From a virus, in IMG/VR virus record IMGVR_UViG_3300046779_002131, positions 33,543 through 97,542 of that record: DNA of 64,000 nucleotides. One strand, written 5' to 3'. Positions 1 through 64,000 of the stretch are shown piece by piece. Made by a program: the position numbers and the translations under genes. The notes under the pieces were generated by a model. It had not been told where the DNA came from, searched no databases, and worked only from the letters and a program-made list of their open reading frames with translations. Each line of letters starts with the position of its first letter. Position 1 is the stretch's first letter.

Positions 1-889
1 ACTCCGAACTCCAATGCCCCCAATCTTCGAGTTTTTGATAATCAACACGTTTTGCAAAGCGGTCAGCATATTCAGCTACCTGTTCAATTTCATGCCAGTT
101 TGCTTCTTGTACTACAAAACAGAAATGTTGAATTATGGATTGATATCTACTGATACCTTTCTGCAAATCTTGCCAGTTACCTCCGCGTACCTGTGCATAA
201 GTCAACTCAGTGGCAGCATCAATGCTTATTGTAAAACTTATTTTGTCTTGAATACAGTCTATTAGGTCTTGATGATGCCAAAGTAATGTCCCATTTGACG
301 GAGACGTCACCTTTATATTTGAATAGGGATAGTGTTGTAGTCTACGCAAGAATTCCAACCCACTATGGCTGGCCAATATTTCACCACTGTTAATTGGAAA
401 AAGTCTAAACTGTTGTTCTGGATGAGACATTGCATAATCAAAGATTTCATTGAAAATAGCTTTTTGCTTTTGTATTTTTTGATTGTTTTTTTCTTGTATG
501 ATATGTTCGCGACAACTAGGACATTTTAAATTGCAACTTCGATCTAGATCAATTTTTATGTTTGTAGGAAACTCATCGGCTTTGGGAATGATATCAGGGC
601 GCGGCGGAAGATATTGTAAATTAGGGCATGCCCAATTGCAATAGGTAAACTCTCCTGCAGCCACAGAATCTCTAACAAGTTGAGCTTGAGCATTGTGCCA
701 AATTTCTTTGATTGAACTCTGATAGATATTGCCTATGGCGTATGGCATGTGAAACTGACAACCGCAGAGCATCACATCACCGTCTTCGTCAATTTCAATC
801 ATCTGATAAGGATTGTAACAGAACTTACCAGCATAGTTTGGTTTGACAGTGGGACGGTATTTGTAGTGTACCAATACTTCAGGTTTCAT
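1..889 (-). CDS. Radical SAM protein with N-terminal SPASM/twitch-like Fe-S domain (3' truncated by window edge)
   Basis: Manual translation from ATG at 889: MKPEVLVHYK...FCYNPYQMIEIDEDGDVMLCGC...IGNIYQSSIKEIW...YCNWACP...LDRSCNLKCPSC (CxxxCxxC). Absent from the ORF track because it runs off the edge. Confidence 0.85.
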   Translation of the reverse strand, partial: MKPEVLVHYKYRPTVKPNYAGKFCYNPYQMIEIDEDGDVMLCGCQFHMPYAIGNIYQSSIKEIWHNAQAQLVRDSVAAGEFTYCNWACPNLQYLPPRPDIIPKADEFPTNIKIDLDRSCNLKCPSCREHIIQEKNNQKIQKQKAIFNEIFDYAMSHPEQQFRLFPINSGEILASHSGLEFLRRLQHYPYSNIKVTSPSNGTLLWHHQDLIDCIQDKISFTISIDAATELTYAQVRGGNWQDLQKGISRYQSIIQHFCFVVQEANWHEIEQVAEYADRFAKRVDYQKLEDWGHWSSE

Positions 890-899
890 TTATGATATT

Positions 900-1121
900 T
901 TAATATTGATATCGTCTGACGTGATGAAAAATAAATGGATTTGCTTTTCTAGTACCTGGGTCGCCGCCAACATTTAAACGAAGATCAGGATTGATATTTT
1001 TTGTAACACTGTTAATAACTGTTGCTATGTATCCATCGGTGGTGCGTATCAAACATAGTCCTTGATTATTAGTGACCATGTAGATGGGCATTCCACAATC
1101 ATCTTCTGATACATAAAGCAT
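900..1121 (-). CDS. Hypothetical small protein
   Basis: ORF track 900..1148; the internal ATG at 1121 (MLYVSEDD...) looks the more plausible start. Confidence 0.4.
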   Translation of the reverse strand: MLYVSEDDCGMPIYMVTNNQGLCLIRTTDGYIATVINSVTKNINPDLRLNVGGDPGTRKANPFIFHHVRRYQY

Positions 1122-1142
1122 TATTATTGTTATTATTATAAT

Positions 1143-1223
1143 GCTCACTTAACATTGTAGGGTAGCGAATCCGCAATGTAGGGCAGCAGCCGCCCACGCA
1201 ACCTAGACGGTCCTAAGGTTGTG
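1143..1223 (-). ncRNA. Candidate structured RNA element (unassigned)
   Basis: GC-rich intergenic island in AT-rich flanks, with stems AACCU/AGGUU, GGGCGG/CUGCCC and CAUUG/CAAUG on the minus strand. Confidence 0.35.
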
Positions 1224-1976
1224 TTACCAGTTTCGTGCAGTTTCTAGATAATCTATGAGATTTCTAAACTTAGTTTGATTGTCTGCACTGAGAACAGTTG
1301 TATAATCAGAATACGTATAGGGGCTTTTGGTTTTGATCTCAGTCCATATCGCTGTGAAATCATCGTGGTACTCTGTGCTATTTTGAATCAGTGGTGTATA
1401 GGGAACAGTTGAATTAAACCATGTTTGTAGATCGCTATCTAATACCGGAACTGTGAGTCCACGGTCTGCAGCCACAGCTTCTAACAGTGGCAAAAAGCTT
1501 GATATCATAGGAAAGTCTTGATATCTAATCACTGAATTTACTAGAGGGTCTGTGTCCTCTTTCATAAAGTTCATTAATTGCTGGAACATGTTCTGATAGA
1601 AATCAATGTTTGATTGACGTGCAAATTCAAACGCAGTTTTTTGCATGTGCCAAAAAGTAAACATTCGTTCGGCTCGTTCTCTATAAGTGCCTTGTAAACT
1701 GATAATACGTCCGGCATCATAACACTGTTGCACAATATCTGTTGGTAGAACCGAAAGCAACACAGCTTGCACTATACTGGGCCCAGTGGCCAGTTGGCGT
1801 AGACTTGATAAATCTTCAGTGGATAGTTCAAATCTATCGACTAATCTAAGGTCATACTGTGCATCATAGAAATCATCATCAGCACTGGTATAACCAAAAT
1901 CTTCCCACCAAATTTTATGCACTAGCCGCAATGGTATTTTGGAAGTGTAAAAATCAGGGCAATGTACTATAATCAT
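1224..1976 (-). CDS. Hypothetical protein
   Basis: 250-aa ORF with AGGAG RBS and upstream TAAATA. Confidence 0.75.
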   Translation of the reverse strand: MIIVHCPDFYTSKIPLRLVHKIWWEDFGYTSADDDFYDAQYDLRLVDRFELSTEDLSSLRQLATGPSIVQAVLLSVLPTDIVQQCYDAGRIISLQGTYRERAERMFTFWHMQKTAFEFARQSNIDFYQNMFQQLMNFMKEDTDPLVNSVIRYQDFPMISSFLPLLEAVAADRGLTVPVLDSDLQTWFNSTVPYTPLIQNSTEYHDDFTAIWTEIKTKSPYTYSDYTTVLSADNQTKFRNLIDYLETARNW

Positions 1977-2004
1977 TTAATACTCCTATCTTACGGTATT
2001 TACC

Positions 2005-2160
2005 TTAGTTTGGTGCAGCTGATTTTTGTTGCTGCTGTACAAATTCTGTTAGTTTGTGTCGAGCTTCGAGAAAATTAGAGGCTTCTATGGTCACTGTCTC
2101 TCTGACGTCTTCACCGGCGTCGTTTTTGCCCACCACAACTTCAAATGTATAAGAATTCAC
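2005..2160 (-). CDS. Small hypothetical protein (51 aa)
   Basis: Manual: GTG start, (M)NSYTFEVVVGKNDAGEDVRETVTIEASNFLEARHKL...; fills the gap between neighbours. Confidence 0.6.
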   Translation of the reverse strand: MNSYTFEVVVGKNDAGEDVRETVTIEASNFLEARHKLTEFVQQQQKSAAPN

Positions 2161-2162
2161 AA

Positions 2163-4805
2163 TCACAGACTTTCATCTTCTAAACGATCAATCAGCTGTT
2201 GAACTATGATGCGGTAAGCCTGTGGAGTGGGTGCTTTGGGCCATGAATGACTGCGCTCTTGATTAAGATTAAAAACTCTCACAGTATTGGTCGTTGGATC
2301 AAATCTAACTTTAAACCCACCATGAACCCAGTCGCCTTTTGTTCCCGGAAGCTCCACAGCTTCTTTTACGCCGCGATATAGTACTCGTCCGGTCTTGGGA
2401 TCACGTTCGTAGTGATGATATTCTGCAGTGACTAGACTTTCGTTGGTATTCTTTTTGACCTGATGTTCGGGATTGTCAGTGTTCCACTGCTCAATTTCTT
2501 GATTGATTTTTTTGACACGTTCGCGCCAATAACGTTCACGTTCGTCTACATCATAACCAGCACGTTTTAAGTTTTGTTTCAAACGGTCAGCAGCTGATGG
2601 TGTGGGTCGACGACGCACTTCTGACACATCGCGTTGTCGGAACCCAAACGCTCGATCTACATATTCTAGCACTTGGTCTGCGCTGTCAATAGTAAGTGGG
2701 TCAGTGCCACTGTACATTACATCAAAGTTGCCGGCGTAACGGCCCAGTGCCCAACCAAACCAGGCCGGATCACTGGGATCATATTCTAATGTAAGTGCAT
2801 TGTTACCGCGGCTATATTCAGCAAAGTTCTGCGAACCTTCAAAGCTAAATCCAAAACTATCTAAGGTTCTGCGCATGTAATTTACAAGCTGCGTCCAATC
2901 CATGCCGCGATCACTACCGTCACCGGGTGCAAACTCATTGAGTCCAATACCTAGTCCTGAGCCCTGTACCATCTTTCCGTACTTGGCCCACCAATCACCT
3001 TTGCTCATCTTATAACGACTTTGGAATGCCATCTCGGGCAAATGTTTGTAGTCTTGATATTGAATAGCAATTTCTTTGACACGACCTTCCATGACACTTT
3101 CTTCGCAGTTCCAGCGACGACGTGCTTTGCATATTGCTTTGTCCGGAGTCTTGGAACAGTCAATGTGATGCATTTTCTTTTGTCCTGCTGATCTAGAACA
3201 ATAACTTGATCTGCGTTTGGATGCTTTGCTACCACGCTTTAGTTTGCTGGGCTTGGTTGTCACAGCAGTCTGTAGTTTTGAGCCAGGATTTTCACGACGA
3301 TAAGCATTCACAGCCTTTTGACTCATGCCATCAGTCTTGTCCTTTTTATTGGCTTTTTGCCAATCTTCTTCAACACTTTCTGCAGGTACACAATTGTTGA
3401 CTCGGACTCCGCCCTTGACCTTTGTTTTAGGGTTTCCAATCTTTTTGCCTGACCAGCATTTAGGATCTAGGCGTGTTTTTTCTTCTGCCACACCTTCATT
3501 TTTAGCTGTCTTGGCAGCGTCCTTCCAGTCTTGGGCCGACGGGGCTAGTGGATGTCCTTTTGGTCTACTAGTGCCTGCCTTCTTGCGCTTGTTGACATTG
3601 TAGTAAAGACCTTTTTTGGCTTCTTCAGACACATTCTTATTGCCCTGTGCAATCAATTTTCTCAATTGATCCATTTCTTGTCTAATGGCGTTGTGTTTTT
3701 TCCATACACTGTGATCGTCGCTGTATTCGTAGCTAGTGTCAAATATTTTTTCTAAGTAAGCTAAACGTTCTTTGGCTTGTGCAATATCATCTGCGCCTTC
3801 CGCCACACCTTTTTCTTTATTCTGTTCTTTCTGATTAGGATTCAACTTCTTACGAATAGCATCTGCGACAGGATTACGACTACGGCTATATCTTAGATTT
3901 TCTTCACGCTCTTTGCTGTCATCTTGGTAGCCTTCCGCCACACCTTGCGACATGATCCAACCTTGGCCAGCACGAGTATCAAACTCGCCGACCTTTTCAC
4001 CATCCCAGCTTTGTGCTACAATTAATGTTTGATTCTTTTGCATGTGCTTATCTGCACCTAATGCATCAACCTGATCTAACCATTGATTGTAGTCGTTTAA
4101 CTTTTGAACGTTGTTGTGAGATTCTGTAAATCTATCATCAGTATCGTAGTCAAAACGCGGGATCATTCTACCGGCTTTTGCATCGGACGCCACACCGCTA
4201 AATGATGTCTTTTGTGGAGCACCAACTCCACCGCCAGCATAACCACCGGCGCCAATTTTTTCACCAGGTTGGCGACCACGATCACCTGTGCCAGAGGGAA
4301 CATATCCTTGAGCATACCCTTGTCGAGTCACACGAGTCACGCCCTTGCGACTACGGTCAATGTTCATTTTGCCGTGTGGACCTGAATATTCTGAACTGTT
4401 TTCGGCCATGCCTGCTGCTGCGGCATCTTGTTGAGTCATGCGTTGAGTTTCTTGCTCACGTTCTACATCACTCTCAAGATCGTTTGGGTTAGTATCTACT
4501 TCATTGAAATTTTTTTTTACTTCGCCTAGCGCACGTTGACGATCAATCATGCCACGTAGTTTGGCCATGTGTGCATCAAACCACACTGGATCAACTAAGT
4601 GACGCAGGAACTCATCCATCTTACCGGCTTTTTGAAACGCACGGAACTGTCCACCTAGGTATCTTGCTTCGGGGTAGGTAAGAGTAATGGGTTCATTGCC
4701 CACAATCAATTCTACATCTTGACTATTTTTAATGGCATTCAACAAGCGTCTAAGATTGTCTTGACCTTGGTGTCCTGTGGTTTCGTATAAGTTGGTGAAT
4801 AGCAT
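2163..4805 (-). CDS. Modular putative internal-head polyprotein (GVAE-type linkers, basic Cys/Lys-rich mini-modules)
   Basis: 880 aa; N-terminus MLFTNLYE; repeated GVAE/GMAE/VSEE/VEE/VME/LNE linkers between compositionally distinct segments. Confidence 0.7.
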   Translation of the reverse strand: MLFTNLYETTGHQGQDNLRRLLNAIKNSQDVELIVGNEPITLTYPEARYLGGQFRAFQKAGKMDEFLRHLVDPVWFDAHMAKLRGMIDRQRALGEVKKNFNEVDTNPNDLESDVEREQETQRMTQQDAAAAGMAENSSEYSGPHGKMNIDRSRKGVTRVTRQGYAQGYVPSGTGDRGRQPGEKIGAGGYAGGGVGAPQKTSFSGVASDAKAGRMIPRFDYDTDDRFTESHNNVQKLNDYNQWLDQVDALGADKHMQKNQTLIVAQSWDGEKVGEFDTRAGQGWIMSQGVAEGYQDDSKEREENLRYSRSRNPVADAIRKKLNPNQKEQNKEKGVAEGADDIAQAKERLAYLEKIFDTSYEYSDDHSVWKKHNAIRQEMDQLRKLIAQGNKNVSEEAKKGLYYNVNKRKKAGTSRPKGHPLAPSAQDWKDAAKTAKNEGVAEEKTRLDPKCWSGKKIGNPKTKVKGGVRVNNCVPAESVEEDWQKANKKDKTDGMSQKAVNAYRRENPGSKLQTAVTTKPSKLKRGSKASKRRSSYCSRSAGQKKMHHIDCSKTPDKAICKARRRWNCEESVMEGRVKEIAIQYQDYKHLPEMAFQSRYKMSKGDWWAKYGKMVQGSGLGIGLNEFAPGDGSDRGMDWTQLVNYMRRTLDSFGFSFEGSQNFAEYSRGNNALTLEYDPSDPAWFGWALGRYAGNFDVMYSGTDPLTIDSADQVLEYVDRAFGFRQRDVSEVRRRPTPSAADRLKQNLKRAGYDVDERERYWRERVKKINQEIEQWNTDNPEHQVKKNTNESLVTAEYHHYERDPKTGRVLYRGVKEAVELPGTKGDWVHGGFKVRFDPTTNTVRVFNLNQERSHSWPKAPTPQAYRIIVQQLIDRLEDESL
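3482..3947 (-). repeat. Dispersed linker repeat AAGGTGTGGC(G/A)GAAG (copies at about 3482-3496, 3796-3811, 3931-3947)
   Basis: Plus strand ccttccgccacacctt twice and cttctgccacacctt once; encodes x-G-V-A-E. Confidence 0.8.
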
Positions 4806-4806
4806 A

Positions 4807-5469
4807 TTATCGTTCTTCTATATAATCAGGCACCATTACGTCAGGCGCTGGCTGTTGGCGTTGTGCTTGTTGTGCGTTTTGGCGACGTGCTACAAAGATA
4901 TCACAGGCCAACTGTGCTTCATCAAGATCTTGGAACACCGATGTCAAGGGTTTGGCATTGACAGTGATACGGAATCCATCGTCCTCGTTGCCGTGAATTT
5001 TAATTTCGTGTCCGTCGGGTGTACGAATAGTTTTCACTGGCAGTAATCGTTCAACTGGATCTTTTTGTATATTTTGTTTGGCTTTGTTGATAAGCTCTTG
5101 ATCTCGTTGTCCCAGTCTATCCTCAATGCTTTTTAAGTAGTCATTGAGTCCGCGACGCACTGTGCTAATTACATCTTCGTCTTGACGTGTAAGATCACAG
5201 TCCTTGGCATCGCAAACACATTCTGACTCTAATCGATCACATGCATCACAATGGGCATCTTTGCTTTCACCGCCAACAAAATGTCCTTTGGCCGGATGTT
5301 GGGGATAGTCAGGATTGTCTAGCACTGAAATTTTTTTGCTCTTGAACAACGCAGGCATCTGCTGCACACTTTTCTGTTGTTGATTTAAGCCATGACGAGG
5401 CAATGCCGCAGGTGTCACTGAGCCTTCAAGCAACGACAACTTTGTCAAGATATCGCGGATATCGCTCAT
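4807..5469 (-). CDS. Hypothetical protein (probable virion/internal)
   Basis: 220-aa ORF; starts MSDIRDILTKLSLLE; contains a CxxC...CxC cluster. Confidence 0.7.
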   Translation of the reverse strand: MSDIRDILTKLSLLEGSVTPAALPRHGLNQQQKSVQQMPALFKSKKISVLDNPDYPQHPAKGHFVGGESKDAHCDACDRLESECVCDAKDCDLTRQDEDVISTVRRGLNDYLKSIEDRLGQRDQELINKAKQNIQKDPVERLLPVKTIRTPDGHEIKIHGNEDDGFRITVNAKPLTSVFQDLDEAQLACDIFVARRQNAQQAQRQQPAPDVMVPDYIEER

Positions 5470-5909
5470 GCTCGATCGCCTTTAAGGAAACTGCGTAACA
5501 TCCAACCATGTTTGCCATGTGCATCAATTCTTTCGGCAATAAAGTTAGCAATGCCCTGTTGGTTTTCATTTTCAGCAGCAGCAAAACAATTGTTAAGCAA
5601 TTGCAGCATTTGATTGTTGTCGTTTAATAATTCTTCAATCATTAATCGACTACGTGGAACTTTGGTTTGACCAGTGAGTTGGCTAAGTTCAACAAAACGT
5701 TCAAAACTTCCAGGAGCATACTCGCCCAAGGTACGAATATATTCAGCGGTTTTATCAATTGTGTTATCATAGACTTCTTCGTATATTTCTCCAAAGAATT
5801 CATGTAATTGAGCAAAATCTGGGCCTTCAACATTCCAGTGGAAGTACTGTGCCTTTATTACATAGGCATAAGCTGTGGCTAATAGGGTTTTTAAAGCTTC
5901 ACTTAACAC
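5466..5909 (-). CDS. dps: Dps family DNA-protecting ferritin-like protein
   Basis: HWNVEGPDFAQLHEFFGEIYEE, AEYIRTLG and KHGWMLRS are Dps signature motifs. Confidence 0.92.
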   Translation of the reverse strand: MLSEALKTLLATAYAYVIKAQYFHWNVEGPDFAQLHEFFGEIYEEVYDNTIDKTAEYIRTLGEYAPGSFERFVELSQLTGQTKVPRSRLMIEELLNDNNQMLQLLNNCFAAAENENQQGIANFIAERIDAHGKHGWMLRSFLKGDRA

Positions 5910-6096
5910 TCTTTTTCCTTTTCTTGGGCCGGGGTGTATTGGGCGTGGCCGCGTTTGTATATTTACCAGTCAAAAGATTTCCACCCATTCTTGACACAGT
6001 GCCTAGGTGACTCAACCCCCCAGCAACTGACGCAATTCCACCTGCAGATGAAGCACCTGCTGTGGCATTTTCTTTAATAAATTCACTGGCTCTCAT
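5899..6096 (-). CDS. Small tagged protein (Gly/Ala-rich, basic tail)
   Basis: MRASEFIKE N-terminal tag; overlaps neighbouring genes in coupled fashion. Confidence 0.7.
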   Translation of the reverse strand: MRASEFIKENATAGASSAGGIASVAGGLSHLGTVSRMGGNLLTGKYTNAATPNTPRPKKRKKSVK

Positions 6097-6388
6097 TTTG
6101 TGTACTTCCTATTTTTAATAATCCGCCGGATTTCATACGCCCTGGGCCGTGAATTACACGCATGTTAGTGACGTTTAAATGAGCCAAACAAGGCTGAACC
6201 AGTTCAAATCTAATTGTGTATTTTCCCGGAACCGCTGAAATTTGAAACAATTCTTCTAGATAATTTTCAGTCCAAATCCATGTGCGCTCAGCAAACAATT
6301 CATCGTTGACAAAGGTTCTGTAAGTGGGTGGTAAACCCTCCCATACACAGTCTACATCGCAGACAACTTGTACAAATTCCTGGCGCAT
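6083..6388 (-). CDS. Hypothetical protein
   Basis: 101-aa ORF with TAAATA 4 nt upstream of the ATG. Confidence 0.7.
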   Translation of the reverse strand: MRQEFVQVVCDVDCVWEGLPPTYRTFVNDELFAERTWIWTENYLEELFQISAVPGKYTIRFELVQPCLAHLNVTNMRVIHGPGRMKSGGLLKIGSTQNESQ

Positions 6389-6395
6389 GCTATAT

Positions 6396-8246
6396 TTAGC
6401 TGGCGCATTCTAAGGATTCCGGTTGGCTAATTTTGGCAGTGATTCTGGCTTTGCCAAAACCTTCTTTTCTACGCAAGATAACATAGGCTAGAAATTGATC
6501 TTGATCAGACCAAGCACTGGGATTGGTAAACTGATATTGCTGAAAGTGGTGTTGCAGTGGGACTTCAGAGTCCAATATTACATCAATTAAATTATTGGGC
6601 TGATTGATTGTTTTGATCTGCGGATCTTGGTGGCAAAATATAAAAGCACGTTGAATTTCAACAACCTGTTCTACAAAGGGATCTTTGCAAATTGATCTGA
6701 ACCAGCCGGCCAAACGTTGATGATTAGATTCAACGTCTAGATATAGAGCACGAACTGTGTTCCAAATTGCATAATATCCAGCACTTTGTCCTGAATGAAA
6801 GAACTTTTCTACATCAACCCGTATTGTCTGCATCTGTTGATTGAAATACTCGTCTGAGGGCAACCAAGCTTCTAGACTTTCGTATATCTGTTGAAAGCTC
6901 CAGCCCTGAGATCTAAGATATCTAGCATACATTTCGCACCAACCGTGATGATGAAATGTCACAATCATCCAACTAAAAATTGTAGCGTTGACAAAGTCCT
7001 CGGTACTCAGTGTTGAAGTTCCGGTAATAATACTTTGACGTTCGTTGATACCAGATAGTTCGCACTGCCAATAGTCATTGATTTCTGTGACCGTGATTCC
7101 GTATTTTTCCTGATCATCAACCAACGCACTGTTACGCAACAATTCCACTGGGAATACAAATACACATCCATGCTGACCCATTTCCAACAGTTCAAAATGA
7201 CCTTGGCGCCAGGAGTCCAGAGTTTCCTCGGGTAGTCCAAGAATTAATTCTGTGTAAAAAGGTATCTGACGTCGGTTACAGTCTTGAAACAGTGTGCTGA
7301 GATCATTGATACGCATGTTCTTGCGTTTGATTGCAGTCAGTGTGGCATCATTCATACTCTGCACACTCAATGTTAGGCCGCGATTCAATCCTTCAGCTGT
7401 GAGCTCTTGAGCAATATCAAGTATGGTTTGATTGGAATTTTTGTACCAATTGGTTTGTAGTTGCTGAGGAAATCCATACTGTCGCTTTGTTTCAACTAGC
7501 TTTTGTACAATAGCACGATCTCGATCAGGAAACACACCAAAGTTAGCATCAGTTAGCATCACAAATTCAATGCCATTTTTTCCAGCCCACTCAATTTCAG
7601 CAAACACCTTCTCCAGGGGAAATGATTTAATTTTTGAATATGTCAATCCTCCCCAGTCACAAAAAGTACAAGCAAACGGGCATCCACGATTGGTTTCAAA
7701 TGTCATGGCATATTGATGCCTGCGATCCTTGACCAAATCATCAAATAGTCCGGTTAAGTATGGGCTTGGAACATCGAGGTCAAACAATCTTTGAGCTACA
7801 TAATCTCTTTTTGGCCTGCCGTCGAGTATGTCCAGCAACACTTCCTGAAACGCATGTTCGCCCTCGTAGCGTATGGTTATATCAATCCATGAATTTTCTG
7901 CACGCCAGGCGCGGTGATCGTCTTCGCCGTTGGGAATACTTGGTCCACCAAATATTATTGTACATTCGGGATATCTTTGTTTGATGACTCGACTTAGATG
8001 CAGGTTGTACTGTTCATTCCAGACATAGTTACTGAATGCACAGATTGAAGGACAGTCAAGACTGTTGACTACTTGATCAACTGGATCTCTCAAGATTCCA
8101 AAACCAGCTAGGTTAAAATTATCTTTGACTCTGGGATTGGTAACGGCATAACTCCAAATGGCACCTACTGCATATGGTAACCAAACTGTAGTCACTGAGC
8201 CTATACCAGAAATGAAATTTGGAGCATAAAGGTATACATTGCGCAT
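6396..8246 (-). CDS. B12-binding-domain radical SAM protein
   Basis: N-terminal cobalamin-binding-like region (FSNYVWN, IIFGGP, EGE); ETNRGCPFACTFCDW; DANFG; ELILGLPEET. Confidence 0.9.
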   Translation of the reverse strand: MRNVYLYAPNFISGIGSVTTVWLPYAVGAIWSYAVTNPRVKDNFNLAGFGILRDPVDQVVNSLDCPSICAFSNYVWNEQYNLHLSRVIKQRYPECTIIFGGPSIPNGEDDHRAWRAENSWIDITIRYEGEHAFQEVLLDILDGRPKRDYVAQRLFDLDVPSPYLTGLFDDLVKDRRHQYAMTFETNRGCPFACTFCDWGGLTYSKIKSFPLEKVFAEIEWAGKNGIEFVMLTDANFGVFPDRDRAIVQKLVETKRQYGFPQQLQTNWYKNSNQTILDIAQELTAEGLNRGLTLSVQSMNDATLTAIKRKNMRINDLSTLFQDCNRRQIPFYTELILGLPEETLDSWRQGHFELLEMGQHGCVFVFPVELLRNSALVDDQEKYGITVTEINDYWQCELSGINERQSIITGTSTLSTEDFVNATIFSWMIVTFHHHGWCEMYARYLRSQGWSFQQIYESLEAWLPSDEYFNQQMQTIRVDVEKFFHSGQSAGYYAIWNTVRALYLDVESNHQRLAGWFRSICKDPFVEQVVEIQRAFIFCHQDPQIKTINQPNNLIDVILDSEVPLQHHFQQYQFTNPSAWSDQDQFLAYVILRRKEGFGKARITAKISQPESLECAS

Positions 8247-8281
8247 GGCAATATTTACTCCTAATTAACAGCGTATTTAAT

Positions 8282-8842
8282 TTAGTAAGGGCGGCCTTCG
8301 GCTTCGCTGCGACAGCCTTCGTGCCAGCTGTTGGAATTTCCCGGTGGGCATAAATTGGGATCCTTGATACCACGAGACTGTGCCCATTTGTCACCGGCCT
8401 GATGACCCGAACAATCCTGTGTGCAAGGATACTCGCGCCAAGTCAAGCCATTTTCATCTAGTTCTTCTTCCATTGGTAGAGCTGCGCTGGGTGCAGGTTT
8501 TTTTACAGCACCACCGGCCACGGGTCTGCTACCCCCGGTTGAAATACTAAAAGGACCAATCGTGGTTTTTTTAGGCATTTCTCGACCAGTCCAACTTCCA
8601 TCAGGTTTAATATTGGTTACTTGCACATTAGATGGAACCGAAGCTGCTGCTGCTCGTTGTGTTTGAATCTCTTGACCAATTGCAGCTTGTTTGTTGCTTA
8701 GATCATTAATAGCTTGTGAAATATCAGATGCTGCAATCTTGGCGCCTTGTTGTGTGGTCATTGCTCCGGCGTCTACAGCATCTTTCCAAGGCATTTCGGC
8801 TTCTTGGTAAGATTTTTTCTTAACAAATTCTCGTGCTCTCAT
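8282..8842 (-). CDS. Tagged modular protein with C-terminal Cys/His module
   Basis: MRAREF tag; after ELDE a CTQDCSGHQAG..W...C...HEGC module. Confidence 0.7.
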   Translation of the reverse strand: MRAREFVKKKSYQEAEMPWKDAVDAGAMTTQQGAKIAASDISQAINDLSNKQAAIGQEIQTQRAAAASVPSNVQVTNIKPDGSWTGREMPKKTTIGPFSISTGGSRPVAGGAVKKPAPSAALPMEEELDENGLTWREYPCTQDCSGHQAGDKWAQSRGIKDPNLCPPGNSNSWHEGCRSEAEGRPY

Positions 8843-9483
8843 GTTGTTTTATATACCGTTGAAAATACATTCTTGTAGTCTTTAAAATTCTCATGGCGAT
8901 CTTGTAATCCACGCATATTGGGATTAATTTGTTTTGTTACAGCACGAGTATCATTAAAGTTTTGTACGTTGGGACGTACCCGTTGTTTCCAATACCATAT
9001 GGCAATTTTTGCTGCTATGTCTGGCCTTGACGCCAGTTCTGGCTGACGTTCTAAAGGCACGCCCAGTGCTTCTCCAGCACGACGATAGTTGTCTCGGCCT
9101 GTGATTTGTATAAAGCCACGCCCTTTGTAACGTTCGCCATCTCCGGGCTGTGTGTTGCCTAGTACTCTGGCCTTTTGTGGATCTACTCTAGGATCATATC
9201 GCAGAAAGTAATTACGATCGCCCATTTCTTGCATGTGTAAAAAACCTGCGGATTCGTGATAGCATTGTGCTAGGAACTGTGCCAGTTCTGTGCCTCTAAT
9301 ACCAGCGGATCTAGCAGCACGATGTAATGCTTCTTCTGCCCCGGTATTGGAACTAAGCAGTGGAGGCCCAACTTTTTCGCCGGCCTGTGCTGCAGGAACA
9401 CCTGCAGCGGCCATAGCGCCTGCTCCTAGTGCACCTAGGAATCCTCGACGATCTATTTCAGATATAAACTCATAGGATCTCAT
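8839..9483 (-). CDS. GH19 chitinase/lysozyme-like muramidase with Tat-like signal
   Basis: AQFLAQCYHES, YKGRGFIQITGRDNY, TKQIN; N-terminus MRSYEFISE-IDRRGFLGALGAGAMAAAG...AQA. Confidence 0.88.
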   Translation of the reverse strand: MRSYEFISEIDRRGFLGALGAGAMAAAGVPAAQAGEKVGPPLLSSNTGAEEALHRAARSAGIRGTELAQFLAQCYHESAGFLHMQEMGDRNYFLRYDPRVDPQKARVLGNTQPGDGERYKGRGFIQITGRDNYRRAGEALGVPLERQPELASRPDIAAKIAIWYWKQRVRPNVQNFNDTRAVTKQINPNMRGLQDRHENFKDYKNVFSTVYKTT

Positions 9484-9896
9484 TTAATTCCTTCGGTGAT
9501 AGGACCACCTTCTACCCAAGCATCACAAGTGCGCTTGGCAGCACATTTAAACTTCAAAAATTTACAATAGCCTAATGTGCCGGCATCTACAGTGTCGTGA
9601 GAGTCTGATCCTGGCTCTGAGCCAATTCCCAGTGCAATGCAGTCCTGAATTTTTTCCGACATATCAAATGCAGCACAGTTGCCACAACGATTATGTTTTA
9701 CTGACTCTATATCGTTGGTATTCCATTTGTCCGCTAGTTCTGCCCAGTATTCATAGTTTGGTTCGTTAGGATTGAGAGGACCATAGTGGTACTCGTCAAT
9801 GGCCTTCTGGCGATTTTTAAGGTTTAGATCAATGTTTTGCGTAGCAGGTGGGCAATTACGGCTTACTGCTTCTAATATGTTTATAAGATTTCTCAT
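9480..9896 (-). CDS. Cys-rich tagged protein (possible metal/Fe-S binding)
   Basis: RCGNCAAF...GYCKFLKFKCAAKRTCDAW. Confidence 0.7.
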   Translation of the reverse strand: MRNLINILEAVSRNCPPATQNIDLNLKNRQKAIDEYHYGPLNPNEPNYEYWAELADKWNTNDIESVKHNRCGNCAAFDMSEKIQDCIALGIGSEPGSDSHDTVDAGTLGYCKFLKFKCAAKRTCDAWVEGGPITEGIK

Positions 9897-12800
9897 TTTT
9901 TCTTACCAGATTTCATGTTAGCGCACCAGTGTGCCATTCTTTGTCGCTCACCAGAACTATTGCTGGCTATCTTTCTTAATTTACTTATGGACTGTTGGCA
10001 ATTTACACCCACACGCTTGGCTAGGCCCTTGCGTCCTGGTTTCTTGCCGTCGGCAAAGTTTTCTTCAAGGTCTGCCTGCTCAACTTCGGCTACAATACTG
10101 GCGACTTCTAAAAATGCCGATTCGCTGAGTAAGGTCAATCTATCCATGTCATAGTAACTACGATTATTGCTGTTATAGATTACAACATCAAGTCCTTGAT
10201 CACGATAACTCTGCGCTAATACAGATACTTGTCCCAGTGTTCCAACAACTTGTTCCATTACATTGTTGGGATTATCGCGGCCAATAATAGAGAAAGTGCC
10301 ACGAAGTTGCCGACGAGAATTTACTATCTTTGACTCATCAATTTGTCCTAGAGTTCGTGGATCGTAGTGTGCTATGCTTTCCTCATCAAAAATTACAGTA
10401 TTATAACCCTGCCGTTCATAATTCATTGCCACAGCAGCAGCATCTTCAAGTGTACCTGTGACTATTTCTAAAGTTGTGTCGGCATCGTCTCTGTCAATAA
10501 TTTCGTATGTTCTACGTTGTGATTGTTGTGCGGCCGGTGAATAACCTGCCTGACTGCGTGATGCATCTGATTGGCTTGATAGTTCTGCTTGCGGTTGTGC
10601 ATTATAAACTAATACTAATTGATCGTTAAACACATTAACTGGCTCACCTAATGCATCGGCCCAACGTTGTGCGGCTTCTCCTGCCATATCGTCATTGGAG
10701 TATGTGTCTGAAGCTATTTCGTCGTTAGATACAACACCAATTAAGGTATATTCTTGCTCTGCACGTGGTGTTGTTGCATTTGTTTCAGCAGCAGGTGTTC
10801 CAGTAATGAAGTAAGCACGATTAGTATTCAAATCAAAAATACGAATTTCTTCGCGTGGAACATCTCGGACAGGTATCAAACTATTTGCCCGCTGCTCGGC
10901 CTCCACCCAAGGCATAGGTCTACCAGGAAATAATATTTCACCATTGCGATTATCTACAATCTGGAATATACTTGTATGGGGTGCTCTAAAAGGTCCACCA
11001 CCGGTGCTTGGCTGCTGGGGTTCGGTGGGAGTTTCTGAAATAAATTCACCGGTATGGGTATATTCCTCGCCAGTACTATCATCCTGCAGGGTATACATCG
11101 ACGCATCTGCGTCGTCTGTCTCACCGTTTTCTTCAAGCCACTCTGCAAGTTCTTCAACGGCTTGCGCCAGAGTGCGATTGTCTATTTCACCAACAACTAA
11201 TTCTCCATCTTGCAAGATTGAGAAGTCGGTTGTGTATTCATCTGAGTGAGAGAACTGCGGACGTCTTACTTCATCTACTCCGCCTGCATCGTTTAAACGC
11301 CAATATTGATGTCCACCGTCGTCATCATGAATTAAAATGTTTCTTCCATAAGATTGATTGCTGATCTCTCTGGCACGAATTACTGCAGAGCTCAGAGTTG
11401 ACTCACCCATGTCTTCTATTTCATCACCGCTAACTCCTGAAATAATATTAAAGTTACCTCTTACATCAGGAATATTAGAACTAGAAGTTGATTGAGTATT
11501 TGATGCATTCAACAATTGGCCATTACTATCGTACGATAGTCCAGAACTTTCATTGTAGAACACAAATTCATTGTGCGGAATACTTCTTGTATCTGCATCA
11601 CGTAAAACATGAGCTCTTGCGTAGTCAAATGATCGTGTACCATTTGTGCGATAGACCATACGATCCTGTCCATCTTCACGTCGGTAAACTATCCATTCAC
11701 CATTGGCAGCACCTTGTACGGCGGTTGGTTGTGACGCTGATTGTTGTCCTCTACCTGCCCGACGAGCACGGTCTATATATGCTTGGTCAATATAATCATC
11801 TTCTTGTCCAATTCTAGAGAGAACCTGTCCAGAACTGGCATTAATGATTCTCAATCTACTTGCGAACTCGGGGTTACCAGGGTAAATTGTAGTGGATCTG
11901 TCATATAATGTATCAGCGGCCACACGAGGTATCATTGGGTCTGTTATCACCGCAACAACTGCACCGGTAGAATCCGCAGGTTGGTTAGTATCAACAATTA
12001 TCCAAGGGCCGCTGTTACCAGCCGATGATTGCTGTCCACGTTGAGCCATAGTTTCCGCAGTAACCGGTGTCCCGTCAATGTAGTAAACGCCCCCATTGTC
12101 TAAGTCGGTGATGCGTATGACATCTTCGGGAATGTTTTGGTTGAAAGACAGATCACGAGCTAACATAGCTGTAGATTCCCAACTTCTAACTCTGACCGGT
12201 ACTAATTGGTTACCATTTCTACCATCAACTATAACATAGCGAGAATTATCTGGTGGTCTGCCGGTAGATACCTGGGCAGGCCAATTAATTGGTACAACAG
12301 TATTTGAATCAAATTGTAAACGTAATGGAAGTCTTTGGCGCCATTGACGTTGAACATCAGGTGTGGCCTGGTTTAACATATCCGTTACAATTCTAGCAGC
12401 GTCTTCAGCAAAGTCAGCACTTATCATTAGTGTTGTGCTGCCACCGTTAACATCAATTAAGTTCATTGCCCGTCGTTCAGGCGCAGAGGATCTTTCTGGT
12501 TGTAGTTCAGCAGCACGTTGCTGTGCCTGTTGCTGGGCAGCCTGTCGTGCGCTGATCAATTGGTCCTGCGCTTTTTTAACAATTTCACGTACTAAAGATT
12601 TAAAAATTGGATCGTCTTTGTTTAGTTGTTGTTTTGAACTTCTAATACCCACTGCAATTTTTGTGCCGCTAAGGTATACGCCAAAGGAATCATTTAAATT
12701 ATACTGCTGGTTCATGGTAGTTAAACCACGGACTGTTGTTGGAAAAACTGTGTAGCTAACAAATCTAGAAGGGTCCGCTGCCTCAATTTTTTCTCTAGTT

Positions 12801-14644
12801 TCAGGGCGCCAGGTGCGGGCTGCAACCATTCGGTCTTTGGCCTCTTGACTGTTTCTTTGAACATTGGTTATGTCAATATCGTCTGTGGCGTATTGTTTAC
12901 GAACTGCCATAGTAAGATCCACGAAACTGTATTCTTTATCTTCTAACAAATATAGATCTTGGGTGTAGACAGCGACACCCGATTCTCTTATTTTTTTAAT
13001 CAGTTGTCGTGGATCATCAGCTTTTTCAGTCTTTTTAGGTTGTATAAAACGTGAGACTTTGTTAAGATATTCATCGCGATAGGCATCGGGGTCAGACGCA
13101 ATGACCATGGAACGCACAAATCGTCCAACTACATTTTCTACATCCTCTGCTCGGTTCAAGTAATCGCCGCCGGCGTGCCTAAAACTTACGTACTTTGAAT
13201 TTTCCGAGCTAACACTGGCCATGTGATTGCTACTGATATCTCGAACAATTTCTTTGAGTTTTTTCATAGGATCCGGAGTGTTTTCCCAATCGCGACCACT
13301 ACCTCGGTTCTCTAATGATTTAATTACACTGTTGGCATAACTGTTGTTTTCTCGGCCAAACTGTTTTAGCACATGTTCATCGCCCACAAACGTTGCTAAT
13401 TTAAGTACATCTAGACTTCGGGGAATACTGACATTGATATGTAAGCCGGTTTTGTTGTTGGCACTGGTATAAAAACCATTTTCTCTAGCAACTTGATAAA
13501 AGTTTTTTAGAACTCGAATAGCCTCAGGAGCAGGCAGTGGCGGGCCAACTATTTCGCACGAACCATCATCGCCATTTGGTCTTAGGCTACCATCAGGTTC
13601 AATGTACCAGTCGGTTAGGTTTTTAGTGCCACCGTGGTAACTGTTAAAAATATGTACTGGACGATTGAATACTGGAAAAATTACATTTTTAACAAAGTCT
13701 GCGGTACGACGATACATGTTACTACTACTTCTATATCTATCTGGATCGTAATCTGGGTTATAGCCGCCAAGCACATTATTAACAGCCTTGGCTTTACCAG
13801 TGATAACCTTCCAAGGACCAGACATGAGACGGGCCATTTGCACAGAGCCGTATTTGATTTTTACCCATTGAGCAAATTGGTCTCGACTATCAGCTGTGTC
13901 AAACATGTAAGCATGCCCTATTCGATCACGAACAGCGTCTAGTAATGCGTCCCAGAAAATTCTTTCTGCATTCATGTGCGCTACTTCTGAGTTTTGGTGC
14001 TCAAATCCATGTTCGCGCCGAGCCTCATAGTAACGATCGCTGTAATGACGATACTTTTCTGAAATAACTGATGTAATTCTGCTATTCGCATCCGAAGGAT
14101 TGCTTATAGTAAAGTTAGTAAAAGATTCGGCATTATCAAAATCAATATCGTTAGATTTTAGGTATTCTTTGACTTCTGCGGCTCGTTGTTCTTTAGTCTT
14201 TATCCACTCAGTCAGTTCTCCATCGTAATTACGCTGTACTAATCTTGTGTAGGCTTTGGCAATGGATTCATCAAACAAACTAGAATATGTTGCAAACACT
14301 GTATCTTTGCAGTATGAATCTAGAATTTTTTTAGTAGCAGGTTCAATACCAGGCACAGGTTCTTCTGATGCTATGAGTTGATCAAATGACGTTCTTACGT
14401 GTGTGACTCTTTCAAGTTTTTGCAACCAACCTTTGACAGTCATCGTGCCCCAGTTTACTACAGGTTCTTGTTCGGCAACTTCTCGACCGCGATTTTCCCA
14501 GGCAACCACTCGCTCTTTAGGAACGCAAACTTCAAATTCAAAGCCCACTAGAACGCCTAGGTCGCCACCTTCCTTGACCGCCTGGCGGAAAACCGTGGGA
14601 CTCATTCTTGCTTCGTACAGCGGATCAATTTCGTTAAATTTCAT
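9893..14644 (-). CDS. Large polyvalent protein: amidoligase (COOH-NH2 ligase type 2) domain plus array of small repeated domains
   Basis: VGFEFEV...WYIEPDGSL...CEIVGPP...KTGLHINVS...YVSFRHAGGDY; the C-terminal half has degenerate 55-70 aa repeats. Confidence 0.8.
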   Translation of the reverse strand: MKFNEIDPLYEARMSPTVFRQAVKEGGDLGVLVGFEFEVCVPKERVVAWENRGREVAEQEPVVNWGTMTVKGWLQKLERVTHVRTSFDQLIASEEPVPGIEPATKKILDSYCKDTVFATYSSLFDESIAKAYTRLVQRNYDGELTEWIKTKEQRAAEVKEYLKSNDIDFDNAESFTNFTISNPSDANSRITSVISEKYRHYSDRYYEARREHGFEHQNSEVAHMNAERIFWDALLDAVRDRIGHAYMFDTADSRDQFAQWVKIKYGSVQMARLMSGPWKVITGKAKAVNNVLGGYNPDYDPDRYRSSSNMYRRTADFVKNVIFPVFNRPVHIFNSYHGGTKNLTDWYIEPDGSLRPNGDDGSCEIVGPPLPAPEAIRVLKNFYQVARENGFYTSANNKTGLHINVSIPRSLDVLKLATFVGDEHVLKQFGRENNSYANSVIKSLENRGSGRDWENTPDPMKKLKEIVRDISSNHMASVSSENSKYVSFRHAGGDYLNRAEDVENVVGRFVRSMVIASDPDAYRDEYLNKVSRFIQPKKTEKADDPRQLIKKIRESGVAVYTQDLYLLEDKEYSFVDLTMAVRKQYATDDIDITNVQRNSQEAKDRMVAARTWRPETREKIEAADPSRFVSYTVFPTTVRGLTTMNQQYNLNDSFGVYLSGTKIAVGIRSSKQQLNKDDPIFKSLVREIVKKAQDQLISARQAAQQQAQQRAAELQPERSSAPERRAMNLIDVNGGSTTLMISADFAEDAARIVTDMLNQATPDVQRQWRQRLPLRLQFDSNTVVPINWPAQVSTGRPPDNSRYVIVDGRNGNQLVPVRVRSWESTAMLARDLSFNQNIPEDVIRITDLDNGGVYYIDGTPVTAETMAQRGQQSSAGNSGPWIIVDTNQPADSTGAVVAVITDPMIPRVAADTLYDRSTTIYPGNPEFASRLRIINASSGQVLSRIGQEDDYIDQAYIDRARRAGRGQQSASQPTAVQGAANGEWIVYRREDGQDRMVYRTNGTRSFDYARAHVLRDADTRSIPHNEFVFYNESSGLSYDSNGQLLNASNTQSTSSSNIPDVRGNFNIISGVSGDEIEDMGESTLSSAVIRAREISNQSYGRNILIHDDDGGHQYWRLNDAGGVDEVRRPQFSHSDEYTTDFSILQDGELVVGEIDNRTLAQAVEELAEWLEENGETDDADASMYTLQDDSTGEEYTHTGEFISETPTEPQQPSTGGGPFRAPHTSIFQIVDNRNGEILFPGRPMPWVEAEQRANSLIPVRDVPREEIRIFDLNTNRAYFITGTPAAETNATTPRAEQEYTLIGVVSNDEIASDTYSNDDMAGEAAQRWADALGEPVNVFNDQLVLVYNAQPQAELSSQSDASRSQAGYSPAAQQSQRRTYEIIDRDDADTTLEIVTGTLEDAAAVAMNYERQGYNTVIFDEESIAHYDPRTLGQIDESKIVNSRRQLRGTFSIIGRDNPNNVMEQVVGTLGQVSVLAQSYRDQGLDVVIYNSNNRSYYDMDRLTLLSESAFLEVASIVAEVEQADLEENFADGKKPGRKGLAKRVGVNCQQSISKLRKIASNSSGERQRMAHWCANMKSGKKK

Positions 14645-17181
14645 TTTCGTTTTTTTGGTTGTGCTCGTAGTCTTTTCATTATAGGCGCTGCAATGGCTTT
14701 AATGTAATTTATCGTCGCAGGATGACCGGGTGGCAAGCGCGAATCTGTAAAAGTATAAAACTTGTAGCTATTCTGCGCAGTTCTTCCTACATCGTTGGTG
14801 CTAGGAACAAGAAACTCAGGTGGCCGAATAAATGTAGTTCTTGTAAAGTTGGCCAAGGGCCATGCTTGAATTCTTTCGCGATTGCCTGGAGCACGAATTC
14901 TATCTAGCATGGTTTGTCTTGCTGCTTCACTATTGGCTTCAACAGACACCTGCTGCATTTCTCTGGTTTTACCTGGCCTAATAGGACCAACACCAGCAGT
15001 GTCCTGGACAATAACAGGAATACCATTCATACGAATATCGTTAATAACAGCCATCAATCTCCGTTGATCAGCTTTGAGACTGCTGCCTCCAGGTAGTTGA
15101 GGTTGTTCGGGAAATAGTTTAGTTAACTTTGTCAAGTATTCGTTTCTATATGCCGTGGGATCTGCGGCAATGACCATGGCCTGAATAAATCTACCCACAG
15201 TGTTGGTGACACCTTGGGGGTCTTTGAGATAAGCTCCTCCGGCATGTCTAAAGCTAACATATTTTCCGTTATAGTTGATACTAGCAGTGTGATTTCCTGA
15301 AATATTCTTTGCTATGTCAACAAGTTTTGCTAGGTCTCGAGGTTTAGCAGCCACTTTGCCGCTGCCTTGAGTTCGTATATCTCGCATAACACTTCGAGCG
15401 TAACCTGATTGTTGTCGACCATAATGTTTTAACACATATTGATCGCCCAGCAGCACAGCTAATTTCAACACATCTATGTTCTTGGGTATACTGACATTGA
15501 TATGCAAGCCGGTGCTAGAATTTGTATATAATTTTAGATTTTCGGCAATACTAAAAAACTTATTCAACACCGTCATGGCTTCGGCGGCAGGATATGGTGG
15601 ACTCACAATCTCGGCTGTGGCGTCATCGGGCGCACTGGCATCTAGGCTTCCATCAGGTTCTACGTACCAATCGGTTAAATTTTTCACTCGCTGATGATAG
15701 TCATCGAATACAACTACATTTTTTTGATATGTGGCTTCAAGTTGTGCCTTTAAGATTTTGGCAGCTTTCCGATATTCTGGATCCCAATCTTCATCTTCGT
15801 CATCGCCCCGTTCGTAGTAATCAAGCTCAAGATAATCATAAGCAGCTTGAGGATTGTCAAAGGTAAAATAGTCTAAGAAATTGTTCTCAACGTCGTACGA
15901 CGTTACACCCAATGCCCAGGCCAGAACTTCAACTAACCGATTTGGTTGTTGACCTAACTTGCGTAAGTATAGTCCTTGATTTGCTGTATAACCACGAGAT
16001 GCATAGAACACTTTTTGTCCAAACTCTCTTGCAAACTTGTACTGTTTGCCCAGCCTTGACATACGACGGTAACTTGCATTTTGTTCAAGTTCGTCCTTGA
16101 CTGTACGCACATGCTGAGTGCGCAATCTTTGCGGTATTGCGTCAAACGCAGCAATGAGGTCAGTCAGTTGCGCCTCCATCATTGCTTGGCGCATGGTTTT
16201 TACATTGGGCCAATTGATATTGGAATTTTTAAACTTAAACACATCAAGAAATTTGCCAAATTCCTGATCTTCAATATCAAAACGGTCTATGTTCGGGTCG
16301 TGGTCATGTATCAGTTCTATAACTCGAGCCCTGGTAAGTTCTGGCTGTGGTTGTGGTGTATTTGCGATGGGTTGGTTCTGAATGGTTTCTTCGGGAATAC
16401 ACACTTCAAATTCGTATCCCACTAACACACCCTCAGTTTGCCCTTGAGCCACTGCTTGTCGAAATGCCGTGGGATTCATGGCAACTTCATCAACTTCAGT
16501 GCCCGGGACCGAAGTACCATACACAATAGAGTTGGGGTTAATGTTTAAATTTTGAGCCAATTGTTTGATCACTAGATCAACTTTGTTAGCCGGAACTTGT
16601 GATTTTATTAAGCGTCGAATAGGATCACCCTGACGATTTTTACCACTGACATAGACATCTACAGGTTCGTCACCAAAGATAATACGTCCTTCCTGGACAG
16701 TAGTTGCTAGATCAAACAGCGGACCGCGCACATATCCCTGCGTTCCTTGTGCATTCAGTCCTTGTTGTAGATGCTTAATTATTTCCGGGGTAAGGTCGCG
16801 ATTACGTAGTCCACCACGTGGAAACAAATGTACTTCTATGGGATTGTTGCCTTCGGCTGCAGCCGCAGCATACATTCTATGGCGACCATCATGTCCAATT
16901 ACCGAGGCAGGCTCGGAGAAATCTCCTGAGAACCAGGCTTCGGGAATACGTAAATCAAGAAACGGAGCGCCGATACCAGGATCGTCAAGGTGTTGACCAA
17001 TGTACTTAATAGTCGCACGATCGTCAACGGTTTTGCGACCAATAGGTAGTGCTAGTTTTAAAAATGTCAGGGGTTTCATCAGCACACGCAGGCCAACATA
17101 GTCGACATTTTGATTGTTGGGCGTTGCACCAAGGCCGGCTTGATTGTTGATTCGTAATTCGTTTAAGTCCCAGGCTCGCAT
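14641..17181 (-). CDS. Polyvalent protein: ParB/Srx-like N-terminal domain plus amidoligase domain
   Basis: GHDGRHR (ParB-like); VGYEFEV...WYVEPDGSL...AEIVSPP...TNSSTGLHINVS...YVSFRHAGG. Confidence 0.8.
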   Translation of the reverse strand: MRAWDLNELRINNQAGLGATPNNQNVDYVGLRVLMKPLTFLKLALPIGRKTVDDRATIKYIGQHLDDPGIGAPFLDLRIPEAWFSGDFSEPASVIGHDGRHRMYAAAAAEGNNPIEVHLFPRGGLRNRDLTPEIIKHLQQGLNAQGTQGYVRGPLFDLATTVQEGRIIFGDEPVDVYVSGKNRQGDPIRRLIKSQVPANKVDLVIKQLAQNLNINPNSIVYGTSVPGTEVDEVAMNPTAFRQAVAQGQTEGVLVGYEFEVCIPEETIQNQPIANTPQPQPELTRARVIELIHDHDPNIDRFDIEDQEFGKFLDVFKFKNSNINWPNVKTMRQAMMEAQLTDLIAAFDAIPQRLRTQHVRTVKDELEQNASYRRMSRLGKQYKFAREFGQKVFYASRGYTANQGLYLRKLGQQPNRLVEVLAWALGVTSYDVENNFLDYFTFDNPQAAYDYLELDYYERGDDEDEDWDPEYRKAAKILKAQLEATYQKNVVVFDDYHQRVKNLTDWYVEPDGSLDASAPDDATAEIVSPPYPAAEAMTVLNKFFSIAENLKLYTNSSTGLHINVSIPKNIDVLKLAVLLGDQYVLKHYGRQQSGYARSVMRDIRTQGSGKVAAKPRDLAKLVDIAKNISGNHTASINYNGKYVSFRHAGGAYLKDPQGVTNTVGRFIQAMVIAADPTAYRNEYLTKLTKLFPEQPQLPGGSSLKADQRRLMAVINDIRMNGIPVIVQDTAGVGPIRPGKTREMQQVSVEANSEAARQTMLDRIRAPGNRERIQAWPLANFTRTTFIRPPEFLVPSTNDVGRTAQNSYKFYTFTDSRLPPGHPATINYIKAIAAPIMKRLRAQPKKRK

Positions 17182-17182
17182 A

Positions 17183-17659
17183 TTAGTCTAGATCTTCAGG
17201 TGCTTCGTCAGGGCCAATTGCATCCAAGGCACGTTTTAGTTGTGTCAAAGGCAAATTAGCATTGTCATACCCACGCACAATGCGTTGTAGATAACTCTGT
17301 GTGGGCACACGACCTTGTAGTCGTTCTCGTGTTTCCGGAGTCATGGTGTAGACAAAGGCTTCGTAGCGTTGTGCATTACACACCACAGGTACTGCTTTGC
17401 GATCATACAAGTAAGGATAGCCTTCGGTTTGATCTAGTTGTGATAAAAACTCTCGAGACACTGACCATAACACGCCGTCCACTGCACCGCGCTCGGGAAA
17501 TACATTGGCATAACCACAGAATTCAAAATTAAAATTAGGTAGCTTTGCGCCGCCAATGAATTCAGCTGCGTCCATAATTTCAGGATCCGTGAGCATGCCG
17601 TAGGCAAAATAATAAATTGGTAATGCGCCGGCTTCGGTTAGTATGTCATGGATTTTCAT
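17183..17659 (-). CDS. Gamma-glutamylcyclotransferase (AIG2-like) family protein
   Basis: YYFAYG, VDGVLW, LDQTEGYPYLYDR, AFVYTM, P..SYL..I..GY. Confidence 0.88.
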   Translation of the reverse strand: MKIHDILTEAGALPIYYFAYGMLTDPEIMDAAEFIGGAKLPNFNFEFCGYANVFPERGAVDGVLWSVSREFLSQLDQTEGYPYLYDRKAVPVVCNAQRYEAFVYTMTPETRERLQGRVPTQSYLQRIVRGYDNANLPLTQLKRALDAIGPDEAPEDLD

Positions 17660-17698
17660 TTTTAGATTCTCTTGTTTATATATCCAATATTATTTTGG

Positions 17699-20600
17699 CT
17701 ATCTTGCTGGTACCACCATAAACTCGCCACTGCCTAGTAAACCATTTTGTCTCAACCAGTTAGCAGCATACTGATTAGCTTCGCCTTGGTTGCTGCGATG
17801 TACAAAACTATACACTTCTCTATCGTTTTGATCCAACACTAACCAACGTGTGTTACCTGGCGGCAAGCTTTCTGTTCCTTGAGCTTGATTTCTCCAGCCC
17901 GGCTGCGGTATTTCTTCAGCTTCAATAGATTCAACATTGTTGCCATTGCGTATTAGTATTGAATGAACTCGTTCCATAGCAGCATTGGCATTTCTTGCAG
18001 TAATGTTAACGCTATTCAACGTAGTATGTGTGCCATCGTTTACAGTATAAGTTACTCTAAACTGTGGATTATTTTCTTCACCGGGCTCTGTGGGCACAGT
18101 GTGCCTTGGACGCATTAGAGGTCGCAGATAGTATGGATCGTCAAATCCGGTATCTAAAGCCCATCTTCTCCCATATACTTCTGCATCTCTTATGGCATTG
18201 CCTACACCTGAGAATTGATGTACTACTTCGTCAGTAGTACGCGACACAATTTCCCAGGTACCCGAGAACTCTTGATCAGCCGATGCTGCACGTTGTCTTG
18301 CTAGTTCTGCAGTTGATCCAGGAATACCACGACCTTCGATTCTACGTACATTATATCTACTTCGATCGTCACGATCGCGCCCGGATAACCAATCATTGAA
18401 TTTACGTCTTGCTTCTTCATCAGTGTTGGCAATAAATCTAAATACCGGTATCTGGTTGTCTAAATTTATGATTTCATAGTTAGCATCGGTACTCTGTTCA
18501 CCACCTACTGCACCACCTGGCCGCATTACAACGCCATACGGCGATTCAATACTGTCAATGGTATATTCATCAATTTGATCTTGACTATATCCTCGACTAC
18601 GTAGTGTACGCCACAATGCCGCAGCAGCTTGTGAAAAATCGTTGCCTACATCAGGTGTTTGGAAACGCACGTTGTAGATACTGGGATATCTAGCATCTTT
18701 TAATCTGGCTATGTATTCAACACTGCCTCCAGGCACAGGCATTTCGGGTCTTTGCTGTGCTACACCCTGAATTTTTCGTGCGAGATCTGCTTTGCGAGTT
18801 TTAATATCTTTAGGTACACCGTCAACTTCACGATAGTCAATATATAACCAATCCTTTTGGTCAAAGTTGTTAATGATATAGTTAGGCATGTCATAGATGT
18901 TGGCATCAACCTGTCCAAGCACTTCGTCGGGGCGACGCTCATCAAATATTTCCCAGGTACGCACTGAGGTGTCTTGAGGATCTGTGGTATGTAGAACTTT
19001 AGAAGCCCACTCGTTTTTTAATTGTTCGCCGGTTATACCACCAGCACTGTAGGAAGCAAACATTTTCATCATGGCACTGTCGCCTTCGGGTGCCAATAGT
19101 TTGTAAAGTTTTTTACCATACTCTTGACGTTCGGCACTGGGATCGCCGGCAATTTGCATAGCACGAGCTAGACGTAAAAATGTTGTGTTTAATTCTTCGT
19201 TAGATTTGTCTAGGTAGTCTCCGCCGGGTCCACGGAACTCTATGTAACTTGGCTTGCCCTTGTCGTCGCGATGTACATGCGCTGACTGATATTTGTTTCT
19301 ACCACCTTCTCCATGTAAGAAATTTCTAGTGGCAAGTTCTATTAGATTCTTGCGCATTAGTTCAAACGCATCGGGTATCTTTTTCAAGCCGGCTTTTTTA
19401 GCACTGGCAACATAGTCTGCAAGTTTTGTCATTGAGCTTGAACAAAAGTGTATGGCTGTACGTCCAAATTGTTCTAGTACGTGCTGGTCACCCATGAATA
19501 ACAATAATTTAACATAGTCAACGTCGGCTCCGCGATGAGGTATTGATATGTTCATGTGCAGACCTGTGCTGCTGTTGGTATAGCCTCCAATGTCTCGAGC
19601 CCATTCCATAACTTTGTCCATGTCCGACAAGGTCTTGCTCAAGGTCTGTTCGGGACTGACAACTTCAAATCCAGCATCAATGTCATCATCAGGGTGAATA
19701 CTGGAATCGCCTTCAATAATCCAAAGTCCGGGCTCACGTCGGATACTGTGATATCCAGTGCTCATTTTAACACGCATGTTGACGGCAGCAGCAAGACTAG
19801 TTCTAATTTCGTCGGGGTTGCGACTGCCGGCGTTGCCACCCGTTTCGGTCATGTAAGGCCAACTGAGGTCAAAAGAGTTTCCAATATCACTCATGTAGCC
19901 ATATTCACTACGTAAAAAGTCTCGTTCGGAATTGTTGTCCATGAATTCGGCACGGTACTCATCATAGAATTCTTCCCAAGGTGAGCTAGATTTTTTTTCG
20001 TACTGATCCTGTATTTCATCCTCAAATGCAATTCTTGCCTCAGTCTCAGCACGTTGGTATTCGGCATACAAGGGATGGTCTACATTTTCTAATCTGCCGG
20101 CTTCAAGAGCATCACTGGCTTCGGCGCCCTCAATATCTGCGTTGTAGAGTTCATCACCTATTAGATCTTCACGACGATTAGGCCATTCATTTTCCCACAT
20201 CCAGGTTGAAAATTCGTTAAAAAGATTGTCGTCAATTTTATTGTCGATCCACTCATAGTATTCACTAGTTAAATCACTTCTCAAACGTTCTTGTTGACTT
20301 CGCGTTAGGCCATAGCCCCACTCATCATCGCTGAAGAAATCAACTACATCGTCAATATCGCCAGGGCGCTGATCAGCATCGTAGTCAGGCTCTAGTTCAC
20401 TTTCACCTTCTTCGTCATAGGTGTCTCGAAAACATAATTCGGCTTCAAATCCAGCATGTATGTCTTGGGCTTCAGGACTACGTGCCCATGCTTCAAGAGC
20501 TCGGGGAGTCATGGCAACTTCAAACAGCTCCTCACTTTCACGCAACAACGGCGGTGTACCATCTCTGGCAATCTTCCATCCCAGCTTCTTGGCGTTCTTT

Positions 20601-22567
20601 TGCATGGAGTCAGGACGTATATCCACAGTGAGAGCCATTGAAAAACGTGGATCGTCTTTTTCGGCTTCACTGGGAATGTAACCTGATGATTCATCAAGAT
20701 CTTGTGTGGGCATACCAAGTCGTTTGAGAGACTTGATATACTTGTGCTCTAAATCTTCATCACCAAAACTTATTACTGTAGATGGTGGTCCTTTGCCAAA
20801 AGAACTTTTATCAAAATCGTCAAGGTCAGATATTCCTTGCCCGAGTTTATACCAATCATAAACGTCTGATACTGCAACTTTTACTGTGCCTTTGGGAAAC
20901 TGTGGTGGCGACTCAGGTCCCGGAGGATCATTACCATCGTCATACTCCCATTCTTCTTCTTGTTCTTCAAGATTTTTTTCACGGAAATATTCTGGATATT
21001 GTTCGGCAAACTGTCGCATTATGATACCAGCTTCGGCGTTCGCCTGATTTTCTTCTTGAGATCCAGTTTTACCTGAATGCATGTCTAATTCACCGCGTTG
21101 ATCCTGCGCAGCATGTGTAAGTTCATGTGCCAGAGTCCTTAATACATCAACAATGTGACGATTGGCTGTGACCAATATCAAAGACTTTGTTTCAGGATCA
21201 TAACGACCAAAACTGTTGTTCTTTGCGCTCCATTCGGCATTTTTGACAAGACGAATTTGAGGTAGACGTTGTAGCCCAAGATGTTGTGCTGCTGCCTTGG
21301 CAAACTTGCGAACTACGGTTTTGACATCAGCTGATTCATCTTCGCTGGTAAACATTGTTGTGGAAGGTGATACTCCGTCCCAGGTATGTCCTACATCTTC
21401 GCTGGTAAACATTGTTGTGGAAGCGGATACTCCGTCCCAGGTATGTCCAGCATCTTCTTTGGTTTTTTCTCGGGGATATCCACGACGAATGTCTATACTG
21501 TAGGTGCCTTCGAGTCCTTGACGGTCCAAGGTGTCAGATACAAATTTTTCTGCATCACGACTTGATTGAAAACGATCGCCAAGATCAAACTTGCGTGTCT
21601 CACCGTTGATAGTAACATAGGCAACAGTGATGGGTTTGGCTTCGGTCTTTGGTGGTTCGGCTGCGGCCGGTGTTGTGGCCACTGCTCCGGCAAGAGCAGC
21701 AGCACGAGATGCTTTGTATAGATTGTCAGCAAAGCCTTCTTCAACTTGCTCGCCACCTTCGGTCCCAGCAGGATGATCTTGCCCAGCATAGGCAAACCCC
21801 GGAAACCAATAACCTCCGCTGTATCCATAACTGCGTCGAGTTTTTTTCTTGGATTGTTTTTTCTCGTCAAGACTCAGTTCACGAGCATGTGCATCGCTGC
21901 GAGCATTGGCCAGTCGTTCAATATAACCTTGGCTACGCAGCATTTTGAATGCAAGATTTTCTGCACTGAATTCGCCATGCTCGTCAAGTCCAGCCTGACG
22001 CATGACTCGAATTTTTTTCATTAATTCTTCAGCACCTTGTCCACTCTTAATTGAATTTTCAATACGCTGCTTGAGATCCTCGTATTTGTTACGCACAACA
22101 GCATCGTTGATGTCGGCACGTTTGCGACGTGGAACTTGTATCCATTTATTGCGTTTTAGTGAATATTCGCCTTGTGAAACAACATCTTCGTCAGCGGGCT
22201 GTACATACAATTCAACATCAGCATCACGCACAGTGATATTGTGCAGATCATTGTATTGATATTTTTTTGCATTGAATAATTCACGAAACACTGGATCATA
22301 GAGTTCGGGAATATCTACAATTAAATGTAGATCAATATCAGAATGTGGAGTATAAGTGTAGCTGGCGTTGCTACCACTGACTGTGATATCTTTTACCTGT
22401 AAATCAGGTACGCCAAGAAATTCTTGAAAATCCGCGGCAATTTTCAGTAGAGCTTCGCGAACTTCGGGTTTGATTCTTTCACGCCCGTCCCACAGTCGGG
22501 GATTGAGCCGACTGTGGAAACGAATCGCATCCTTTAGATCGTAGCTGTCCAGTTCATTTATGTTCAT
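17699..22567 (-). CDS. Large polyvalent protein: Pol-beta-type nucleotidyltransferase + HEXXH zincin-like domain + amidoligase + small repeated domains
   Basis: GSNASY...SDIDLH...VELY; RTLAHELTH...ENQAN; AGFEAEL...WIIEGDSSI...FEVVSP...TNSSTGLHMNIS...YIEFRGPGGDY. Confidence 0.8.
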   Translation of the reverse strand: MNINELDSYDLKDAIRFHSRLNPRLWDGRERIKPEVREALLKIAADFQEFLGVPDLQVKDITVSGSNASYTYTPHSDIDLHLIVDIPELYDPVFRELFNAKKYQYNDLHNITVRDADVELYVQPADEDVVSQGEYSLKRNKWIQVPRRKRADINDAVVRNKYEDLKQRIENSIKSGQGAEELMKKIRVMRQAGLDEHGEFSAENLAFKMLRSQGYIERLANARSDAHARELSLDEKKQSKKKTRRSYGYSGGYWFPGFAYAGQDHPAGTEGGEQVEEGFADNLYKASRAAALAGAVATTPAAAEPPKTEAKPITVAYVTINGETRKFDLGDRFQSSRDAEKFVSDTLDRQGLEGTYSIDIRRGYPREKTKEDAGHTWDGVSASTTMFTSEDVGHTWDGVSPSTTMFTSEDESADVKTVVRKFAKAAAQHLGLQRLPQIRLVKNAEWSAKNNSFGRYDPETKSLILVTANRHIVDVLRTLAHELTHAAQDQRGELDMHSGKTGSQEENQANAEAGIIMRQFAEQYPEYFREKNLEEQEEEWEYDDGNDPPGPESPPQFPKGTVKVAVSDVYDWYKLGQGISDLDDFDKSSFGKGPPSTVISFGDEDLEHKYIKSLKRLGMPTQDLDESSGYIPSEAEKDDPRFSMALTVDIRPDSMQKNAKKLGWKIARDGTPPLLRESEELFEVAMTPRALEAWARSPEAQDIHAGFEAELCFRDTYDEEGESELEPDYDADQRPGDIDDVVDFFSDDEWGYGLTRSQQERLRSDLTSEYYEWIDNKIDDNLFNEFSTWMWENEWPNRREDLIGDELYNADIEGAEASDALEAGRLENVDHPLYAEYQRAETEARIAFEDEIQDQYEKKSSSPWEEFYDEYRAEFMDNNSERDFLRSEYGYMSDIGNSFDLSWPYMTETGGNAGSRNPDEIRTSLAAAVNMRVKMSTGYHSIRREPGLWIIEGDSSIHPDDDIDAGFEVVSPEQTLSKTLSDMDKVMEWARDIGGYTNSSTGLHMNISIPHRGADVDYVKLLLFMGDQHVLEQFGRTAIHFCSSSMTKLADYVASAKKAGLKKIPDAFELMRKNLIELATRNFLHGEGGRNKYQSAHVHRDDKGKPSYIEFRGPGGDYLDKSNEELNTTFLRLARAMQIAGDPSAERQEYGKKLYKLLAPEGDSAMMKMFASYSAGGITGEQLKNEWASKVLHTTDPQDTSVRTWEIFDERRPDEVLGQVDANIYDMPNYIINNFDQKDWLYIDYREVDGVPKDIKTRKADLARKIQGVAQQRPEMPVPGGSVEYIARLKDARYPSIYNVRFQTPDVGNDFSQAAAALWRTLRSRGYSQDQIDEYTIDSIESPYGVVMRPGGAVGGEQSTDANYEIINLDNQIPVFRFIANTDEEARRKFNDWLSGRDRDDRSRYNVRRIEGRGIPGSTAELARQRAASADQEFSGTWEIVSRTTDEVVHQFSGVGNAIRDAEVYGRRWALDTGFDDPYYLRPLMRPRHTVPTEPGEENNPQFRVTYTVNDGTHTTLNSVNITARNANAAMERVHSILIRNGNNVESIEAEEIPQPGWRNQAQGTESLPPGNTRWLVLDQNDREVYSFVHRSNQGEANQYAANWLRQNGLLGSGEFMVVPAR
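21337..21457. repeat. In-frame 57-bp tandem duplication (two copies plus a fragment)
   Basis: Encodes EDAGHTWDGVSASTTMFTS / EDVGHTWDGVSPSTTMFTS / ED. Confidence 0.95.
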
Positions 22568-22585
22568 ATGAACTGTATTTATTGC

Positions 22586-23521
22586 TTACGCGGCTAGCGG
22601 TGCAGTCTCGAGTGCTAGGATAGAACTGTCTATAACTTTGGTTTGAGGACGTTCTGCAGGTGCTTCTGCAGGTGCGGCACTGGGTGTTGGCAGTGGCTGT
22701 TGATCAACCGGCGCTGCCACACCATTTTGTTGTGCTAGAGCATGTAGTTCTCGGTAAAGATTATCTTGTACAGAATAATCAAATGTATAAGTTCCCACAT
22801 GACGCAGTAATACACGTTTGTCTACAAAAACTTTACCACCAATGTCACGCCAGTTTTCACAGAATGTCCAGTCTTCGCTGTAGTAACGATTTTCGCGTAC
22901 CGCAGTATCAAAGTAAGTTTTCATGTGTTGATCTAGTTCTGATGGCAAACCAATGTCGTTGGCAAAAGTTTTCACAGCAGGGTGAGCATTGAGTTTTTCA
23001 AACACATGACGCTTGACCAAGAAGAATCCAGTGCCGGTTTTGGTTACTTCCAGCAAACCGTTGGGGTCATTGTCGGGTGCTCCGGGTATACCGTTTACAC
23101 ACCATTTAACTGGAATGGTTTTCATGGGGTACAGACCGCCAATCACATCAACGTCGTGATTGAGCATGGCCAACAAGTGCCAAGGTTCCCAACCAATGTC
23201 AGCATCAATAAACATCAAGTGTGTTGAATCGGGGTTGGCGAGAAACTTTGCCACAAGAGTATTTCTAGCACGACTAATCAAACTTTCATTGGTCATTGTT
23301 TCCACAGTCCAATCAATGCCCAATTGGCGGCATGTATTTGACCATTTGATAAAGCTCATAAATGTTTGTTCTGTGAGCATACCACCATAGCAAGGCATGC
23401 AAATATGTACTCGTGTGGTGCGTAGATATTCAACATTGACTTGAATTTGAGTAGTGCCTGGCGGCAACGGTTGTTCTTGCGGCAATGATTCCTGCACCGC
23501 TGGTTGTTGTTGTTCTTCCAT
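22586..23521 (-). CDS. GT-A fold glycosyltransferase-like protein
   Basis: ICMPCY, SLISRARN, HLMFIDADIGW (DxD), GTGF, SEDWTFC. Confidence 0.8.
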   Translation of the reverse strand: MEEQQQPAVQESLPQEQPLPPGTTQIQVNVEYLRTTRVHICMPCYGGMLTEQTFMSFIKWSNTCRQLGIDWTVETMTNESLISRARNTLVAKFLANPDSTHLMFIDADIGWEPWHLLAMLNHDVDVIGGLYPMKTIPVKWCVNGIPGAPDNDPNGLLEVTKTGTGFFLVKRHVFEKLNAHPAVKTFANDIGLPSELDQHMKTYFDTAVRENRYYSEDWTFCENWRDIGGKVFVDKRVLLRHVGTYTFDYSVQDNLYRELHALAQQNGVAAPVDQQPLPTPSAAPAEAPAERPQTKVIDSSILALETAPLAA

Positions 23522-23578
23522 GTGTCCTCTCGGTTAAAAAGTATGTAGATATTTAACAGGTAATGCCAAGGTCTAAAA

Positions 23579-24148
23579 TTATTTTAGGCCGATTATCATT
23601 GATCTGTGATATTGAGTTTGGGGATCTTCTAGCTTGATACGACCTTGATAGAGTATTTGACCGAACGGAAATCTTTTGATAATGTCTTCGGGGCCGTAAA
23701 AGTTTCTATTGGGATCTTGATCACGACCTTGCAGCACTACCAATTGACCTTGGGGTATATTCTGGAACCACTGTTTGCCAGGCATGTCAGTGAGACTGGT
23801 GTTGATTACAACACTGTCAGAGTCAAGTTGGCGATAATCAAGATCATTTGCATCACGCAACATGTATTCTACATTATCAAACCCTGCGCTGTCTATGAAT
23901 TGTTGTCCGGTTTTCAAGAATTCTTTGTTGGTTTCTACATTGATGATTTTTTCAACCCTGGGAAATCCATAATGATCAATCATAAAGGCCAAGTTGCCAT
24001 ACCATGACCCAAGAACATAAGCAGTTGAAATGTTGGGGTTTATTTTGGCCAGTTCTTTCATCAACCATATTTTGCTAAACACTAGATCCGGAGTCCAACT
24101 ACCTTCAAAACTGTAGCCGCTGCTTTCGGTTAGGTCACGTATGTTCAT
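23579..24148 (-). CDS. Class I SAM-dependent methyltransferase-like protein (tagged)
   Basis: YVLGSWYGNLA Rossmann motif, DAN, VINTS; N-terminus MNIRDLTE. Confidence 0.65.
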   Translation of the reverse strand: MNIRDLTESSGYSFEGSWTPDLVFSKIWLMKELAKINPNISTAYVLGSWYGNLAFMIDHYGFPRVEKIINVETNKEFLKTGQQFIDSAGFDNVEYMLRDANDLDYRQLDSDSVVINTSLTDMPGKQWFQNIPQGQLVVLQGRDQDPNRNFYGPEDIIKRFPFGQILYQGRIKLEDPQTQYHRSMIIGLK

Positions 24149-25191
24149 TTCTTTTTACGACCTTGGCAGTGTGCTCGTTGACTAAAGCCCCGGGGATTGG
24201 AGCAGTTGATTGAGCGTTTGTATTTTTCACTCCATTTTTCTTCGATGTAATCAGGAGACTCAATAAAACCCCATCTTGGTTTATCGGCTTCGTCTTGCGG
24301 ATCATAGTACCACACTGTGTTGTCATTTAAATCAGTCACTAACCAAACAACTAATCTAGTTCTAGGATCTGCTGACCATATAAATTCCACTTCGTCTGTG
24401 GCATCATCAATGCTGCTAAATTTACCAACCAGGTGTCGCTGTACTCCATCACCGGTCCACAGGCGATATTGTTCAAAACCTTCGGGAGCGAACTCCATTA
24501 TTGTTTTGTCATCAATAGCACGTTCAAGTCTAAGTATGCGTTCAACCAGTGCAACACCGCGTTGGCTGGGCTGTCGTCGCTGCTCATAAACAAACTCTGT
24601 GACTTCTTTCACAGTGTCAAGGCGTGCGTCAAATATCGAACGTATTTTACTGTCAACATCACCATATAGATCTAGTATGATTTGATCACGCAGCGCATTG
24701 TTGCCTTTGATGTAGCGTTCGCGGATCTGCGTAGCTGAGTTGGCATCGGCACCGGCCACACGAAACGTAACTGTAGGAACCACTGTGACATACGCATGGT
24801 CACCGAAAGGTTTCATTTCTTTGGGATTTTTTGGCATGGGCTGCATGTAACTTGCGGAGCCATCTTTTTTAGGTGCAAAACTGATGCGTTCGGCATCCTT
24901 GGCACCCAGTGCAAATATCAAACGATCCGATTCGGGATTGTAGTCTTTGGTAACTTCAGCAGCTTGATAGGGATTTTTGACTTTGACAATACGACTACCT
25001 GGTACTCCCAGCTTGATCATCATGTCTTGCTTGTCACCAAATGTAAATGGTGATGTTATTGGAGCCTGTTTGTCTGATGTAGCAACATAGACATTGTCTG
25101 CGCCCCACTGCTGAGCCAACTGTTTATAGACACCAAAGTGTCCGCGATGAAAGGGGTGAAAACGCCCGGGATAAACTACAATAGTTGCCAT
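24145..25191 (-). CDS. HxGH cytidylyl/nucleotidyltransferase-like domain with C-terminal appended modules
   Basis: VVYPGRFHPFHRGH, SATQIR; then IMEFAP and IEEKWSEKYKRSINCSNPRGFSQRAHC modules. Confidence 0.78.
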   Translation of the reverse strand: MATIVVYPGRFHPFHRGHFGVYKQLAQQWGADNVYVATSDKQAPITSPFTFGDKQDMMIKLGVPGSRIVKVKNPYQAAEVTKDYNPESDRLIFALGAKDAERISFAPKKDGSASYMQPMPKNPKEMKPFGDHAYVTVVPTVTFRVAGADANSATQIRERYIKGNNALRDQIILDLYGDVDSKIRSIFDARLDTVKEVTEFVYEQRRQPSQRGVALVERILRLERAIDDKTIMEFAPEGFEQYRLWTGDGVQRHLVGKFSSIDDATDEVEFIWSADPRTRLVVWLVTDLNDNTVWYYDPQDEADKPRWGFIESPDYIEEKWSEKYKRSINCSNPRGFSQRAHCQGRKKK

Positions 25192-25206
25192 GATCCTATA
25201 TTTAGC

Positions 25207-25647
25207 TTATAGGTTTTCAAGCATCCAAAGATAGATAGGAGTTGTAAAACGAAAACTAGCGCAGCCGTTACAGCCCATGATATTGTGAAATTCGTCATCT
25301 ATGGGTTCACTGCTGCCGTTGAAGTTGTGTTGATAAACTGTTTTTTGATTGAACACAGTGTCCACAGCCACGGATTCAAAGGCTTTGTTTTTAACAGCAA
25401 CAGTCACATCACTGACAATATTGCCTTGGTTATCTACAATGGTATGCTCGGGCAATTTTCCTTCTAGCACAAATTCCATCAAGTGCTCTTGCACAGTGTC
25501 GCTGTCACTGAATGTGTACTGAAATTTATAATCATGTGGAACTGGAGTTAGAGTAAGAATGTCTGCAGAATCCAATCTAATACGCAGAGTCAAGGGCACA
25601 GCAGGGTTGGAGCTGGAAATATCACAGCTAAAACAAACATCGCTCAT
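25207..25647 (-). CDS. Hypothetical protein
   Basis: 146-aa ORF in the operon. Confidence 0.7.
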   Translation of the reverse strand: MSDVCFSCDISSSNPAVPLTLRIRLDSADILTLTPVPHDYKFQYTFSDSDTVQEHLMEFVLEGKLPEHTIVDNQGNIVSDVTVAVKNKAFESVAVDTVFNQKTVYQHNFNGSSEPIDDEFHNIMGCNGCASFRFTTPIYLWMLENL

Positions 25648-26024
25648 TAATAATGTGCAGTGACAGCTTTGATTTCACCGGATGTAAAGTTCTGTACCGC
25701 GGCGCGAATCCAAGCGTAGTTTCCTATGATTACCAGCGGGTGATAATCAGTGTAGACTTCGGTATCAGTAATGTCACCATAGGCAATGATGTTGGTCCAA
25801 GTTGAGTCAAATGTGGGAATTTGATCGTGTGTGCCCTGTATGGTGATCAGGCCACGGAACCCTTCAACATTGACATACACAGTTGAATATGACGAAGTAC
25901 GATAGTAATTTGCAGCTTTGGCTGGATCTCCTTGCCAGTCAAGACTGGAACCGTCGTAGTTACCCGACGGTTGATTATAAATCGTAAGAGGAATCAGCGT
26001 TTCAATTGTAACTGCTTGAGCCAT
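25647..26024 (-). CDS. Hypothetical protein (beta-rich, possibly structural)
   Basis: 125-aa ORF with TAATG coupling. Confidence 0.7.
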   Translation of the reverse strand: MAQAVTIETLIPLTIYNQPSGNYDGSSLDWQGDPAKAANYYRTSSYSTVYVNVEGFRGLITIQGTHDQIPTFDSTWTNIIAYGDITDTEVYTDYHPLVIIGNYAWIRAAVQNFTSGEIKAVTAHY

Positions 26025-26191
26025 TAATCTACTCGTTCAACTTCGACAATAATACCCGATCCAGCAAGTTCGGTTATAACATCCTGTATGGATTCTGCCA
26101 GCACAGGGGTTACAATAGATTCCGGCTGGCTGCTTTCACGTACTAATTTGCTGAATTTTATAATTATAACTTCTTCTTGAATCTTAGCCAT
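26024..26191 (-). CDS. Small hypothetical protein (55 aa)
   Basis: Manual: MAKIQEEVIIIKFSKLVRE...GSGIIVEVERVD; TAATG overlap with the next gene. Confidence 0.7.
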   Translation of the reverse strand: MAKIQEEVIIIKFSKLVRESSQPESIVTPVLAESIQDVITELAGSGIIVEVERVD

Positions 26192-26197
26192 AGTAAA

Positions 26198-26884
26198 CTA
26201 TTTATCGACAACAATGATAGTTTTTGTATTTTTAATCATATTGGGCACTACAATGTTCAGCATAGAAACCATTCTTAGATCATTGTGCTCAAAGAAATAA
26301 CCGCTGGCAGTGTCGCGCCAGACATTTTTAGACCAGACATGCAGTCCTGGACTGAGCCTGACGTCCTGTTGATTTTTAAGCCAATTTCTAAGGTACAAAG
26401 CACTGTCTGCGCTCAATATTTTTTGTTTGAGATAAGTTCTAAATTGAAATCCTGTGGGTCTAACCAGTGCCACGGTATCGGGCGGATAGGCCAGTTCAAT
26501 TTTTGTAAAATTACTGTTGTGAAAACTATCAGTAATACCACTGATCCAGTGATAATCACTGCTGTAAATACAGACCTGACCAAGTGTAATTATTACTTTG
26601 AAATCTCTGCCTTGGTCAGCAATGCGATCACAGAAGATTTTCAGTAGATGATAAACTGGTGTTCGTCTTTCTTCGTGTATTTTTGCTTCTAGCCCGGAAC
26701 GTGTTCTTTGCAGTATTCGCTCGCGCCATTCAAAATGATCATGTGCTCGAGCGCGGTCTTTTTCATAGTCGCCTTTGAAATCACGTATAGCCCCAGCAAG
26801 TTCTACCCTCACTGTCAGGCTATACTGATATTGATCAAAGTAGAATTTATCTCGTTTGAGAACTTTAAGCGTCGGATTGATCAA
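26198..26884 (-). CDS. Hypothetical protein
   Basis: 228-aa ORF downstream of clpA. Confidence 0.7.
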   Translation of the reverse strand: MINPTLKVLKRDKFYFDQYQYSLTVRVELAGAIRDFKGDYEKDRARAHDHFEWRERILQRTRSGLEAKIHEERRTPVYHLLKIFCDRIADQGRDFKVIITLGQVCIYSSDYHWISGITDSFHNSNFTKIELAYPPDTVALVRPTGFQFRTYLKQKILSADSALYLRNWLKNQQDVRLSPGLHVWSKNVWRDTASGYFFEHNDLRMVSMLNIVVPNMIKNTKTIIVVDK

Positions 26885-29129
26885 TTACAATTACCCCTTC
26901 GCTGTTGATGCCCGGCAACAATGCACTGGCAGTTGCAAACACAATGCTGCTGTCGACACAATCAACACTGACTGTGCAATTGCTGAGCTGTTCAAACAAG
27001 ATACGCTTGCTGAGTGGTACACGAATCAATTCGTCAATTTTGCGACACAGGGGACGTGCGCCCATTTTTGAGTCATAGCCTTGCTCGGCTAGATAGTCCA
27101 CAGCTGACTCAGTGAGATTGATTTGAATAGATTTTTCAGCAAGGCTCTGACGCAGTTCGTCTATGAACTTTATCACAATCTTTTTCACAGCAAGATGATC
27201 AAGTTTATTGAATTTACAGATTTGATCAATACGATTGCGCAGTTCGGGACGGAAAAAATCTCGCATAGCACGATCTTCTTCACCAGTTCTTTCCATTGAT
27301 CCAAAACCAATGTTGTTGTTTTCGTTGTCTCGGGCACCTAGGTTTGATGTCATTATCACAATGGTGTTTTTGCAATCCACTGTTTTGCCATTGCTGGAGG
27401 TAATACGTCCTTCATCCAACAGTTGCAGCATGATGTTGACAACATCAGGATGTGCTTTTTCAATTTCATCAAACAACAATATTGCAAAAGGATTCTTGCT
27501 AATGTCAGAAATGAGTTTGCCACCGCCTACGTTGCCATCTTCAAAGCCCACATAGCCCGGGGGTGCACCAATCAAGCTAGACACAGTGTGTTTTTCTTGA
27601 TACTCACTCATGTCATATTTCAACAGTTTCATATCTAAATTCTTGCCCAACAGTCGGGCCAGTTCGGTTTTACCTGTACCAGTGGGTCCAACAAACAAGA
27701 ACGACGCCATGGGGCGCCCGGCTTTGGCAATGCCAGCAAAGTTGATATACACACGTTCCAACACAGTGTCCACCACTGAATCCTGTCCGTACAGCACAGA
27801 CTTGATATTGGATTCAAGACTAACAATGTTGGCACTGCGTTCGTTGCGCAGGCGATCCACAGGCACTCCGGTCATTTTGGCCACTTGTGCTTGAATCAGT
27901 GTACGGTCAATTATCACAGTACCAATGTCTTTCACACGTTCTCTAGCACAGGCAGCATCTAGAATGTCTATGGTTTTGTCAGGATTCTTTCGATCGTGTA
28001 TGTAACGATTGGCCATCTCTACCGCTGCGGTAATTGCTTCGGTTGTGATTTCTACGTTGTGGAATGTTTCCAGTCTTGGGCTCAATCCAATAAGAATCTT
28101 TTCTGTGGTCTCAATATCAGGTTCGTCAACAGCCACACGATAAAATCTACGCATCAGCGCACGATCTTTTTCAAAGCTTTCGTAGTATTCTTCCCAGGTA
28201 GTTGATGCCACTACCTTCAGCGCACCTTTGGTAATTGCAGGCTTGATCATATTGGCCATGTCCAGGGTGTTGTTGCCGGAATTGCCAGCGCCTTTCATGG
28301 TGTGAGCTTCGTCAATAAACAGCACACAGTTCTTTTTTGATTCCAGCGCGGTTATAACCATTTTGAACTTTTCTTCAAACTCACCGCGATACTTAGAGCC
28401 AGCCAGTAGTGATCCCACTTCTAGGCTCCAGACTTCGTGATCTTTCAAAAATTCCGGTACTCGGCCTGCGTGGATTTCCTGGGCCAGACCTTCTACAATA
28501 GCAGTTTTGCCCACACCAGGATCACCTACCATCAACACATTGGCTTTGAACTTACGAGCCAGCACAGCAATCATTTCAGACACTTCGGTGTCCCGGCCAA
28601 TCAAGGGTTCTAGCTGTGCTTTGGCTGCACGTTCGGTTAGATTGGTACAGTACTCTTTGAGAATTTCGTCGGCTTGCTCGGTGCTGAGTTTGATGTCGCC
28701 TTGCACATAGTGTTTTTTCCAAAATGTCACAAACTCTACTTTGGTCACACCGTGTTTGAGCAAAAAGTATTGTGCATGACTGTTGGCTTCGGTCATCATG
28801 CTCAAATAAATGTCCAGTGTGGTCACTTGTGAAGAGCCTGTGAACATGGCCTGTGTGAGCGCACGATTGAACAAGCGTTCCAGGGCATTGGTTTTTCGGG
28901 GATGATCTTTGGGATCTCGTGTTTGGTTACTCTGCGCAGATATATAGGCTTCTACATCTGACTCTAACATTGTGACATTGGTGCCAAACTTTTCCAAGAC
29001 TTTACGAAATGGTTGATGCCTAATCAAAGCCAGCAACACATGCTCTATGGTAATGTAAGCATGTTGCCGTTCGCGAGCAATACGCACAGCAGCATCAACA
29101 ATGAATTCAATTTCGGGATTATTTCGCAT
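26865..29129 (-). CDS. clpA: ATP-dependent Clp protease ATP-binding subunit ClpA-like
   Basis: Clp N-domain, two AAA+ modules (GDPGVGKT; GPTGTGKT), IGF loop (NNIGFG), no ClpB middle coiled coil. Confidence 0.92.
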   Translation of the reverse strand: MRNNPEIEFIVDAAVRIARERQHAYITIEHVLLALIRHQPFRKVLEKFGTNVTMLESDVEAYISAQSNQTRDPKDHPRKTNALERLFNRALTQAMFTGSSQVTTLDIYLSMMTEANSHAQYFLLKHGVTKVEFVTFWKKHYVQGDIKLSTEQADEILKEYCTNLTERAAKAQLEPLIGRDTEVSEMIAVLARKFKANVLMVGDPGVGKTAIVEGLAQEIHAGRVPEFLKDHEVWSLEVGSLLAGSKYRGEFEEKFKMVITALESKKNCVLFIDEAHTMKGAGNSGNNTLDMANMIKPAITKGALKVVASTTWEEYYESFEKDRALMRRFYRVAVDEPDIETTEKILIGLSPRLETFHNVEITTEAITAAVEMANRYIHDRKNPDKTIDILDAACARERVKDIGTVIIDRTLIQAQVAKMTGVPVDRLRNERSANIVSLESNIKSVLYGQDSVVDTVLERVYINFAGIAKAGRPMASFLFVGPTGTGKTELARLLGKNLDMKLLKYDMSEYQEKHTVSSLIGAPPGYVGFEDGNVGGGKLISDISKNPFAILLFDEIEKAHPDVVNIMLQLLDEGRITSSNGKTVDCKNTIVIMTSNLGARDNENNNIGFGSMERTGEEDRAMRDFFRPELRNRIDQICKFNKLDHLAVKKIVIKFIDELRQSLAEKSIQINLTESAVDYLAEQGYDSKMGARPLCRKIDELIRVPLSKRILFEQLSNCTVSVDCVDSSIVFATASALLPGINSEGVIVIDQSDA

Positions 29130-29197
29130 AATGGTCTGGGTTGTTGTTAAAGGTATTTAATTATAACACGGGTCTGAAATCAATACAATGATTTTGA

Positions 29198-29974
29198 TTA
29201 TCGTGGTTCCCGAGCTATCATTTCCAGCAGTTCTGGGGATATGTCCCGGGGAATTCTAGCCTGTACACGCACAATCATATCACCCACTGGACCGGTACGT
29301 GCTGGTAACCCTTTGCCGCGAACTCTCAGCATGGCGTTGGGCTGGGTATTGGCGGGAATGGTCACTTGCAGACGTTCTCCGGTTATGGCTGTGACTTCAA
29401 TACTGCCGCCCTGTATCAAGGTCCAAATTGATATCAATTCATCGCGCAACAGTGTGGTGCCTTGACGCTGCCAATTGTCATCGGGCTGTATTCTAAATGT
29501 TATCACAAGATCTCCGCCGCCGGGCGCAAGATTTGGATACTGTACTGAATCACCATCTTCAATGCCCGGAGGAATCTGGATTTCTATTGTGCTGGCAGCT
29601 GATCCAGTGTTCACTGCTACCTGACGTCGACCGCCTGTGGCCACATCATGCAGAGTAATCCAGAGATTCATACGCACCTGGCTACGTCTAGCACCTTGAT
29701 TGAACCTAGCGCCAAACATTGTGAAGATTTCATCAAAATTAAAATGTCCACCAGGCCCAAAGTTAAATTCATGAACCTGTGGTTGCGGTTGATCGTATTG
29801 ACGGCGCCGAGCAGCATCACCCAAGGTATCATATGCCTCTTGTATGGTTTGAAATGCAGCAGTATTGCCGCCTCGATCAGGGTGATGCTGAGCAGCTAGC
29901 TTGCGATAGGCCTGTTTGATTTCGTCAGCCGAAGCAGTGCGCTCTACGCCCAATGTTTTATAGTAATCTTTCAT
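29198..29974 (-). CDS. DnaJ/CbpA-like co-chaperone (J domain plus C-terminal domain, no Zn finger)
   Basis: DYYKTLGV...AYRKLAAQHHPD; LRVRGKGLP...GDM; likely start MKDYY at 29974. Confidence 0.9.
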   Translation of the reverse strand: MKDYYKTLGVERTASADEIKQAYRKLAAQHHPDRGGNTAAFQTIQEAYDTLGDAARRRQYDQPQPQVHEFNFGPGGHFNFDEIFTMFGARFNQGARRSQVRMNLWITLHDVATGGRRQVAVNTGSAASTIEIQIPPGIEDGDSVQYPNLAPGGGDLVITFRIQPDDNWQRQGTTLLRDELISIWTLIQGGSIEVTAITGERLQVTIPANTQPNAMLRVRGKGLPARTGPVGDMIVRVQARIPRDISPELLEMIAREPR

Positions 29975-29976
29975 TG

Positions 29977-30010
29977 AAAAGCCCAGTAATAACATTAATT
30001 ATACTGGGCT
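29977..30010 (-). terminator. Intrinsic-terminator-like hairpin overlapping that promoter
   Basis: AGCCCAGTA...TACTGGGCT inverted repeat followed by a T-run on the minus strand. Confidence 0.55.
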
Positions 30011-30026
30011 CTGGGCAGGGTGTCAA
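29998..30026 (-). promoter_or_regulatory. Consensus sigma70 promoter upstream of the DnaJ-like gene and clpA
   Basis: TTGACA (30026-30021), 17-bp spacer, TATAAT (30003-29998). Confidence 0.8.
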
Positions 30027-30203
30027 TTACTTTTTATCGGGTATTTGAGTACCTTCGAGTTTTTTGTGAACTTTGACCTTTTTACAAACTTCTTTTTCTT
30101 TTTTGGTCTTTGCGTCCATTTGCTTTACACAGACTTTTTTTTCTTCCGCTGCCCATGCAGGCAGAGTTGCAAATGCAATTAATGCTGCTAATAGATATTT
30201 CAT
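30027..30203 (-). CDS. Small secreted Lys-rich protein
   Basis: Manual: MKYLLAALIAFATLPAWA|AEEKKVCVKQ...EVCKKVKVHKK; signal peptide; AAGGAG RBS. Confidence 0.75.
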   Translation of the reverse strand: MKYLLAALIAFATLPAWAAEEKKVCVKQMDAKTKKEKEVCKKVKVHKKLEGTQIPDKK

Positions 30204-30213
30204 TGTTGTCTCC

Positions 30214-30513
30214 TTATTGAAATTGATGCCAATACCATGTCCAGGTAATCATAAACACAGCAAATCCACAGAGTTTGGCAATGCCCACTGGATCTTTGCG
30301 CCAATCAAACGGTTCGCGATGAATTGGTGTGGAATGTAGTTGATCAGGAAAGTGTAGAGCATACCATTCGTCAGCAGATATCTGCACCGGTTTATTTTCA
30401 GTCACTGGGACAGGCTGCACCTTGTCCATCATAGAGCGGGACTCATGATAAATTTGATCAGCAGGCTGTTGAGTCCAAACGTATCGTCGTTTTGGCATGT
30501 CAGGAAATATCAT
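30214..30513 (-). CDS. Hypothetical membrane protein
   Basis: 99 aa with a C-terminal hydrophobic helix. Confidence 0.6.
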   Translation of the reverse strand: MIFPDMPKRRYVWTQQPADQIYHESRSMMDKVQPVPVTENKPVQISADEWYALHFPDQLHSTPIHREPFDWRKDPVGIAKLCGFAVFMITWTWYWHQFQ

Positions 30514-30754
30514 GATCTACCGTCTCCCACTTAGGGCAGTCTGCGGGCCATAACAGTGCAAACATTGTGTAATCTTGTGCATGATCGAACTGTACTATAA
30601 TGTAATGAACCCCGCGCTGAACTTGGAAATTCAGTGCAGGGTGCTGTCTTCGAATACCTCTCAGTCTATTTAGAATCTTGGTTTTTCTTAGGCGATTTCT
30701 AGCCACACCCACAACACCTGTATAGACTTCTAATTTAAACTGTATTTCAGACAC
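30500..30754 (-). CDS. Hypothetical protein
   Basis: 84-aa ORF in the operon. Confidence 0.6.
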   Translation of the reverse strand: MSEIQFKLEVYTGVVGVARNRLRKTKILNRLRGIRRQHPALNFQVQRGVHYIIVQFDHAQDYTMFALLWPADCPKWETVDHDIS

Positions 30755-30762
30755 AACGTTAT

Positions 30763-31689
30763 TTAACGTCGTTTGTTAACAATAGTATCGGCTACACGAC
30801 GCTGATTAGCATCAATGCTTTCGCGTAGGTTAATGACTTCTTCACGTAGTTCATTACCAGACTCCTGCAGCTCTTGCAGGCTGTCTCCAAGTTCGTTGGC
30901 ATAAGCAGCGACTTCCTTGATTCGTACACGATTGGCCTGAGCATCTTTAGCCAGCAATTGTGAAATTTCCATGGTCTGCTGAATACGTTGATCATTGGTA
31001 ATGTTGGTGGCTTCACGCATCATTTTCACAAGCTCGCCGTCAAGCCATTCGGCATTTTCGTCAGCCACGTCAGAAATAAATGCTGCCATTTCTTCGTTGG
31101 CATGATAGAACTTTTCCGAAGCAGCTCCAATGGCTTTGATAGCCGTGGCCATTTCAAACGCAATTTCGGCCATTCTGCGATTCATTGTGTTACGATGGCT
31201 TAGATAATCTAACTTGGTTTTATTGATCAAACTTTCCTGGAATGTTGCCTGCTCGGCAGATTCAGGTTTTATCAGATTCAACATCATTAAACGATTGCGA
31301 TACACATCGTCTGTGGTGCGCATGATCATTTCTCGATTACCGCCTGCATTGATGGCCCAGCTCTGCATGGCATCAGTGACGTTTTCTTCAACAATTGATC
31401 TAGCTACTTGAGTCTGTGCCACATTGTACTGAACATAGGCTTCAACGTCAAATGCACGTTTGGTTTGCTCGGCAATCATTGCTGCCTGGGCTTCGGGATC
31501 CATTGCAGCATGCATACTAAGAAAACTGCTCATGGGTTTAAACTCTAATTCAGTTTCTAAAGGAGCTGTTACTGTGCGAGTTTTTTTAGGTGCTACTTTG
31601 GATTTAACTACGGTTTTTTTGGCTGCTGGCTTTTTAGCCACAGCAGATTTAGCTGGTTTTTCAGCTTTGGCGGGTTTACGTGGTGCCAT
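30763..31689 (-). CDS. Coiled-coil protein with Lys/Ala/Pro-rich N-terminus
   Basis: MAPRKPAKAEKPAKSAVAKKPAAKK followed by long heptad-rich helices; strong AGGAG RBS. Confidence 0.75.
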   Translation of the reverse strand: MAPRKPAKAEKPAKSAVAKKPAAKKTVVKSKVAPKKTRTVTAPLETELEFKPMSSFLSMHAAMDPEAQAAMIAEQTKRAFDVEAYVQYNVAQTQVARSIVEENVTDAMQSWAINAGGNREMIMRTTDDVYRNRLMMLNLIKPESAEQATFQESLINKTKLDYLSHRNTMNRRMAEIAFEMATAIKAIGAASEKFYHANEEMAAFISDVADENAEWLDGELVKMMREATNITNDQRIQQTMEISQLLAKDAQANRVRIKEVAAYANELGDSLQELQESGNELREEVINLRESIDANQRRVADTIVNKRR

Positions 31690-31690
31690 G

Positions 31691-31741
31691 TGATCTCCTA
31701 TAAGTTAGCGGCAATGCCGACTGGGTACTTATAGGAGATCA
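31691..31741 (-). promoter_or_regulatory. RBS-sequestering hairpin containing a late-promoter-like TATAAGTA
   Basis: Perfect 15-bp inverted repeat TGATCTCCTATAAGT/ACTTATAGGAGATCA ending 1 nt before the ATG at 31689. Confidence 0.7.
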
Positions 31742-31751
31742 TTGACTACAG

Positions 31752-32252
31752 TTAGATTTCAGGAAAATCCGGCTGTTGTGGAGCCTTTTTTCCCGCTTTC
31801 ATTGTGACATCTGAACTGGGTGCAGGTGTTTCCACACGGTATTCAGACCCTCCCATAGGAGCTGATGCAGCAGTCATAGGCGCAGGTGTTGCCATTGCAG
31901 GCTGAGCCATCATCACAGGTTGTTGGACTTGCACTGGTGTGGCAGTGGGCAAGCCACCGTTGTTGGCACCATTGAGCTTTTCTTGTGTGCGTCCGTATGC
32001 ACTGACCCCGATAATAGCACCCATGGAAATATGATACAAACCACCGCCTTGCAAGGTCAAGGGAGTCCACATTCCCACTGCTTGTCCAGGATTCCAATAT
32101 TGTAAAATATTGTAGAGTATTGGGCCAAGTATGAAGTCAAACAAACAGGTGGCCATGTAAGTCCAGCCCATCATGGGACGCCATTTGGCATTCATCCAAT
32201 CTTCCTGCTTCTTGGCGCTGTCGTTCATTTTGTTGTATTCTTTTGAGTCCAT
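31752..32252 (-). CDS. Holin (3TM gene-transfer-release type)
   Basis: WRPMMGWTY..CLFDF, TM helices, G.SAYGRT.EK; adjacent to the endolysin. Confidence 0.75.
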   Translation of the reverse strand: MDSKEYNKMNDSAKKQEDWMNAKWRPMMGWTYMATCLFDFILGPILYNILQYWNPGQAVGMWTPLTLQGGGLYHISMGAIIGVSAYGRTQEKLNGANNGGLPTATPVQVQQPVMMAQPAMATPAPMTAASAPMGGSEYRVETPAPSSDVTMKAGKKAPQQPDFPEI

Positions 32253-32254
32253 GA

Positions 32255-32401
32255 TTATCGTCCCTGTCCTCGATTCTTTTTGTAGCTACGACGCTTGGCT
32301 TTGTTCATAGTAGAAGTTTTTGGTCTATTCCCACCCAGTTGAGTACGCTTGTGGACTGACTCATGTTGTGGTCGTGATCCTGATTGTTTTACTTTGGCCA
32401 T
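32255..32401 (-). CDS. Small basic protein (48 aa)
   Basis: Manual: MAKVKQSGSR...TSTMNKAKRRSYKKNRGQGR. Confidence 0.7.
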   Translation of the reverse strand: MAKVKQSGSRPQHESVHKRTQLGGNRPKTSTMNKAKRRSYKKNRGQGR

Positions 32402-32402
32402 G

Positions 32403-33017
32403 TTATGCTCCTAAAATATGTAATGCATGTGCGTAATGTTTCTTACGGTCTTCTAATCCAATGGTGCCACCGTTGATGATTCGTGTCATCTTTTCAATAT
32501 CTCCGGCATCGGCCCATTTATTTAAATTGTTGTTTTCCCAGAACCAGCAGGCTGATTGCGCAGCGCCTTCAAATGTTTCTAGATATTCAGCGGCTTCGGT
32601 GACAGGTATTTCTAGACTTGCAGCGAACCAGGTGTAGTTGTCTTTGCCTGTGAGTTGAATCAATCCACGACCACGATAACGGAACCCATCACCCGATGCT
32701 TCGTCACCGTTGCCCATGCGATTGCAATAGATATGATTGGCAATCTTCTGTGGGTTCTTGGCATGTGCCCGAGCTAGATCCATGTCATGATAGTATTTGG
32801 GAAATACTTTCATCAATGATTCTGCTTTGTAATTTAAGTTTTCCGACACAAATCTAAACCCACCTGATTCGTGAGCGCACTGTGCTACAAAAGCAGCAAT
32901 ACGTTTAGGGGTGTTGATTTCGTAGTCAGGAAGTAATTGTGCTAACGCTTCGTGCCAGTGATCTGCATAGGGTATGCCCGGCACCATTTGTTTTAATTGT
33001 TGTAATGTTAGGTTCAT
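32403..33017 (-). CDS. GH19 family endolysin
   Basis: AAFVAQCAHESGGF, ENLNY, YRGRGLIQLTGKDNY, TRIINGG..GLEDR; AAGGAG RBS. Confidence 0.92.
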   Translation of the reverse strand: MNLTLQQLKQMVPGIPYADHWHEALAQLLPDYEINTPKRIAAFVAQCAHESGGFRFVSENLNYKAESLMKVFPKYYHDMDLARAHAKNPQKIANHIYCNRMGNGDEASGDGFRYRGRGLIQLTGKDNYTWFAASLEIPVTEAAEYLETFEGAAQSACWFWENNNLNKWADAGDIEKMTRIINGGTIGLEDRKKHYAHALHILGA

Positions 33018-33052
33018 ACTAGCTCCTTGGCTAGTATTTACCCAAATTTTGG

Positions 33053-33730
33053 TTATCGACCCCGGCTATTCATCCATATGACATAGGGATCGTTGACAAC
33101 TATAGTGCCGTCTGCTCGCTGCATGTAGTTACCGCTGTGTAAATCAACAGCAAAGCCGTGTTGTTGCCCAAATCTCATTACATCTTGCACAGTTTTCATC
33201 AGACTTAGTGCTGCCCTGGGTCCGCCAAGATAGTCAATTATTTGGCGTATTTGATACATGATTATTTCATTTTGCTCTTCGTCGTAGAAACCCTTTTGTG
33301 TCAGGCGTTTGAGTGCTTGTAGCATGTTAGGTGCTGAGTTCCTGGCGGGATTCACCACATCTTCAAGGTATGCCAGCAAGTGTCGAATCTGATCGGGGAT
33401 TTCCTCCAGGGGTTCCATACGTGCTTGTAGATAACGTTGCTTATGAAAGTTAAAACTTTCTAGCCCCGAGAACTTAGGTAAATGCGGATTAGATTTATTT
33501 TTATTACAGTAATCGATCCAGTCTCGAAACATTAACTGATCTGGAGTGAATTTGTCGCGATAATACGGACGTGTACCAAACACTAGATAGATTGAGCCGG
33601 TGCTGGGCTCTCTAAACACATGTTTGTCTATACCGCTTTTGATATATTCATAGCCGCGATCCTTAAGATATTTTCTTATATCCTGATGCACTGACCCGGC
33701 CATTTCCGTGGCAAATTCTTCCGCTCTCAC
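33053..33730 (-). CDS. Protein-kinase-like protein (T7 gp0.7-like), tagged
   Basis: GYEYIKSG (Gly-loop-like), NPHLPKF, MEPL, DLHSGNYM, VVNDP; N-terminus MRAEEFATE. Confidence 0.7.
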   Translation of the reverse strand: MRAEEFATEMAGSVHQDIRKYLKDRGYEYIKSGIDKHVFREPSTGSIYLVFGTRPYYRDKFTPDQLMFRDWIDYCNKNKSNPHLPKFSGLESFNFHKQRYLQARMEPLEEIPDQIRHLLAYLEDVVNPARNSAPNMLQALKRLTQKGFYDEEQNEIIMYQIRQIIDYLGGPRAALSLMKTVQDVMRFGQQHGFAVDLHSGNYMQRADGTIVVNDPYVIWMNSRGR

Positions 33731-35434
33731 TTAGCTTCTCACCTGCATGTAAACTCTTGCTGCATGGTCTACACCATTGTATGAACACGGTACCTGAAAC
33801 CGTTGTCTTACATCAAATTCGCCATCTTCATACAAGCCAAATAACATTCCTGACAATAAACCATCACCATGGGGACTGATAAACATTACAAAATTAGAGT
33901 AAGGATATCCCAGTTCCGGACCCCAGGTTGTCACAGCTATTTGTCCATTGTTGCGTAGTTCAAAATCTTGAGCATTGCTATCTTCGGCAAATTGTGCAAT
34001 TGCTGCTTGAGCCTGTTTCCAGGATATAATACGGTCATCGTCATTGCCACTGTGGCTGTCGTCGGGGGCTAATTCATTTAATGTGCCTTGTCGGCTAGGA
34101 ACTCGAAATGCCCAAACAGTTGCTCGACCGTCTCTTGCCATCATAGCAGTAAGTCTTGTATTACCACCGATAAGTTCTTTATGACCGTCACTATAAACAG
34201 CAACTATAGGCATTTCAACTGTGCCCGTTTCAAGTTGTGCTAGGGCACGTTTTTGTTTTTCCGGAGCTAATAATTTAAAACTATCTGGATCCCCAGCATC
34301 AGTGTTGTTGATATCTTGAGCACTGTTGATAGTAACTGCCCGGCCTTTTCTAGCAAGTTCAATCCAAGCATCTTTACCTAATTTTGCAAACTCTGGATAG
34401 CGTTCTGCTTCTTCCCATTCAACATCAAAATTTGGTTCTACAAACTTTCTACCATCGGCAAAGTTTTCCGCCATACCTTGCTCGTTGAAGTTTCCAAATC
34501 TATCTGGGTAATTCATTTGACGATACTTATCAGTCCAGTCGTCAAAGATTTTTTCATAACTAACATAAACCTTCAATAATTCTGCGGCTTTGGGGTCGTG
34601 TTTGGCAGCATCTATTAGGGGTTCTCCTACAAGATCACCAAACACATTTTCATGTTCTTTAGATCCAAACTCATCCCAAGGATCAACATTATCACCAAAC
34701 CACTCAAGAGCAGCGTTTACATTTGTAAAATTATGATTCCGAGCCCATTCGGCAAACTTACGATGATAAGGTTTATTGTTTTTATTTGCCCATTGCAGTA
34801 GTTCAGGGATACTAGTTGGCGGCATGTTAGAATGCATGTCAGCAACTTTTGGCTCGGCAGCCATTCTACTCATCATTGTGTCAAACTTTTCGTCGCCAGT
34901 TGCTTCCGCCACACCTTGCTCGTCGACATATACACGAGTTTTTTTAGGATCATAATCTCGTCTGCGTAATACTACTGCATCGTTGGCATTGTCATCCATT
35001 AATGAATCAACTATCTCATCACCAACAATGGGATCATGCACCCACTGTAAGTAAGGATAAACCACATAATCAGGAAACATCCCAGACAGTTTTACATATA
35101 AGTTACGTTTTTTTGCATCAGGAGTTTCAAATGCCACTACTGGCGGTTTAAACTTTTTAAGATAATCACGACAAGCAGCAACAACAGTAGAAAATATTGC
35201 CACTGCATCTCCTTTGCCACTGGTATGATAGAGATTATCAATATAAAAATGCACCAACACAAATATTACATGCTGTCCACCTTGATCAGTGTCAAGAGAA
35301 CTGTCAAACACTATTCTACCTGACCTATTGTCTTTGGTGTCAAAGTAGTATTCCCAGCTAGCAGGACCAATGACTCTTGAAGTTAGTTCATAGGGCTGAG
35401 TCCAAAGCTCTGCGAGAAATTCATTAGCTCTCAT
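33731..35434 (-). CDS. Tagged modular polyprotein including a ParB-like module
   Basis: MRANEFLAE; linkers EQGVAE, EQGMAE, TLNE; MPIV...LIGGNTRL (ParB/Srx-like). Confidence 0.72.
   Translation of the reverse strand: MRANEFLAELWTQPYELTSRVIGPASWEYYFDTKDNRSGRIVFDSSLDTDQGGQHVIFVLVHFYIDNLYHTSGKGDAVAIFSTVVAACRDYLKKFKPPVVAFETPDAKKRNLYVKLSGMFPDYVVYPYLQWVHDPIVGDEIVDSLMDDNANDAVVLRRRDYDPKKTRVYVDEQGVAEATGDEKFDTMMSRMAAEPKVADMHSNMPPTSIPELLQWANKNNKPYHRKFAEWARNHNFTNVNAALEWFGDNVDPWDEFGSKEHENVFGDLVGEPLIDAAKHDPKAAELLKVYVSYEKIFDDWTDKYRQMNYPDRFGNFNEQGMAENFADGRKFVEPNFDVEWEEAERYPEFAKLGKDAWIELARKGRAVTINSAQDINNTDAGDPDSFKLLAPEKQKRALAQLETGTVEMPIVAVYSDGHKELIGGNTRLTAMMARDGRATVWAFRVPSRQGTLNELAPDDSHSGNDDDRIISWKQAQAAIAQFAEDSNAQDFELRNNGQIAVTTWGPELGYPYSNFVMFISPHGDGLLSGMLFGLYEDGEFDVRQRFQVPCSYNGVDHAARVYMQVRS
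34466..34923 (-). repeat. Two further linker-repeat copies, ACGAGCAAGGT(G/A)TGGCGGAA, at 34466-34485 and 34903-34923
   Basis: Plus strand ttccgccataccttgctcgt and cttccgccacaccttgctcgt (19/20 identical) flank one module. Confidence 0.85.
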
Positions 35435-36374
35435 TGGGCTTCTTCTTTGCAGGTTCTGCTTGTTTTTGTTTTAAATCAGGAGTTAGGTCAATGTCAGGTT
35501 TTTCAGGAGTAGGTAATTGTTTTGGTTCTGCTGCCGGAGGTTGTTCAGGTTCGCCTGCACTCTGAGCAGCATCGTATCCTCGTTTGGCCAATCCTGCCAG
35601 TCGTGCCAGATCAGCAGCAGTTGTACCTGTCTCTGTGTCTTTTGCTAGGTTTTTACTAGGGGTAGGCTCATTTGTGTTGGCAGGCTCAACCCGATCATTG
35701 GATTTCTCAGTTTTATCCCAGGTATAGTCTTGCCAGGATCCATCCATAATAGCATCAACTACACTTAGGTCAAAGTCTTGATCATCAAGTTGTCTTGTAG
35801 AATTTACTGCCTTTTCATATGCATCAACATCAAATTTCCACAGGGGATCAAAGTCAGTATCTTCTAATTCCCAGGTCTCGCCGTAACGACCCGGATAAAT
35901 CTTAAAACTGTAAACACGACCATCCTTTTCAAATGTATAGGTTATCCATTCTTCGTCGTGTGTGGTAATCAATACTTTATGACCAGCTGGAGTTTCAACA
36001 ATCTCATAAGGACTGCCCCAAGGCATATCACCGTATTCACCAGTGGGTTCAGTCGCTAGATCATTTTCTCCGGGTTCCCAATTTGCATCATCTCCGGGAT
36101 AATTGTCATCATCAGCTTTGACCCAGGCACTATCAAAATTAACTCCATGTACTGCACCAAATGCCGAAGCAGCTCGCCACAGCAGTGGAATGACGTCAGC
36201 TTCGGCAGCTGCCGCGGCCACAGGAATTTCAGCAGCAGCAGGAGTACTCAAAGCTTTGGCAGCAGCGCCAGGCACGGCAGCAGCAACACCTGCTGCTCCC
36301 AGTGCTCGTAAAAATCCTCTACGACTGGGGTTGTCAGGTTCGCCGGCTTCAAAAATAATATCTAGAATTTTCAT
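35424..36374 (-). CDS. Tagged acidic protein with Tat-like signal
   Basis: MKILDIIFE...SRRGFLRALGAAGVAAAVPGAAAKA. Confidence 0.72.
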   Translation of the reverse strand: MKILDIIFEAGEPDNPSRRGFLRALGAAGVAAAVPGAAAKALSTPAAAEIPVAAAAAEADVIPLLWRAASAFGAVHGVNFDSAWVKADDDNYPGDDANWEPGENDLATEPTGEYGDMPWGSPYEIVETPAGHKVLITTHDEEWITYTFEKDGRVYSFKIYPGRYGETWELEDTDFDPLWKFDVDAYEKAVNSTRQLDDQDFDLSVVDAIMDGSWQDYTWDKTEKSNDRVEPANTNEPTPSKNLAKDTETGTTAADLARLAGLAKRGYDAAQSAGEPEQPPAAEPKQLPTPEKPDIDLTPDLKQKQAEPAKKKPNES

Positions 36375-37258
36375 GATATAATATTTATAATATCGTCAAC
36401 TAGACAAGTGGCAGTGACAATATCATAATGATGCCCGTCACGGGCAAAATCTTGTTGACGAATTTCAGGGAGCCATTCACCGGGCATCTGCTGCTGTAAC
36501 ATCTCATGCATGCGCTGGGTGTCGGCAGTGAACCTAGGAATAAAGGTATGAACAATTCTTGTGGATCTTTTTGCTGCTTCTACTCTATGCACATTTTCAA
36601 AGAAATTTTCAGTGTTTAGATCATCATTGATAATGGCATCACGACCGGGATTGTCTAGTCTGCGATTATGATCGTCTGCTGTTATCAGCGTGAGCCAATA
36701 GGGATCTTGACGAATTTCTGTCTGAATTTCCGGGGGTAACCGATCAAACAGCTGAAATGATTGTGATTCGGGCCAATGCGGAGCTCTGATATCTTGATAG
36801 AATCGGCGCCAGCGTTGATCTATTTCTTGATCAACATTGTGCAGCGGAAGTTCTCTTCGATGTGTGTAGCTCCATTGTATGAGCATTAAATGGGGTTGAA
36901 CCGCTGCAATGATCTGACAGCATCTACGAGCAATCCAGTCGTTGCTGGCGCCGTCCATGGAAATGTTGACTGTGCGCTGGCCAAGTCGGTGCTGTAACAG
37001 CCAGGGCCAAGTGTGTTCTCGGGGAGCGCCAAAACCCACGGTAAAACTGTCGCCCACACACCAAATCACCGACGACAGGTCCTGAGGCCACTCATCGTCT
37101 CTAAAGCCTCTACTGTTGAATTGATATGTTACGGTGTGGGGATAGGTTTCGAAATGCTGGGGGCGCCAGCAGTGTTGAGGCATGTCCATGCCAGTGTAGT
37201 GCCAGGTCTGGCCCACACGGGCCGGCAGTCTGAGATCATCTAGATTTATCGAATCCAA
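36371..37258 (-). CDS. SGNH/GDSL-like hydrolase-fold protein
   Basis: NSRGFRD, CVGDSFTVG, N.S..GASND, ARDGHHY. Confidence 0.7.
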   Translation of the reverse strand: MDSINLDDLRLPARVGQTWHYTGMDMPQHCWRPQHFETYPHTVTYQFNSRGFRDDEWPQDLSSVIWCVGDSFTVGFGAPREHTWPWLLQHRLGQRTVNISMDGASNDWIARRCCQIIAAVQPHLMLIQWSYTHRRELPLHNVDQEIDQRWRRFYQDIRAPHWPESQSFQLFDRLPPEIQTEIRQDPYWLTLITADDHNRRLDNPGRDAIINDDLNTENFFENVHRVEAAKRSTRIVHTFIPRFTADTQRMHEMLQQQMPGEWLPEIRQQDFARDGHHYDIVTATCLVDDIINIIS

Positions 37259-37509
37259 TTCTCACGTTGCTCACGATACCATTGTTGCCATTCTTCGTAA
37301 AGAATACGCAGCTCGCGATAAGCAGTGTAATTATCCGTGGCATTGTCAATAATAACCGAAACTTCGCGAGTATCTGGGGGTATAGTGGTCAGGGCCGGAG
37401 CCGGTGCTAGTAATTTTTCCGGAGCTTCAGGAAAGGCCTGTGTCACAGGCACTGGCTTTGATGCACAGGCCGCCAATAGCAGCACTGTGAAAATCCATTT
37501 ATTTGCCAT
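37246..37509 (-). CDS. o-spanin (Rz1-like lipoprotein)
   Basis: Lipobox LLAAC, Pro-rich segment, overlaps the i-spanin. Confidence 0.72.
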   Translation of the reverse strand: MANKWIFTVLLLAACASKPVPVTQAFPEAPEKLLAPAPALTTIPPDTREVSVIIDNATDNYTAYRELRILYEEWQQWYREQRENWIR

Positions 37510-37951
37510 TTTTTGCTTCTCCTGTCACAGCACGATTATACATTTCCACTGCTGCGGGACTTAGTTCACAGCCCTGATTGATTTCTACACGGCGTTCTTG
37601 AATTTCTTTTTTGACCACTGTGCGAGTGTGATGTACGTGTCGCACACGCTCTTTAATTCGGGTGACAATTCTAGTATTGATTTTCTTACTACGCTGTTCG
37701 GCTGCTGCGAGCTGTGCTTCGACTTCGCGCACACGTTCACGCCACTCCTGTTCTATCACCAAGCCACCGCGCCAGTACACGCCAAGCACAAATATCACTA
37801 CACTAACAATCTGTATGGGCACACGATAGATATTGATATAAGGAAACCTTTTAATAAAGGTAGCCACAGCATAGCCCACTACACCAGCTGCAATCAGGGC
37901 CGTGGTAATGGCTAGAAGCCATGCGTCAGGAAGTAAATGTATTATCCACAT
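37499..37951 (-). CDS. i-spanin (Rz-like)
   Basis: N-terminal TM helices, coiled coil and C-terminal Cys; upstream of the lipoprotein gene. Confidence 0.72.
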   Translation of the reverse strand: MWIIHLLPDAWLLAITTALIAAGVVGYAVATFIKRFPYINIYRVPIQIVSVVIFVLGVYWRGGLVIEQEWRERVREVEAQLAAAEQRSKKINTRIVTRIKERVRHVHHTRTVVKKEIQERRVEINQGCELSPAAVEMYNRAVTGEAKNGK

Positions 37952-37952
37952 A

Positions 37953-38153
37953 TTATTCTTTTACCCGGGGTTCTAGACGTTCTGGCTGAGAATTGGTTTG
38001 AGTGAAATTCCAATCTCGAAACCAACCCAGATATTTCCAAAAACGATGTATCAAATTATTGACAATAATGATGAATATTGCAATCATTACAAAGCCTGCT
38101 CCGTAGAGTAGGCTGGCTGTGAAAAACATTGCTGCTGAAGTTACTTGTTCCAT
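37953..38153 (-). CDS. Small membrane protein
   Basis: Likely start MEQVTS at 38153 (AAGGA RBS); one long TM segment. Confidence 0.6.
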   Translation of the reverse strand: MEQVTSAAMFFTASLLYGAGFVMIAIFIIIVNNLIHRFWKYLGWFRDWNFTQTNSQPERLEPRVKE

Positions 38154-38190
38154 TTCGTATTCCTTGTTGTTTCTGTTTATAAGTAGTGCT

Positions 38191-39387
38191 ATGAATGTTG
38201 TTATACTTACTCCTGATCGCGTGGGCTCCACATTATTGCAGCGACTGATCACTGTGTATATGCAGTTTCACCAATTTGACCAACCAGTAATTAATCTACA
38301 CGAGCTTACCAACGGAATCATACGATATTATTCGCCTGTATTTAACTGTGAAGTTCTGGGCAAAGAACACACCGCGGACTGGGGTTATCATCAGACCCTG
38401 CCGGAAATTGCGGATATGTTACAGAGTGTGCCACACTATAAAACATCTAGACTAGCACAGTATCACATCCGCAATCGCCAGGACAGCATTGCTGACCAAC
38501 TGCCGTTTTATCAATATCTTAACGACAACTTCTTTGTTATATCTGCTCAGAGAGACAACCTACTAGAACATGCTCTCAGCTGGTGCATCTATGTTGTGAG
38601 CCGCACTCTCAACGTGTATTCACATGCTGACAAATTCAAGTATTTTGCCGAAGTTTATCAGCGTCCCATACGTGTTGAGCGAGAAAACCTGCAGAGATAT
38701 TTGGATAGTTATCGCGAATATCTAGATTGGGTCAATCGTCATTTCCACGTTCACAGTTACTTTCATTATGATCGATACGTCGGTAACCTTGAAGATTATA
38801 TTTTAAACTTACCGATATTTCACAGTCAACCAAAACGACTAACCTGGCAGGATAATTTTGATCTGGAATTTCAGGACTGGAATCGTTGTCATTATCTCTG
38901 TTCAGATATGTCGGGATTCAGCGCAAAACTAGATCCCGACCAATTGCAGATTGGTTATAACAATGCTCAGGGCCTGGAAACTCTTGAGTTGGCTAAATTC
39001 CGTCAGTACGACATTGCCGAAGTATTTCGACATCTGGGCTCAGCAGATCGGGCTTTTTTGCGTGATCATGGTGTACGCTACAAACGCAGCATGCAGGCAC
39101 TGGATGAATTAATTGATAACAAAATCCTACACACCGGAGTGCCAGTGAAACTACAGACCTTTTTGGAAAAGCGTCAGATAATTGAGAATTTCTCTGAGGT
39201 TGTGGCTTGGTACAATGAATGGGTTGATCAAAACGGTCTAGGTGAAATCTATACCGAGCAGCAGTTATTGGAATCTGCTGCTAGTGAGATTCGTAATTAC
39301 CACGCAGTCGGTCCACTAATCGATCAGCAAAAGGACGACGTCCCGCACGAATCTCCTCGTCTAACCAGTGATCCGACACCGGACTGA
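38191..39387 (+). CDS. P-loop sulfotransferase-like protein
   Basis: VILTPDRVGSTLL, LHE, QRDNLLEHALSW; likely start at 38191 after TATAAGTA. Confidence 0.65.
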   Translation: MNVVILTPDRVGSTLLQRLITVYMQFHQFDQPVINLHELTNGIIRYYSPVFNCEVLGKEHTADWGYHQTLPEIADMLQSVPHYKTSRLAQYHIRNRQDSIADQLPFYQYLNDNFFVISAQRDNLLEHALSWCIYVVSRTLNVYSHADKFKYFAEVYQRPIRVERENLQRYLDSYREYLDWVNRHFHVHSYFHYDRYVGNLEDYILNLPIFHSQPKRLTWQDNFDLEFQDWNRCHYLCSDMSGFSAKLDPDQLQIGYNNAQGLETLELAKFRQYDIAEVFRHLGSADRAFLRDHGVRYKRSMQALDELIDNKILHTGVPVKLQTFLEKRQIIENFSEVVAWYNEWVDQNGLGEIYTEQQLLESAASEIRNYHAVGPLIDQQKDDVPHESPRLTSDPTPD

Positions 39388-39991
39388 TATATTTGCTATT
39401 GGGCGGTGTATCTAGTCCCACCAGGCAATTTTCTAAATCCACAGGTACGTTCAACAACCCACTGAGATATTTGACATAAGTTTCGCGCCACGCAAACAGT
39501 GATTCGTGTGATATAAAATGTATGTCGAAATCATCTAGATCCCGGTGGTCTATTAGACTGCGATAATGCACTTGCGCATCATTTAATGTCACTGCATTGC
39601 CAACACGATGTTGCTGTTCGATGTTTATGAGATGGTCCCGCACCACAATGGCCACAGTGACTTCTACACCAGCACTGCGAGCTCGACGCACAACTTCGGC
39701 AATTTTGGGGAATCTACGAACACCGTCATAAAAGAACGGCGCTGACACATTGGCCACAAGATATTGTTTGCCGTCAAACTCCCGATCCACATCAAATCTC
39801 TCGGGCCAGACCCAGTATTCAGCTAGCGGCTCTTGATCGCTGGGTACCCAATATTGTTCCTGTAGTTCAGTCCAACCGCGTACCGCAGGGTGCCAGCTAA
39901 AGATGCGAGAAAATAAATGATTTCCCGACCCCTGTGGACCGGTAATGATCAATAAATGACGTTTAGCGGGCGTAGCGTTGTTGTCCGACAT
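39281..39991 (-). CDS. P-loop sulfotransferase/kinase-like protein
   Basis: IITGPQGSGNHLF, IVVRD, ISHE. Confidence 0.6.
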   Translation of the reverse strand: MSDNNATPAKRHLLIITGPQGSGNHLFSRIFSWHPAVRGWTELQEQYWVPSDQEPLAEYWVWPERFDVDREFDGKQYLVANVSAPFFYDGVRRFPKIAEVVRRARSAGVEVTVAIVVRDHLINIEQQHRVGNAVTLNDAQVHYRSLIDHRDLDDFDIHFISHESLFAWRETYVKYLSGLLNVPVDLENCLVGLDTPPNSKYISPVSDHWLDEEIRAGRRPFADRLVDRLRGNYESH

Positions 39992-40634
39992 AGGTTCTAA
40001 TCTTTAGAGGGTTGACTTCGTCTGTGGGTCCGGTTCCAGAATCTGGGGCAAAAACAAAAAGAACAACATCTTCATTTTCGTAGGGGCAGGTAAAATTGTG
40101 CAAGACATTTCTTTTCATAAAGAATACGTCACCTGTTTGTAGCGGAAACTCGCCGTCGTCTAACTCAACTCGACCCAGGCCTTTTAGAACCATGCCCACT
40201 CTATGGCTAGGGTGAGTATGCAGAGTTTGATACATACCTGCGGGGAAATGCACATAATTGACCACAGGATCGCCAAGTCTGCCGGGATTCACAGCAGTGG
40301 TGTTGGTGCCGCCATCAATATAACTTAAATTGCCCTGACCCAATTGATCTTGCACAAAGTAACGACTTTCTAATAGATGTAGTCCCAGATATTCAATGAC
40401 CACAGCAGTACCATCCATTGCTTTGATTGTAAAATGATTGTTGACTGCGAATGCTGCATTGACGTTTTCAAACTTTGCATTGTCTGCGTAGTAACTGGCA
40501 TTTTGTAGCATTATGTAATAAATGCCTCGAGTAGCATCAAATGCCTGACTCTGATTGTTGTCTATTTTTGTGACTCTTAAAGGCCAACGGTCCTGAGTTT
40601 CGTATGTGCCTTTTACTAAAAACATATCATTCAT
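39963..40634 (-). CDS. Cupin domain protein
   Basis: QTLHTHPSHRVGMVLKG.G...GDVFF...HNF. Confidence 0.8.
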   Translation of the reverse strand: MNDMFLVKGTYETQDRWPLRVTKIDNNQSQAFDATRGIYYIMLQNASYYADNAKFENVNAAFAVNNHFTIKAMDGTAVVIEYLGLHLLESRYFVQDQLGQGNLSYIDGGTNTTAVNPGRLGDPVVNYVHFPAGMYQTLHTHPSHRVGMVLKGLGRVELDDGEFPLQTGDVFFMKRNVLHNFTCPYENEDVVLFVFAPDSGTGPTDEVNPLKIRTYVGQQRYAR

Positions 40635-41179
40635 AATTTCATTACCTGTTGTATTTCTGCAGGAATAAATGGCTCAGCCATTCTTTCAGGATGCCAGACA
40701 ATTCCTGCCATTTGTCCGTCAATCCAGCTTTCAATATTACCGTCGGCATCTTGGGCCAACGTAGTTGCAGTGCTGTGTGTATGCACGATGCCTTGATTGT
40801 GAAAACTGTTTACTGCGATTCGTCTACCAAAATAATCAATATCATGCTGGGAGTCTGAGTGTCCGCTGACTGGGAGTACTTGCCCACCTAGAACATCTGT
40901 AAGCAAGAAAGCCCCATGACAGATGCCTAGAATTGGTCGATAGGACATCATCATTGTGGAGGCTATTTTTAACTCTGTTGCTCTACGAGCCGCGGAATCG
41001 TCCCCACCTGTTATTATAAGACAATCAAGAGTTGCTGTCAACTCTGCAAAATCTTGATCTAGGGTATTGGGAATAAAAAAGAGCTTATGACCGTCTAGGA
41101 ACTGGTACCAAGCATGTTCCACGGAGTCATAAGCCCTATTTTTATGATATAGGACTCGTTGTGTAAGCCCTATATTCAA
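40631..41179 (-). CDS. Class I glutamine amidotransferase (peptidase C26-like)
   Basis: LIITGG, PILGICHG, VNSFH, WHPE catalytic triad motifs. Confidence 0.88.
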   Translation of the reverse strand: MNIGLTQRVLYHKNRAYDSVEHAWYQFLDGHKLFFIPNTLDQDFAELTATLDCLIITGGDDSAARRATELKIASTMMMSYRPILGICHGAFLLTDVLGGQVLPVSGHSDSQHDIDYFGRRIAVNSFHNQGIVHTHSTATTLAQDADGNIESWIDGQMAGIVWHPERMAEPFIPAEIQQVMKL

Positions 41180-41878
41180 TTACCAACCGTAGGCTTCGGC
41201 TACTAACTTACGACCTTCTTCGGCAGCTACAGTGTTGCGGCAGCTGATGTCATAAAGGTCACGACGCATCTGAACTACTAGAGCTTCAATACGTGCTTGT
41301 TCTTCAGCAGTGCCCACAAGCTTTTCTAGTTTCATTGCACCGATGTTTGAGTGAAAGCCTTCGTCACGTGCAATTTTAGCATAGGATTTGCTGATAAACT
41401 CGTCTTCGATGCAGTCGGCCATTTGATTCCAAACAGCTTCGGCGCGACCTTCTGCAACCAACTGATAAGCAGCTAGAGCAGCAGCATCTGTACCGGCTTC
41501 GTACTTGTCTAACAGTGCAGCACCTTTGGCTGTGTTCTGTGCTGCTTCGCGAGCGATGGCAGCTTCAACATCAACTGGTGAGCCTTGAATGTGCTCGATC
41601 ACTTCTTTGACAAGACGGAAGTGTACAGCTTCGTCGTGTGCTTGTTGTGTCAACAGTTGCAGTTCAACTGGGTCTGCATCGGCAGGCATTTCTGCAATGG
41701 CACGGCTGATTTCAACCATGTTCATGCGCTCGTTGACCATACGACCGATAAAGTGATCAACTAGCTCTTGTTGTGCTGGCTTAGAATCAAAGTAGGCCTT
41801 GACATTGATCTGGCTGGCTCGAAACAGTGCTTCGTTGTCTTTTTTAATTTTTTGTACAAAATCTCGTGCTGATAGCAT
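41180..41878 (-). CDS. Ferritin-like diiron protein
   Basis: Two ExxH motifs (DEAVH, DEGFH) with upstream Glu ligands; all-helical; AAGGAG RBS. Confidence 0.8.
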   Translation of the reverse strand: MLSARDFVQKIKKDNEALFRASQINVKAYFDSKPAQQELVDHFIGRMVNERMNMVEISRAIAEMPADADPVELQLLTQQAHDEAVHFRLVKEVIEHIQGSPVDVEAAIAREAAQNTAKGAALLDKYEAGTDAAALAAYQLVAEGRAEAVWNQMADCIEDEFISKSYAKIARDEGFHSNIGAMKLEKLVGTAEEQARIEALVVQMRRDLYDISCRNTVAAEEGRKLVAEAYGW

Positions 41879-41948
41879 TTTTTGAATCTCCTTATAAGAA
41901 TTACTTAGCTAAGTGAAAATTTTTAACAAACTTTCATGTTTATTTATC

Positions 41949-42608
41949 CTAGCCCCATTTTTTTATTAGACCCAAAAATCGCTCAGTAGCTGGTGTGCGG
42001 CGTCCTGTGAGTTGCAGGGTAACTCTAGGGCGGTGTCCGGCATTGGCTGTGCAATGTGGCACATTGCGCCAGTCAAAGGTTATGACTTCTCCAGCACGCC
42101 AACCGCGATACTGATAATTGCCAAATTCCCAGAACTGCCCGGGTTGCCAGTCCGTGAGTTGAATCATTATGCGCATGACTTCTTTGGGGTTGTCAGGAGA
42201 GAATTTATCCAGCTTGTCAATGTGTCGTGTCCAGACCTGTCCGGGTAATTGTACGTGCAGGCGATTCATGGCATTGTCTAGAGCAAAGCCGTGAGCTATT
42301 TCCTGCAGACTGGGCGGCAATGTCCAGCCAATATTGCTGATAGTCATAGCAGGGTCAGCACCAATACGTGCTAGATCATTTTCCTCGGCTTCAAGATCTT
42401 CAGTGGGAATTTCCACTCCGGCTTGGCGGTAACCACGTGTGGCCCAAGTGGCCTGAGTACTTTCATTGACAATGTCTTCGATATCCCCGGACCAGGCATC
42501 AGGATCAATCCACCCTAGGCCAATTACTGTGTCCCAGCGTGGATCCATGCGGGTACGATCAAAATGATAACGACTTTTTAATACTGTTGAATCCCAGCTT
42601 GATTTCAT
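41949..42608 (-). CDS. 2OG-Fe(II) oxygenase/cupin-like protein
   Basis: HID (HxD), W.PGQF, W.AGE...FDW.NVPHCTAN...R.TLQ.TG. Confidence 0.7.
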   Translation of the reverse strand: MKSSWDSTVLKSRYHFDRTRMDPRWDTVIGLGWIDPDAWSGDIEDIVNESTQATWATRGYRQAGVEIPTEDLEAEENDLARIGADPAMTISNIGWTLPPSLQEIAHGFALDNAMNRLHVQLPGQVWTRHIDKLDKFSPDNPKEVMRIMIQLTDWQPGQFWEFGNYQYRGWRAGEVITFDWRNVPHCTANAGHRPRVTLQLTGRRTPATERFLGLIKKWG

Positions 42609-43234
42609 ATCACAGCTACCTTTATGTCATTTATTTCATAGTCCTGGCGATATTCTGCCGGTGGAGTATCAATACCCAGTAATCGGGCAAGATGTTGATT
42701 GTTGTTGGCTCTACGATAGGCATTGTTGTGCCAGTGATGCTTGAGAGCTGAATTTTGTTGATTGATTTCCCGCCCCATTTCGCTAAGATTTTGATACCAT
42801 TGATAATTGGGATAGGTAATATCAAAATGTCCACAGCGCACCCACCAACCCAGACAAGCATCATTTTCTCGATGTACCAACACAATCGGGCACTCGGGCC
42901 AGGTGTTTTTCAAAAAATCCAAATGATAGCAGAACACATGGCTTTTGACAATGCGTATGGGATTTGGCCCTGACAACACAAAAAACGGACGATCAAATTC
43001 AGCTTCGCATTCGGCCTTTGACATTTGGCTTAGATTTTCAAAATTGCTGCCAAATTCCATACCTGGATCCCAGTACGCACCTAGATGCATTAGCTGAAGG
43101 GTACCTGCAGCGTCATGATAGTATGTGCGACTTTCGTTGTAATCGGTATGATCGATGCTGGAACTCCAATAGATATTTTTTACAACACTGCTCCATTTTG
43201 AGCCCGGAGCACCGGCTACGAAGATATATTTCAT
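42605..43234 (-). CDS. P-loop sulfotransferase-like protein
   Basis: IFVAGAPGSKWS, IVKSH, IVLVHR. Confidence 0.6.
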   Translation of the reverse strand: MKYIFVAGAPGSKWSSVVKNIYWSSSIDHTDYNESRTYYHDAAGTLQLMHLGAYWDPGMEFGSNFENLSQMSKAECEAEFDRPFFVLSGPNPIRIVKSHVFCYHLDFLKNTWPECPIVLVHRENDACLGWWVRCGHFDITYPNYQWYQNLSEMGREINQQNSALKHHWHNNAYRRANNNQHLARLLGIDTPPAEYRQDYEINDIKVAVI

Positions 43235-43294
43235 ACAGTCCTTGGAAATTTTGTATAACTATGTATTGTTCGACGTTATAGTAGGAAAAATATT

Positions 43295-44044
43295 ATGAAT
43301 ACTAAAATTTATGCGCATCTAATAGAAAAAATTGAAGAAACTTTTAGTTTACCAAGATATTCTCACTTGCATGGAAAAATTTCTGCAGATACAGCATTGG
43401 ATTCGCTGCCCTGGACCCCGGCACGTCAGCAAAAGCTCGAACAACAACTGAGTACTACATTTGATTTAGCAGTGGATTTATCACAAGGCACTGTGGCTTC
43501 ATTGACTCACAGCGTTGATCAACGTTATATGAATCGATTCTTTGGTGAAATTTGGAAGCCCAAAACCGAAGATTACATGTATTCAGGCTGGAACCTAGTG
43601 GATCAAATCAACGCTCAAAATCCCCGGAGTGTGTTGGATTATGGTTGTGGTTACAATCAATTTTCAGGACGTATTCAAAATCTCATAGGTATTGATCCCT
43701 ATAATAACTGTGCGGATTATATGGTAGACATCTTAGAATTCAATGTAGAACCTGCAAGTTTTGACCACATCATAGTATTTGGCAGTTTGAATTTCAACAG
43801 TCAAGCAGATATCGAACAACGTTTTGCTAGATTAGTAGAATTATTACAGAACAAAGGTCATATGTATTTCAGAGTCAATCCCGGAATTACACACCCCAAT
43901 GGACCTTGGGTTGATATATTTCCCTGGAGTTTTGAGATTGCCTATGATTTTGCTCGCAAATACAAATTAGATTTGACTACATTCAAACGAGATCGCAACG
44001 ATCGTTATTATTTTGAATACGTCAAGCTCGACGATTCTGAATAA
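43295..44044 (+). CDS. Class I SAM methyltransferase with small helical N-terminal domain
   Basis: VLDYGCG, IGID, FD.I..FGSLNF. Confidence 0.8.
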   Translation: MNTKIYAHLIEKIEETFSLPRYSHLHGKISADTALDSLPWTPARQQKLEQQLSTTFDLAVDLSQGTVASLTHSVDQRYMNRFFGEIWKPKTEDYMYSGWNLVDQINAQNPRSVLDYGCGYNQFSGRIQNLIGIDPYNNCADYMVDILEFNVEPASFDHIIVFGSLNFNSQADIEQRFARLVELLQNKGHMYFRVNPGITHPNGPWVDIFPWSFEIAYDFARKYKLDLTTFKRDRNDRYYFEYVKLDDSE

Positions 44045-44405
44045 CCCCAGCAAGTTCTTGTAGTCTACCCAGCAGTGCTTGAGCTTGGGGATTGTTGGCA
44101 ACCTGCGTGGCTGTGACCGGTGCAGACGGGACGGCTGTTTTACCTGGAACTACTGGAGTGTTTGCTGCCTGTGCGCTGGTAGTGGTCTGTGGTTGTGCAA
44201 CCGGAGCCGCAGTGGCCGGAGCAGTGGGTGCGGGCTTGGCAGTGGAAGCAGAAGGCTTGGCAGCGGCGTCAACAGCCACCCTGGCGTCACCGGGAGTGGA
44301 AACTGTTTGCGCACTAGGCACTCCGCCTGCGGCACTGGGAGTCATGGCAGGTTGTTGGGGTTTGCCTGCGGCCGGTGGTGCTATTAATTCGCGTATAAAT
44401 TTCAT
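44022..44405 (-). CDS. Ala/Pro/Thr-rich low-complexity protein
   Basis: 127 aa; ends RLQELAGV. Confidence 0.6.
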   Translation of the reverse strand: MKFIRELIAPPAAGKPQQPAMTPSAAGGVPSAQTVSTPGDARVAVDAAAKPSASTAKPAPTAPATAAPVAQPQTTTSAQAANTPVVPGKTAVPSAPVTATQVANNPQAQALLGRLQELAGVIQNRRA

Positions 44406-44950
44406 ATTCCAGCTGCGTGTTGCAGTGCTTTAATGGTTGCGTCAGGTTCGTAAATGCGCCTTGTGTCCAGCCCAGCTGCTTCACGAATATCGTTTAATTC
44501 TTTATCAACTTTCTTACGATATTCTGCAGGATTCAGTGGCACCATGGCTTCAAAAGCTTCGCGTGTAAATGGCACTGTTTTGCCATCGTAGTGCATGGTC
44601 CAATCCTCTAGATCATATTCAGTTAGAGTTTCAAGGTCCTTGAGAATTTCTTCTACATGTGCTGCTGCTGAACTGCGACGTCGTATTTCAATGTACACAA
44701 GATAACGATTGGGTTTGACTTCACCGGGGCTCTTGTCAGAATCCAACACAAAGTCATAGCCTTTTTCAAACCAATTCATTAGATCCTTGGCAGCTTGATC
44801 CGAGCGCACATAGAAGCTGATCACAATGATATCATCGTCATCGCCCATTTTTGAAGAAAATTCGTCAACGTGAATACGTGACTTCATCATTCCATCAAGG
44901 TCTTTGTACTCAAGACTCTCAAATAAATGGCTGTGGTTGTCCTGGTGCAT
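44402..44950 (-). CDS. Hypothetical phage protein
   Basis: ORF track 44402..45004; MHQDN at 44950 reduces the overlap with the upstream gene. Confidence 0.7.
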   Translation of the reverse strand: MHQDNHSHLFESLEYKDLDGMMKSRIHVDEFSSKMGDDDDIIVISFYVRSDQAAKDLMNWFEKGYDFVLDSDKSPGEVKPNRYLVYIEIRRRSSAAAHVEEILKDLETLTEYDLEDWTMHYDGKTVPFTREAFEAMVPLNPAEYRKKVDKELNDIREAAGLDTRRIYEPDATIKALQHAAGI

Positions 44951-45524
44951 TTGGCATTCCCATTGGTTGTTGCATGCCAGGAGCTGATCCTGACATTTGA
45001 TCATTTTGTTGATTCTGTTCCTGATCTAGATCTTGATCATATGCATCGTCTAGATCTTCTAGATCAATATCCTCATCTTCCAGTTCAACGGCTCCGGTCC
45101 GGATATCACTCATCAGGCTCTTGGGCATGGTAATTTCTACCAGCCATACCGGCTTTTCAATAATTTTGGCTTTTTTGGTTCCGGGTTGAAAGTCACTGGG
45201 ATTTTCAATTTTAATTGGAATCTTGATACGATCTTTTTTGAATATGACTTCGCAGTCAAACGGTAATAATCTACGGCCGCCACGTGGATCAGGCATGAGA
45301 CGTTCGGGCCACATAAAAATGCAAGTGACTTTGTACTTGCTGATTTTTGGGCCATCTACTAACTCGCCTAGGGCCCAGTTACGATAAGCATATACATCAA
45401 GTTCATCGAGCACACGCTCAAAGTCCAGTAAGTTTAGCAGTATACCCTCGCTCATATAAATGTCACGAATATTCTGCGCTACGTTCCAGTAGTCTTGATG
45501 ATCTTTAAAAATGTCTCGGTCCAT
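44919..45524 (-). CDS. Hypothetical phage protein with acidic tail
   Basis: 201-aa ORF with TAAATA 5 nt upstream. Confidence 0.75.
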   Translation of the reverse strand: MDRDIFKDHQDYWNVAQNIRDIYMSEGILLNLLDFERVLDELDVYAYRNWALGELVDGPKISKYKVTCIFMWPERLMPDPRGGRRLLPFDCEVIFKKDRIKIPIKIENPSDFQPGTKKAKIIEKPVWLVEITMPKSLMSDIRTGAVELEDEDIDLEDLDDAYDQDLDQEQNQQNDQMSGSAPGMQQPMGMPNAPGQPQPFI

Positions 45525-45667
45525 GTTGTTATTTATGGCATAGGGTCTGGCAGTGGGAGTTTGATATCTGCAGGGTCAAGTCTAATACTTAGTCGGAACT
45601 TGCAGAAGTTTCGTACTCAGAAATCAATTTTAAATCGGATCTAAATATCCATGTGAGGTAGCGCACA

Positions 45668-46432
45668 ATGACACAAGGAGATTTGACATTGAGTAGAGCA
45701 CGTGGAGCCAAGGCTCAAAAACGCAACACTGTATCACCTACAGAAATCAACGAAAACACCATAAATTTTTATCCGCGCACACAGTCAAGAAACATCCAGT
45801 TAATTCCCAAAACTCTAGGACAAGAACGATTAATATTAGCACTGCTTGATGCTGATAAAAGCATTGTTGTGGCGTCGGGACCAGCTGGCACTGGTAAAAC
45901 ATATCTAGCAATGCTAGCGGCCATACGAGCTCTACGGTCTGGACACTGTGAACGCTTGGTACTCACACGCCCAGCAGTGGGTGTGGAAGATGAAAAACAC
46001 GGTTTCCTTCCAGGAGATCTTGTGAGCAAAATGGAGCCTTGGACTAGGCCCTTGTTTGATGTCATGCGCGAACATTACCACCCACGTGATATAACTCGCA
46101 TGCTTGACGATCAAATCATTGAAATCAGCCCACTGGCATATATGCGTGGGCGAACATTTAAAAACTCTTGGATTATTGCAGACGAAATGCAAAATGCCAC
46201 GCCAGCACAGATGAAAATGTTGCTGAGTCGCATTGGTGAACAATCCAAGATCATAGTTACGGGTGACGTGGATCAAGCGGATCGTAAAATTAATCAGAAT
46301 GGTCTCCTTGACCTCTGTGAACGATTGGTTGATCACAGAGTCAATGGCCTAAGTGTCGTAGAACTGAACCGACGAGACATCCAACGTCATCCAATCATTG
46401 ACAGCATACTGGAGATATATCAAGATATATAA
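45668..46432 (+). CDS. phoH: PhoH-like ATPase
   Basis: GPAGTGKT, LTRP, GFLPG, YMRGRTF, DEMQN, TGD..Q.D, RHP. Confidence 0.95.
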   Translation: MTQGDLTLSRARGAKAQKRNTVSPTEINENTINFYPRTQSRNIQLIPKTLGQERLILALLDADKSIVVASGPAGTGKTYLAMLAAIRALRSGHCERLVLTRPAVGVEDEKHGFLPGDLVSKMEPWTRPLFDVMREHYHPRDITRMLDDQIIEISPLAYMRGRTFKNSWIIADEMQNATPAQMKMLLSRIGEQSKIIVTGDVDQADRKINQNGLLDLCERLVDHRVNGLSVVELNRRDIQRHPIIDSILEIYQDI

Positions 46433-46435
46433 TAG

Positions 46436-47065
46436 ATGATTGAAACATCTACTCTAGTTCTTAGCCCGGGGCGTACCGGATCAGTGTTGCTGGCGCAAAA
46501 CTTATCCAAGCTGTTTTACACCTCGGGCCAAATTCAATACTACACCGAACCCCAAGATCCGCAACAGTTGAAATTCACTAGATCTATTGCACACAGTCAT
46601 CTGTTGTTTTTGCCTGAACAACTACAGGGCATAACAGTGTTCTATAGTGTGCGCAGAGATTTACAGGCCGCACTGCTCAGTCATTACATTGCCAGCGTAA
46701 CGAATCTCTATCACTTGACTCCTCAAGAAACTCGTCCTGATATTGCTCCCATTGAAGTGAACTCAGTGTGGATGGAACAGATCATACAGCAACATCAACA
46801 GTGGTATCAGCACTATCAATCTCAGTTAACTGATCAAAGTCGTGTGATTGTCTATGAAATGATGGTTGATCATTTGGATCCGCAGTCTGTGGGATATCAG
46901 AGACTGTATCCAGACAAAGCCGATTTAATAACTAACTATGCAGATGTTGTGGATTGGTTGAATCGACGTGTGCCCGACTCGTTAAAGCAGGCACACGGTG
47001 ACTTTATTGACTATGAGATTCGGCCAACTCAGGGGATGTATCGCTGGGCTGCAGGGATTCGCTAG
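46436..47065 (+). CDS. Sulfotransferase-like (Stf0-like) protein
   Basis: LSPGRTGSVLL, RRDL.A.LLS, IVYE. Confidence 0.6.
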   Translation: MIETSTLVLSPGRTGSVLLAQNLSKLFYTSGQIQYYTEPQDPQQLKFTRSIAHSHLLFLPEQLQGITVFYSVRRDLQAALLSHYIASVTNLYHLTPQETRPDIAPIEVNSVWMEQIIQQHQQWYQHYQSQLTDQSRVIVYEMMVDHLDPQSVGYQRLYPDKADLITNYADVVDWLNRRVPDSLKQAHGDFIDYEIRPTQGMYRWAAGIR

Positions 47066-47333
47066 GTTTCTCAGTTTCAATAACATAACCATTTTCTTGA
47101 GCCAGACGTTTGATTGTGGATTCATAGTGGGTTATGAAGTATGTGAGAAAACGCTCCCAATCACGAGGCTTGGCTTCTCCATCAATCACGGCTTTTTCAA
47201 CTTGCCGTAATCGAAAATCCATGATCACACTGGCACATTGTATGTGTGTGCGACGTATGTTTTTGGTGACTTCAATTTGTTCGTCAATTTGCCCATTGGG
47301 TTTACGTAGATAAGTTACAATAAAATAACGCAT
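47004..47333 (-). CDS. Hypothetical protein
   Basis: 109-aa ORF coupled to the clamp loader gene. Confidence 0.7.
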   Translation of the reverse strand: MRYFIVTYLRKPNGQIDEQIEVTKNIRRTHIQCASVIMDFRLRQVEKAVIDGEAKPRDWERFLTYFITHYESTIKRLAQENGYVIETEKPSESLQPSDTSPELAESHSQ

Positions 47334-48259
47334 TAGTCTCTCAGTTGTGAAAGTTCAATAAGTGTTGCGGCTAGATTAATTTCATGATCTGCCACAAAAC
47401 TTGAATTTACCAATCCATTGCGTATAATCACAATGGCCTGATCTTGGCGCTCGGTATCTTTGCTCCAGAGTTCAATGTTGTCATACATCCATCGAAATAC
47501 GTCTTCCATTTCTTCAGGACGTGCGCTGGCACAGAGCACTTTTCTAGCTTCGATGATTCTGCCGTGTTTGAAATGATCTACCACAGACAATTTCCAATCA
47601 TCGCTGCCACCGGCTTCATCGCCTAGGGGAGTAGACAGTGTTCCTGTGGTTGAATTCATCTGACAATTATTCAAACACTTACGTAGATCTGGGTATGTGG
47701 ACTTTACATAGGTATCTAAGGTATCAAGATCAAACTCAACGCTCTCAGATACAAGAACAGTAGCCACGCGAGCAGTAAACTCTGTAACATCAACTCGTTC
47801 AATATGAAATCCTTGACACCTGGAATGCAAAGCAGGAATAATACGGTTGGGATAATTGCAAGTAAGGATAAATCTAGCACTGGCATGATAAGTCTCCATA
47901 ACTCCGCGCAGGGCAGCTTGACCATTGGGCGAAATATAATCAGCTTCGTCAAGTAAAACTATCTTGAAATTACCAAACGGCATTGTTTGCACAAAACCAG
48001 TGATGCGATCCCTAATAGTGTCTACTGAGTTTTCACGTGATGCATTGATTTCCAGCACATCATATTCGTCAATATTTAATTGATTGATCAGTATCTTGGC
48101 CAGTGTGGTTTTGCCCACGCCCGGCGCACCAGAGAACAACAGGTGTGGAATGGAGCCACTGTCAATCCAGTTTTGTATCTGCTGTCGTTGTGCTGCGTCG
48201 CGGAAAACGTATTCCTCAACTGTGTTGGGTCTGTACTTCTCGGTCCAAAGTTCTTTCAT
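47333..48259 (-). CDS. Sliding-clamp loader subunit (RFC small / T4 gp44-like)
   Basis: LWTEKYRP, GAPGVGKT, INAS, LLDEAD, SRC, DLRK. Confidence 0.93.
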   Translation of the reverse strand: MKELWTEKYRPNTVEEYVFRDAAQRQQIQNWIDSGSIPHLLFSGAPGVGKTTLAKILINQLNIDEYDVLEINASRENSVDTIRDRITGFVQTMPFGNFKIVLLDEADYISPNGQAALRGVMETYHASARFILTCNYPNRIIPALHSRCQGFHIERVDVTEFTARVATVLVSESVEFDLDTLDTYVKSTYPDLRKCLNNCQMNSTTGTLSTPLGDEAGGSDDWKLSVVDHFKHGRIIEARKVLCASARPEEMEDVFRWMYDNIELWSKDTERQDQAIVIIRNGLVNSSFVADHEINLAATLIELSQLRD

Positions 48260-48656
48260 ATATTCTCTGCCTTAGTTCGCTGGTGGAAAAACTGTGTTGC
48301 CTACGATTATAATAGATTGTAATGTTTTTGTCAACGCAAATCTGCTTGCCGGTAAAACTTTTTTGTAGATAATCTTCTCCGATTATACGCACATCAATTT
48401 GGTAAGTGAGCAAAATATCCTCGACATCCTTTTCTGTGGCGTAGGGGATAATCTCGTCAATGTACTTGCAGGCTCGCAATTGAACATAGCGTTCAAACAC
48501 TGTTTGTATGGGTCGGTTCTTTTCGGGACGATCTATTGTGGGATCGGTTTGTAGACCCACTATCAAATAGTCGCACTGTGTTTTTGCTTCTTTGAGCATG
48601 GCCACATGCCCGGCGTGAAATAAATCAAAACAACTAAATGTTATGCCCACTTTCAT
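48216..48656 (-). CDS. Glycerol-3-phosphate cytidylyltransferase-like (TagD family)
   Basis: FDLFHAGH, LIVGLQTD, ER..QL..C..IDEI, RRQHSFSTSELR. Confidence 0.88.
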   Translation of the reverse strand: MKVGITFSCFDLFHAGHVAMLKEAKTQCDYLIVGLQTDPTIDRPEKNRPIQTVFERYVQLRACKYIDEIIPYATEKDVEDILLTYQIDVRIIGEDYLQKSFTGKQICVDKNITIYYNRRQHSFSTSELRQRIYERTLDREVQTQHS

Positions 48657-49617
48657 TGGGTAGTATTCCTTGATCAAGATATTTGTGGAAGCTCAACCTA
48701 TTGGTTGCAGTTCCACGATTGTACTGCTGCCAGGTGTCACCACCAATGCCAAAAATCACACACGGACTGGGCCAAACTCCCAGTTGGTCACAAAACAGAG
48801 TTTGTGTTTTGACATATTGGTTGTAGCAGTAATCTGCTGAGTAGTTTGCCAATAAAAAATCCCCAAGACCGCACGCAAACCGATTGACATATCCAGATTT
48901 TTGTAACACAAACCCAGCATCGTCGTCGTCCACACGAGTGAGGCGCATACCTATTCTAGCATGTGCCACAGGAAAGGTCTTACTGAGGCTGAATGCAATG
49001 TCAGTGATACAGGGATTAGACACATCAAGTATCATTCCAGAGCACAGTCCAAAGTAAGCACAGTCTATTAGCACCGGAACGCCCAGCCGATTACATTCGG
49101 CGAGCACTGGTATTTGTAATTTGTGAGTGGCTCCGGTGTCAGCAAATGGGCAGCTTATGACCACAGCGTCGTTGGCATCAAGATCAGCATCCTCAAGAAA
49201 CGCCCATCGATCAGGCCAGGATCGGCGCCAGGTCAGCTGATGATACATGTATTCTCCACGGAAGCATCTAAATCTGCGACTATGATTGCGCATGTAGAAC
49301 TTATCAAATGCTTCAGTGGTGCCATGTGTGGCCACACCACAGGGAAAATCATCAAGCCCTATCCAGGTGTTTGATTGAGTTTCTTTTATCCAATATCCAT
49401 AAGAGTCAACAAATTTTTCATGTACGTGTTCGTCCCCAAGATCAAATTGGAAATTTTGATTGATATTGCTTATGATATCGGCATTTTGAACAGGTCCTGC
49501 CCCACCATAGGGTTTGTCCTTGTGATGCGGGACCTGATACTTAACCGTTGATTGCGTCACTGATTGTGTCGTCGCTTTGTGGCTCATCGCTGACCAGCAG
49601 GATGTCTTTGGGATCAA
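48634..49617 (-). CDS. PLP-dependent aminotransferase-fold protein (start uncertain)
   Basis: GTTEAF, IDCAY, FSLSK.F.....RIG. Confidence 0.75.
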   Translation of the reverse strand: MIPKTSCWSAMSHKATTQSVTQSTVKYQVPHHKDKPYGGAGPVQNADIISNINQNFQFDLGDEHVHEKFVDSYGYWIKETQSNTWIGLDDFPCGVATHGTTEAFDKFYMRNHSRRFRCFRGEYMYHQLTWRRSWPDRWAFLEDADLDANDAVVISCPFADTGATHKLQIPVLAECNRLGVPVLIDCAYFGLCSGMILDVSNPCITDIAFSLSKTFPVAHARIGMRLTRVDDDDAGFVLQKSGYVNRFACGLGDFLLANYSADYCYNQYVKTQTLFCDQLGVWPSPCVIFGIGGDTWQQYNRGTATNRLSFHKYLDQGILPNESGHNI

Positions 49618-49906
49618 TTTTTCTTATGGTTTTAACACCGTCGTGGTCTTCGATTTCAACACCACGAGTCCAGCGTCCATGTACAACAAGTATCCAATCT
49701 CCGGGCTGGACATCTTGTTGTTCGGGACCGGTTAGATATACCTGTGCCCAACGAGGTCTAATACCCGATGACTTGGCGTTATCGCCCAGCAATATGATAC
49801 CCGAACTTAGAGTTCGTCCTTTGAACTGCATGTCGGATACTAGTACTGAATCCTTGAGTACTTCTAAATTTTTAACATGATGTGCTTTGAAACTAAATTT
49901 TGTCAT
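49541..49906 (-). CDS. GroES-like co-chaperonin
   Basis: LKDSVLV, SSGIIL, V..TGPEQQDVQPGD.ILV, IDPKDIL. Confidence 0.85.
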   Translation of the reverse strand: MTKFSFKAHHVKNLEVLKDSVLVSDMQFKGRTLSSGIILLGDNAKSSGIRPRWAQVYLTGPEQQDVQPGDWILVVHGRWTRGVEIEDHDGVKTIRKIDPKDILLVSDEPQSDDTISDAING

Positions 49907-50133
49907 TTTGGCTTTCTTTGTTGTGATACAGGATCGTTATTCATTGTTTGTTTGGAATAATGTCTACGAACCTGTGCAGCTTTGGTATCAATGGGCTGGT
50001 TGAATGCATCAACAACATCACCGCGAGCATTGACACCCATGTTACCTACGGCTTTGACATCTTCGTTCCTTAACACCAAAGCGCCTAGGTCAACAACTTT
50101 GCCCTGTGCCGAGCGATATGTTTTCTTTGTCAT
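49903..50133 (-). CDS. Hypothetical phage protein
   Basis: YRSAQGK.VD...AVGNMGVNARGD; AGGAG RBS. Confidence 0.75.
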   Translation of the reverse strand: MTKKTYRSAQGKVVDLGALVLRNEDVKAVGNMGVNARGDVVDAFNQPIDTKAAQVRRHYSKQTMNNDPVSQQRKPK

Positions 50134-50154
50134 AATAGACTCCTAAAATCATAT

Positions 50155-50676
50155 TTAACGCAAAAATTCACGTGGATTTAAATCATAGAACATAGAGTCA
50201 ATGCGATGTACACCCATCAAATATAGCACATAACTAGCCACACTCGAACCACGCCCCACACCCCAAATTACACGATTTTTACGCAGCACATCCACAAGGT
50301 ATTTTAGATATCGCAAAAGATCAAACATATTGCGTTCTTGAAACAACAACAGTTCTTCGCCCACACGTTGCAGTTCAGCTTCGCTTTGGCATAGACCAAG
50401 AATGTATTCAGCAATATCCAATTGTTTGTATTCGTTGGGCATGTGCCAATTTTTCTGCAACAATGCATCGTAGTCTGGTACCTGCATGTCACTGTTGTGC
50501 GGGAAGTTATAGGGCACAAATGCCGGCACATTTTCAATGTAATAGGCCATAGTTTCTATATCAACGGATTGATCAACAACAATGTTTTTCAGTGTATTAA
50601 TATCTCGACCTTGCATAACAAGATCAAATACATCGTTTTGATCTAAGATAATTTCACCAAATTGGTTAGTTGTCAT
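50155..50676 (-). CDS. DNA polymerase III alpha (DnaE)-like fragment
   Basis: R..EE.........YL...V...R...V.WGVGRGSSVASYVLYLMGVH.ID; ends at EFLR. Confidence 0.82.
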   Translation of the reverse strand: MTTNQFGEIILDQNDVFDLVMQGRDINTLKNIVVDQSVDIETMAYYIENVPAFVPYNFPHNSDMQVPDYDALLQKNWHMPNEYKQLDIAEYILGLCQSEAELQRVGEELLLFQERNMFDLLRYLKYLVDVLRKNRVIWGVGRGSSVASYVLYLMGVHRIDSMFYDLNPREFLR

Positions 50677-51280
50677 TGCGTGTGAAGTCTGGAAAAATTA
50701 CGTTTGATGATTCGCTGTCAGCAGATTCAGTACGTTGGTTGGTGGACCAGTGTAAATCAAGTTCTTGCCAGTCAGTGTCGGGAATGATTTTAAATACCTT
50801 GACATCTCTGCTGATCTTTTTAATGTCCACATGCAATAGATTACTCTGACTCCACCAGCCGGGTTCTTCAAAAATACCCAGGGATTCCAGGAAATTGTGT
50901 TTGTACCAAACATCTCCACCGAGTATACTAGACACTTCAACTTCGACAATTGTTAAATATTCATCAACAATAGCATTGAATTTACTAAACAACATCATAC
51001 CAATAATCTGATCCACAGGTTCTTCGGGCAATGTAGTTACCGAACACCCAGCTTCAATCAAAGCTTTTATCTGATCAGTGTTGTCTTGATGTATAAAAAT
51101 TGTACTATCAAGTTGATCATTTACAAAGTATTTGATTCTATCTAGAGCAATGTTGTGGTCTTCAGTACTGTCAGTATTGGTAGTAAAATGCAGTATAATA
51201 TCATAGGTGTTTAATTTCAACTGGCTTCGGTACCAAATACCGGCCTGTAGAGTCATGTCGTATCGTAGTCTAACGTTCAT
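50666..51280 (-). CDS. Hypothetical phage protein
   Basis: 204-aa ORF in the operon. Confidence 0.75.
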   Translation of the reverse strand: MNVRLRYDMTLQAGIWYRSQLKLNTYDIILHFTTNTDSTEDHNIALDRIKYFVNDQLDSTIFIHQDNTDQIKALIEAGCSVTTLPEEPVDQIIGMMLFSKFNAIVDEYLTIVEVEVSSILGGDVWYKHNFLESLGIFEEPGWWSQSNLLHVDIKKISRDVKVFKIIPDTDWQELDLHWSTNQRTESADSESSNVIFPDFTRNDN

Positions 51281-51510
51281 TTTACGTCAATCTTAGTGTC
51301 AAAGTCAAAGCCACTGGATTCTTTTGCTTGATCCTGTAGCTTTTTTTGGTATGTGCTTTGATAACTTTCCAAAGCCATTATCAATTGCTGTGCCATATGA
51401 CCGTGATTCATACGCATAGCCCAGGAGAGCTTTTGTTGAAGATCAGAAATTTTAGTTGACAAGTCGTCAACTGACATCTGATCTAAACCATGTATAAGTG
51501 GATGTTCCAT
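51277..51510 (-). CDS. Small coiled-coil hypothetical protein
   Basis: 77-aa ORF. Confidence 0.7.
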   Translation of the reverse strand: MEHPLIHGLDQMSVDDLSTKISDLQQKLSWAMRMNHGHMAQQLIMALESYQSTYQKKLQDQAKESSGFDFDTKIDVK

Positions 51511-51548
51511 AAAATAAAAAGCCCTTGTGCTAGTGTAGCAACAAGGGC
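51511..51548 (-). terminator. Intrinsic terminator after the structural operon
   Basis: GCCCTTGT-GCTA...TAGC-A-ACAAGGGC hairpin plus T-run on the minus strand. Confidence 0.7.
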
Positions 51549-51560
51549 AGTAAAAGTCAA
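51532..51560 (-). promoter_or_regulatory. sigma70-like promoter
   Basis: TTGACT (51560-51555), 17 bp, TACACT (51537-51532). Confidence 0.6.
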
Positions 51561-51569
51561 CTGTTTTGA

Positions 51570-52466
51570 TTAACTAAAGCCGCACCCGTTGTTGCCAATA
51601 CAAAACCATTTGCCATTGATATATTGTAGGGTACAACTGATACCCAGACCGTTTAGAGCCAATGTTCCTGATCCCGAAGTTTTCCAACCTGCACTGGAAA
51701 CAGTGACCACCATAGCACCGCCATAGCTTTCCATGACCAGGACTTTGATTTGGCCTTCATCGCCATCGGCTAGAGTAGCAGTTTCTGAAGTAACAGTGTT
51801 GAAACGGCTAGTTGTAGTTGTCAATGAAATTGGTGCCGACGCAGCAACGTCCTCGGTGCTTGGCAACCAAATTGGATCTCGATTACGATTTAGGTCAAAA
51901 ATACTAATTGTACTACCACCATTGGAACTTACAAATTCAAATTCAAATGTTCCCGGTGTAGAGAATGTTATAGTATTTGTTGAAGTGTTAAGACCTTGTA
52001 CATTGTTGGTGCCAACACTGACAGCACCGGGCAATGTCAAGGTATTGGTACCAGGTACATAACTACCAGGAATGGTAATTTGCACTCGTACTATACCAGC
52101 TGTGGCAATTGGAAAATTGGTAAATGTCAGACTAATAGCACCACCACTGGTCATGGTTTGATAATGCGCCACTGCATAGTTAATTGTCACGGTTCCTGAT
52201 GTTGTACCGTGATCATATTTGGTAGCTGAAAAGTTAGCAATAACTGCTGAACTTAGTCCTGACCCGCCCATGTCATTGTCAAGAACAGTGCCTGACAGAG
52301 CTGCTTTTAATACTGCTTTGGCTTGAATATCGGAAATTTCTGAACCCGCGTATTCAAAGTTTGTTTTGATATTTGTGAAGTTATCACGAAAACCCTGCGA
52401 ATCGTTGTCTTGTCCAGCTACTGGATAAGCACCGTTAATGTTGTTTGGGTTAATTGCACTTGTCAT
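51570..52466 (-). CDS. Virion structural protein (tail/baseplate-associated)
   Basis: YPVAGQDNDSQGFRDNF N-terminus; Thr/Ser/Gly beta-rich. Confidence 0.7.
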   Translation of the reverse strand: MTSAINPNNINGAYPVAGQDNDSQGFRDNFTNIKTNFEYAGSEISDIQAKAVLKAALSGTVLDNDMGGSGLSSAVIANFSATKYDHGTTSGTVTINYAVAHYQTMTSGGAISLTFTNFPIATAGIVRVQITIPGSYVPGTNTLTLPGAVSVGTNNVQGLNTSTNTITFSTPGTFEFEFVSSNGGSTISIFDLNRNRDPIWLPSTEDVAASAPISLTTTTSRFNTVTSETATLADGDEGQIKVLVMESYGGAMVVTVSSAGWKTSGSGTLALNGLGISCTLQYINGKWFCIGNNGCGFS

Positions 52467-52480
52467 AAATCTGTCCTAAA

Positions 52481-55400
52481 TTATTCTAAAATATTCCGCT
52501 TGGGAAACACGAGGTATTTATCGTACTGATTAGTGTTGGTATAGTTATCAACAGGGGCAATAAATTGCAAGCTGTTGAAATCAAATATTGTTGTTACACC
52601 GCTACCAATTTCAATGTCAAACGTAGCACCGGTTCCTGTGCCAATTAGGTTAGTGCCTGGTACATTGTAGAACTTCTGTGTCAAAGCCTGGAAATTTGCT
52701 GTTCCAACTAAATCATAGTAAAGAATGGTTCCATTTTCGTCGACTTGAAGCACAGTCACAGTCATGTCATTTACGCCAGTAATACCACCCAAACTTGCTC
52801 CGGGCACTAGGATCTTATCGTTGACTCGGTAATTTGCCCCACCGTTGAATATCACACTTGATCCATCATAGGGCTGTGTGCGATAATGATAGTCATGATC
52901 AAACGTAGTTGCAGCAGGTTTTGGTACCCAGGCTCCGCCAGTGCTGTCGTAGATTGGATCCCAGTTTTTGCTTAACAATCTTCCTAGTTCGTATCGATCA
53001 ACTTTGAAATCTACTCGGTTCAGTTGGTCACCGTAGTATCTATTGATATTGTAGATAATCTGTGCTGATGCTCCGGGTTTGACATAAGCAATGACCCAAG
53101 CCGGGGTAAATCCCAGTTGACGGCCATTGGCCTGAATGCTGGTCATCCAAAGTGGTAGAACTGTGTTGTCTTGACCAATGTTTTCAATGATTTGATCTCG
53201 CATGTTAATCAAACTATTGGGATACACTACATTTGTTATGGTACTACCATCTTCAGCTACAATGGGATATGGCCAAGTCACTGCTTTGCTGACACTTTGA
53301 CCTTGGTCATTAACTAAGTTGTCAATGACCTCACTGTAGATAACTTCATAGATAACATTGCCTGCAGAGTCTGTGGCCTGAGCACTGGTAATAGTTCCCA
53401 GGACCAGTTGTTTCCAATAATGATTTTCGTACAATGCACGAACATAGTCTTCGACAATACTTGCAGTTAGGCCATAGATATGATAGTAAACAACTTTTTC
53501 TGCTACACCAAAGTTTGGATCGTTCTGACGATAGATTAGATCAGGTACAAAAATTGTCCGGTCTTGTAGTAAGTTGTTGACCAATTGAATGCTGTTTTCC
53601 GGTGGCATTGCCTGGATATAAATGTCCTGCAACGGAGCATTGAATTTGCGGTTGACTTTTATAGTAAATTGTTTGGTATCGCTGATTAGGAATTGACTTT
53701 GAGCCAGTACCATGTTTGCAGTCAAACTTGCACCATGTCCAGGACCACCAATGTCAACCACTGTGATCACAGCTTGAGACCGATACCCAAATCCTGGATT
53801 ATCAACTGCTACACTGACAATTTGTCCATACTGCACTATCACTTGACCGGCTTCGGCAGTAATTGAAGTTGTGCCTTCGGGCGTGCTAAATGTCACTCTT
53901 GGATTTACATATCCCGATCCGGGATTTTGCACAGTGACACTTTCAACTTTGTAAATTATATCTTGTACCGAAGGTGAATATGCATTGACATAGAAATTGT
54001 AAGTAACATCAAAAGTTGTAGGCCCGGGTAATCCACGCAAATTTACATCAAATGTTGTGGTGCCATTGTCAATGGTAAAGGTATTGTAGCTGACAGTGCC
54101 AGCAATTTCACCTGTAGGCAATAACGCCAGACCCTGTGGTAATTTGCTGTTGCTTCCAGGGGATAACCGATAATTTAATTGAGATCCAGAAGGATTTATA
54201 GCTTCTACAGCCAACAAACTTATGCTACCATTATTGATTGTACCTAGGTCAGCAGGAGTAAGCCAGTTCACACGTTTGTCAACACCAACTATCAGAGTCA
54301 AGGTATAAAAATAATAATCACTGATAATATCTGGTTCGTAATATTGCCTTACACGCAGAGCAATGGTATAAGTGACTTCACTCTGTCCCAGCGCAGGAAT
54401 GTATCCGTAGAGCCATCCTGAATTAGGATCAAGAGTCAAACCAGGCGGCAATGTCCAATTGTCTCCGGGTTCATCTCTAATAGTCACAACATACTCAATG
54501 CGTTGAGCATCAAGATCTACACCATTGAACTGGTATGCGAACCAATTGTCATGTGTGACTGTTCCAATGCTGCCCTGTGGATTTGTTAAGAATGGTACTC
54601 GATTGTTGGATTGATCTGCGGTGATAATAGTGTTGTCGGCAGTGATATAATCATTGTCAGCAGTGAGTGCGTCGCGGCTTTGAACAAATATTTCAAATGT
54701 TCTTAGATCACTAGAAACACCATCTGTTATCTCTACAGTGAATTGGTAATTCTTACTGACACTTTTGATTAGATAATCGTAGCCGTAGACATCGTCAGGA
54801 GTCAAATCATAACCAGGAGGCTCGTTGATTACTGGCTCTGGTTGCAGGATACCGTATATTTCTCCTTGTGGACTTAAGATAAGTCCCGGAGGAAGAGATC
54901 CACCAGCTAATTGTATATCAATGATGCCTACTGGATCAATAAAAGTCAGTTGTATTGGTGTAATTTCTTCGCCGTCGTAAAAGGCTCCAATTAAACCTGC
55001 AGGTGTCAACCATCTTGGTAATCCGCGACCGCTGATAGTTAAATTAAATGTTCTATCGGCTACTTGATCTGGTACAGTTACTCCATTGACAACTTTTTGT
55101 GTGTAAGCTCGTAATGTAAATTTTGAAGTGGTATCACTGACTGTGCCGGTGGTAATTGTAGGTACTCCAGCAATTTGTCCAGTCTTAATCAGCTGTAGAC
55201 CCGAAGGCAACGTTCCAGCCAACAACGAATAATAAACAGTTTCGGTGCCAGACGTAGCTTCGATGGGTATCTGATAGAATACTCCCTGTGCAATAGTGCC
55301 AAGAGTCCCGGCTGGCGTTGACCAAGTTAATCCAGCTGCTGCTGGCGGCGCAGTAATCTGTGCCGAACCAAACAACACATCGCCTATAATATAGGGATAC

Positions 55401-56407
55401 TCGGGATTTCCGCTGTCATCTTCGGTAGCAAAATAGGCATAGGTACCATTGGGATATTCAGGGGTAACACAAAAACGACCATTGCGTTGATCAAGTGTAC
55501 CTCCGTTGTTTTTACTGTAGGTATAATCTTCTACGAATATGCCCAAGGGCCAAGACCCATCTAAACTTTGATTTTGTGTGACAGTTACTCGTTGATCTAA
55601 TGTAATAAAATTATTGTTTTTGCTTAGTACCTTGGCCACACCATGAAACCCTGGTGCTGTTATTTGTAGGCCAGGCCAGGCCACATCAGGATTTTGCAAA
55701 CAAATGGTATTGGTTTTAGCAAAGTTTCCACGTACTTTAAGAATAGGATTGCTGGGTCTATTGGTCTGCGTTGCTAGTTGATAATTGCTACGCATTTTAA
55801 TAGTAATACTGTTGGCACTGTTGGGATCTTGATATCCATATGGACCATAAATTGGATACCCGTCAATGGCCCAACCTATAATTTTGCTGTGTCCGTCAAC
55901 ATGGCGATACCCGTCAATGAATCCGGGGATGTCTTGCCAGGCATTGGCATTGATAAACTTAGAAACGTTGTATTGATAAACTCCATTGGGTGTGGTGAAA
56001 CCACCGTACTGATCTTGGCCAGTTATATTGGCCACTACACTGTTAAGTGTCCAAAAAGTTCCACGATTACCAGCAACAACTTGATCTAACTCAGGACCAT
56101 AAATCAACAATCCTACTGCACTTACACCAATAGGTCCACGTGTAGGTCTACGCTCAGGGCGCGGCGCCGAAATATTTTCTCCACCTCGATAAGGCCAAAG
56201 AAGATTTACAATTTGAGATTGAATACTATTGGGATTTATATTGTTTGGAAACGTTCCAGTTTTTACAAGACCTGGTAAGTCTTTGCCGGTGATCTTCCAA
56301 CTGTAACCGTTGGCTTGTACTGCCGCAGTGACTTGGCCAGGTACTCCGTTTCCAACGATGCTGTCCACAGGATCGTAAGTGGTTGTAAGTAGCATTGGCA
56401 CTGCCAT
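52481..56407 (-). CDS. Baseplate-like protein: N-terminal YHYH-like domain plus Ig-like repeats
   Basis: HSKIIGWAIDGYPIYGPYG, LDQRNGRFCVTPEYPNGTYAYF; repeated W.TPAG.LG / G.LP.GL.L...G.I.G. Confidence 0.72.
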   Translation of the reverse strand: MAVPMLLTTTYDPVDSIVGNGVPGQVTAAVQANGYSWKITGKDLPGLVKTGTFPNNINPNSIQSQIVNLLWPYRGGENISAPRPERRPTRGPIGVSAVGLLIYGPELDQVVAGNRGTFWTLNSVVANITGQDQYGGFTTPNGVYQYNVSKFINANAWQDIPGFIDGYRHVDGHSKIIGWAIDGYPIYGPYGYQDPNSANSITIKMRSNYQLATQTNRPSNPILKVRGNFAKTNTICLQNPDVAWPGLQITAPGFHGVAKVLSKNNNFITLDQRVTVTQNQSLDGSWPLGIFVEDYTYSKNNGGTLDQRNGRFCVTPEYPNGTYAYFATEDDSGNPEYPYIIGDVLFGSAQITAPPAAAGLTWSTPAGTLGTIAQGVFYQIPIEATSGTETVYYSLLAGTLPSGLQLIKTGQIAGVPTITTGTVSDTTSKFTLRAYTQKVVNGVTVPDQVADRTFNLTISGRGLPRWLTPAGLIGAFYDGEEITPIQLTFIDPVGIIDIQLAGGSLPPGLILSPQGEIYGILQPEPVINEPPGYDLTPDDVYGYDYLIKSVSKNYQFTVEITDGVSSDLRTFEIFVQSRDALTADNDYITADNTIITADQSNNRVPFLTNPQGSIGTVTHDNWFAYQFNGVDLDAQRIEYVVTIRDEPGDNWTLPPGLTLDPNSGWLYGYIPALGQSEVTYTIALRVRQYYEPDIISDYYFYTLTLIVGVDKRVNWLTPADLGTINNGSISLLAVEAINPSGSQLNYRLSPGSNSKLPQGLALLPTGEIAGTVSYNTFTIDNGTTTFDVNLRGLPGPTTFDVTYNFYVNAYSPSVQDIIYKVESVTVQNPGSGYVNPRVTFSTPEGTTSITAEAGQVIVQYGQIVSVAVDNPGFGYRSQAVITVVDIGGPGHGASLTANMVLAQSQFLISDTKQFTIKVNRKFNAPLQDIYIQAMPPENSIQLVNNLLQDRTIFVPDLIYRQNDPNFGVAEKVVYYHIYGLTASIVEDYVRALYENHYWKQLVLGTITSAQATDSAGNVIYEVIYSEVIDNLVNDQGQSVSKAVTWPYPIVAEDGSTITNVVYPNSLINMRDQIIENIGQDNTVLPLWMTSIQANGRQLGFTPAWVIAYVKPGASAQIIYNINRYYGDQLNRVDFKVDRYELGRLLSKNWDPIYDSTGGAWVPKPAATTFDHDYHYRTQPYDGSSVIFNGGANYRVNDKILVPGASLGGITGVNDMTVTVLQVDENGTILYYDLVGTANFQALTQKFYNVPGTNLIGTGTGATFDIEIGSGVTTIFDFNSLQFIAPVDNYTNTNQYDKYLVFPKRNILE

Positions 56408-56408
56408 T

Positions 56409-58667
56409 TTAGAGTCGTCCTACAACAATTTCAATTATGCCTTTATCACCATCAAACGACTCAACGGCTTTACCTATAACTGATCCAATCTTTGGATTGC
56501 TTTCGGATCTAGCATATCCATCAAATGTCGAAACCATTAAATCGCCTTTCTTTACCGACCCCCGAACAGCACAAGGAACTCTGCCCAACAATGCTACCAT
56601 TATCACATGTTCCCCTTGTAGTCCGTCATTCATTCTAAATGCTGGGTCAGTTGAAACTACACCTGCTACTCTTACATCTGCATCGCTGCTGGATTTAGTG
56701 ACTTCTTCTGATCCACCAAATACCACCACAGTGCCTGGAGAATAGTGTGCATCGGCTTGATAACGTTCGGCAATATCCGCATATTGTGCTGATGTTGCCT
56801 TGGCAAACACTGTATCAAAATAAGTTGTTGAACTGCCAATGTTGCCTACACCGTTGCCACTGCCATTGAGAATATTACCAACTGTGGCACTGCCAGTGGA
56901 AATGTTAAGCGATGCACCATATAGTCCAGCAGTGGTAGTAACAGTATTGGCATTGATGTTGCCTGTGACATTTAGAGTAGTGGTAATGTTTCCGGTTAAT
57001 GCTGTTGTTCCTGAAACGCTTAAATTACCTGTGATATTAGCACCACCGCTGCTGAATACAACAACATTTGAAGTACCGGCTACGCCGACGGTGATGTTAC
57101 CACCGGAACTTACAACAGTTACATTTGATGTGCCAAAGTTAATATTGGCTACACTGGTAATAACTCCAGTTAAAAAATAACCGTTACCAAGAACATAGTC
57201 TCCTGAGATGTTTCCAGTTGCGCTGATATTTCCTGTTGACGAAAATGCATTGGTTGTTTTGTTAAATGTCAATCCTGATGTTGAATTGGCAGCACCGCTG
57301 TCGTTAAACACTACACCAGTATTGGGTCCAGATACAACCAGCGTACCCGAAACGTTACCAATAATGTTACCCAGAAAGTACGGAGCAGTGACATTACCAG
57401 TGGCATCTATTGTACCAGTGATTGCTGTCCCAGATGAAGAAATTACTACAGTATTTGATGTGCCAGTTGTACTAATTGCTACATTACCATTGGCATAAAC
57501 TCTTACATTGCTATTACCATTTGAAATTAATGTAGTATCAATTCCTGTTAGTAATCTACCATTACCAAGAAAGTAGTTTCCAGATATATTACCGCTTGTG
57601 GTGATGTTTCCTGAAGCATCTAAGGTTGTAATTCCAGTGACTTCGCCGGCTAATGTTAAATTTTGTCCACTGATATTGCCGTTGGCTGTGAGATTTACAC
57701 CATAGATATTGTTATTGACAGCATCAACTAATATTGAGCTATCATCGCCAACCACAGTGCCTTTTAGATCGCCTACAAACCCTGCGTTTGCTGTCACAGT
57801 ACGGAATGCAGGATTTGTATCAACTGAGAAATAAACTGTTCTTGAAGTGTTGTTGCCAGTCATTACAATGTTATTGCTGACAACAAATGATAAAGTATCG
57901 TTAGGTGATGTTGCAATAACTGATGTGCCGTTGGCATTGACAATATTAAAAATATTAGCAGGAGCAGCAGTCACACCTGTAAGCTGTGATCCATTACCAA
58001 TAAAATAAGGAGCAGCAACGTTGCCTGTGATATTGGTATTACCAGCTACGCTGACCAAACCAGAATTCGCTGAAAAACCTGTTACACTTAGCAGTGTGCC
58101 AGTGCCAACAATATTACCATTTGTAGCTGAAAAGCCTGTGGCTGTAATAGACGTCCCGTTGGCAATGATATTGCCAGTGGCTAGAATGTTTGCTGCTGCA
58201 ACATTTCCTGTGACGTTGAGTTGTGCGTTAGTGATGTTACCAGTGACCAGCATGTCACTGGTACGAATGTTGTTGACGATGTTTAGATTGCCGCCAACTA
58301 AGTTTCCAGATGCTGTGACAGTCACAGCAGTGACACCGCCTAAACTTTGAATAGTACCATTTGCTACAACAGTTCCCGAAGCAGTGATATTACCCACTGC
58401 GGTAGTACCAGAAATATTGGCATTTCCAGTTACTTGTAGCCCGCTTGAAGTTACTACGATAACGTTGGCAACGTTGCTCACACTCATAATAATTGAGCTG
58501 TTTGCCAACGGAATAGAAACGTTAGAAGTACCGTTAGCAATACCAGTAATACCCGAAATTGCAAACAGGGTACTGAAATTGTTGTTGGTTTTGATAAAGG
58601 CGGTTCTTAACGGATCGCCGTTGCCATCGTTGGGTGCTTCACCTATATTGATAATCTCTTGGCTCAT
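56409..58667 (-). CDS. Tail fibre/spike protein with C-terminal autocleavage/chaperone-like domain
   Basis: INIGEAPNDGNGDPLRTAF.K.N.NF N-terminus; GNI/TGN repeats; AQYADIAERY.AD..Y.PGTVV.FGG...ALLGRVPC.V.G. Confidence 0.8.
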   Translation of the reverse strand: MSQEIINIGEAPNDGNGDPLRTAFIKTNNNFSTLFAISGITGIANGTSNVSIPLANSSIIMSVSNVANVIVVTSSGLQVTGNANISGTTAVGNITASGTVVANGTIQSLGGVTAVTVTASGNLVGGNLNIVNNIRTSDMLVTGNITNAQLNVTGNVAAANILATGNIIANGTSITATGFSATNGNIVGTGTLLSVTGFSANSGLVSVAGNTNITGNVAAPYFIGNGSQLTGVTAAPANIFNIVNANGTSVIATSPNDTLSFVVSNNIVMTGNNTSRTVYFSVDTNPAFRTVTANAGFVGDLKGTVVGDDSSILVDAVNNNIYGVNLTANGNISGQNLTLAGEVTGITTLDASGNITTSGNISGNYFLGNGRLLTGIDTTLISNGNSNVRVYANGNVAISTTGTSNTVVISSSGTAITGTIDATGNVTAPYFLGNIIGNVSGTLVVSGPNTGVVFNDSGAANSTSGLTFNKTTNAFSSTGNISATGNISGDYVLGNGYFLTGVITSVANINFGTSNVTVVSSGGNITVGVAGTSNVVVFSSGGANITGNLSVSGTTALTGNITTTLNVTGNINANTVTTTAGLYGASLNISTGSATVGNILNGSGNGVGNIGSSTTYFDTVFAKATSAQYADIAERYQADAHYSPGTVVVFGGSEEVTKSSSDADVRVAGVVSTDPAFRMNDGLQGEHVIMVALLGRVPCAVRGSVKKGDLMVSTFDGYARSESNPKIGSVIGKAVESFDGDKGIIEIVVGRL

Positions 58668-58741
58668 ATTTTGATATCCTTGTAGATATTTACCACTTTT
58701 ACTAGGCTCATTCTGCCAAGTTTGATGCCCCGTAATCTAGG

Positions 58742-58748
58742 ATAAATA
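58742..58748 (+). promoter_or_regulatory. T4-like late promoter motif (ATAAATA); the TAAATA core recurs upstream of many genes
   Basis: Also on the minus strand at about 1997, 6393, 8252, 22576, 23549, 25199, 26199, 29154, 33035, 41941, 45530, 50152 and 58687, and on the plus strand at about 45642. Confidence 0.6.
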
Positions 58749-58768
58749 CCCTAAAATCGGAGAATCTA

Positions 58769-61048
58769 ATGGCTTATGTAGTAAAAAATACACGCGGACA
58801 AACAGTTGCTACTGTTCTAACAGGGACGACAAATACCACCGCTACAGATCTTACACTCATAGGTCAAAATGTCGTAGAGTACGGTTTAGATCAAAACGAA
58901 AACTTTGTCTATGTTTTAGAAAACTTTGCCAACACAACACCGCCCCTTCAACCATTGCAAGGACAAATTTGGTTTAACACCGACAGCAATACTCTTACAT
59001 TTCGAGACATTAGCAACACATGGACTGCTTTGGCTAGCCAAAGCTATGTGCAAGCTCAAAAAATTTCGCCTGCTTTTACCGGAGTTCCCACTGCGCCCAC
59101 TGCGGCCACAGGAACCGCAACCACGCAGATTGCTTCGACTGCGTTTGTTGCAAATGCAGTTGGTAATATCAATCTTACCCCTTATGCTCAGCTAGCAGGT
59201 GCTAGTTTTACTGGTAACGTAGCGGGTCCAACTGCACCACAAGGTACCAACACAACTCAGTTGGCCACTACACAATTCGTACAGACAACTTTTGCAAATA
59301 CCACAGCATCATTATATGTAACTATTCAAGATGGATACATGTTGGGCAACGCAACTGCTCCAACTGTGGGGAACATTCAAGACAGCAGCAATCTCATAGC
59401 CACAACAGCGTGGGTACAAAATATGTACAACGATGTTAACTATTCAAAATACGTGGCTAAAATCAATGGTGAAATGTTTGGTATTCCCACCGCTCCCACA
59501 GCAGCCAACGCAACCAACAGCACACAGATTGCAACCACTGCTTTTGTACAAAATTTAGTTGGTAATATTGATCTATCACCTTATGCAACAAAAAATAACG
59601 CTGTGCTCACCGGAGTTCCCACAGCACCCACAGCTTCATCAGTAACAAGCAGTAATCAACTGGCCACTACACAATTTGTACAGCTACAAAAGATTTCTCC
59701 AGATTTTACTGGAACTCCAACTGCACCTACTGCAACCACCGGCACCAATACCACACAAATAGCCACAACAGCTTTTGTTAAAACAGCAGTTGATGCAGTG
59801 GCAAACAATACAGTCACTGAGCTAGCTGGATCTATGAAAATGTGGCCATCAGCAACGCCACCTGCTAATTGGGCACTGTGTAATGGTCAGGCTGTGAGCA
59901 GAACAACCTATGCTACTTTGTTTGCTAAAATTGGCACAGCATATGGCTCGGGTGATGGTTCAACAACATTTAATTTGCCAGATTTTAGAGATCGAATGCC
60001 AATGGGCGCCGGAAGTGCCTACAATGCCGGATCCACAGGTGGATATGCCGATGCAGCAGTGATTAGTCATACACACCCAGTATCGTCGTCAGTGACAATG
60101 AATGATCCTGGACATAGTCATAACAATGTATTACAGGCTACCAGCGACAACGTGCAGCGACGTGTGACATTGAATCGAGCTATTGGTCCCAGCGGCACTG
60201 ATGCTATTGGTAGTAACTATGGCCGAAACACTGACAACGCAACCACTGGTATAAGTGCATCTGTAAATGTGTCACTGTCAGCGCCGGCTGGATCAGTGTC
60301 AGGTACTGGACGTAACTTGCCCCCATACCTAGGCGCATATTGGATTATAAAACTCAGTGATGATGGATCTGGTGGCGGAACTCTACAAGCCGGCGCTGGT
60401 ATTGATATAACCACTGCTGGTGCGTATTCTACAATCACTAATACCGGTGTCAAGACTCTAACTGCTGGAACCGGAATAAGTGTTACTGGTGCCAATGGTA
60501 ACCTAACAATTACCAATACAGGCTCAGCACCAACACTGGTTGCTGGCACTGGCATCAATATTACTCAAGTTGGACAAACTTATACATTTACCAACACAGT
60601 TTCAGCTATTCCTGTAATTGCTGGGGTTGGTACCACTGTAACCAATACACCCGGCGGTGCCATTGTCAATGCCAATGTTGCTAGTTTACAGGCTGGAACT
60701 GGAATCACGGTCAGTAACGATAGCGGAACATGGACTATCAATGCTCCTGGGTCAGGCTCGGCAAGCCTAGGAACATCAGGCTGGCAGGAATTTCCATCAG
60801 GATTGATTATGCAGTGGGGTGTTGGAACTATATCAAATACCAACTCAACTACCTTAGTGACATTCCCAAGAGCTTTTCCAAATAATCTCTGGAATGTACA
60901 ACTAACTTTTAGACAAACTGGCGCTGGTGCTTCGGGTATTCTAACTACTAATCCTAGCACCCTTGGTTTATCAAATATGACAGTGTATCGGATTAGTACA
61001 CTTAACACAACAGCAATAACTTTTTGGTGGCAGGCATTAGGAAATTAA
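58769..61048 (+). CDS. Tail fibre protein with tail-collar domain
   Basis: Six PTAPT...QIATTAFV repeats; collar motif W.LCNGQAVSRTTYA.LF..IGT.YG.GDGSTTFNLPD.R; C-terminal GW...PSGLIMQWG...FPRAFPN. Confidence 0.88.
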   Translation: MAYVVKNTRGQTVATVLTGTTNTTATDLTLIGQNVVEYGLDQNENFVYVLENFANTTPPLQPLQGQIWFNTDSNTLTFRDISNTWTALASQSYVQAQKISPAFTGVPTAPTAATGTATTQIASTAFVANAVGNINLTPYAQLAGASFTGNVAGPTAPQGTNTTQLATTQFVQTTFANTTASLYVTIQDGYMLGNATAPTVGNIQDSSNLIATTAWVQNMYNDVNYSKYVAKINGEMFGIPTAPTAANATNSTQIATTAFVQNLVGNIDLSPYATKNNAVLTGVPTAPTASSVTSSNQLATTQFVQLQKISPDFTGTPTAPTATTGTNTTQIATTAFVKTAVDAVANNTVTELAGSMKMWPSATPPANWALCNGQAVSRTTYATLFAKIGTAYGSGDGSTTFNLPDFRDRMPMGAGSAYNAGSTGGYADAAVISHTHPVSSSVTMNDPGHSHNNVLQATSDNVQRRVTLNRAIGPSGTDAIGSNYGRNTDNATTGISASVNVSLSAPAGSVSGTGRNLPPYLGAYWIIKLSDDGSGGGTLQAGAGIDITTAGAYSTITNTGVKTLTAGTGISVTGANGNLTITNTGSAPTLVAGTGINITQVGQTYTFTNTVSAIPVIAGVGTTVTNTPGGAIVNANVASLQAGTGITVSNDSGTWTINAPGSGSASLGTSGWQEFPSGLIMQWGVGTISNTNSTTLVTFPRAFPNNLWNVQLTFRQTGAGASGILTTNPSTLGLSNMTVYRISTLNTTAITFWWQALGN

Positions 61049-61061
61049 ATCGGAGTTTTAA

Positions 61062-62348
61062 ATGGCATATATTATTAACGATAGTCGTGGACAAATAGTA
61101 GCTATCATCCCTGATGGCACTATTGACACCACGAGCACACCACTGCAACTTGTTGGACGTGGTGTTACTGAATATGGGGTTCCAGAAAACGAAAACTATG
61201 TTTTCTTACTGGAAAACTTTGCCAAGGATACAGCTCCGGTAAATCCAATTCAAGGACAACTGTGGTTTAACATTGCCAACAATGTAATGTCAGTTCGAAG
61301 CAATGTAAACACTTGGCTGGGCCTAGCATCACAAGATTACGTACAAGCACAAAAAATATCACCGGTTTTTACTGGTGTTCCATTGGCACCAACTGCCAAT
61401 GCCGGTACTAACACTGCTCAGATAGCAACAACGGCTTTTGTACAAGATAACAAAGTGTCGCCAGTGTTTACTGGATATCCGTTGTCACCGACTCCGGCTC
61501 GTGGTGCAACAACAAATCAAATTGCCACTGCTGAATTTGTCACAAATAGTGTGTTACTACAAGGTGTGCCCGAAGCACCCACTGCTGCGTTTGGTACTAG
61601 CAATACACAAATTGCTACCACAGCATTTGTGCAAGGTGAAAAAGCTTCGCCAACATTTACTGGCGTGCCACAGGCACCTACTGCGCCGCGTGGAACAAGC
61701 AACAATCAGATCGCAACAACTGCATTTGTAAGTGAGAGTCCAATTTTCAATGGCACTCCCGAAGCACCCACAGCAGCACCTGGTACTGGCAACACACAAA
61801 TTGCTACCACTGGATTTGTTACAAATAGTGTTCAACTGTTAGGCATTCCCACAGCACCTACTGCCGCAGCCGGAACCAACACAACACAGATTGCTACAAC
61901 TGAGTTTGTTGCTAATTCAGTTCAACTATTTGGAACACCCACTGCACCAACACCAGGCCCCAATGATAACTCGACAAAAATTGCAACCACGCAGTTTGTT
62001 CAAGCGCAAAAAGCAAACATTGTTCTCACTGGTATACCATTGGCACCTACTCCTGACGGAACAATTTTTAATCAAATTGCCACTGTTAACTTTGTAGCTA
62101 CCAGTATTGGTAATATTGATCTAACCATCAAAGCCAATGTCGCAAGCCCAGTGCTGACAGGAATTCCTCAAGCTCCAACTCCGGTGAATTCTACCAATTC
62201 AGAACAGATTGCAACTACTAGATTTGTAAAAAATGTTGCTGCAAGTGATTACAATTTATGGCAAGGATCACATCGTTATATTTCTACAAGCGATCCAGAC
62301 CCTGGCACTGGAGTCAACGGAGACTTCTGGTTTAAATATCAACCCTAA
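61062..62348 (+). CDS. Tail fibre protein (repeat-rich)
   Basis: N-terminus paralogous to the upstream gene (ENFA...P..P.QGQ.WF); nine G.P.APT...QIATT.FV repeats. Confidence 0.85.
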   Translation: MAYIINDSRGQIVAIIPDGTIDTTSTPLQLVGRGVTEYGVPENENYVFLLENFAKDTAPVNPIQGQLWFNIANNVMSVRSNVNTWLGLASQDYVQAQKISPVFTGVPLAPTANAGTNTAQIATTAFVQDNKVSPVFTGYPLSPTPARGATTNQIATAEFVTNSVLLQGVPEAPTAAFGTSNTQIATTAFVQGEKASPTFTGVPQAPTAPRGTSNNQIATTAFVSESPIFNGTPEAPTAAPGTGNTQIATTGFVTNSVQLLGIPTAPTAAAGTNTTQIATTEFVANSVQLFGTPTAPTPGPNDNSTKIATTQFVQAQKANIVLTGIPLAPTPDGTIFNQIATVNFVATSIGNIDLTIKANVASPVLTGIPQAPTPVNSTNSEQIATTRFVKNVAASDYNLWQGSHRYISTSDPDPGTGVNGDFWFKYQP

Positions 62349-62353
62349 ACACA

Positions 62354-64000
62354 ATGGCAATTTATAGAAGAGTTTTTCCTTATGTAGCAGGTACACAGAC
62401 TTTTACCATGCCTTATGGCTATGATAAGAAAGTAACTTATCATGTCTGGGCTGGTGGAGGTGGTGCTGGTGGTGACAGCAATGATATACAAGCCGGTAGT
62501 GGTACCGCTGGAACTTATACCACAGGACAGTTTTATGCCAACCCTGGAGATCAGATCACTGTTGTCACAGGCCAAGGTGGGCAAGAAGGTATAAGATTAG
62601 AATCCAACAAAAAACTTTTTAATTGTACAATTTCTGGAAATGGTTCCAGCGGTGTTGGCCCCACTGCTAGTTACGGATGGGTAAACGATCCCACTGTAGC
62701 CGCTTATCCTGAATATAACAGTCCACTGGGAACTAGAACATTTAGTTCCTGGACTGCTTTTATGAATGCCTGGGCTGTGAGTGATTTGGCAAACAATCAA
62801 CCTGGCACCGAAGAAGTTTATAACGACATTTATTTTCCCGAAGCAGGAAGTTATACAATTCAAATTGCCGGGGATAACTCTATAGATGTTTGGTTTAGAG
62901 ATCAAGTTGTTGCTACAAAAGTAACAAACTTTAAAACAGATCCAGTTTCAAAATCAATTTCAGTGCCCAGTCCCGGTGTCTATCAACTCAGATATATCTT
63001 AACCAATCTTGCTGGATCAAGTGGTAACCCCGCAGGTGCTGCAATAGTAATTACAAAAAGCACGCCAGGATCAATGGGCGGTGGAGCAGTACAGACTTAT
63101 CCCGGCGGTGTTTCTACAAAAAATATCATATGGTCAACACGCTATGGTCGAGGTATTGACGTAAGCAATCGTGTTCCAATTGTATATGCACCTGTGGTAA
63201 ATTTCTATCAACCTCAAAGTGGGTACGATTATGGTGGAATTCCAGACTGTGGCTTAGTATTTGTCAGTGCCGCAAGCACATGGACTTCAGACGAACTTGC
63301 TAAATTAAATCTTAGTTTGGACCGAGTAATCACTATATCATATCCGGTAAAAATTACCGGCGTTGGAAATATAGATCAGGTAGTGGCCAGCGGATATTAT
63401 ACATTTTCTCGAGGTCAGACTTGGCAATTGGCACGCTATAATTGGCTAGGAAACCCTGGCGCCAATACCAACCTAACAGGAAGAGGATCAGGGACACCTG
63501 CTAACTGGACTGAAAAACAATGGTATAATGACAATCGCAGTGGCCGAAGTAATAATGTTACATTTGCGTCATGGGAATTGCCAGTGCCGGCCGACAATCA
63601 AATGTTTATTGTAGGCTATGCAGATGGTGTAATCTACAATGCCCCAAGCCAACGTGGCAGTGACAATGTTCGCTGGACAGCCAATTCTACTTTTGGACAA
63701 CAGTATGCTGGTGGCCAAGGTGGTGCCAGTGCCAAAGGTGTTGGTGTTGCTCGAACAAATTTCTTTGGTGGTTGGGGAGGCCAAATTGGCTCAGGAAAAA
63801 CTTCTGGCGGTGGCGGTGGCGGTGGCGGTGCAAGTTTATTGCTGTGGAAGCCAGCCACTGCATCTAGACCATCTGTTGTAACTATTGCCGGAGGTGGGGC
63901 TGGAGGTGGTGGCGCAGGATTTACTGATCAAGGCAGCGACGGGCATGGTGAATTTGTAGCCGGTACATCTTACCCCAACACCGCAGGAGCAGGTTTGTAT
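62354..64000 (+). CDS. Gly-rich tail-associated protein (3' truncated by window edge)
   Basis: Manual: MAIYRRVFPYVAGTQTFTMPYG...VWAGGGGAGG...GQGGQ; the window also ends in Gly-rich codons (GGGAGGGGAG). Frame continuity was not checked codon by codon. Confidence 0.75.
   Translation, partial: MAIYRRVFPYVAGTQTFTMPYGYDKKVTYHVWAGGGGAGGDSNDIQAGSGTAGTYTTGQFYANPGDQITVVTGQGGQEGIRLESNKKLFNCTISGNGSSGVGPTASYGWVNDPTVAAYPEYNSPLGTRTFSSWTAFMNAWAVSDLANNQPGTEEVYNDIYFPEAGSYTIQIAGDNSIDVWFRDQVVATKVTNFKTDPVSKSISVPSPGVYQLRYILTNLAGSSGNPAGAAIVITKSTPGSMGGGAVQTYPGGVSTKNIIWSTRYGRGIDVSNRVPIVYAPVVNFYQPQSGYDYGGIPDCGLVFVSAASTWTSDELAKLNLSLDRVITISYPVKITGVGNIDQVVASGYYTFSRGQTWQLARYNWLGNPGANTNLTGRGSGTPANWTEKQWYNDNRSGRSNNVTFASWELPVPADNQMFIVGYADGVIYNAPSQRGSDNVRWTANSTFGQQYAGGQGGASAKGVGVARTNFFGGWGGQIGSGKTSGGGGGGGGASLLLWKPATASRPSVVTIAGGGAGGGGAGFTDQGSDGHGEFVAGTSYPNTAGAGLY

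Follow-up and report, generated by a model that had tools for sequence, protein, structure and literature searches.

A stretch of 64,000 nucleotides of viral DNA (the window) codes for three large proteins with ligase motifs and for a small cyclotransferase whose gene sits among them, all four open reading frames lying on the minus strand. The locus raises the question of what a phage does with such enzymes. The reading favoured here, to which we give a probability of roughly 55%, is that a T4-like jumbo phage loads these enzymes as cassettes into its prohead, trims them with the prohead protease and injects them with the DNA, and that they make and undo gamma-glutamyl amides in the host. The features on which this reading is built are collected in Table 1.

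Table 1. Features of the ligase-cyclotransferase locus (window positions)
Feature	Coordinates	Strand	Basis
1583-aa protein: leader, amidoligase module 1, basic domain, acidic repeat tail, basic end cassette	9893..14644	-	ORF
Basic end cassette, 55 aa, pI 11.2, after LEE, 1583-aa protein	9896..10060	-	sequence
Tail repeat of ~55 aa, eight copies, acidic tail pI 4.4, 1583-aa protein	10121..12247	-	regex scan, alignment, HMM
Amidoligase module 1, aa 12-540	13025..14611	-	Amidoligase_2; BLASTP to module 2
Capsid-targeting-like leader, 1583-aa protein	14612..14644	-	cf. T4 IPIII/IPII
846-aa protein: mobile N-domain, amidoligase module 2, basic C-domain	14641..17181	-	ORF
Basic alpha/beta C-terminal domain, pI 11.3, 846-aa protein	14644..15081	-	AF2, composition
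Amidoligase module 2, aa 233-700, after VDE/VAMNP, with helical insert	15082..16485	-	Amidoligase_2, AF2
Mobile domain, 158 aa, GHDGRHR motif, 846-aa N-terminus	16702..17181	-	homologues
GGACT/AIG2-like gamma-glutamyl(amine) cyclotransferase, 158 aa	17183..17659	-	Pfam, PHROG
1622-aa putative polyvalent protein	17699..22567	-	NTase head, zincin peptidase, amidoligase module, tail repeats
Tail repeat of ~55 aa, four copies, aa 1204-1609, 1622-aa protein	17741..18958	-	regex scan, alignment, HMM
Amidoligase module 3, aa 684-1165, after LFE/VAMTP	19073..20518	-	Amidoligase_2, BLASTP
Zincin-like metallopeptidase, aa 401-540, HELTH	20948..21367	-	DUF6782, HExxH
Pol-beta-type nucleotidyltransferase (NTase) head, aa 1-235, GS...DxD motif	21863..22567	-	phrog_36119, NTP_transf_2
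TAAATA, T4-late-promoter-like, 14 nt before ATG of 1622-aa gene	22576..22581	-	enrichment scan

Ligase modules and their cyclotransferase

The first-pass annotation, made from the sequence alone, had read the locus as three paralogous COOH-NH2 ligase domains with a cyclotransferase gene, and BLASTP and Pfam agree with it. All five motifs are present in each of the three proteins: GFEFE 34, WYIEPDGS 346, EIVGP 364, TGLHINVS 399 and FRHAGG 488 in the 1583-aa protein; GYEFE 255, WYVEPDGS 505, EIVSP 524, TGLHINVS 557 and FRHAGG 644 in the 846-aa protein; GFEAE 706, WIIEGDSS 949, EVVSP 968, TGLHMNIS 1001 and FRGPGG 1111 in the 1622-aa protein. Modules 1 and 2 share 42% identity (E 1e-68, BLASTP) and module 3 aligns with the other two at 32% (E 2e-26) and 29% (E 1e-27), so that their paralogy, as read from these alignments, is far above chance. 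When excised, the modules of the 846-aa, 1583-aa and 1622-aa proteins score 31.6, 21.9 and 23.3 bits, respectively, against Amidoligase_2 (PF12224), whose Pfam gathering cut-off is 22 bits; the 1583-aa module reaches 23 bits in a six-frame search. The expectation that each paralogue has its own insert is also borne out: the first and second motifs are separated by 312 (1583-aa), 250 (846-aa) and 243 aa (1622-aa), and the inserts have no similarity to one another by BLASTP.

The module of the 846-aa protein was modelled together with its C-terminal domain (aa 231-846). The AF2 model built from an alignment of 54 homologues has a pLDDT of 86.8, compared to 35 without the alignment. The ten top VIA matches of the model are all glutamine synthetases (Z 9.4-11.5, rmsd 3.2-4.8, alignments spanning 185-207 residues), followed in the ranking by YbdK, Dop, GCL and PafA, and the nearest folds include gamma-glutamylmethylamide synthetase and 1-naphthylamine-specific glutamine synthetase. 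Foldseek gives weak matches (best E 7.6e-3), every one of them a glutamine synthetase. The structural check suggested with the first-pass annotation thus finds, in the model, a glutamine-synthetase fold for this module. The predicted fold is common to PafA, Dop, glutamine synthetase, GCL, PuuA and GmaS, with only 10-15% identity between the superfamily enzymes and the module. PafA and Dop were rejected as the closest structural relatives, with Z of 7.6-8.6 against up to 11.5 for glutamine synthetases. Enzymes of the PafA/Dop/glutamine synthetase superfamily activate the gamma-glutamyl carboxylate by turning it into an acyl phosphate. The catalytic-type residues, of the kinds expected at a site for nucleotide, metal and substrate (Glu, Glu, Glu, Asp, Glu, His, Asn, Arg, Arg), do not vary among the 54 homologues, and every one of the window modules retains them; each large protein holds one active-looking carboxylate-amine ligase. 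A phmmer search of PDB sequences with the module and its flanking domains gave nothing usable, neither the 1583-aa nor the 846-aa protein falls in a PHROG family, and the subfamily to which the window ligases belong matches no PHROG amidoligase family.

The 158-aa protein matches Pfam GGACT (PF06094) at 51.8 bits (cut-off 22.8), AIG2_2 at 38.3 bits and phrog_2520 at 2.6e-18. It features AYGML at aa 19-23 and LDQTEGYPYLYDR, which may correspond to the YGxL substrate-binding motif and the catalytic Glu of the family.

The ligase family is large, with 1847 clusters at 50% identity found mostly in phage contigs of 240-355 kb and almost entirely in uncultured giant phages, and no member has been characterised so far. 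A megablast search of phage records with the 12.7 kb region gave no match, and tblastn found only distant matches, in RsoM2USA and Atu_ph07. Tandem arrays of two to five ligase paralogues are common (49 viral loci). In 14 of these 49 loci GGACT is adjacent to the ligase or fused to it, at the amino or the carboxyl terminus, and of ten homologues tested, four proved to be fusions of GGACT and ligase. Both enzymes are encoded in all five large relatives, and in near-complete relatives 30-160 kb separates GGACT from the ligases. The association of the two enzymes that the first-pass annotation mentioned is therefore recurrent, with fusions in both orders, and on these gene arrangements the cyclotransferase is genetically tied to the ligase family.

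Amidoligase_2 systems with AIG2/GGCT or amidotransferase-like neighbours were reportedly described by Iyer, Abhiman, Burroughs and Aravind in 2009 (Mol Biosyst; cited in PMC11318856). Those systems, like the present one, combine in phages a ligase of glutamine-synthetase fold with a cyclotransferase of the AIG2 family, and the predicted products are in both cases peptide-like or gamma-glutamyl modifications. The window subfamily differs from them by a helical insert of 240-310 aa after the first strand, a basic C-domain, acidic repeat tails, a T4-type leader, a predicted cleavage site and a multidomain setting.

Multidomain setting of the ligases

The three proteins had been called giant amidoligases. 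The ligase is indeed there, but the label is imprecise, the ligase being one cassette in chains of several domains, which probably are polyproteins that undergo cleavage. The 1622-aa protein starts with an NTase head (phrog_36119, 7.7e-43; NTP_transf_2, 21.6 bits) that is 56-72% identical across more than 1100 giant proteins, with variable cargo behind it. The zincin region that follows matches DUF6782 at 25.4 bits, below the cut-off of 27, and weakly Peptidase_M78 and M76. HExxH is found in all of the best 119 homologues of the N-terminal part, the amidoligase module in 106 and the tail repeats in 92. By its domain order the 1622-aa protein appears to belong to a conserved polyvalent family with an NTase-zincin-cargo organization.

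Polyvalent proteins were defined in phages and conjugative elements and are predicted to be coinjected with DNA (Iyer et al. 2017, PMC5512222). Like the proteins described here they join unrelated enzyme domains in very large chains; their set includes a Pol-beta NTase, peptidoglycan hydrolases, a zincin proposed to be of self-processing type and ParB-like domains, the last two with putative counterparts here. The 1622-aa protein, with NTase, zincin-like region, ligase and repeats, has the multiple activities of such proteins. No amidoligase, COOH-NH2 ligase or cyclotransferase is mentioned in the main text of PMC5512222, whereas the ligase is the commonest cargo among the best homologues of the 1622-aa protein, and processing may use a T4-type head protease besides the zincin.

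The 846-aa protein joins two disparate domains, a mobile domain and a ligase, in one polypeptide. The mobile domain has 161 homologues, mostly standalone, and is fused elsewhere to Hydrolase_2, GH19, Pol-beta NTase or DUF6934. It is possibly ParB/Srx-like, as ParB_N is the single Atlas lead (score 0.92); it has no match in Pfam and no sequence or profile match in the PDB. The C-domain of this protein, of a type usual in the ligase family, can be aligned to aa 541-632 of the 1583-aa protein. Domains placed behind the ligase have a basic pI of 9.3-11.3. Other fusions in relatives combine the ligase with SLT and LysM.

No internal tail repeats were found by BLAST and a hand-seeded HMM was required to detect them; its matches are confined to the C-termini of amidoligase proteins. 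The tail of the 1583-aa protein has no homologue among proteins of 391-1245 aa and no Atlas match, while the basic cassette that ends it also follows the leader of a GGACT protein at two loci (L027 and L028).

Leaders, predicted cleavage sites and probable packaging

T4 IPIII and IPII start with MKTYQEFIAE/A (read from NC_000866; the slash follows the Glu). Leaders of similar type are found at the start of the 1583-aa (MKFNEIDPLYE/A), 846-aa (MRAWDLNE/L) and GGACT (MKIHDILTE/A) proteins, and neighbouring proteins begin with MRSYEFISE/, MRANEFLAE/ and MKILDIIFE/. They have in common with the leaders of T4 IPI-III and Alt a length of about 10 aa, the order M-K/R-x-x-acidic-hydrophobic and an end at hydrophobic-x-Glu. 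GGACT orthologues carry the same leader type, as do RsoM2USA ORF26 and Atu_ph07 AUZ94978 from cultured phages. The start of the 1622-aa protein resembles a leader without the early hydrophobic-x-Glu site. The leader-tagged proteins form an operon that also includes a GH19 lysozyme.

The ligase modules begin, as had been noticed, directly after a Glu and with a similar start (E/ARMSPTVF, E/VAMNPTAF and E/VAMTPRAL). This holds across the family: of 89 homologues, 87 have Glu directly ahead of the module, 85 have L, V or I two residues ahead of it and 73 fit the strict start pattern, the median leader measuring 12 aa. Internal modules show a hydrophobic-x-Glu site in front of them as well, in 27 of 28 cases, which suggests that the giant ligase proteins are probably polyproteins. 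T4 internal proteins differ from the window family in this respect, since the latter has predicted cleavage sites between polyprotein cassettes too.

Given the T4-style leaders on ligases and GGACT, these proteins probably travel inside the head and enter the host along with the DNA. All five large ligase-bearing relatives encode a gp21-type protease (Peptidase_S77) and a Gp23 capsid protein; no homologue of either was found in the record from which the window comes, whose completeness is 28%. The ligase cluster does not lie beside the head genes in relatives. In the virion study of RsoM2USA, which identified ten abundant bands, the distant homologue ORF26 is not among them. The delivery from the virion that the first-pass annotation proposed gains sequence evidence from the leaders, the pre-module hydrophobic-x-Glu sites and the gp21-type protease of relatives. 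Hydrophobic-x-Glu is a short motif, and the leader could instead be a conserved translation-start or folding feature.

The TAAATA element is present within 45 nt of 11 of the 47 minus-strand gene starts, including one copy ahead of the ligase operon, while random windows contain it in 1.4% of cases. For the complete T4 late promoter TATAAATA there is no enrichment, with one match against 2.9 expected; sigma-70 and terminator scans gave background level.

Possible roles of the ligases and GGACT

If the T4 precedent applies, the short amino-terminal leaders would direct the proteins to the scaffolding core, and a gp21-type protease cutting after hydrophobic-x-Glu would take the leader off and free the ligase cassettes. 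In the newly infected cell, following the chemistry of the superfamily, the ligase would activate a gamma-glutamyl carboxylate with ATP and couple it to the amine of a target. The helical insert, which differs between paralogues, and the tail repeats, which evolve fast, may select this target. By its own superfamily chemistry GGACT would split gamma-glutamyl-amine bonds to yield 5-oxoproline and the free amine, either resetting the mark or stripping a transient gamma-glutamyl group.

A host protein or another macromolecule is the target that we prefer for the ligase. The more specific proposal that the injected ligases gamma-glutamylate host proteins or macromolecules within seconds, with the co-injected cyclotransferase as remover, is tentative and on balance doubtful. 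Enzymes fused in one chain are more often sequential than opposing. In a bolder variant the fragments made by the head protease, all ending in Glu, could be Pup-like tags ligated onto host lysines.

The tandem ligases might alternatively use gamma-glutamyl groups to build or protect an amine metabolite or a short peptide, for instance a polyamine conjugate, that GGACT then deprotects, much as BtrG removes the protecting glutamate in butirosin synthesis. Arrays of paralogues resemble stepwise peptide assembly, the GGACT-ligase fusions suit consecutive steps and the closest folds are those of small-molecule enzymes. It is hard to see what use such a sequential pathway would have for capsid-targeting leaders, polyprotein junctions or fusions with effector domains (SLT, LysM, zincin, NTase), and no other biosynthetic genes consistently adjoin the ligases; the explanation is an unlikely one.

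The evidence from leaders and cleavage sites applies equally to a role in the phage's own head, where ligases of the internal body or scaffold would stitch isopeptide links in the virion and GGACT would clear gamma-glutamyl-lysine remnants after prohead proteolysis. In mammals GGACT clears epsilon-(gamma-glutamyl)lysine, and the long acidic repeat tails with the basic end cassette look like head filler or DNA-contacting peptides. It is nevertheless improbable that the enzymes serve the head: leader-tagged T4 enzymes such as Alt work after injection, the presence of at least three divergent paralogues with fast-evolving tails fits host targets better than conserved virion partners, and the 1583-aa tail lacks homologues in the size range given above.

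Least probable of all is DNA hypermodification, in which the ligases would decorate modified bases of the phage's DNA with amino-acid or amide groups: some viral contigs carry amidoligase and amidotransferase genes together with genes of thymidine hypermodification (PMC8989533) and the basic domain after the ligase could bind nucleic acid, but the operon is one of leader-tagged proteins beside a lysozyme, post-replicative modifiers need no capsid targeting, and no 5-hmU kinase or aGPT-Pplase was noticed beside the ligases in an unsystematic look.

Injection of ligases and GGACT as packaged cassettes remains the favoured reading. Capsid-targeting sequences were studied in T4, whose leader-tagged enzyme Alt is delivered to the host and modifies host proteins as infection begins (PMC9026906, PMC10229621). 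The chemistry predicted for the present cargo is ATP-dependent amide ligation and cyclotransfer, unlike the ADP-ribosylation by Alt, and gamma-glutamylation of the host, if true, would stand beside it as a new host-takeover chemistry. If the leaders and cleavage sites are read correctly, they provide a simple sequence rule to list the injected proteome of T4-like jumbo phages, and amide ligation and cyclotransfer would join the short list of phage-delivered chemistries. RsoM2USA ORF26 and Atu_ph07 AUZ94978 would then be cultured, testable entry points. The concept of polyvalent proteins is extended to a ligase cargo that is absent from the main text of its founding paper (PMC5512222).

Amidoligase modules and their fold

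The three large proteins of the cluster (1583, 846 and 1622 aa) each carry an Amidoligase_2 module. Every element listed in the first-pass annotation was recovered, the five sequence motifs occurring once per protein. The modules are paralogous (BLASTP identities 42%, E 1e-68; 32%, 2e-26; 29%, 1e-27). When excised they score 31.6 (846-aa protein), 23.3 (1622-aa) and 21.9 bits (1583-aa) against Pfam Amidoligase_2 (cut-off, 22 bits). The inserts separating the first from the second motif are paralogue-specific and mutually unrelated, with lengths of 312, 250 and 243 aa in the 1583-, 846- and 1622-aa proteins, respectively. The small gene of the cluster codes for a GGACT/AIG2 gamma-glutamyl(amine) cyclotransferase (51.8 bits, match to phrog_2520), named GGACT here.

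A glutamine-synthetase-like fold, for which structural comparison had been proposed as the test, was found for the module of the 846-aa protein. The model covers amino acids 231-846, is based on an alignment of 54 homologues and has a pLDDT of 86.8. Exhaustive structural comparison gave glutamine synthetases as the top ten matches (Z 9.4-11.5, 185-207 aligned residues, rmsd 3.2-4.8), followed by YbdK (Z 8.7), Dop (Z 8.6), plant glutamate-cysteine ligase (Z 8.2) and PafA (Z 7.6), while the weaker Foldseek list features glutamine synthetase throughout. The insert is predicted to form a helical domain positioned after the first strand, and a basic alpha/beta domain lies carboxyl-terminal to the ligase core. 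Residues Glu, Glu, Glu, Asp, Glu, His, Asn, Arg and Arg do not vary among the 54 homologues, and all three modules of the window retain them; the modules therefore look catalytically competent. Outside these positions the module of the 1622-aa protein is the most divergent.

Operon organization and the ligase-GGACT association

The window spans positions 33543-97542 of its IMG/VR source record. This record (97.5 kb) has an estimated completeness of 28% (CheckV), which suggests a phage genome of roughly 350 kb. The four cluster genes lie head to tail and tightly packed in a region where nearly all genes are on the minus strand. The 1622-aa protein gene is separated by 39 nt from the GGACT gene, which is followed after 1 nt by the 846-aa protein gene; the latter shares an ATGA overlap with the 1583-aa protein gene. 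A 138-aa ORF and a gene for GH19 lysozyme continue the series of overlaps downstream. A radical SAM protein (616 aa) is coded directly downstream of this operon, and a cytidylyltransferase-like gene is found 1.6 kb upstream of the cluster.

Features of the cluster and its surroundings (window coordinates)
Feature	Position	Strand
Radical SAM protein gene	6396-8246	minus
GH19 lysozyme gene	8839-9483	minus
1583-aa protein gene	9893-14644	minus
Basic 55-aa end cassette	9896-10060	minus
846-aa protein gene	14641-17181	minus
GGACT gene (158 aa)	17183-17659	minus
1622-aa protein gene	17699-22567	minus
Tandem ~20-aa peptide	~21370-21490	minus
Nucleotidyltransferase head	21863-22567	minus
Cytidylyltransferase-like gene	24145-25191	minus
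316-aa protein gene	35424-36374	minus

The sequence TAAATA is strongly enriched closely upstream of gene starts (11 of 47, versus 1.4% of random windows), with one copy 14 nt 5' of the first gene of the operon. At minus-strand starts 6388, 8246, 22567, 25191, 36374 and 45524 it precedes the ATG by 10-14 nt with no Shine-Dalgarno in between, which points to late transcripts with almost no leader, made from a T4-late-like promoter.

Searches with the module retrieved 1847 clusters (50% identity) at E <= 0.001 and 260 at <= 1e-30. The commonest form has 620-680 aa and is composed of leader, module and basic domain. Among ten longer homologues tested, four are GGACT-ligase fusions; further fusion partners are SLT+LysM, a cytidylyltransferase-like domain together with a 5'-nucleotidase, and a nucleotidyltransferase (NTase). 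A 2938-aa homologue combines a cytidylyltransferase-like domain, two ligase modules and a 5'-nucleotidase in one chain. Tandem arrays of 2-5 ligase paralogues are common among 49 viral loci, and GGACT adjoins a ligase or is fused to either of its ends in 14 of them, the ligase-GGACT-ligase order of the window being among these. Each of five large relatives (160-354 kb) has a single GGACT plus 2-6 ligase modules, frequently far apart. The best ligase match in the 354 kb relative (G002:C1:126360-128312) has one in-frame TAG, for which sequencing error, pseudogene formation and recoding are possible explanations. The ligase-AIG2 pairing as such is already known from the literature and phage annotation: it was reportedly described in the 2009 amidoligase paper and in the Pfam entry of the family.

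Domain composition of the large proteins

The 1622-aa protein opens with a Pol-beta-type NTase of ~260 aa, which over 1100 proteins (900-2800 aa long, on contigs of up to ~353 kb) share at 56-72% identity. This head is much better conserved than any cargo behind it and may serve the phage clade as an anchor or core enzyme. The cargo varies, Amidoligase_2 being the commonest; GNAT, cytidine/dCMP-type deaminase (PF00383), NUDIX, GH19, SLT+LysM, M23 and sigma-70 region 4 also occur. The best 119 homologues of the amino-terminal part of the 1622-aa protein all have HExxH, 106 have the ligase module and 92 have the tail repeat, always together with the ligase. A ~20-aa peptide (GHTWDGVS.STTMFTSED) is duplicated in tandem between the NTase and zincin-like domains (amino acids 360-400).

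The tail repeat (~55 aa; eight copies in the 1583-aa protein, four in the 1622-aa protein) was found solely behind ligase modules. In the 1583-aa protein the tail is acidic, whereas its final 55 aa (NFADGKKPGRKGLAKR...), located after an LEE site, are basic. This end is a mobile mini-cassette, since it recurs directly behind the leader of a GGACT protein in other contigs (L027 and L028, at about 4194-4907 and 6205-6918). The 846-aa protein starts with a mobile domain of 158 aa, which mostly occurs as a standalone protein with its own leader and in other cases is joined to cell-wall hydrolases or NTases; a ParB-like nature of this domain is tentative.

Leaders, candidate cleavage sites and proposed function

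T4 IPIII and IPII start with MKTYQEFIAE/A (NC_000866; slash, end of the leader). Similar starts are found in the cluster (MKFNEIDPLYE/A, 1583-aa; MRAWDLNE/L, 846-aa; MKIHDILTE/A, GGACT) and in adjoining proteins (MRSYEFISE/, MRANEFLAE/, MKILDIIFE/). Among 89 homologues with an amino-terminal module, whose conserved start is V/A-x-M-N-P, Glu directly precedes this start in 87 and L, V or I stands two places before that Glu in 85. The leader has a median length of 12 aa and follows the T4-like pattern in 73 of the 89. The same site precedes the internal module in 27 of 28 homologues having one, and the leader is common to GGACT orthologues and also present in distant homologues from cultured phages RsoM2USA and Atu_ph07. 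A T4 gp21-type protease and Gp23 capsid protein are encoded in all five large relatives; neither was found in the 28% complete record of the window. Both the GH19 lysozyme and a 316-aa protein (Pfam TAT_signal, 21.3 bits) have a capsid-targeting-like leader with a twin-arginine signal (RRGFLxALGA) immediately behind it. After injection, such a protein might be sent back out to the periplasm by the host Tat system.

In T4, ten amino-terminal residues are enough to bring foreign proteins into the head, where gp21 then cuts them off (PMC9026906, PMC10229621). By analogy, the cluster proteins would be packaged in the head and processed. The ligases would activate a gamma-glutamyl carboxylate because this is used by characterised ligases of glutamine-synthetase fold such as GS, GCL, PafA, PuuA and GmaS, and GGACT would cleave gamma-glutamyl-amine products, either opposing the ligases or following them. 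The writer/eraser tagging system delivered from the virion, as first proposed, is partly supported: the analysis established the fold, intact sites, paralogy, GGACT link, leader/junction pattern and presence of the protease in relatives; packaging, processing and the two reactions are inferred. Among other explanations, a sequential small-molecule pathway formed by the ligases and GGACT ranks highest and is unlikely; an assembly-time role in the phage head is less probable still, and DNA hypermodification is the most doubtful.

The architecture of the large proteins fits the concept of polyvalent proteins (Iyer et al. 2017, PMC5512222), in whose main text amidoligase and cyclotransferase are absent. 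A literature search found no description of packaged amidoligases. The system unites themes already known separately, namely the pairing of Amidoligase_2 with AIG2, polyvalent proteins, and capsid targeting of the T4 type.
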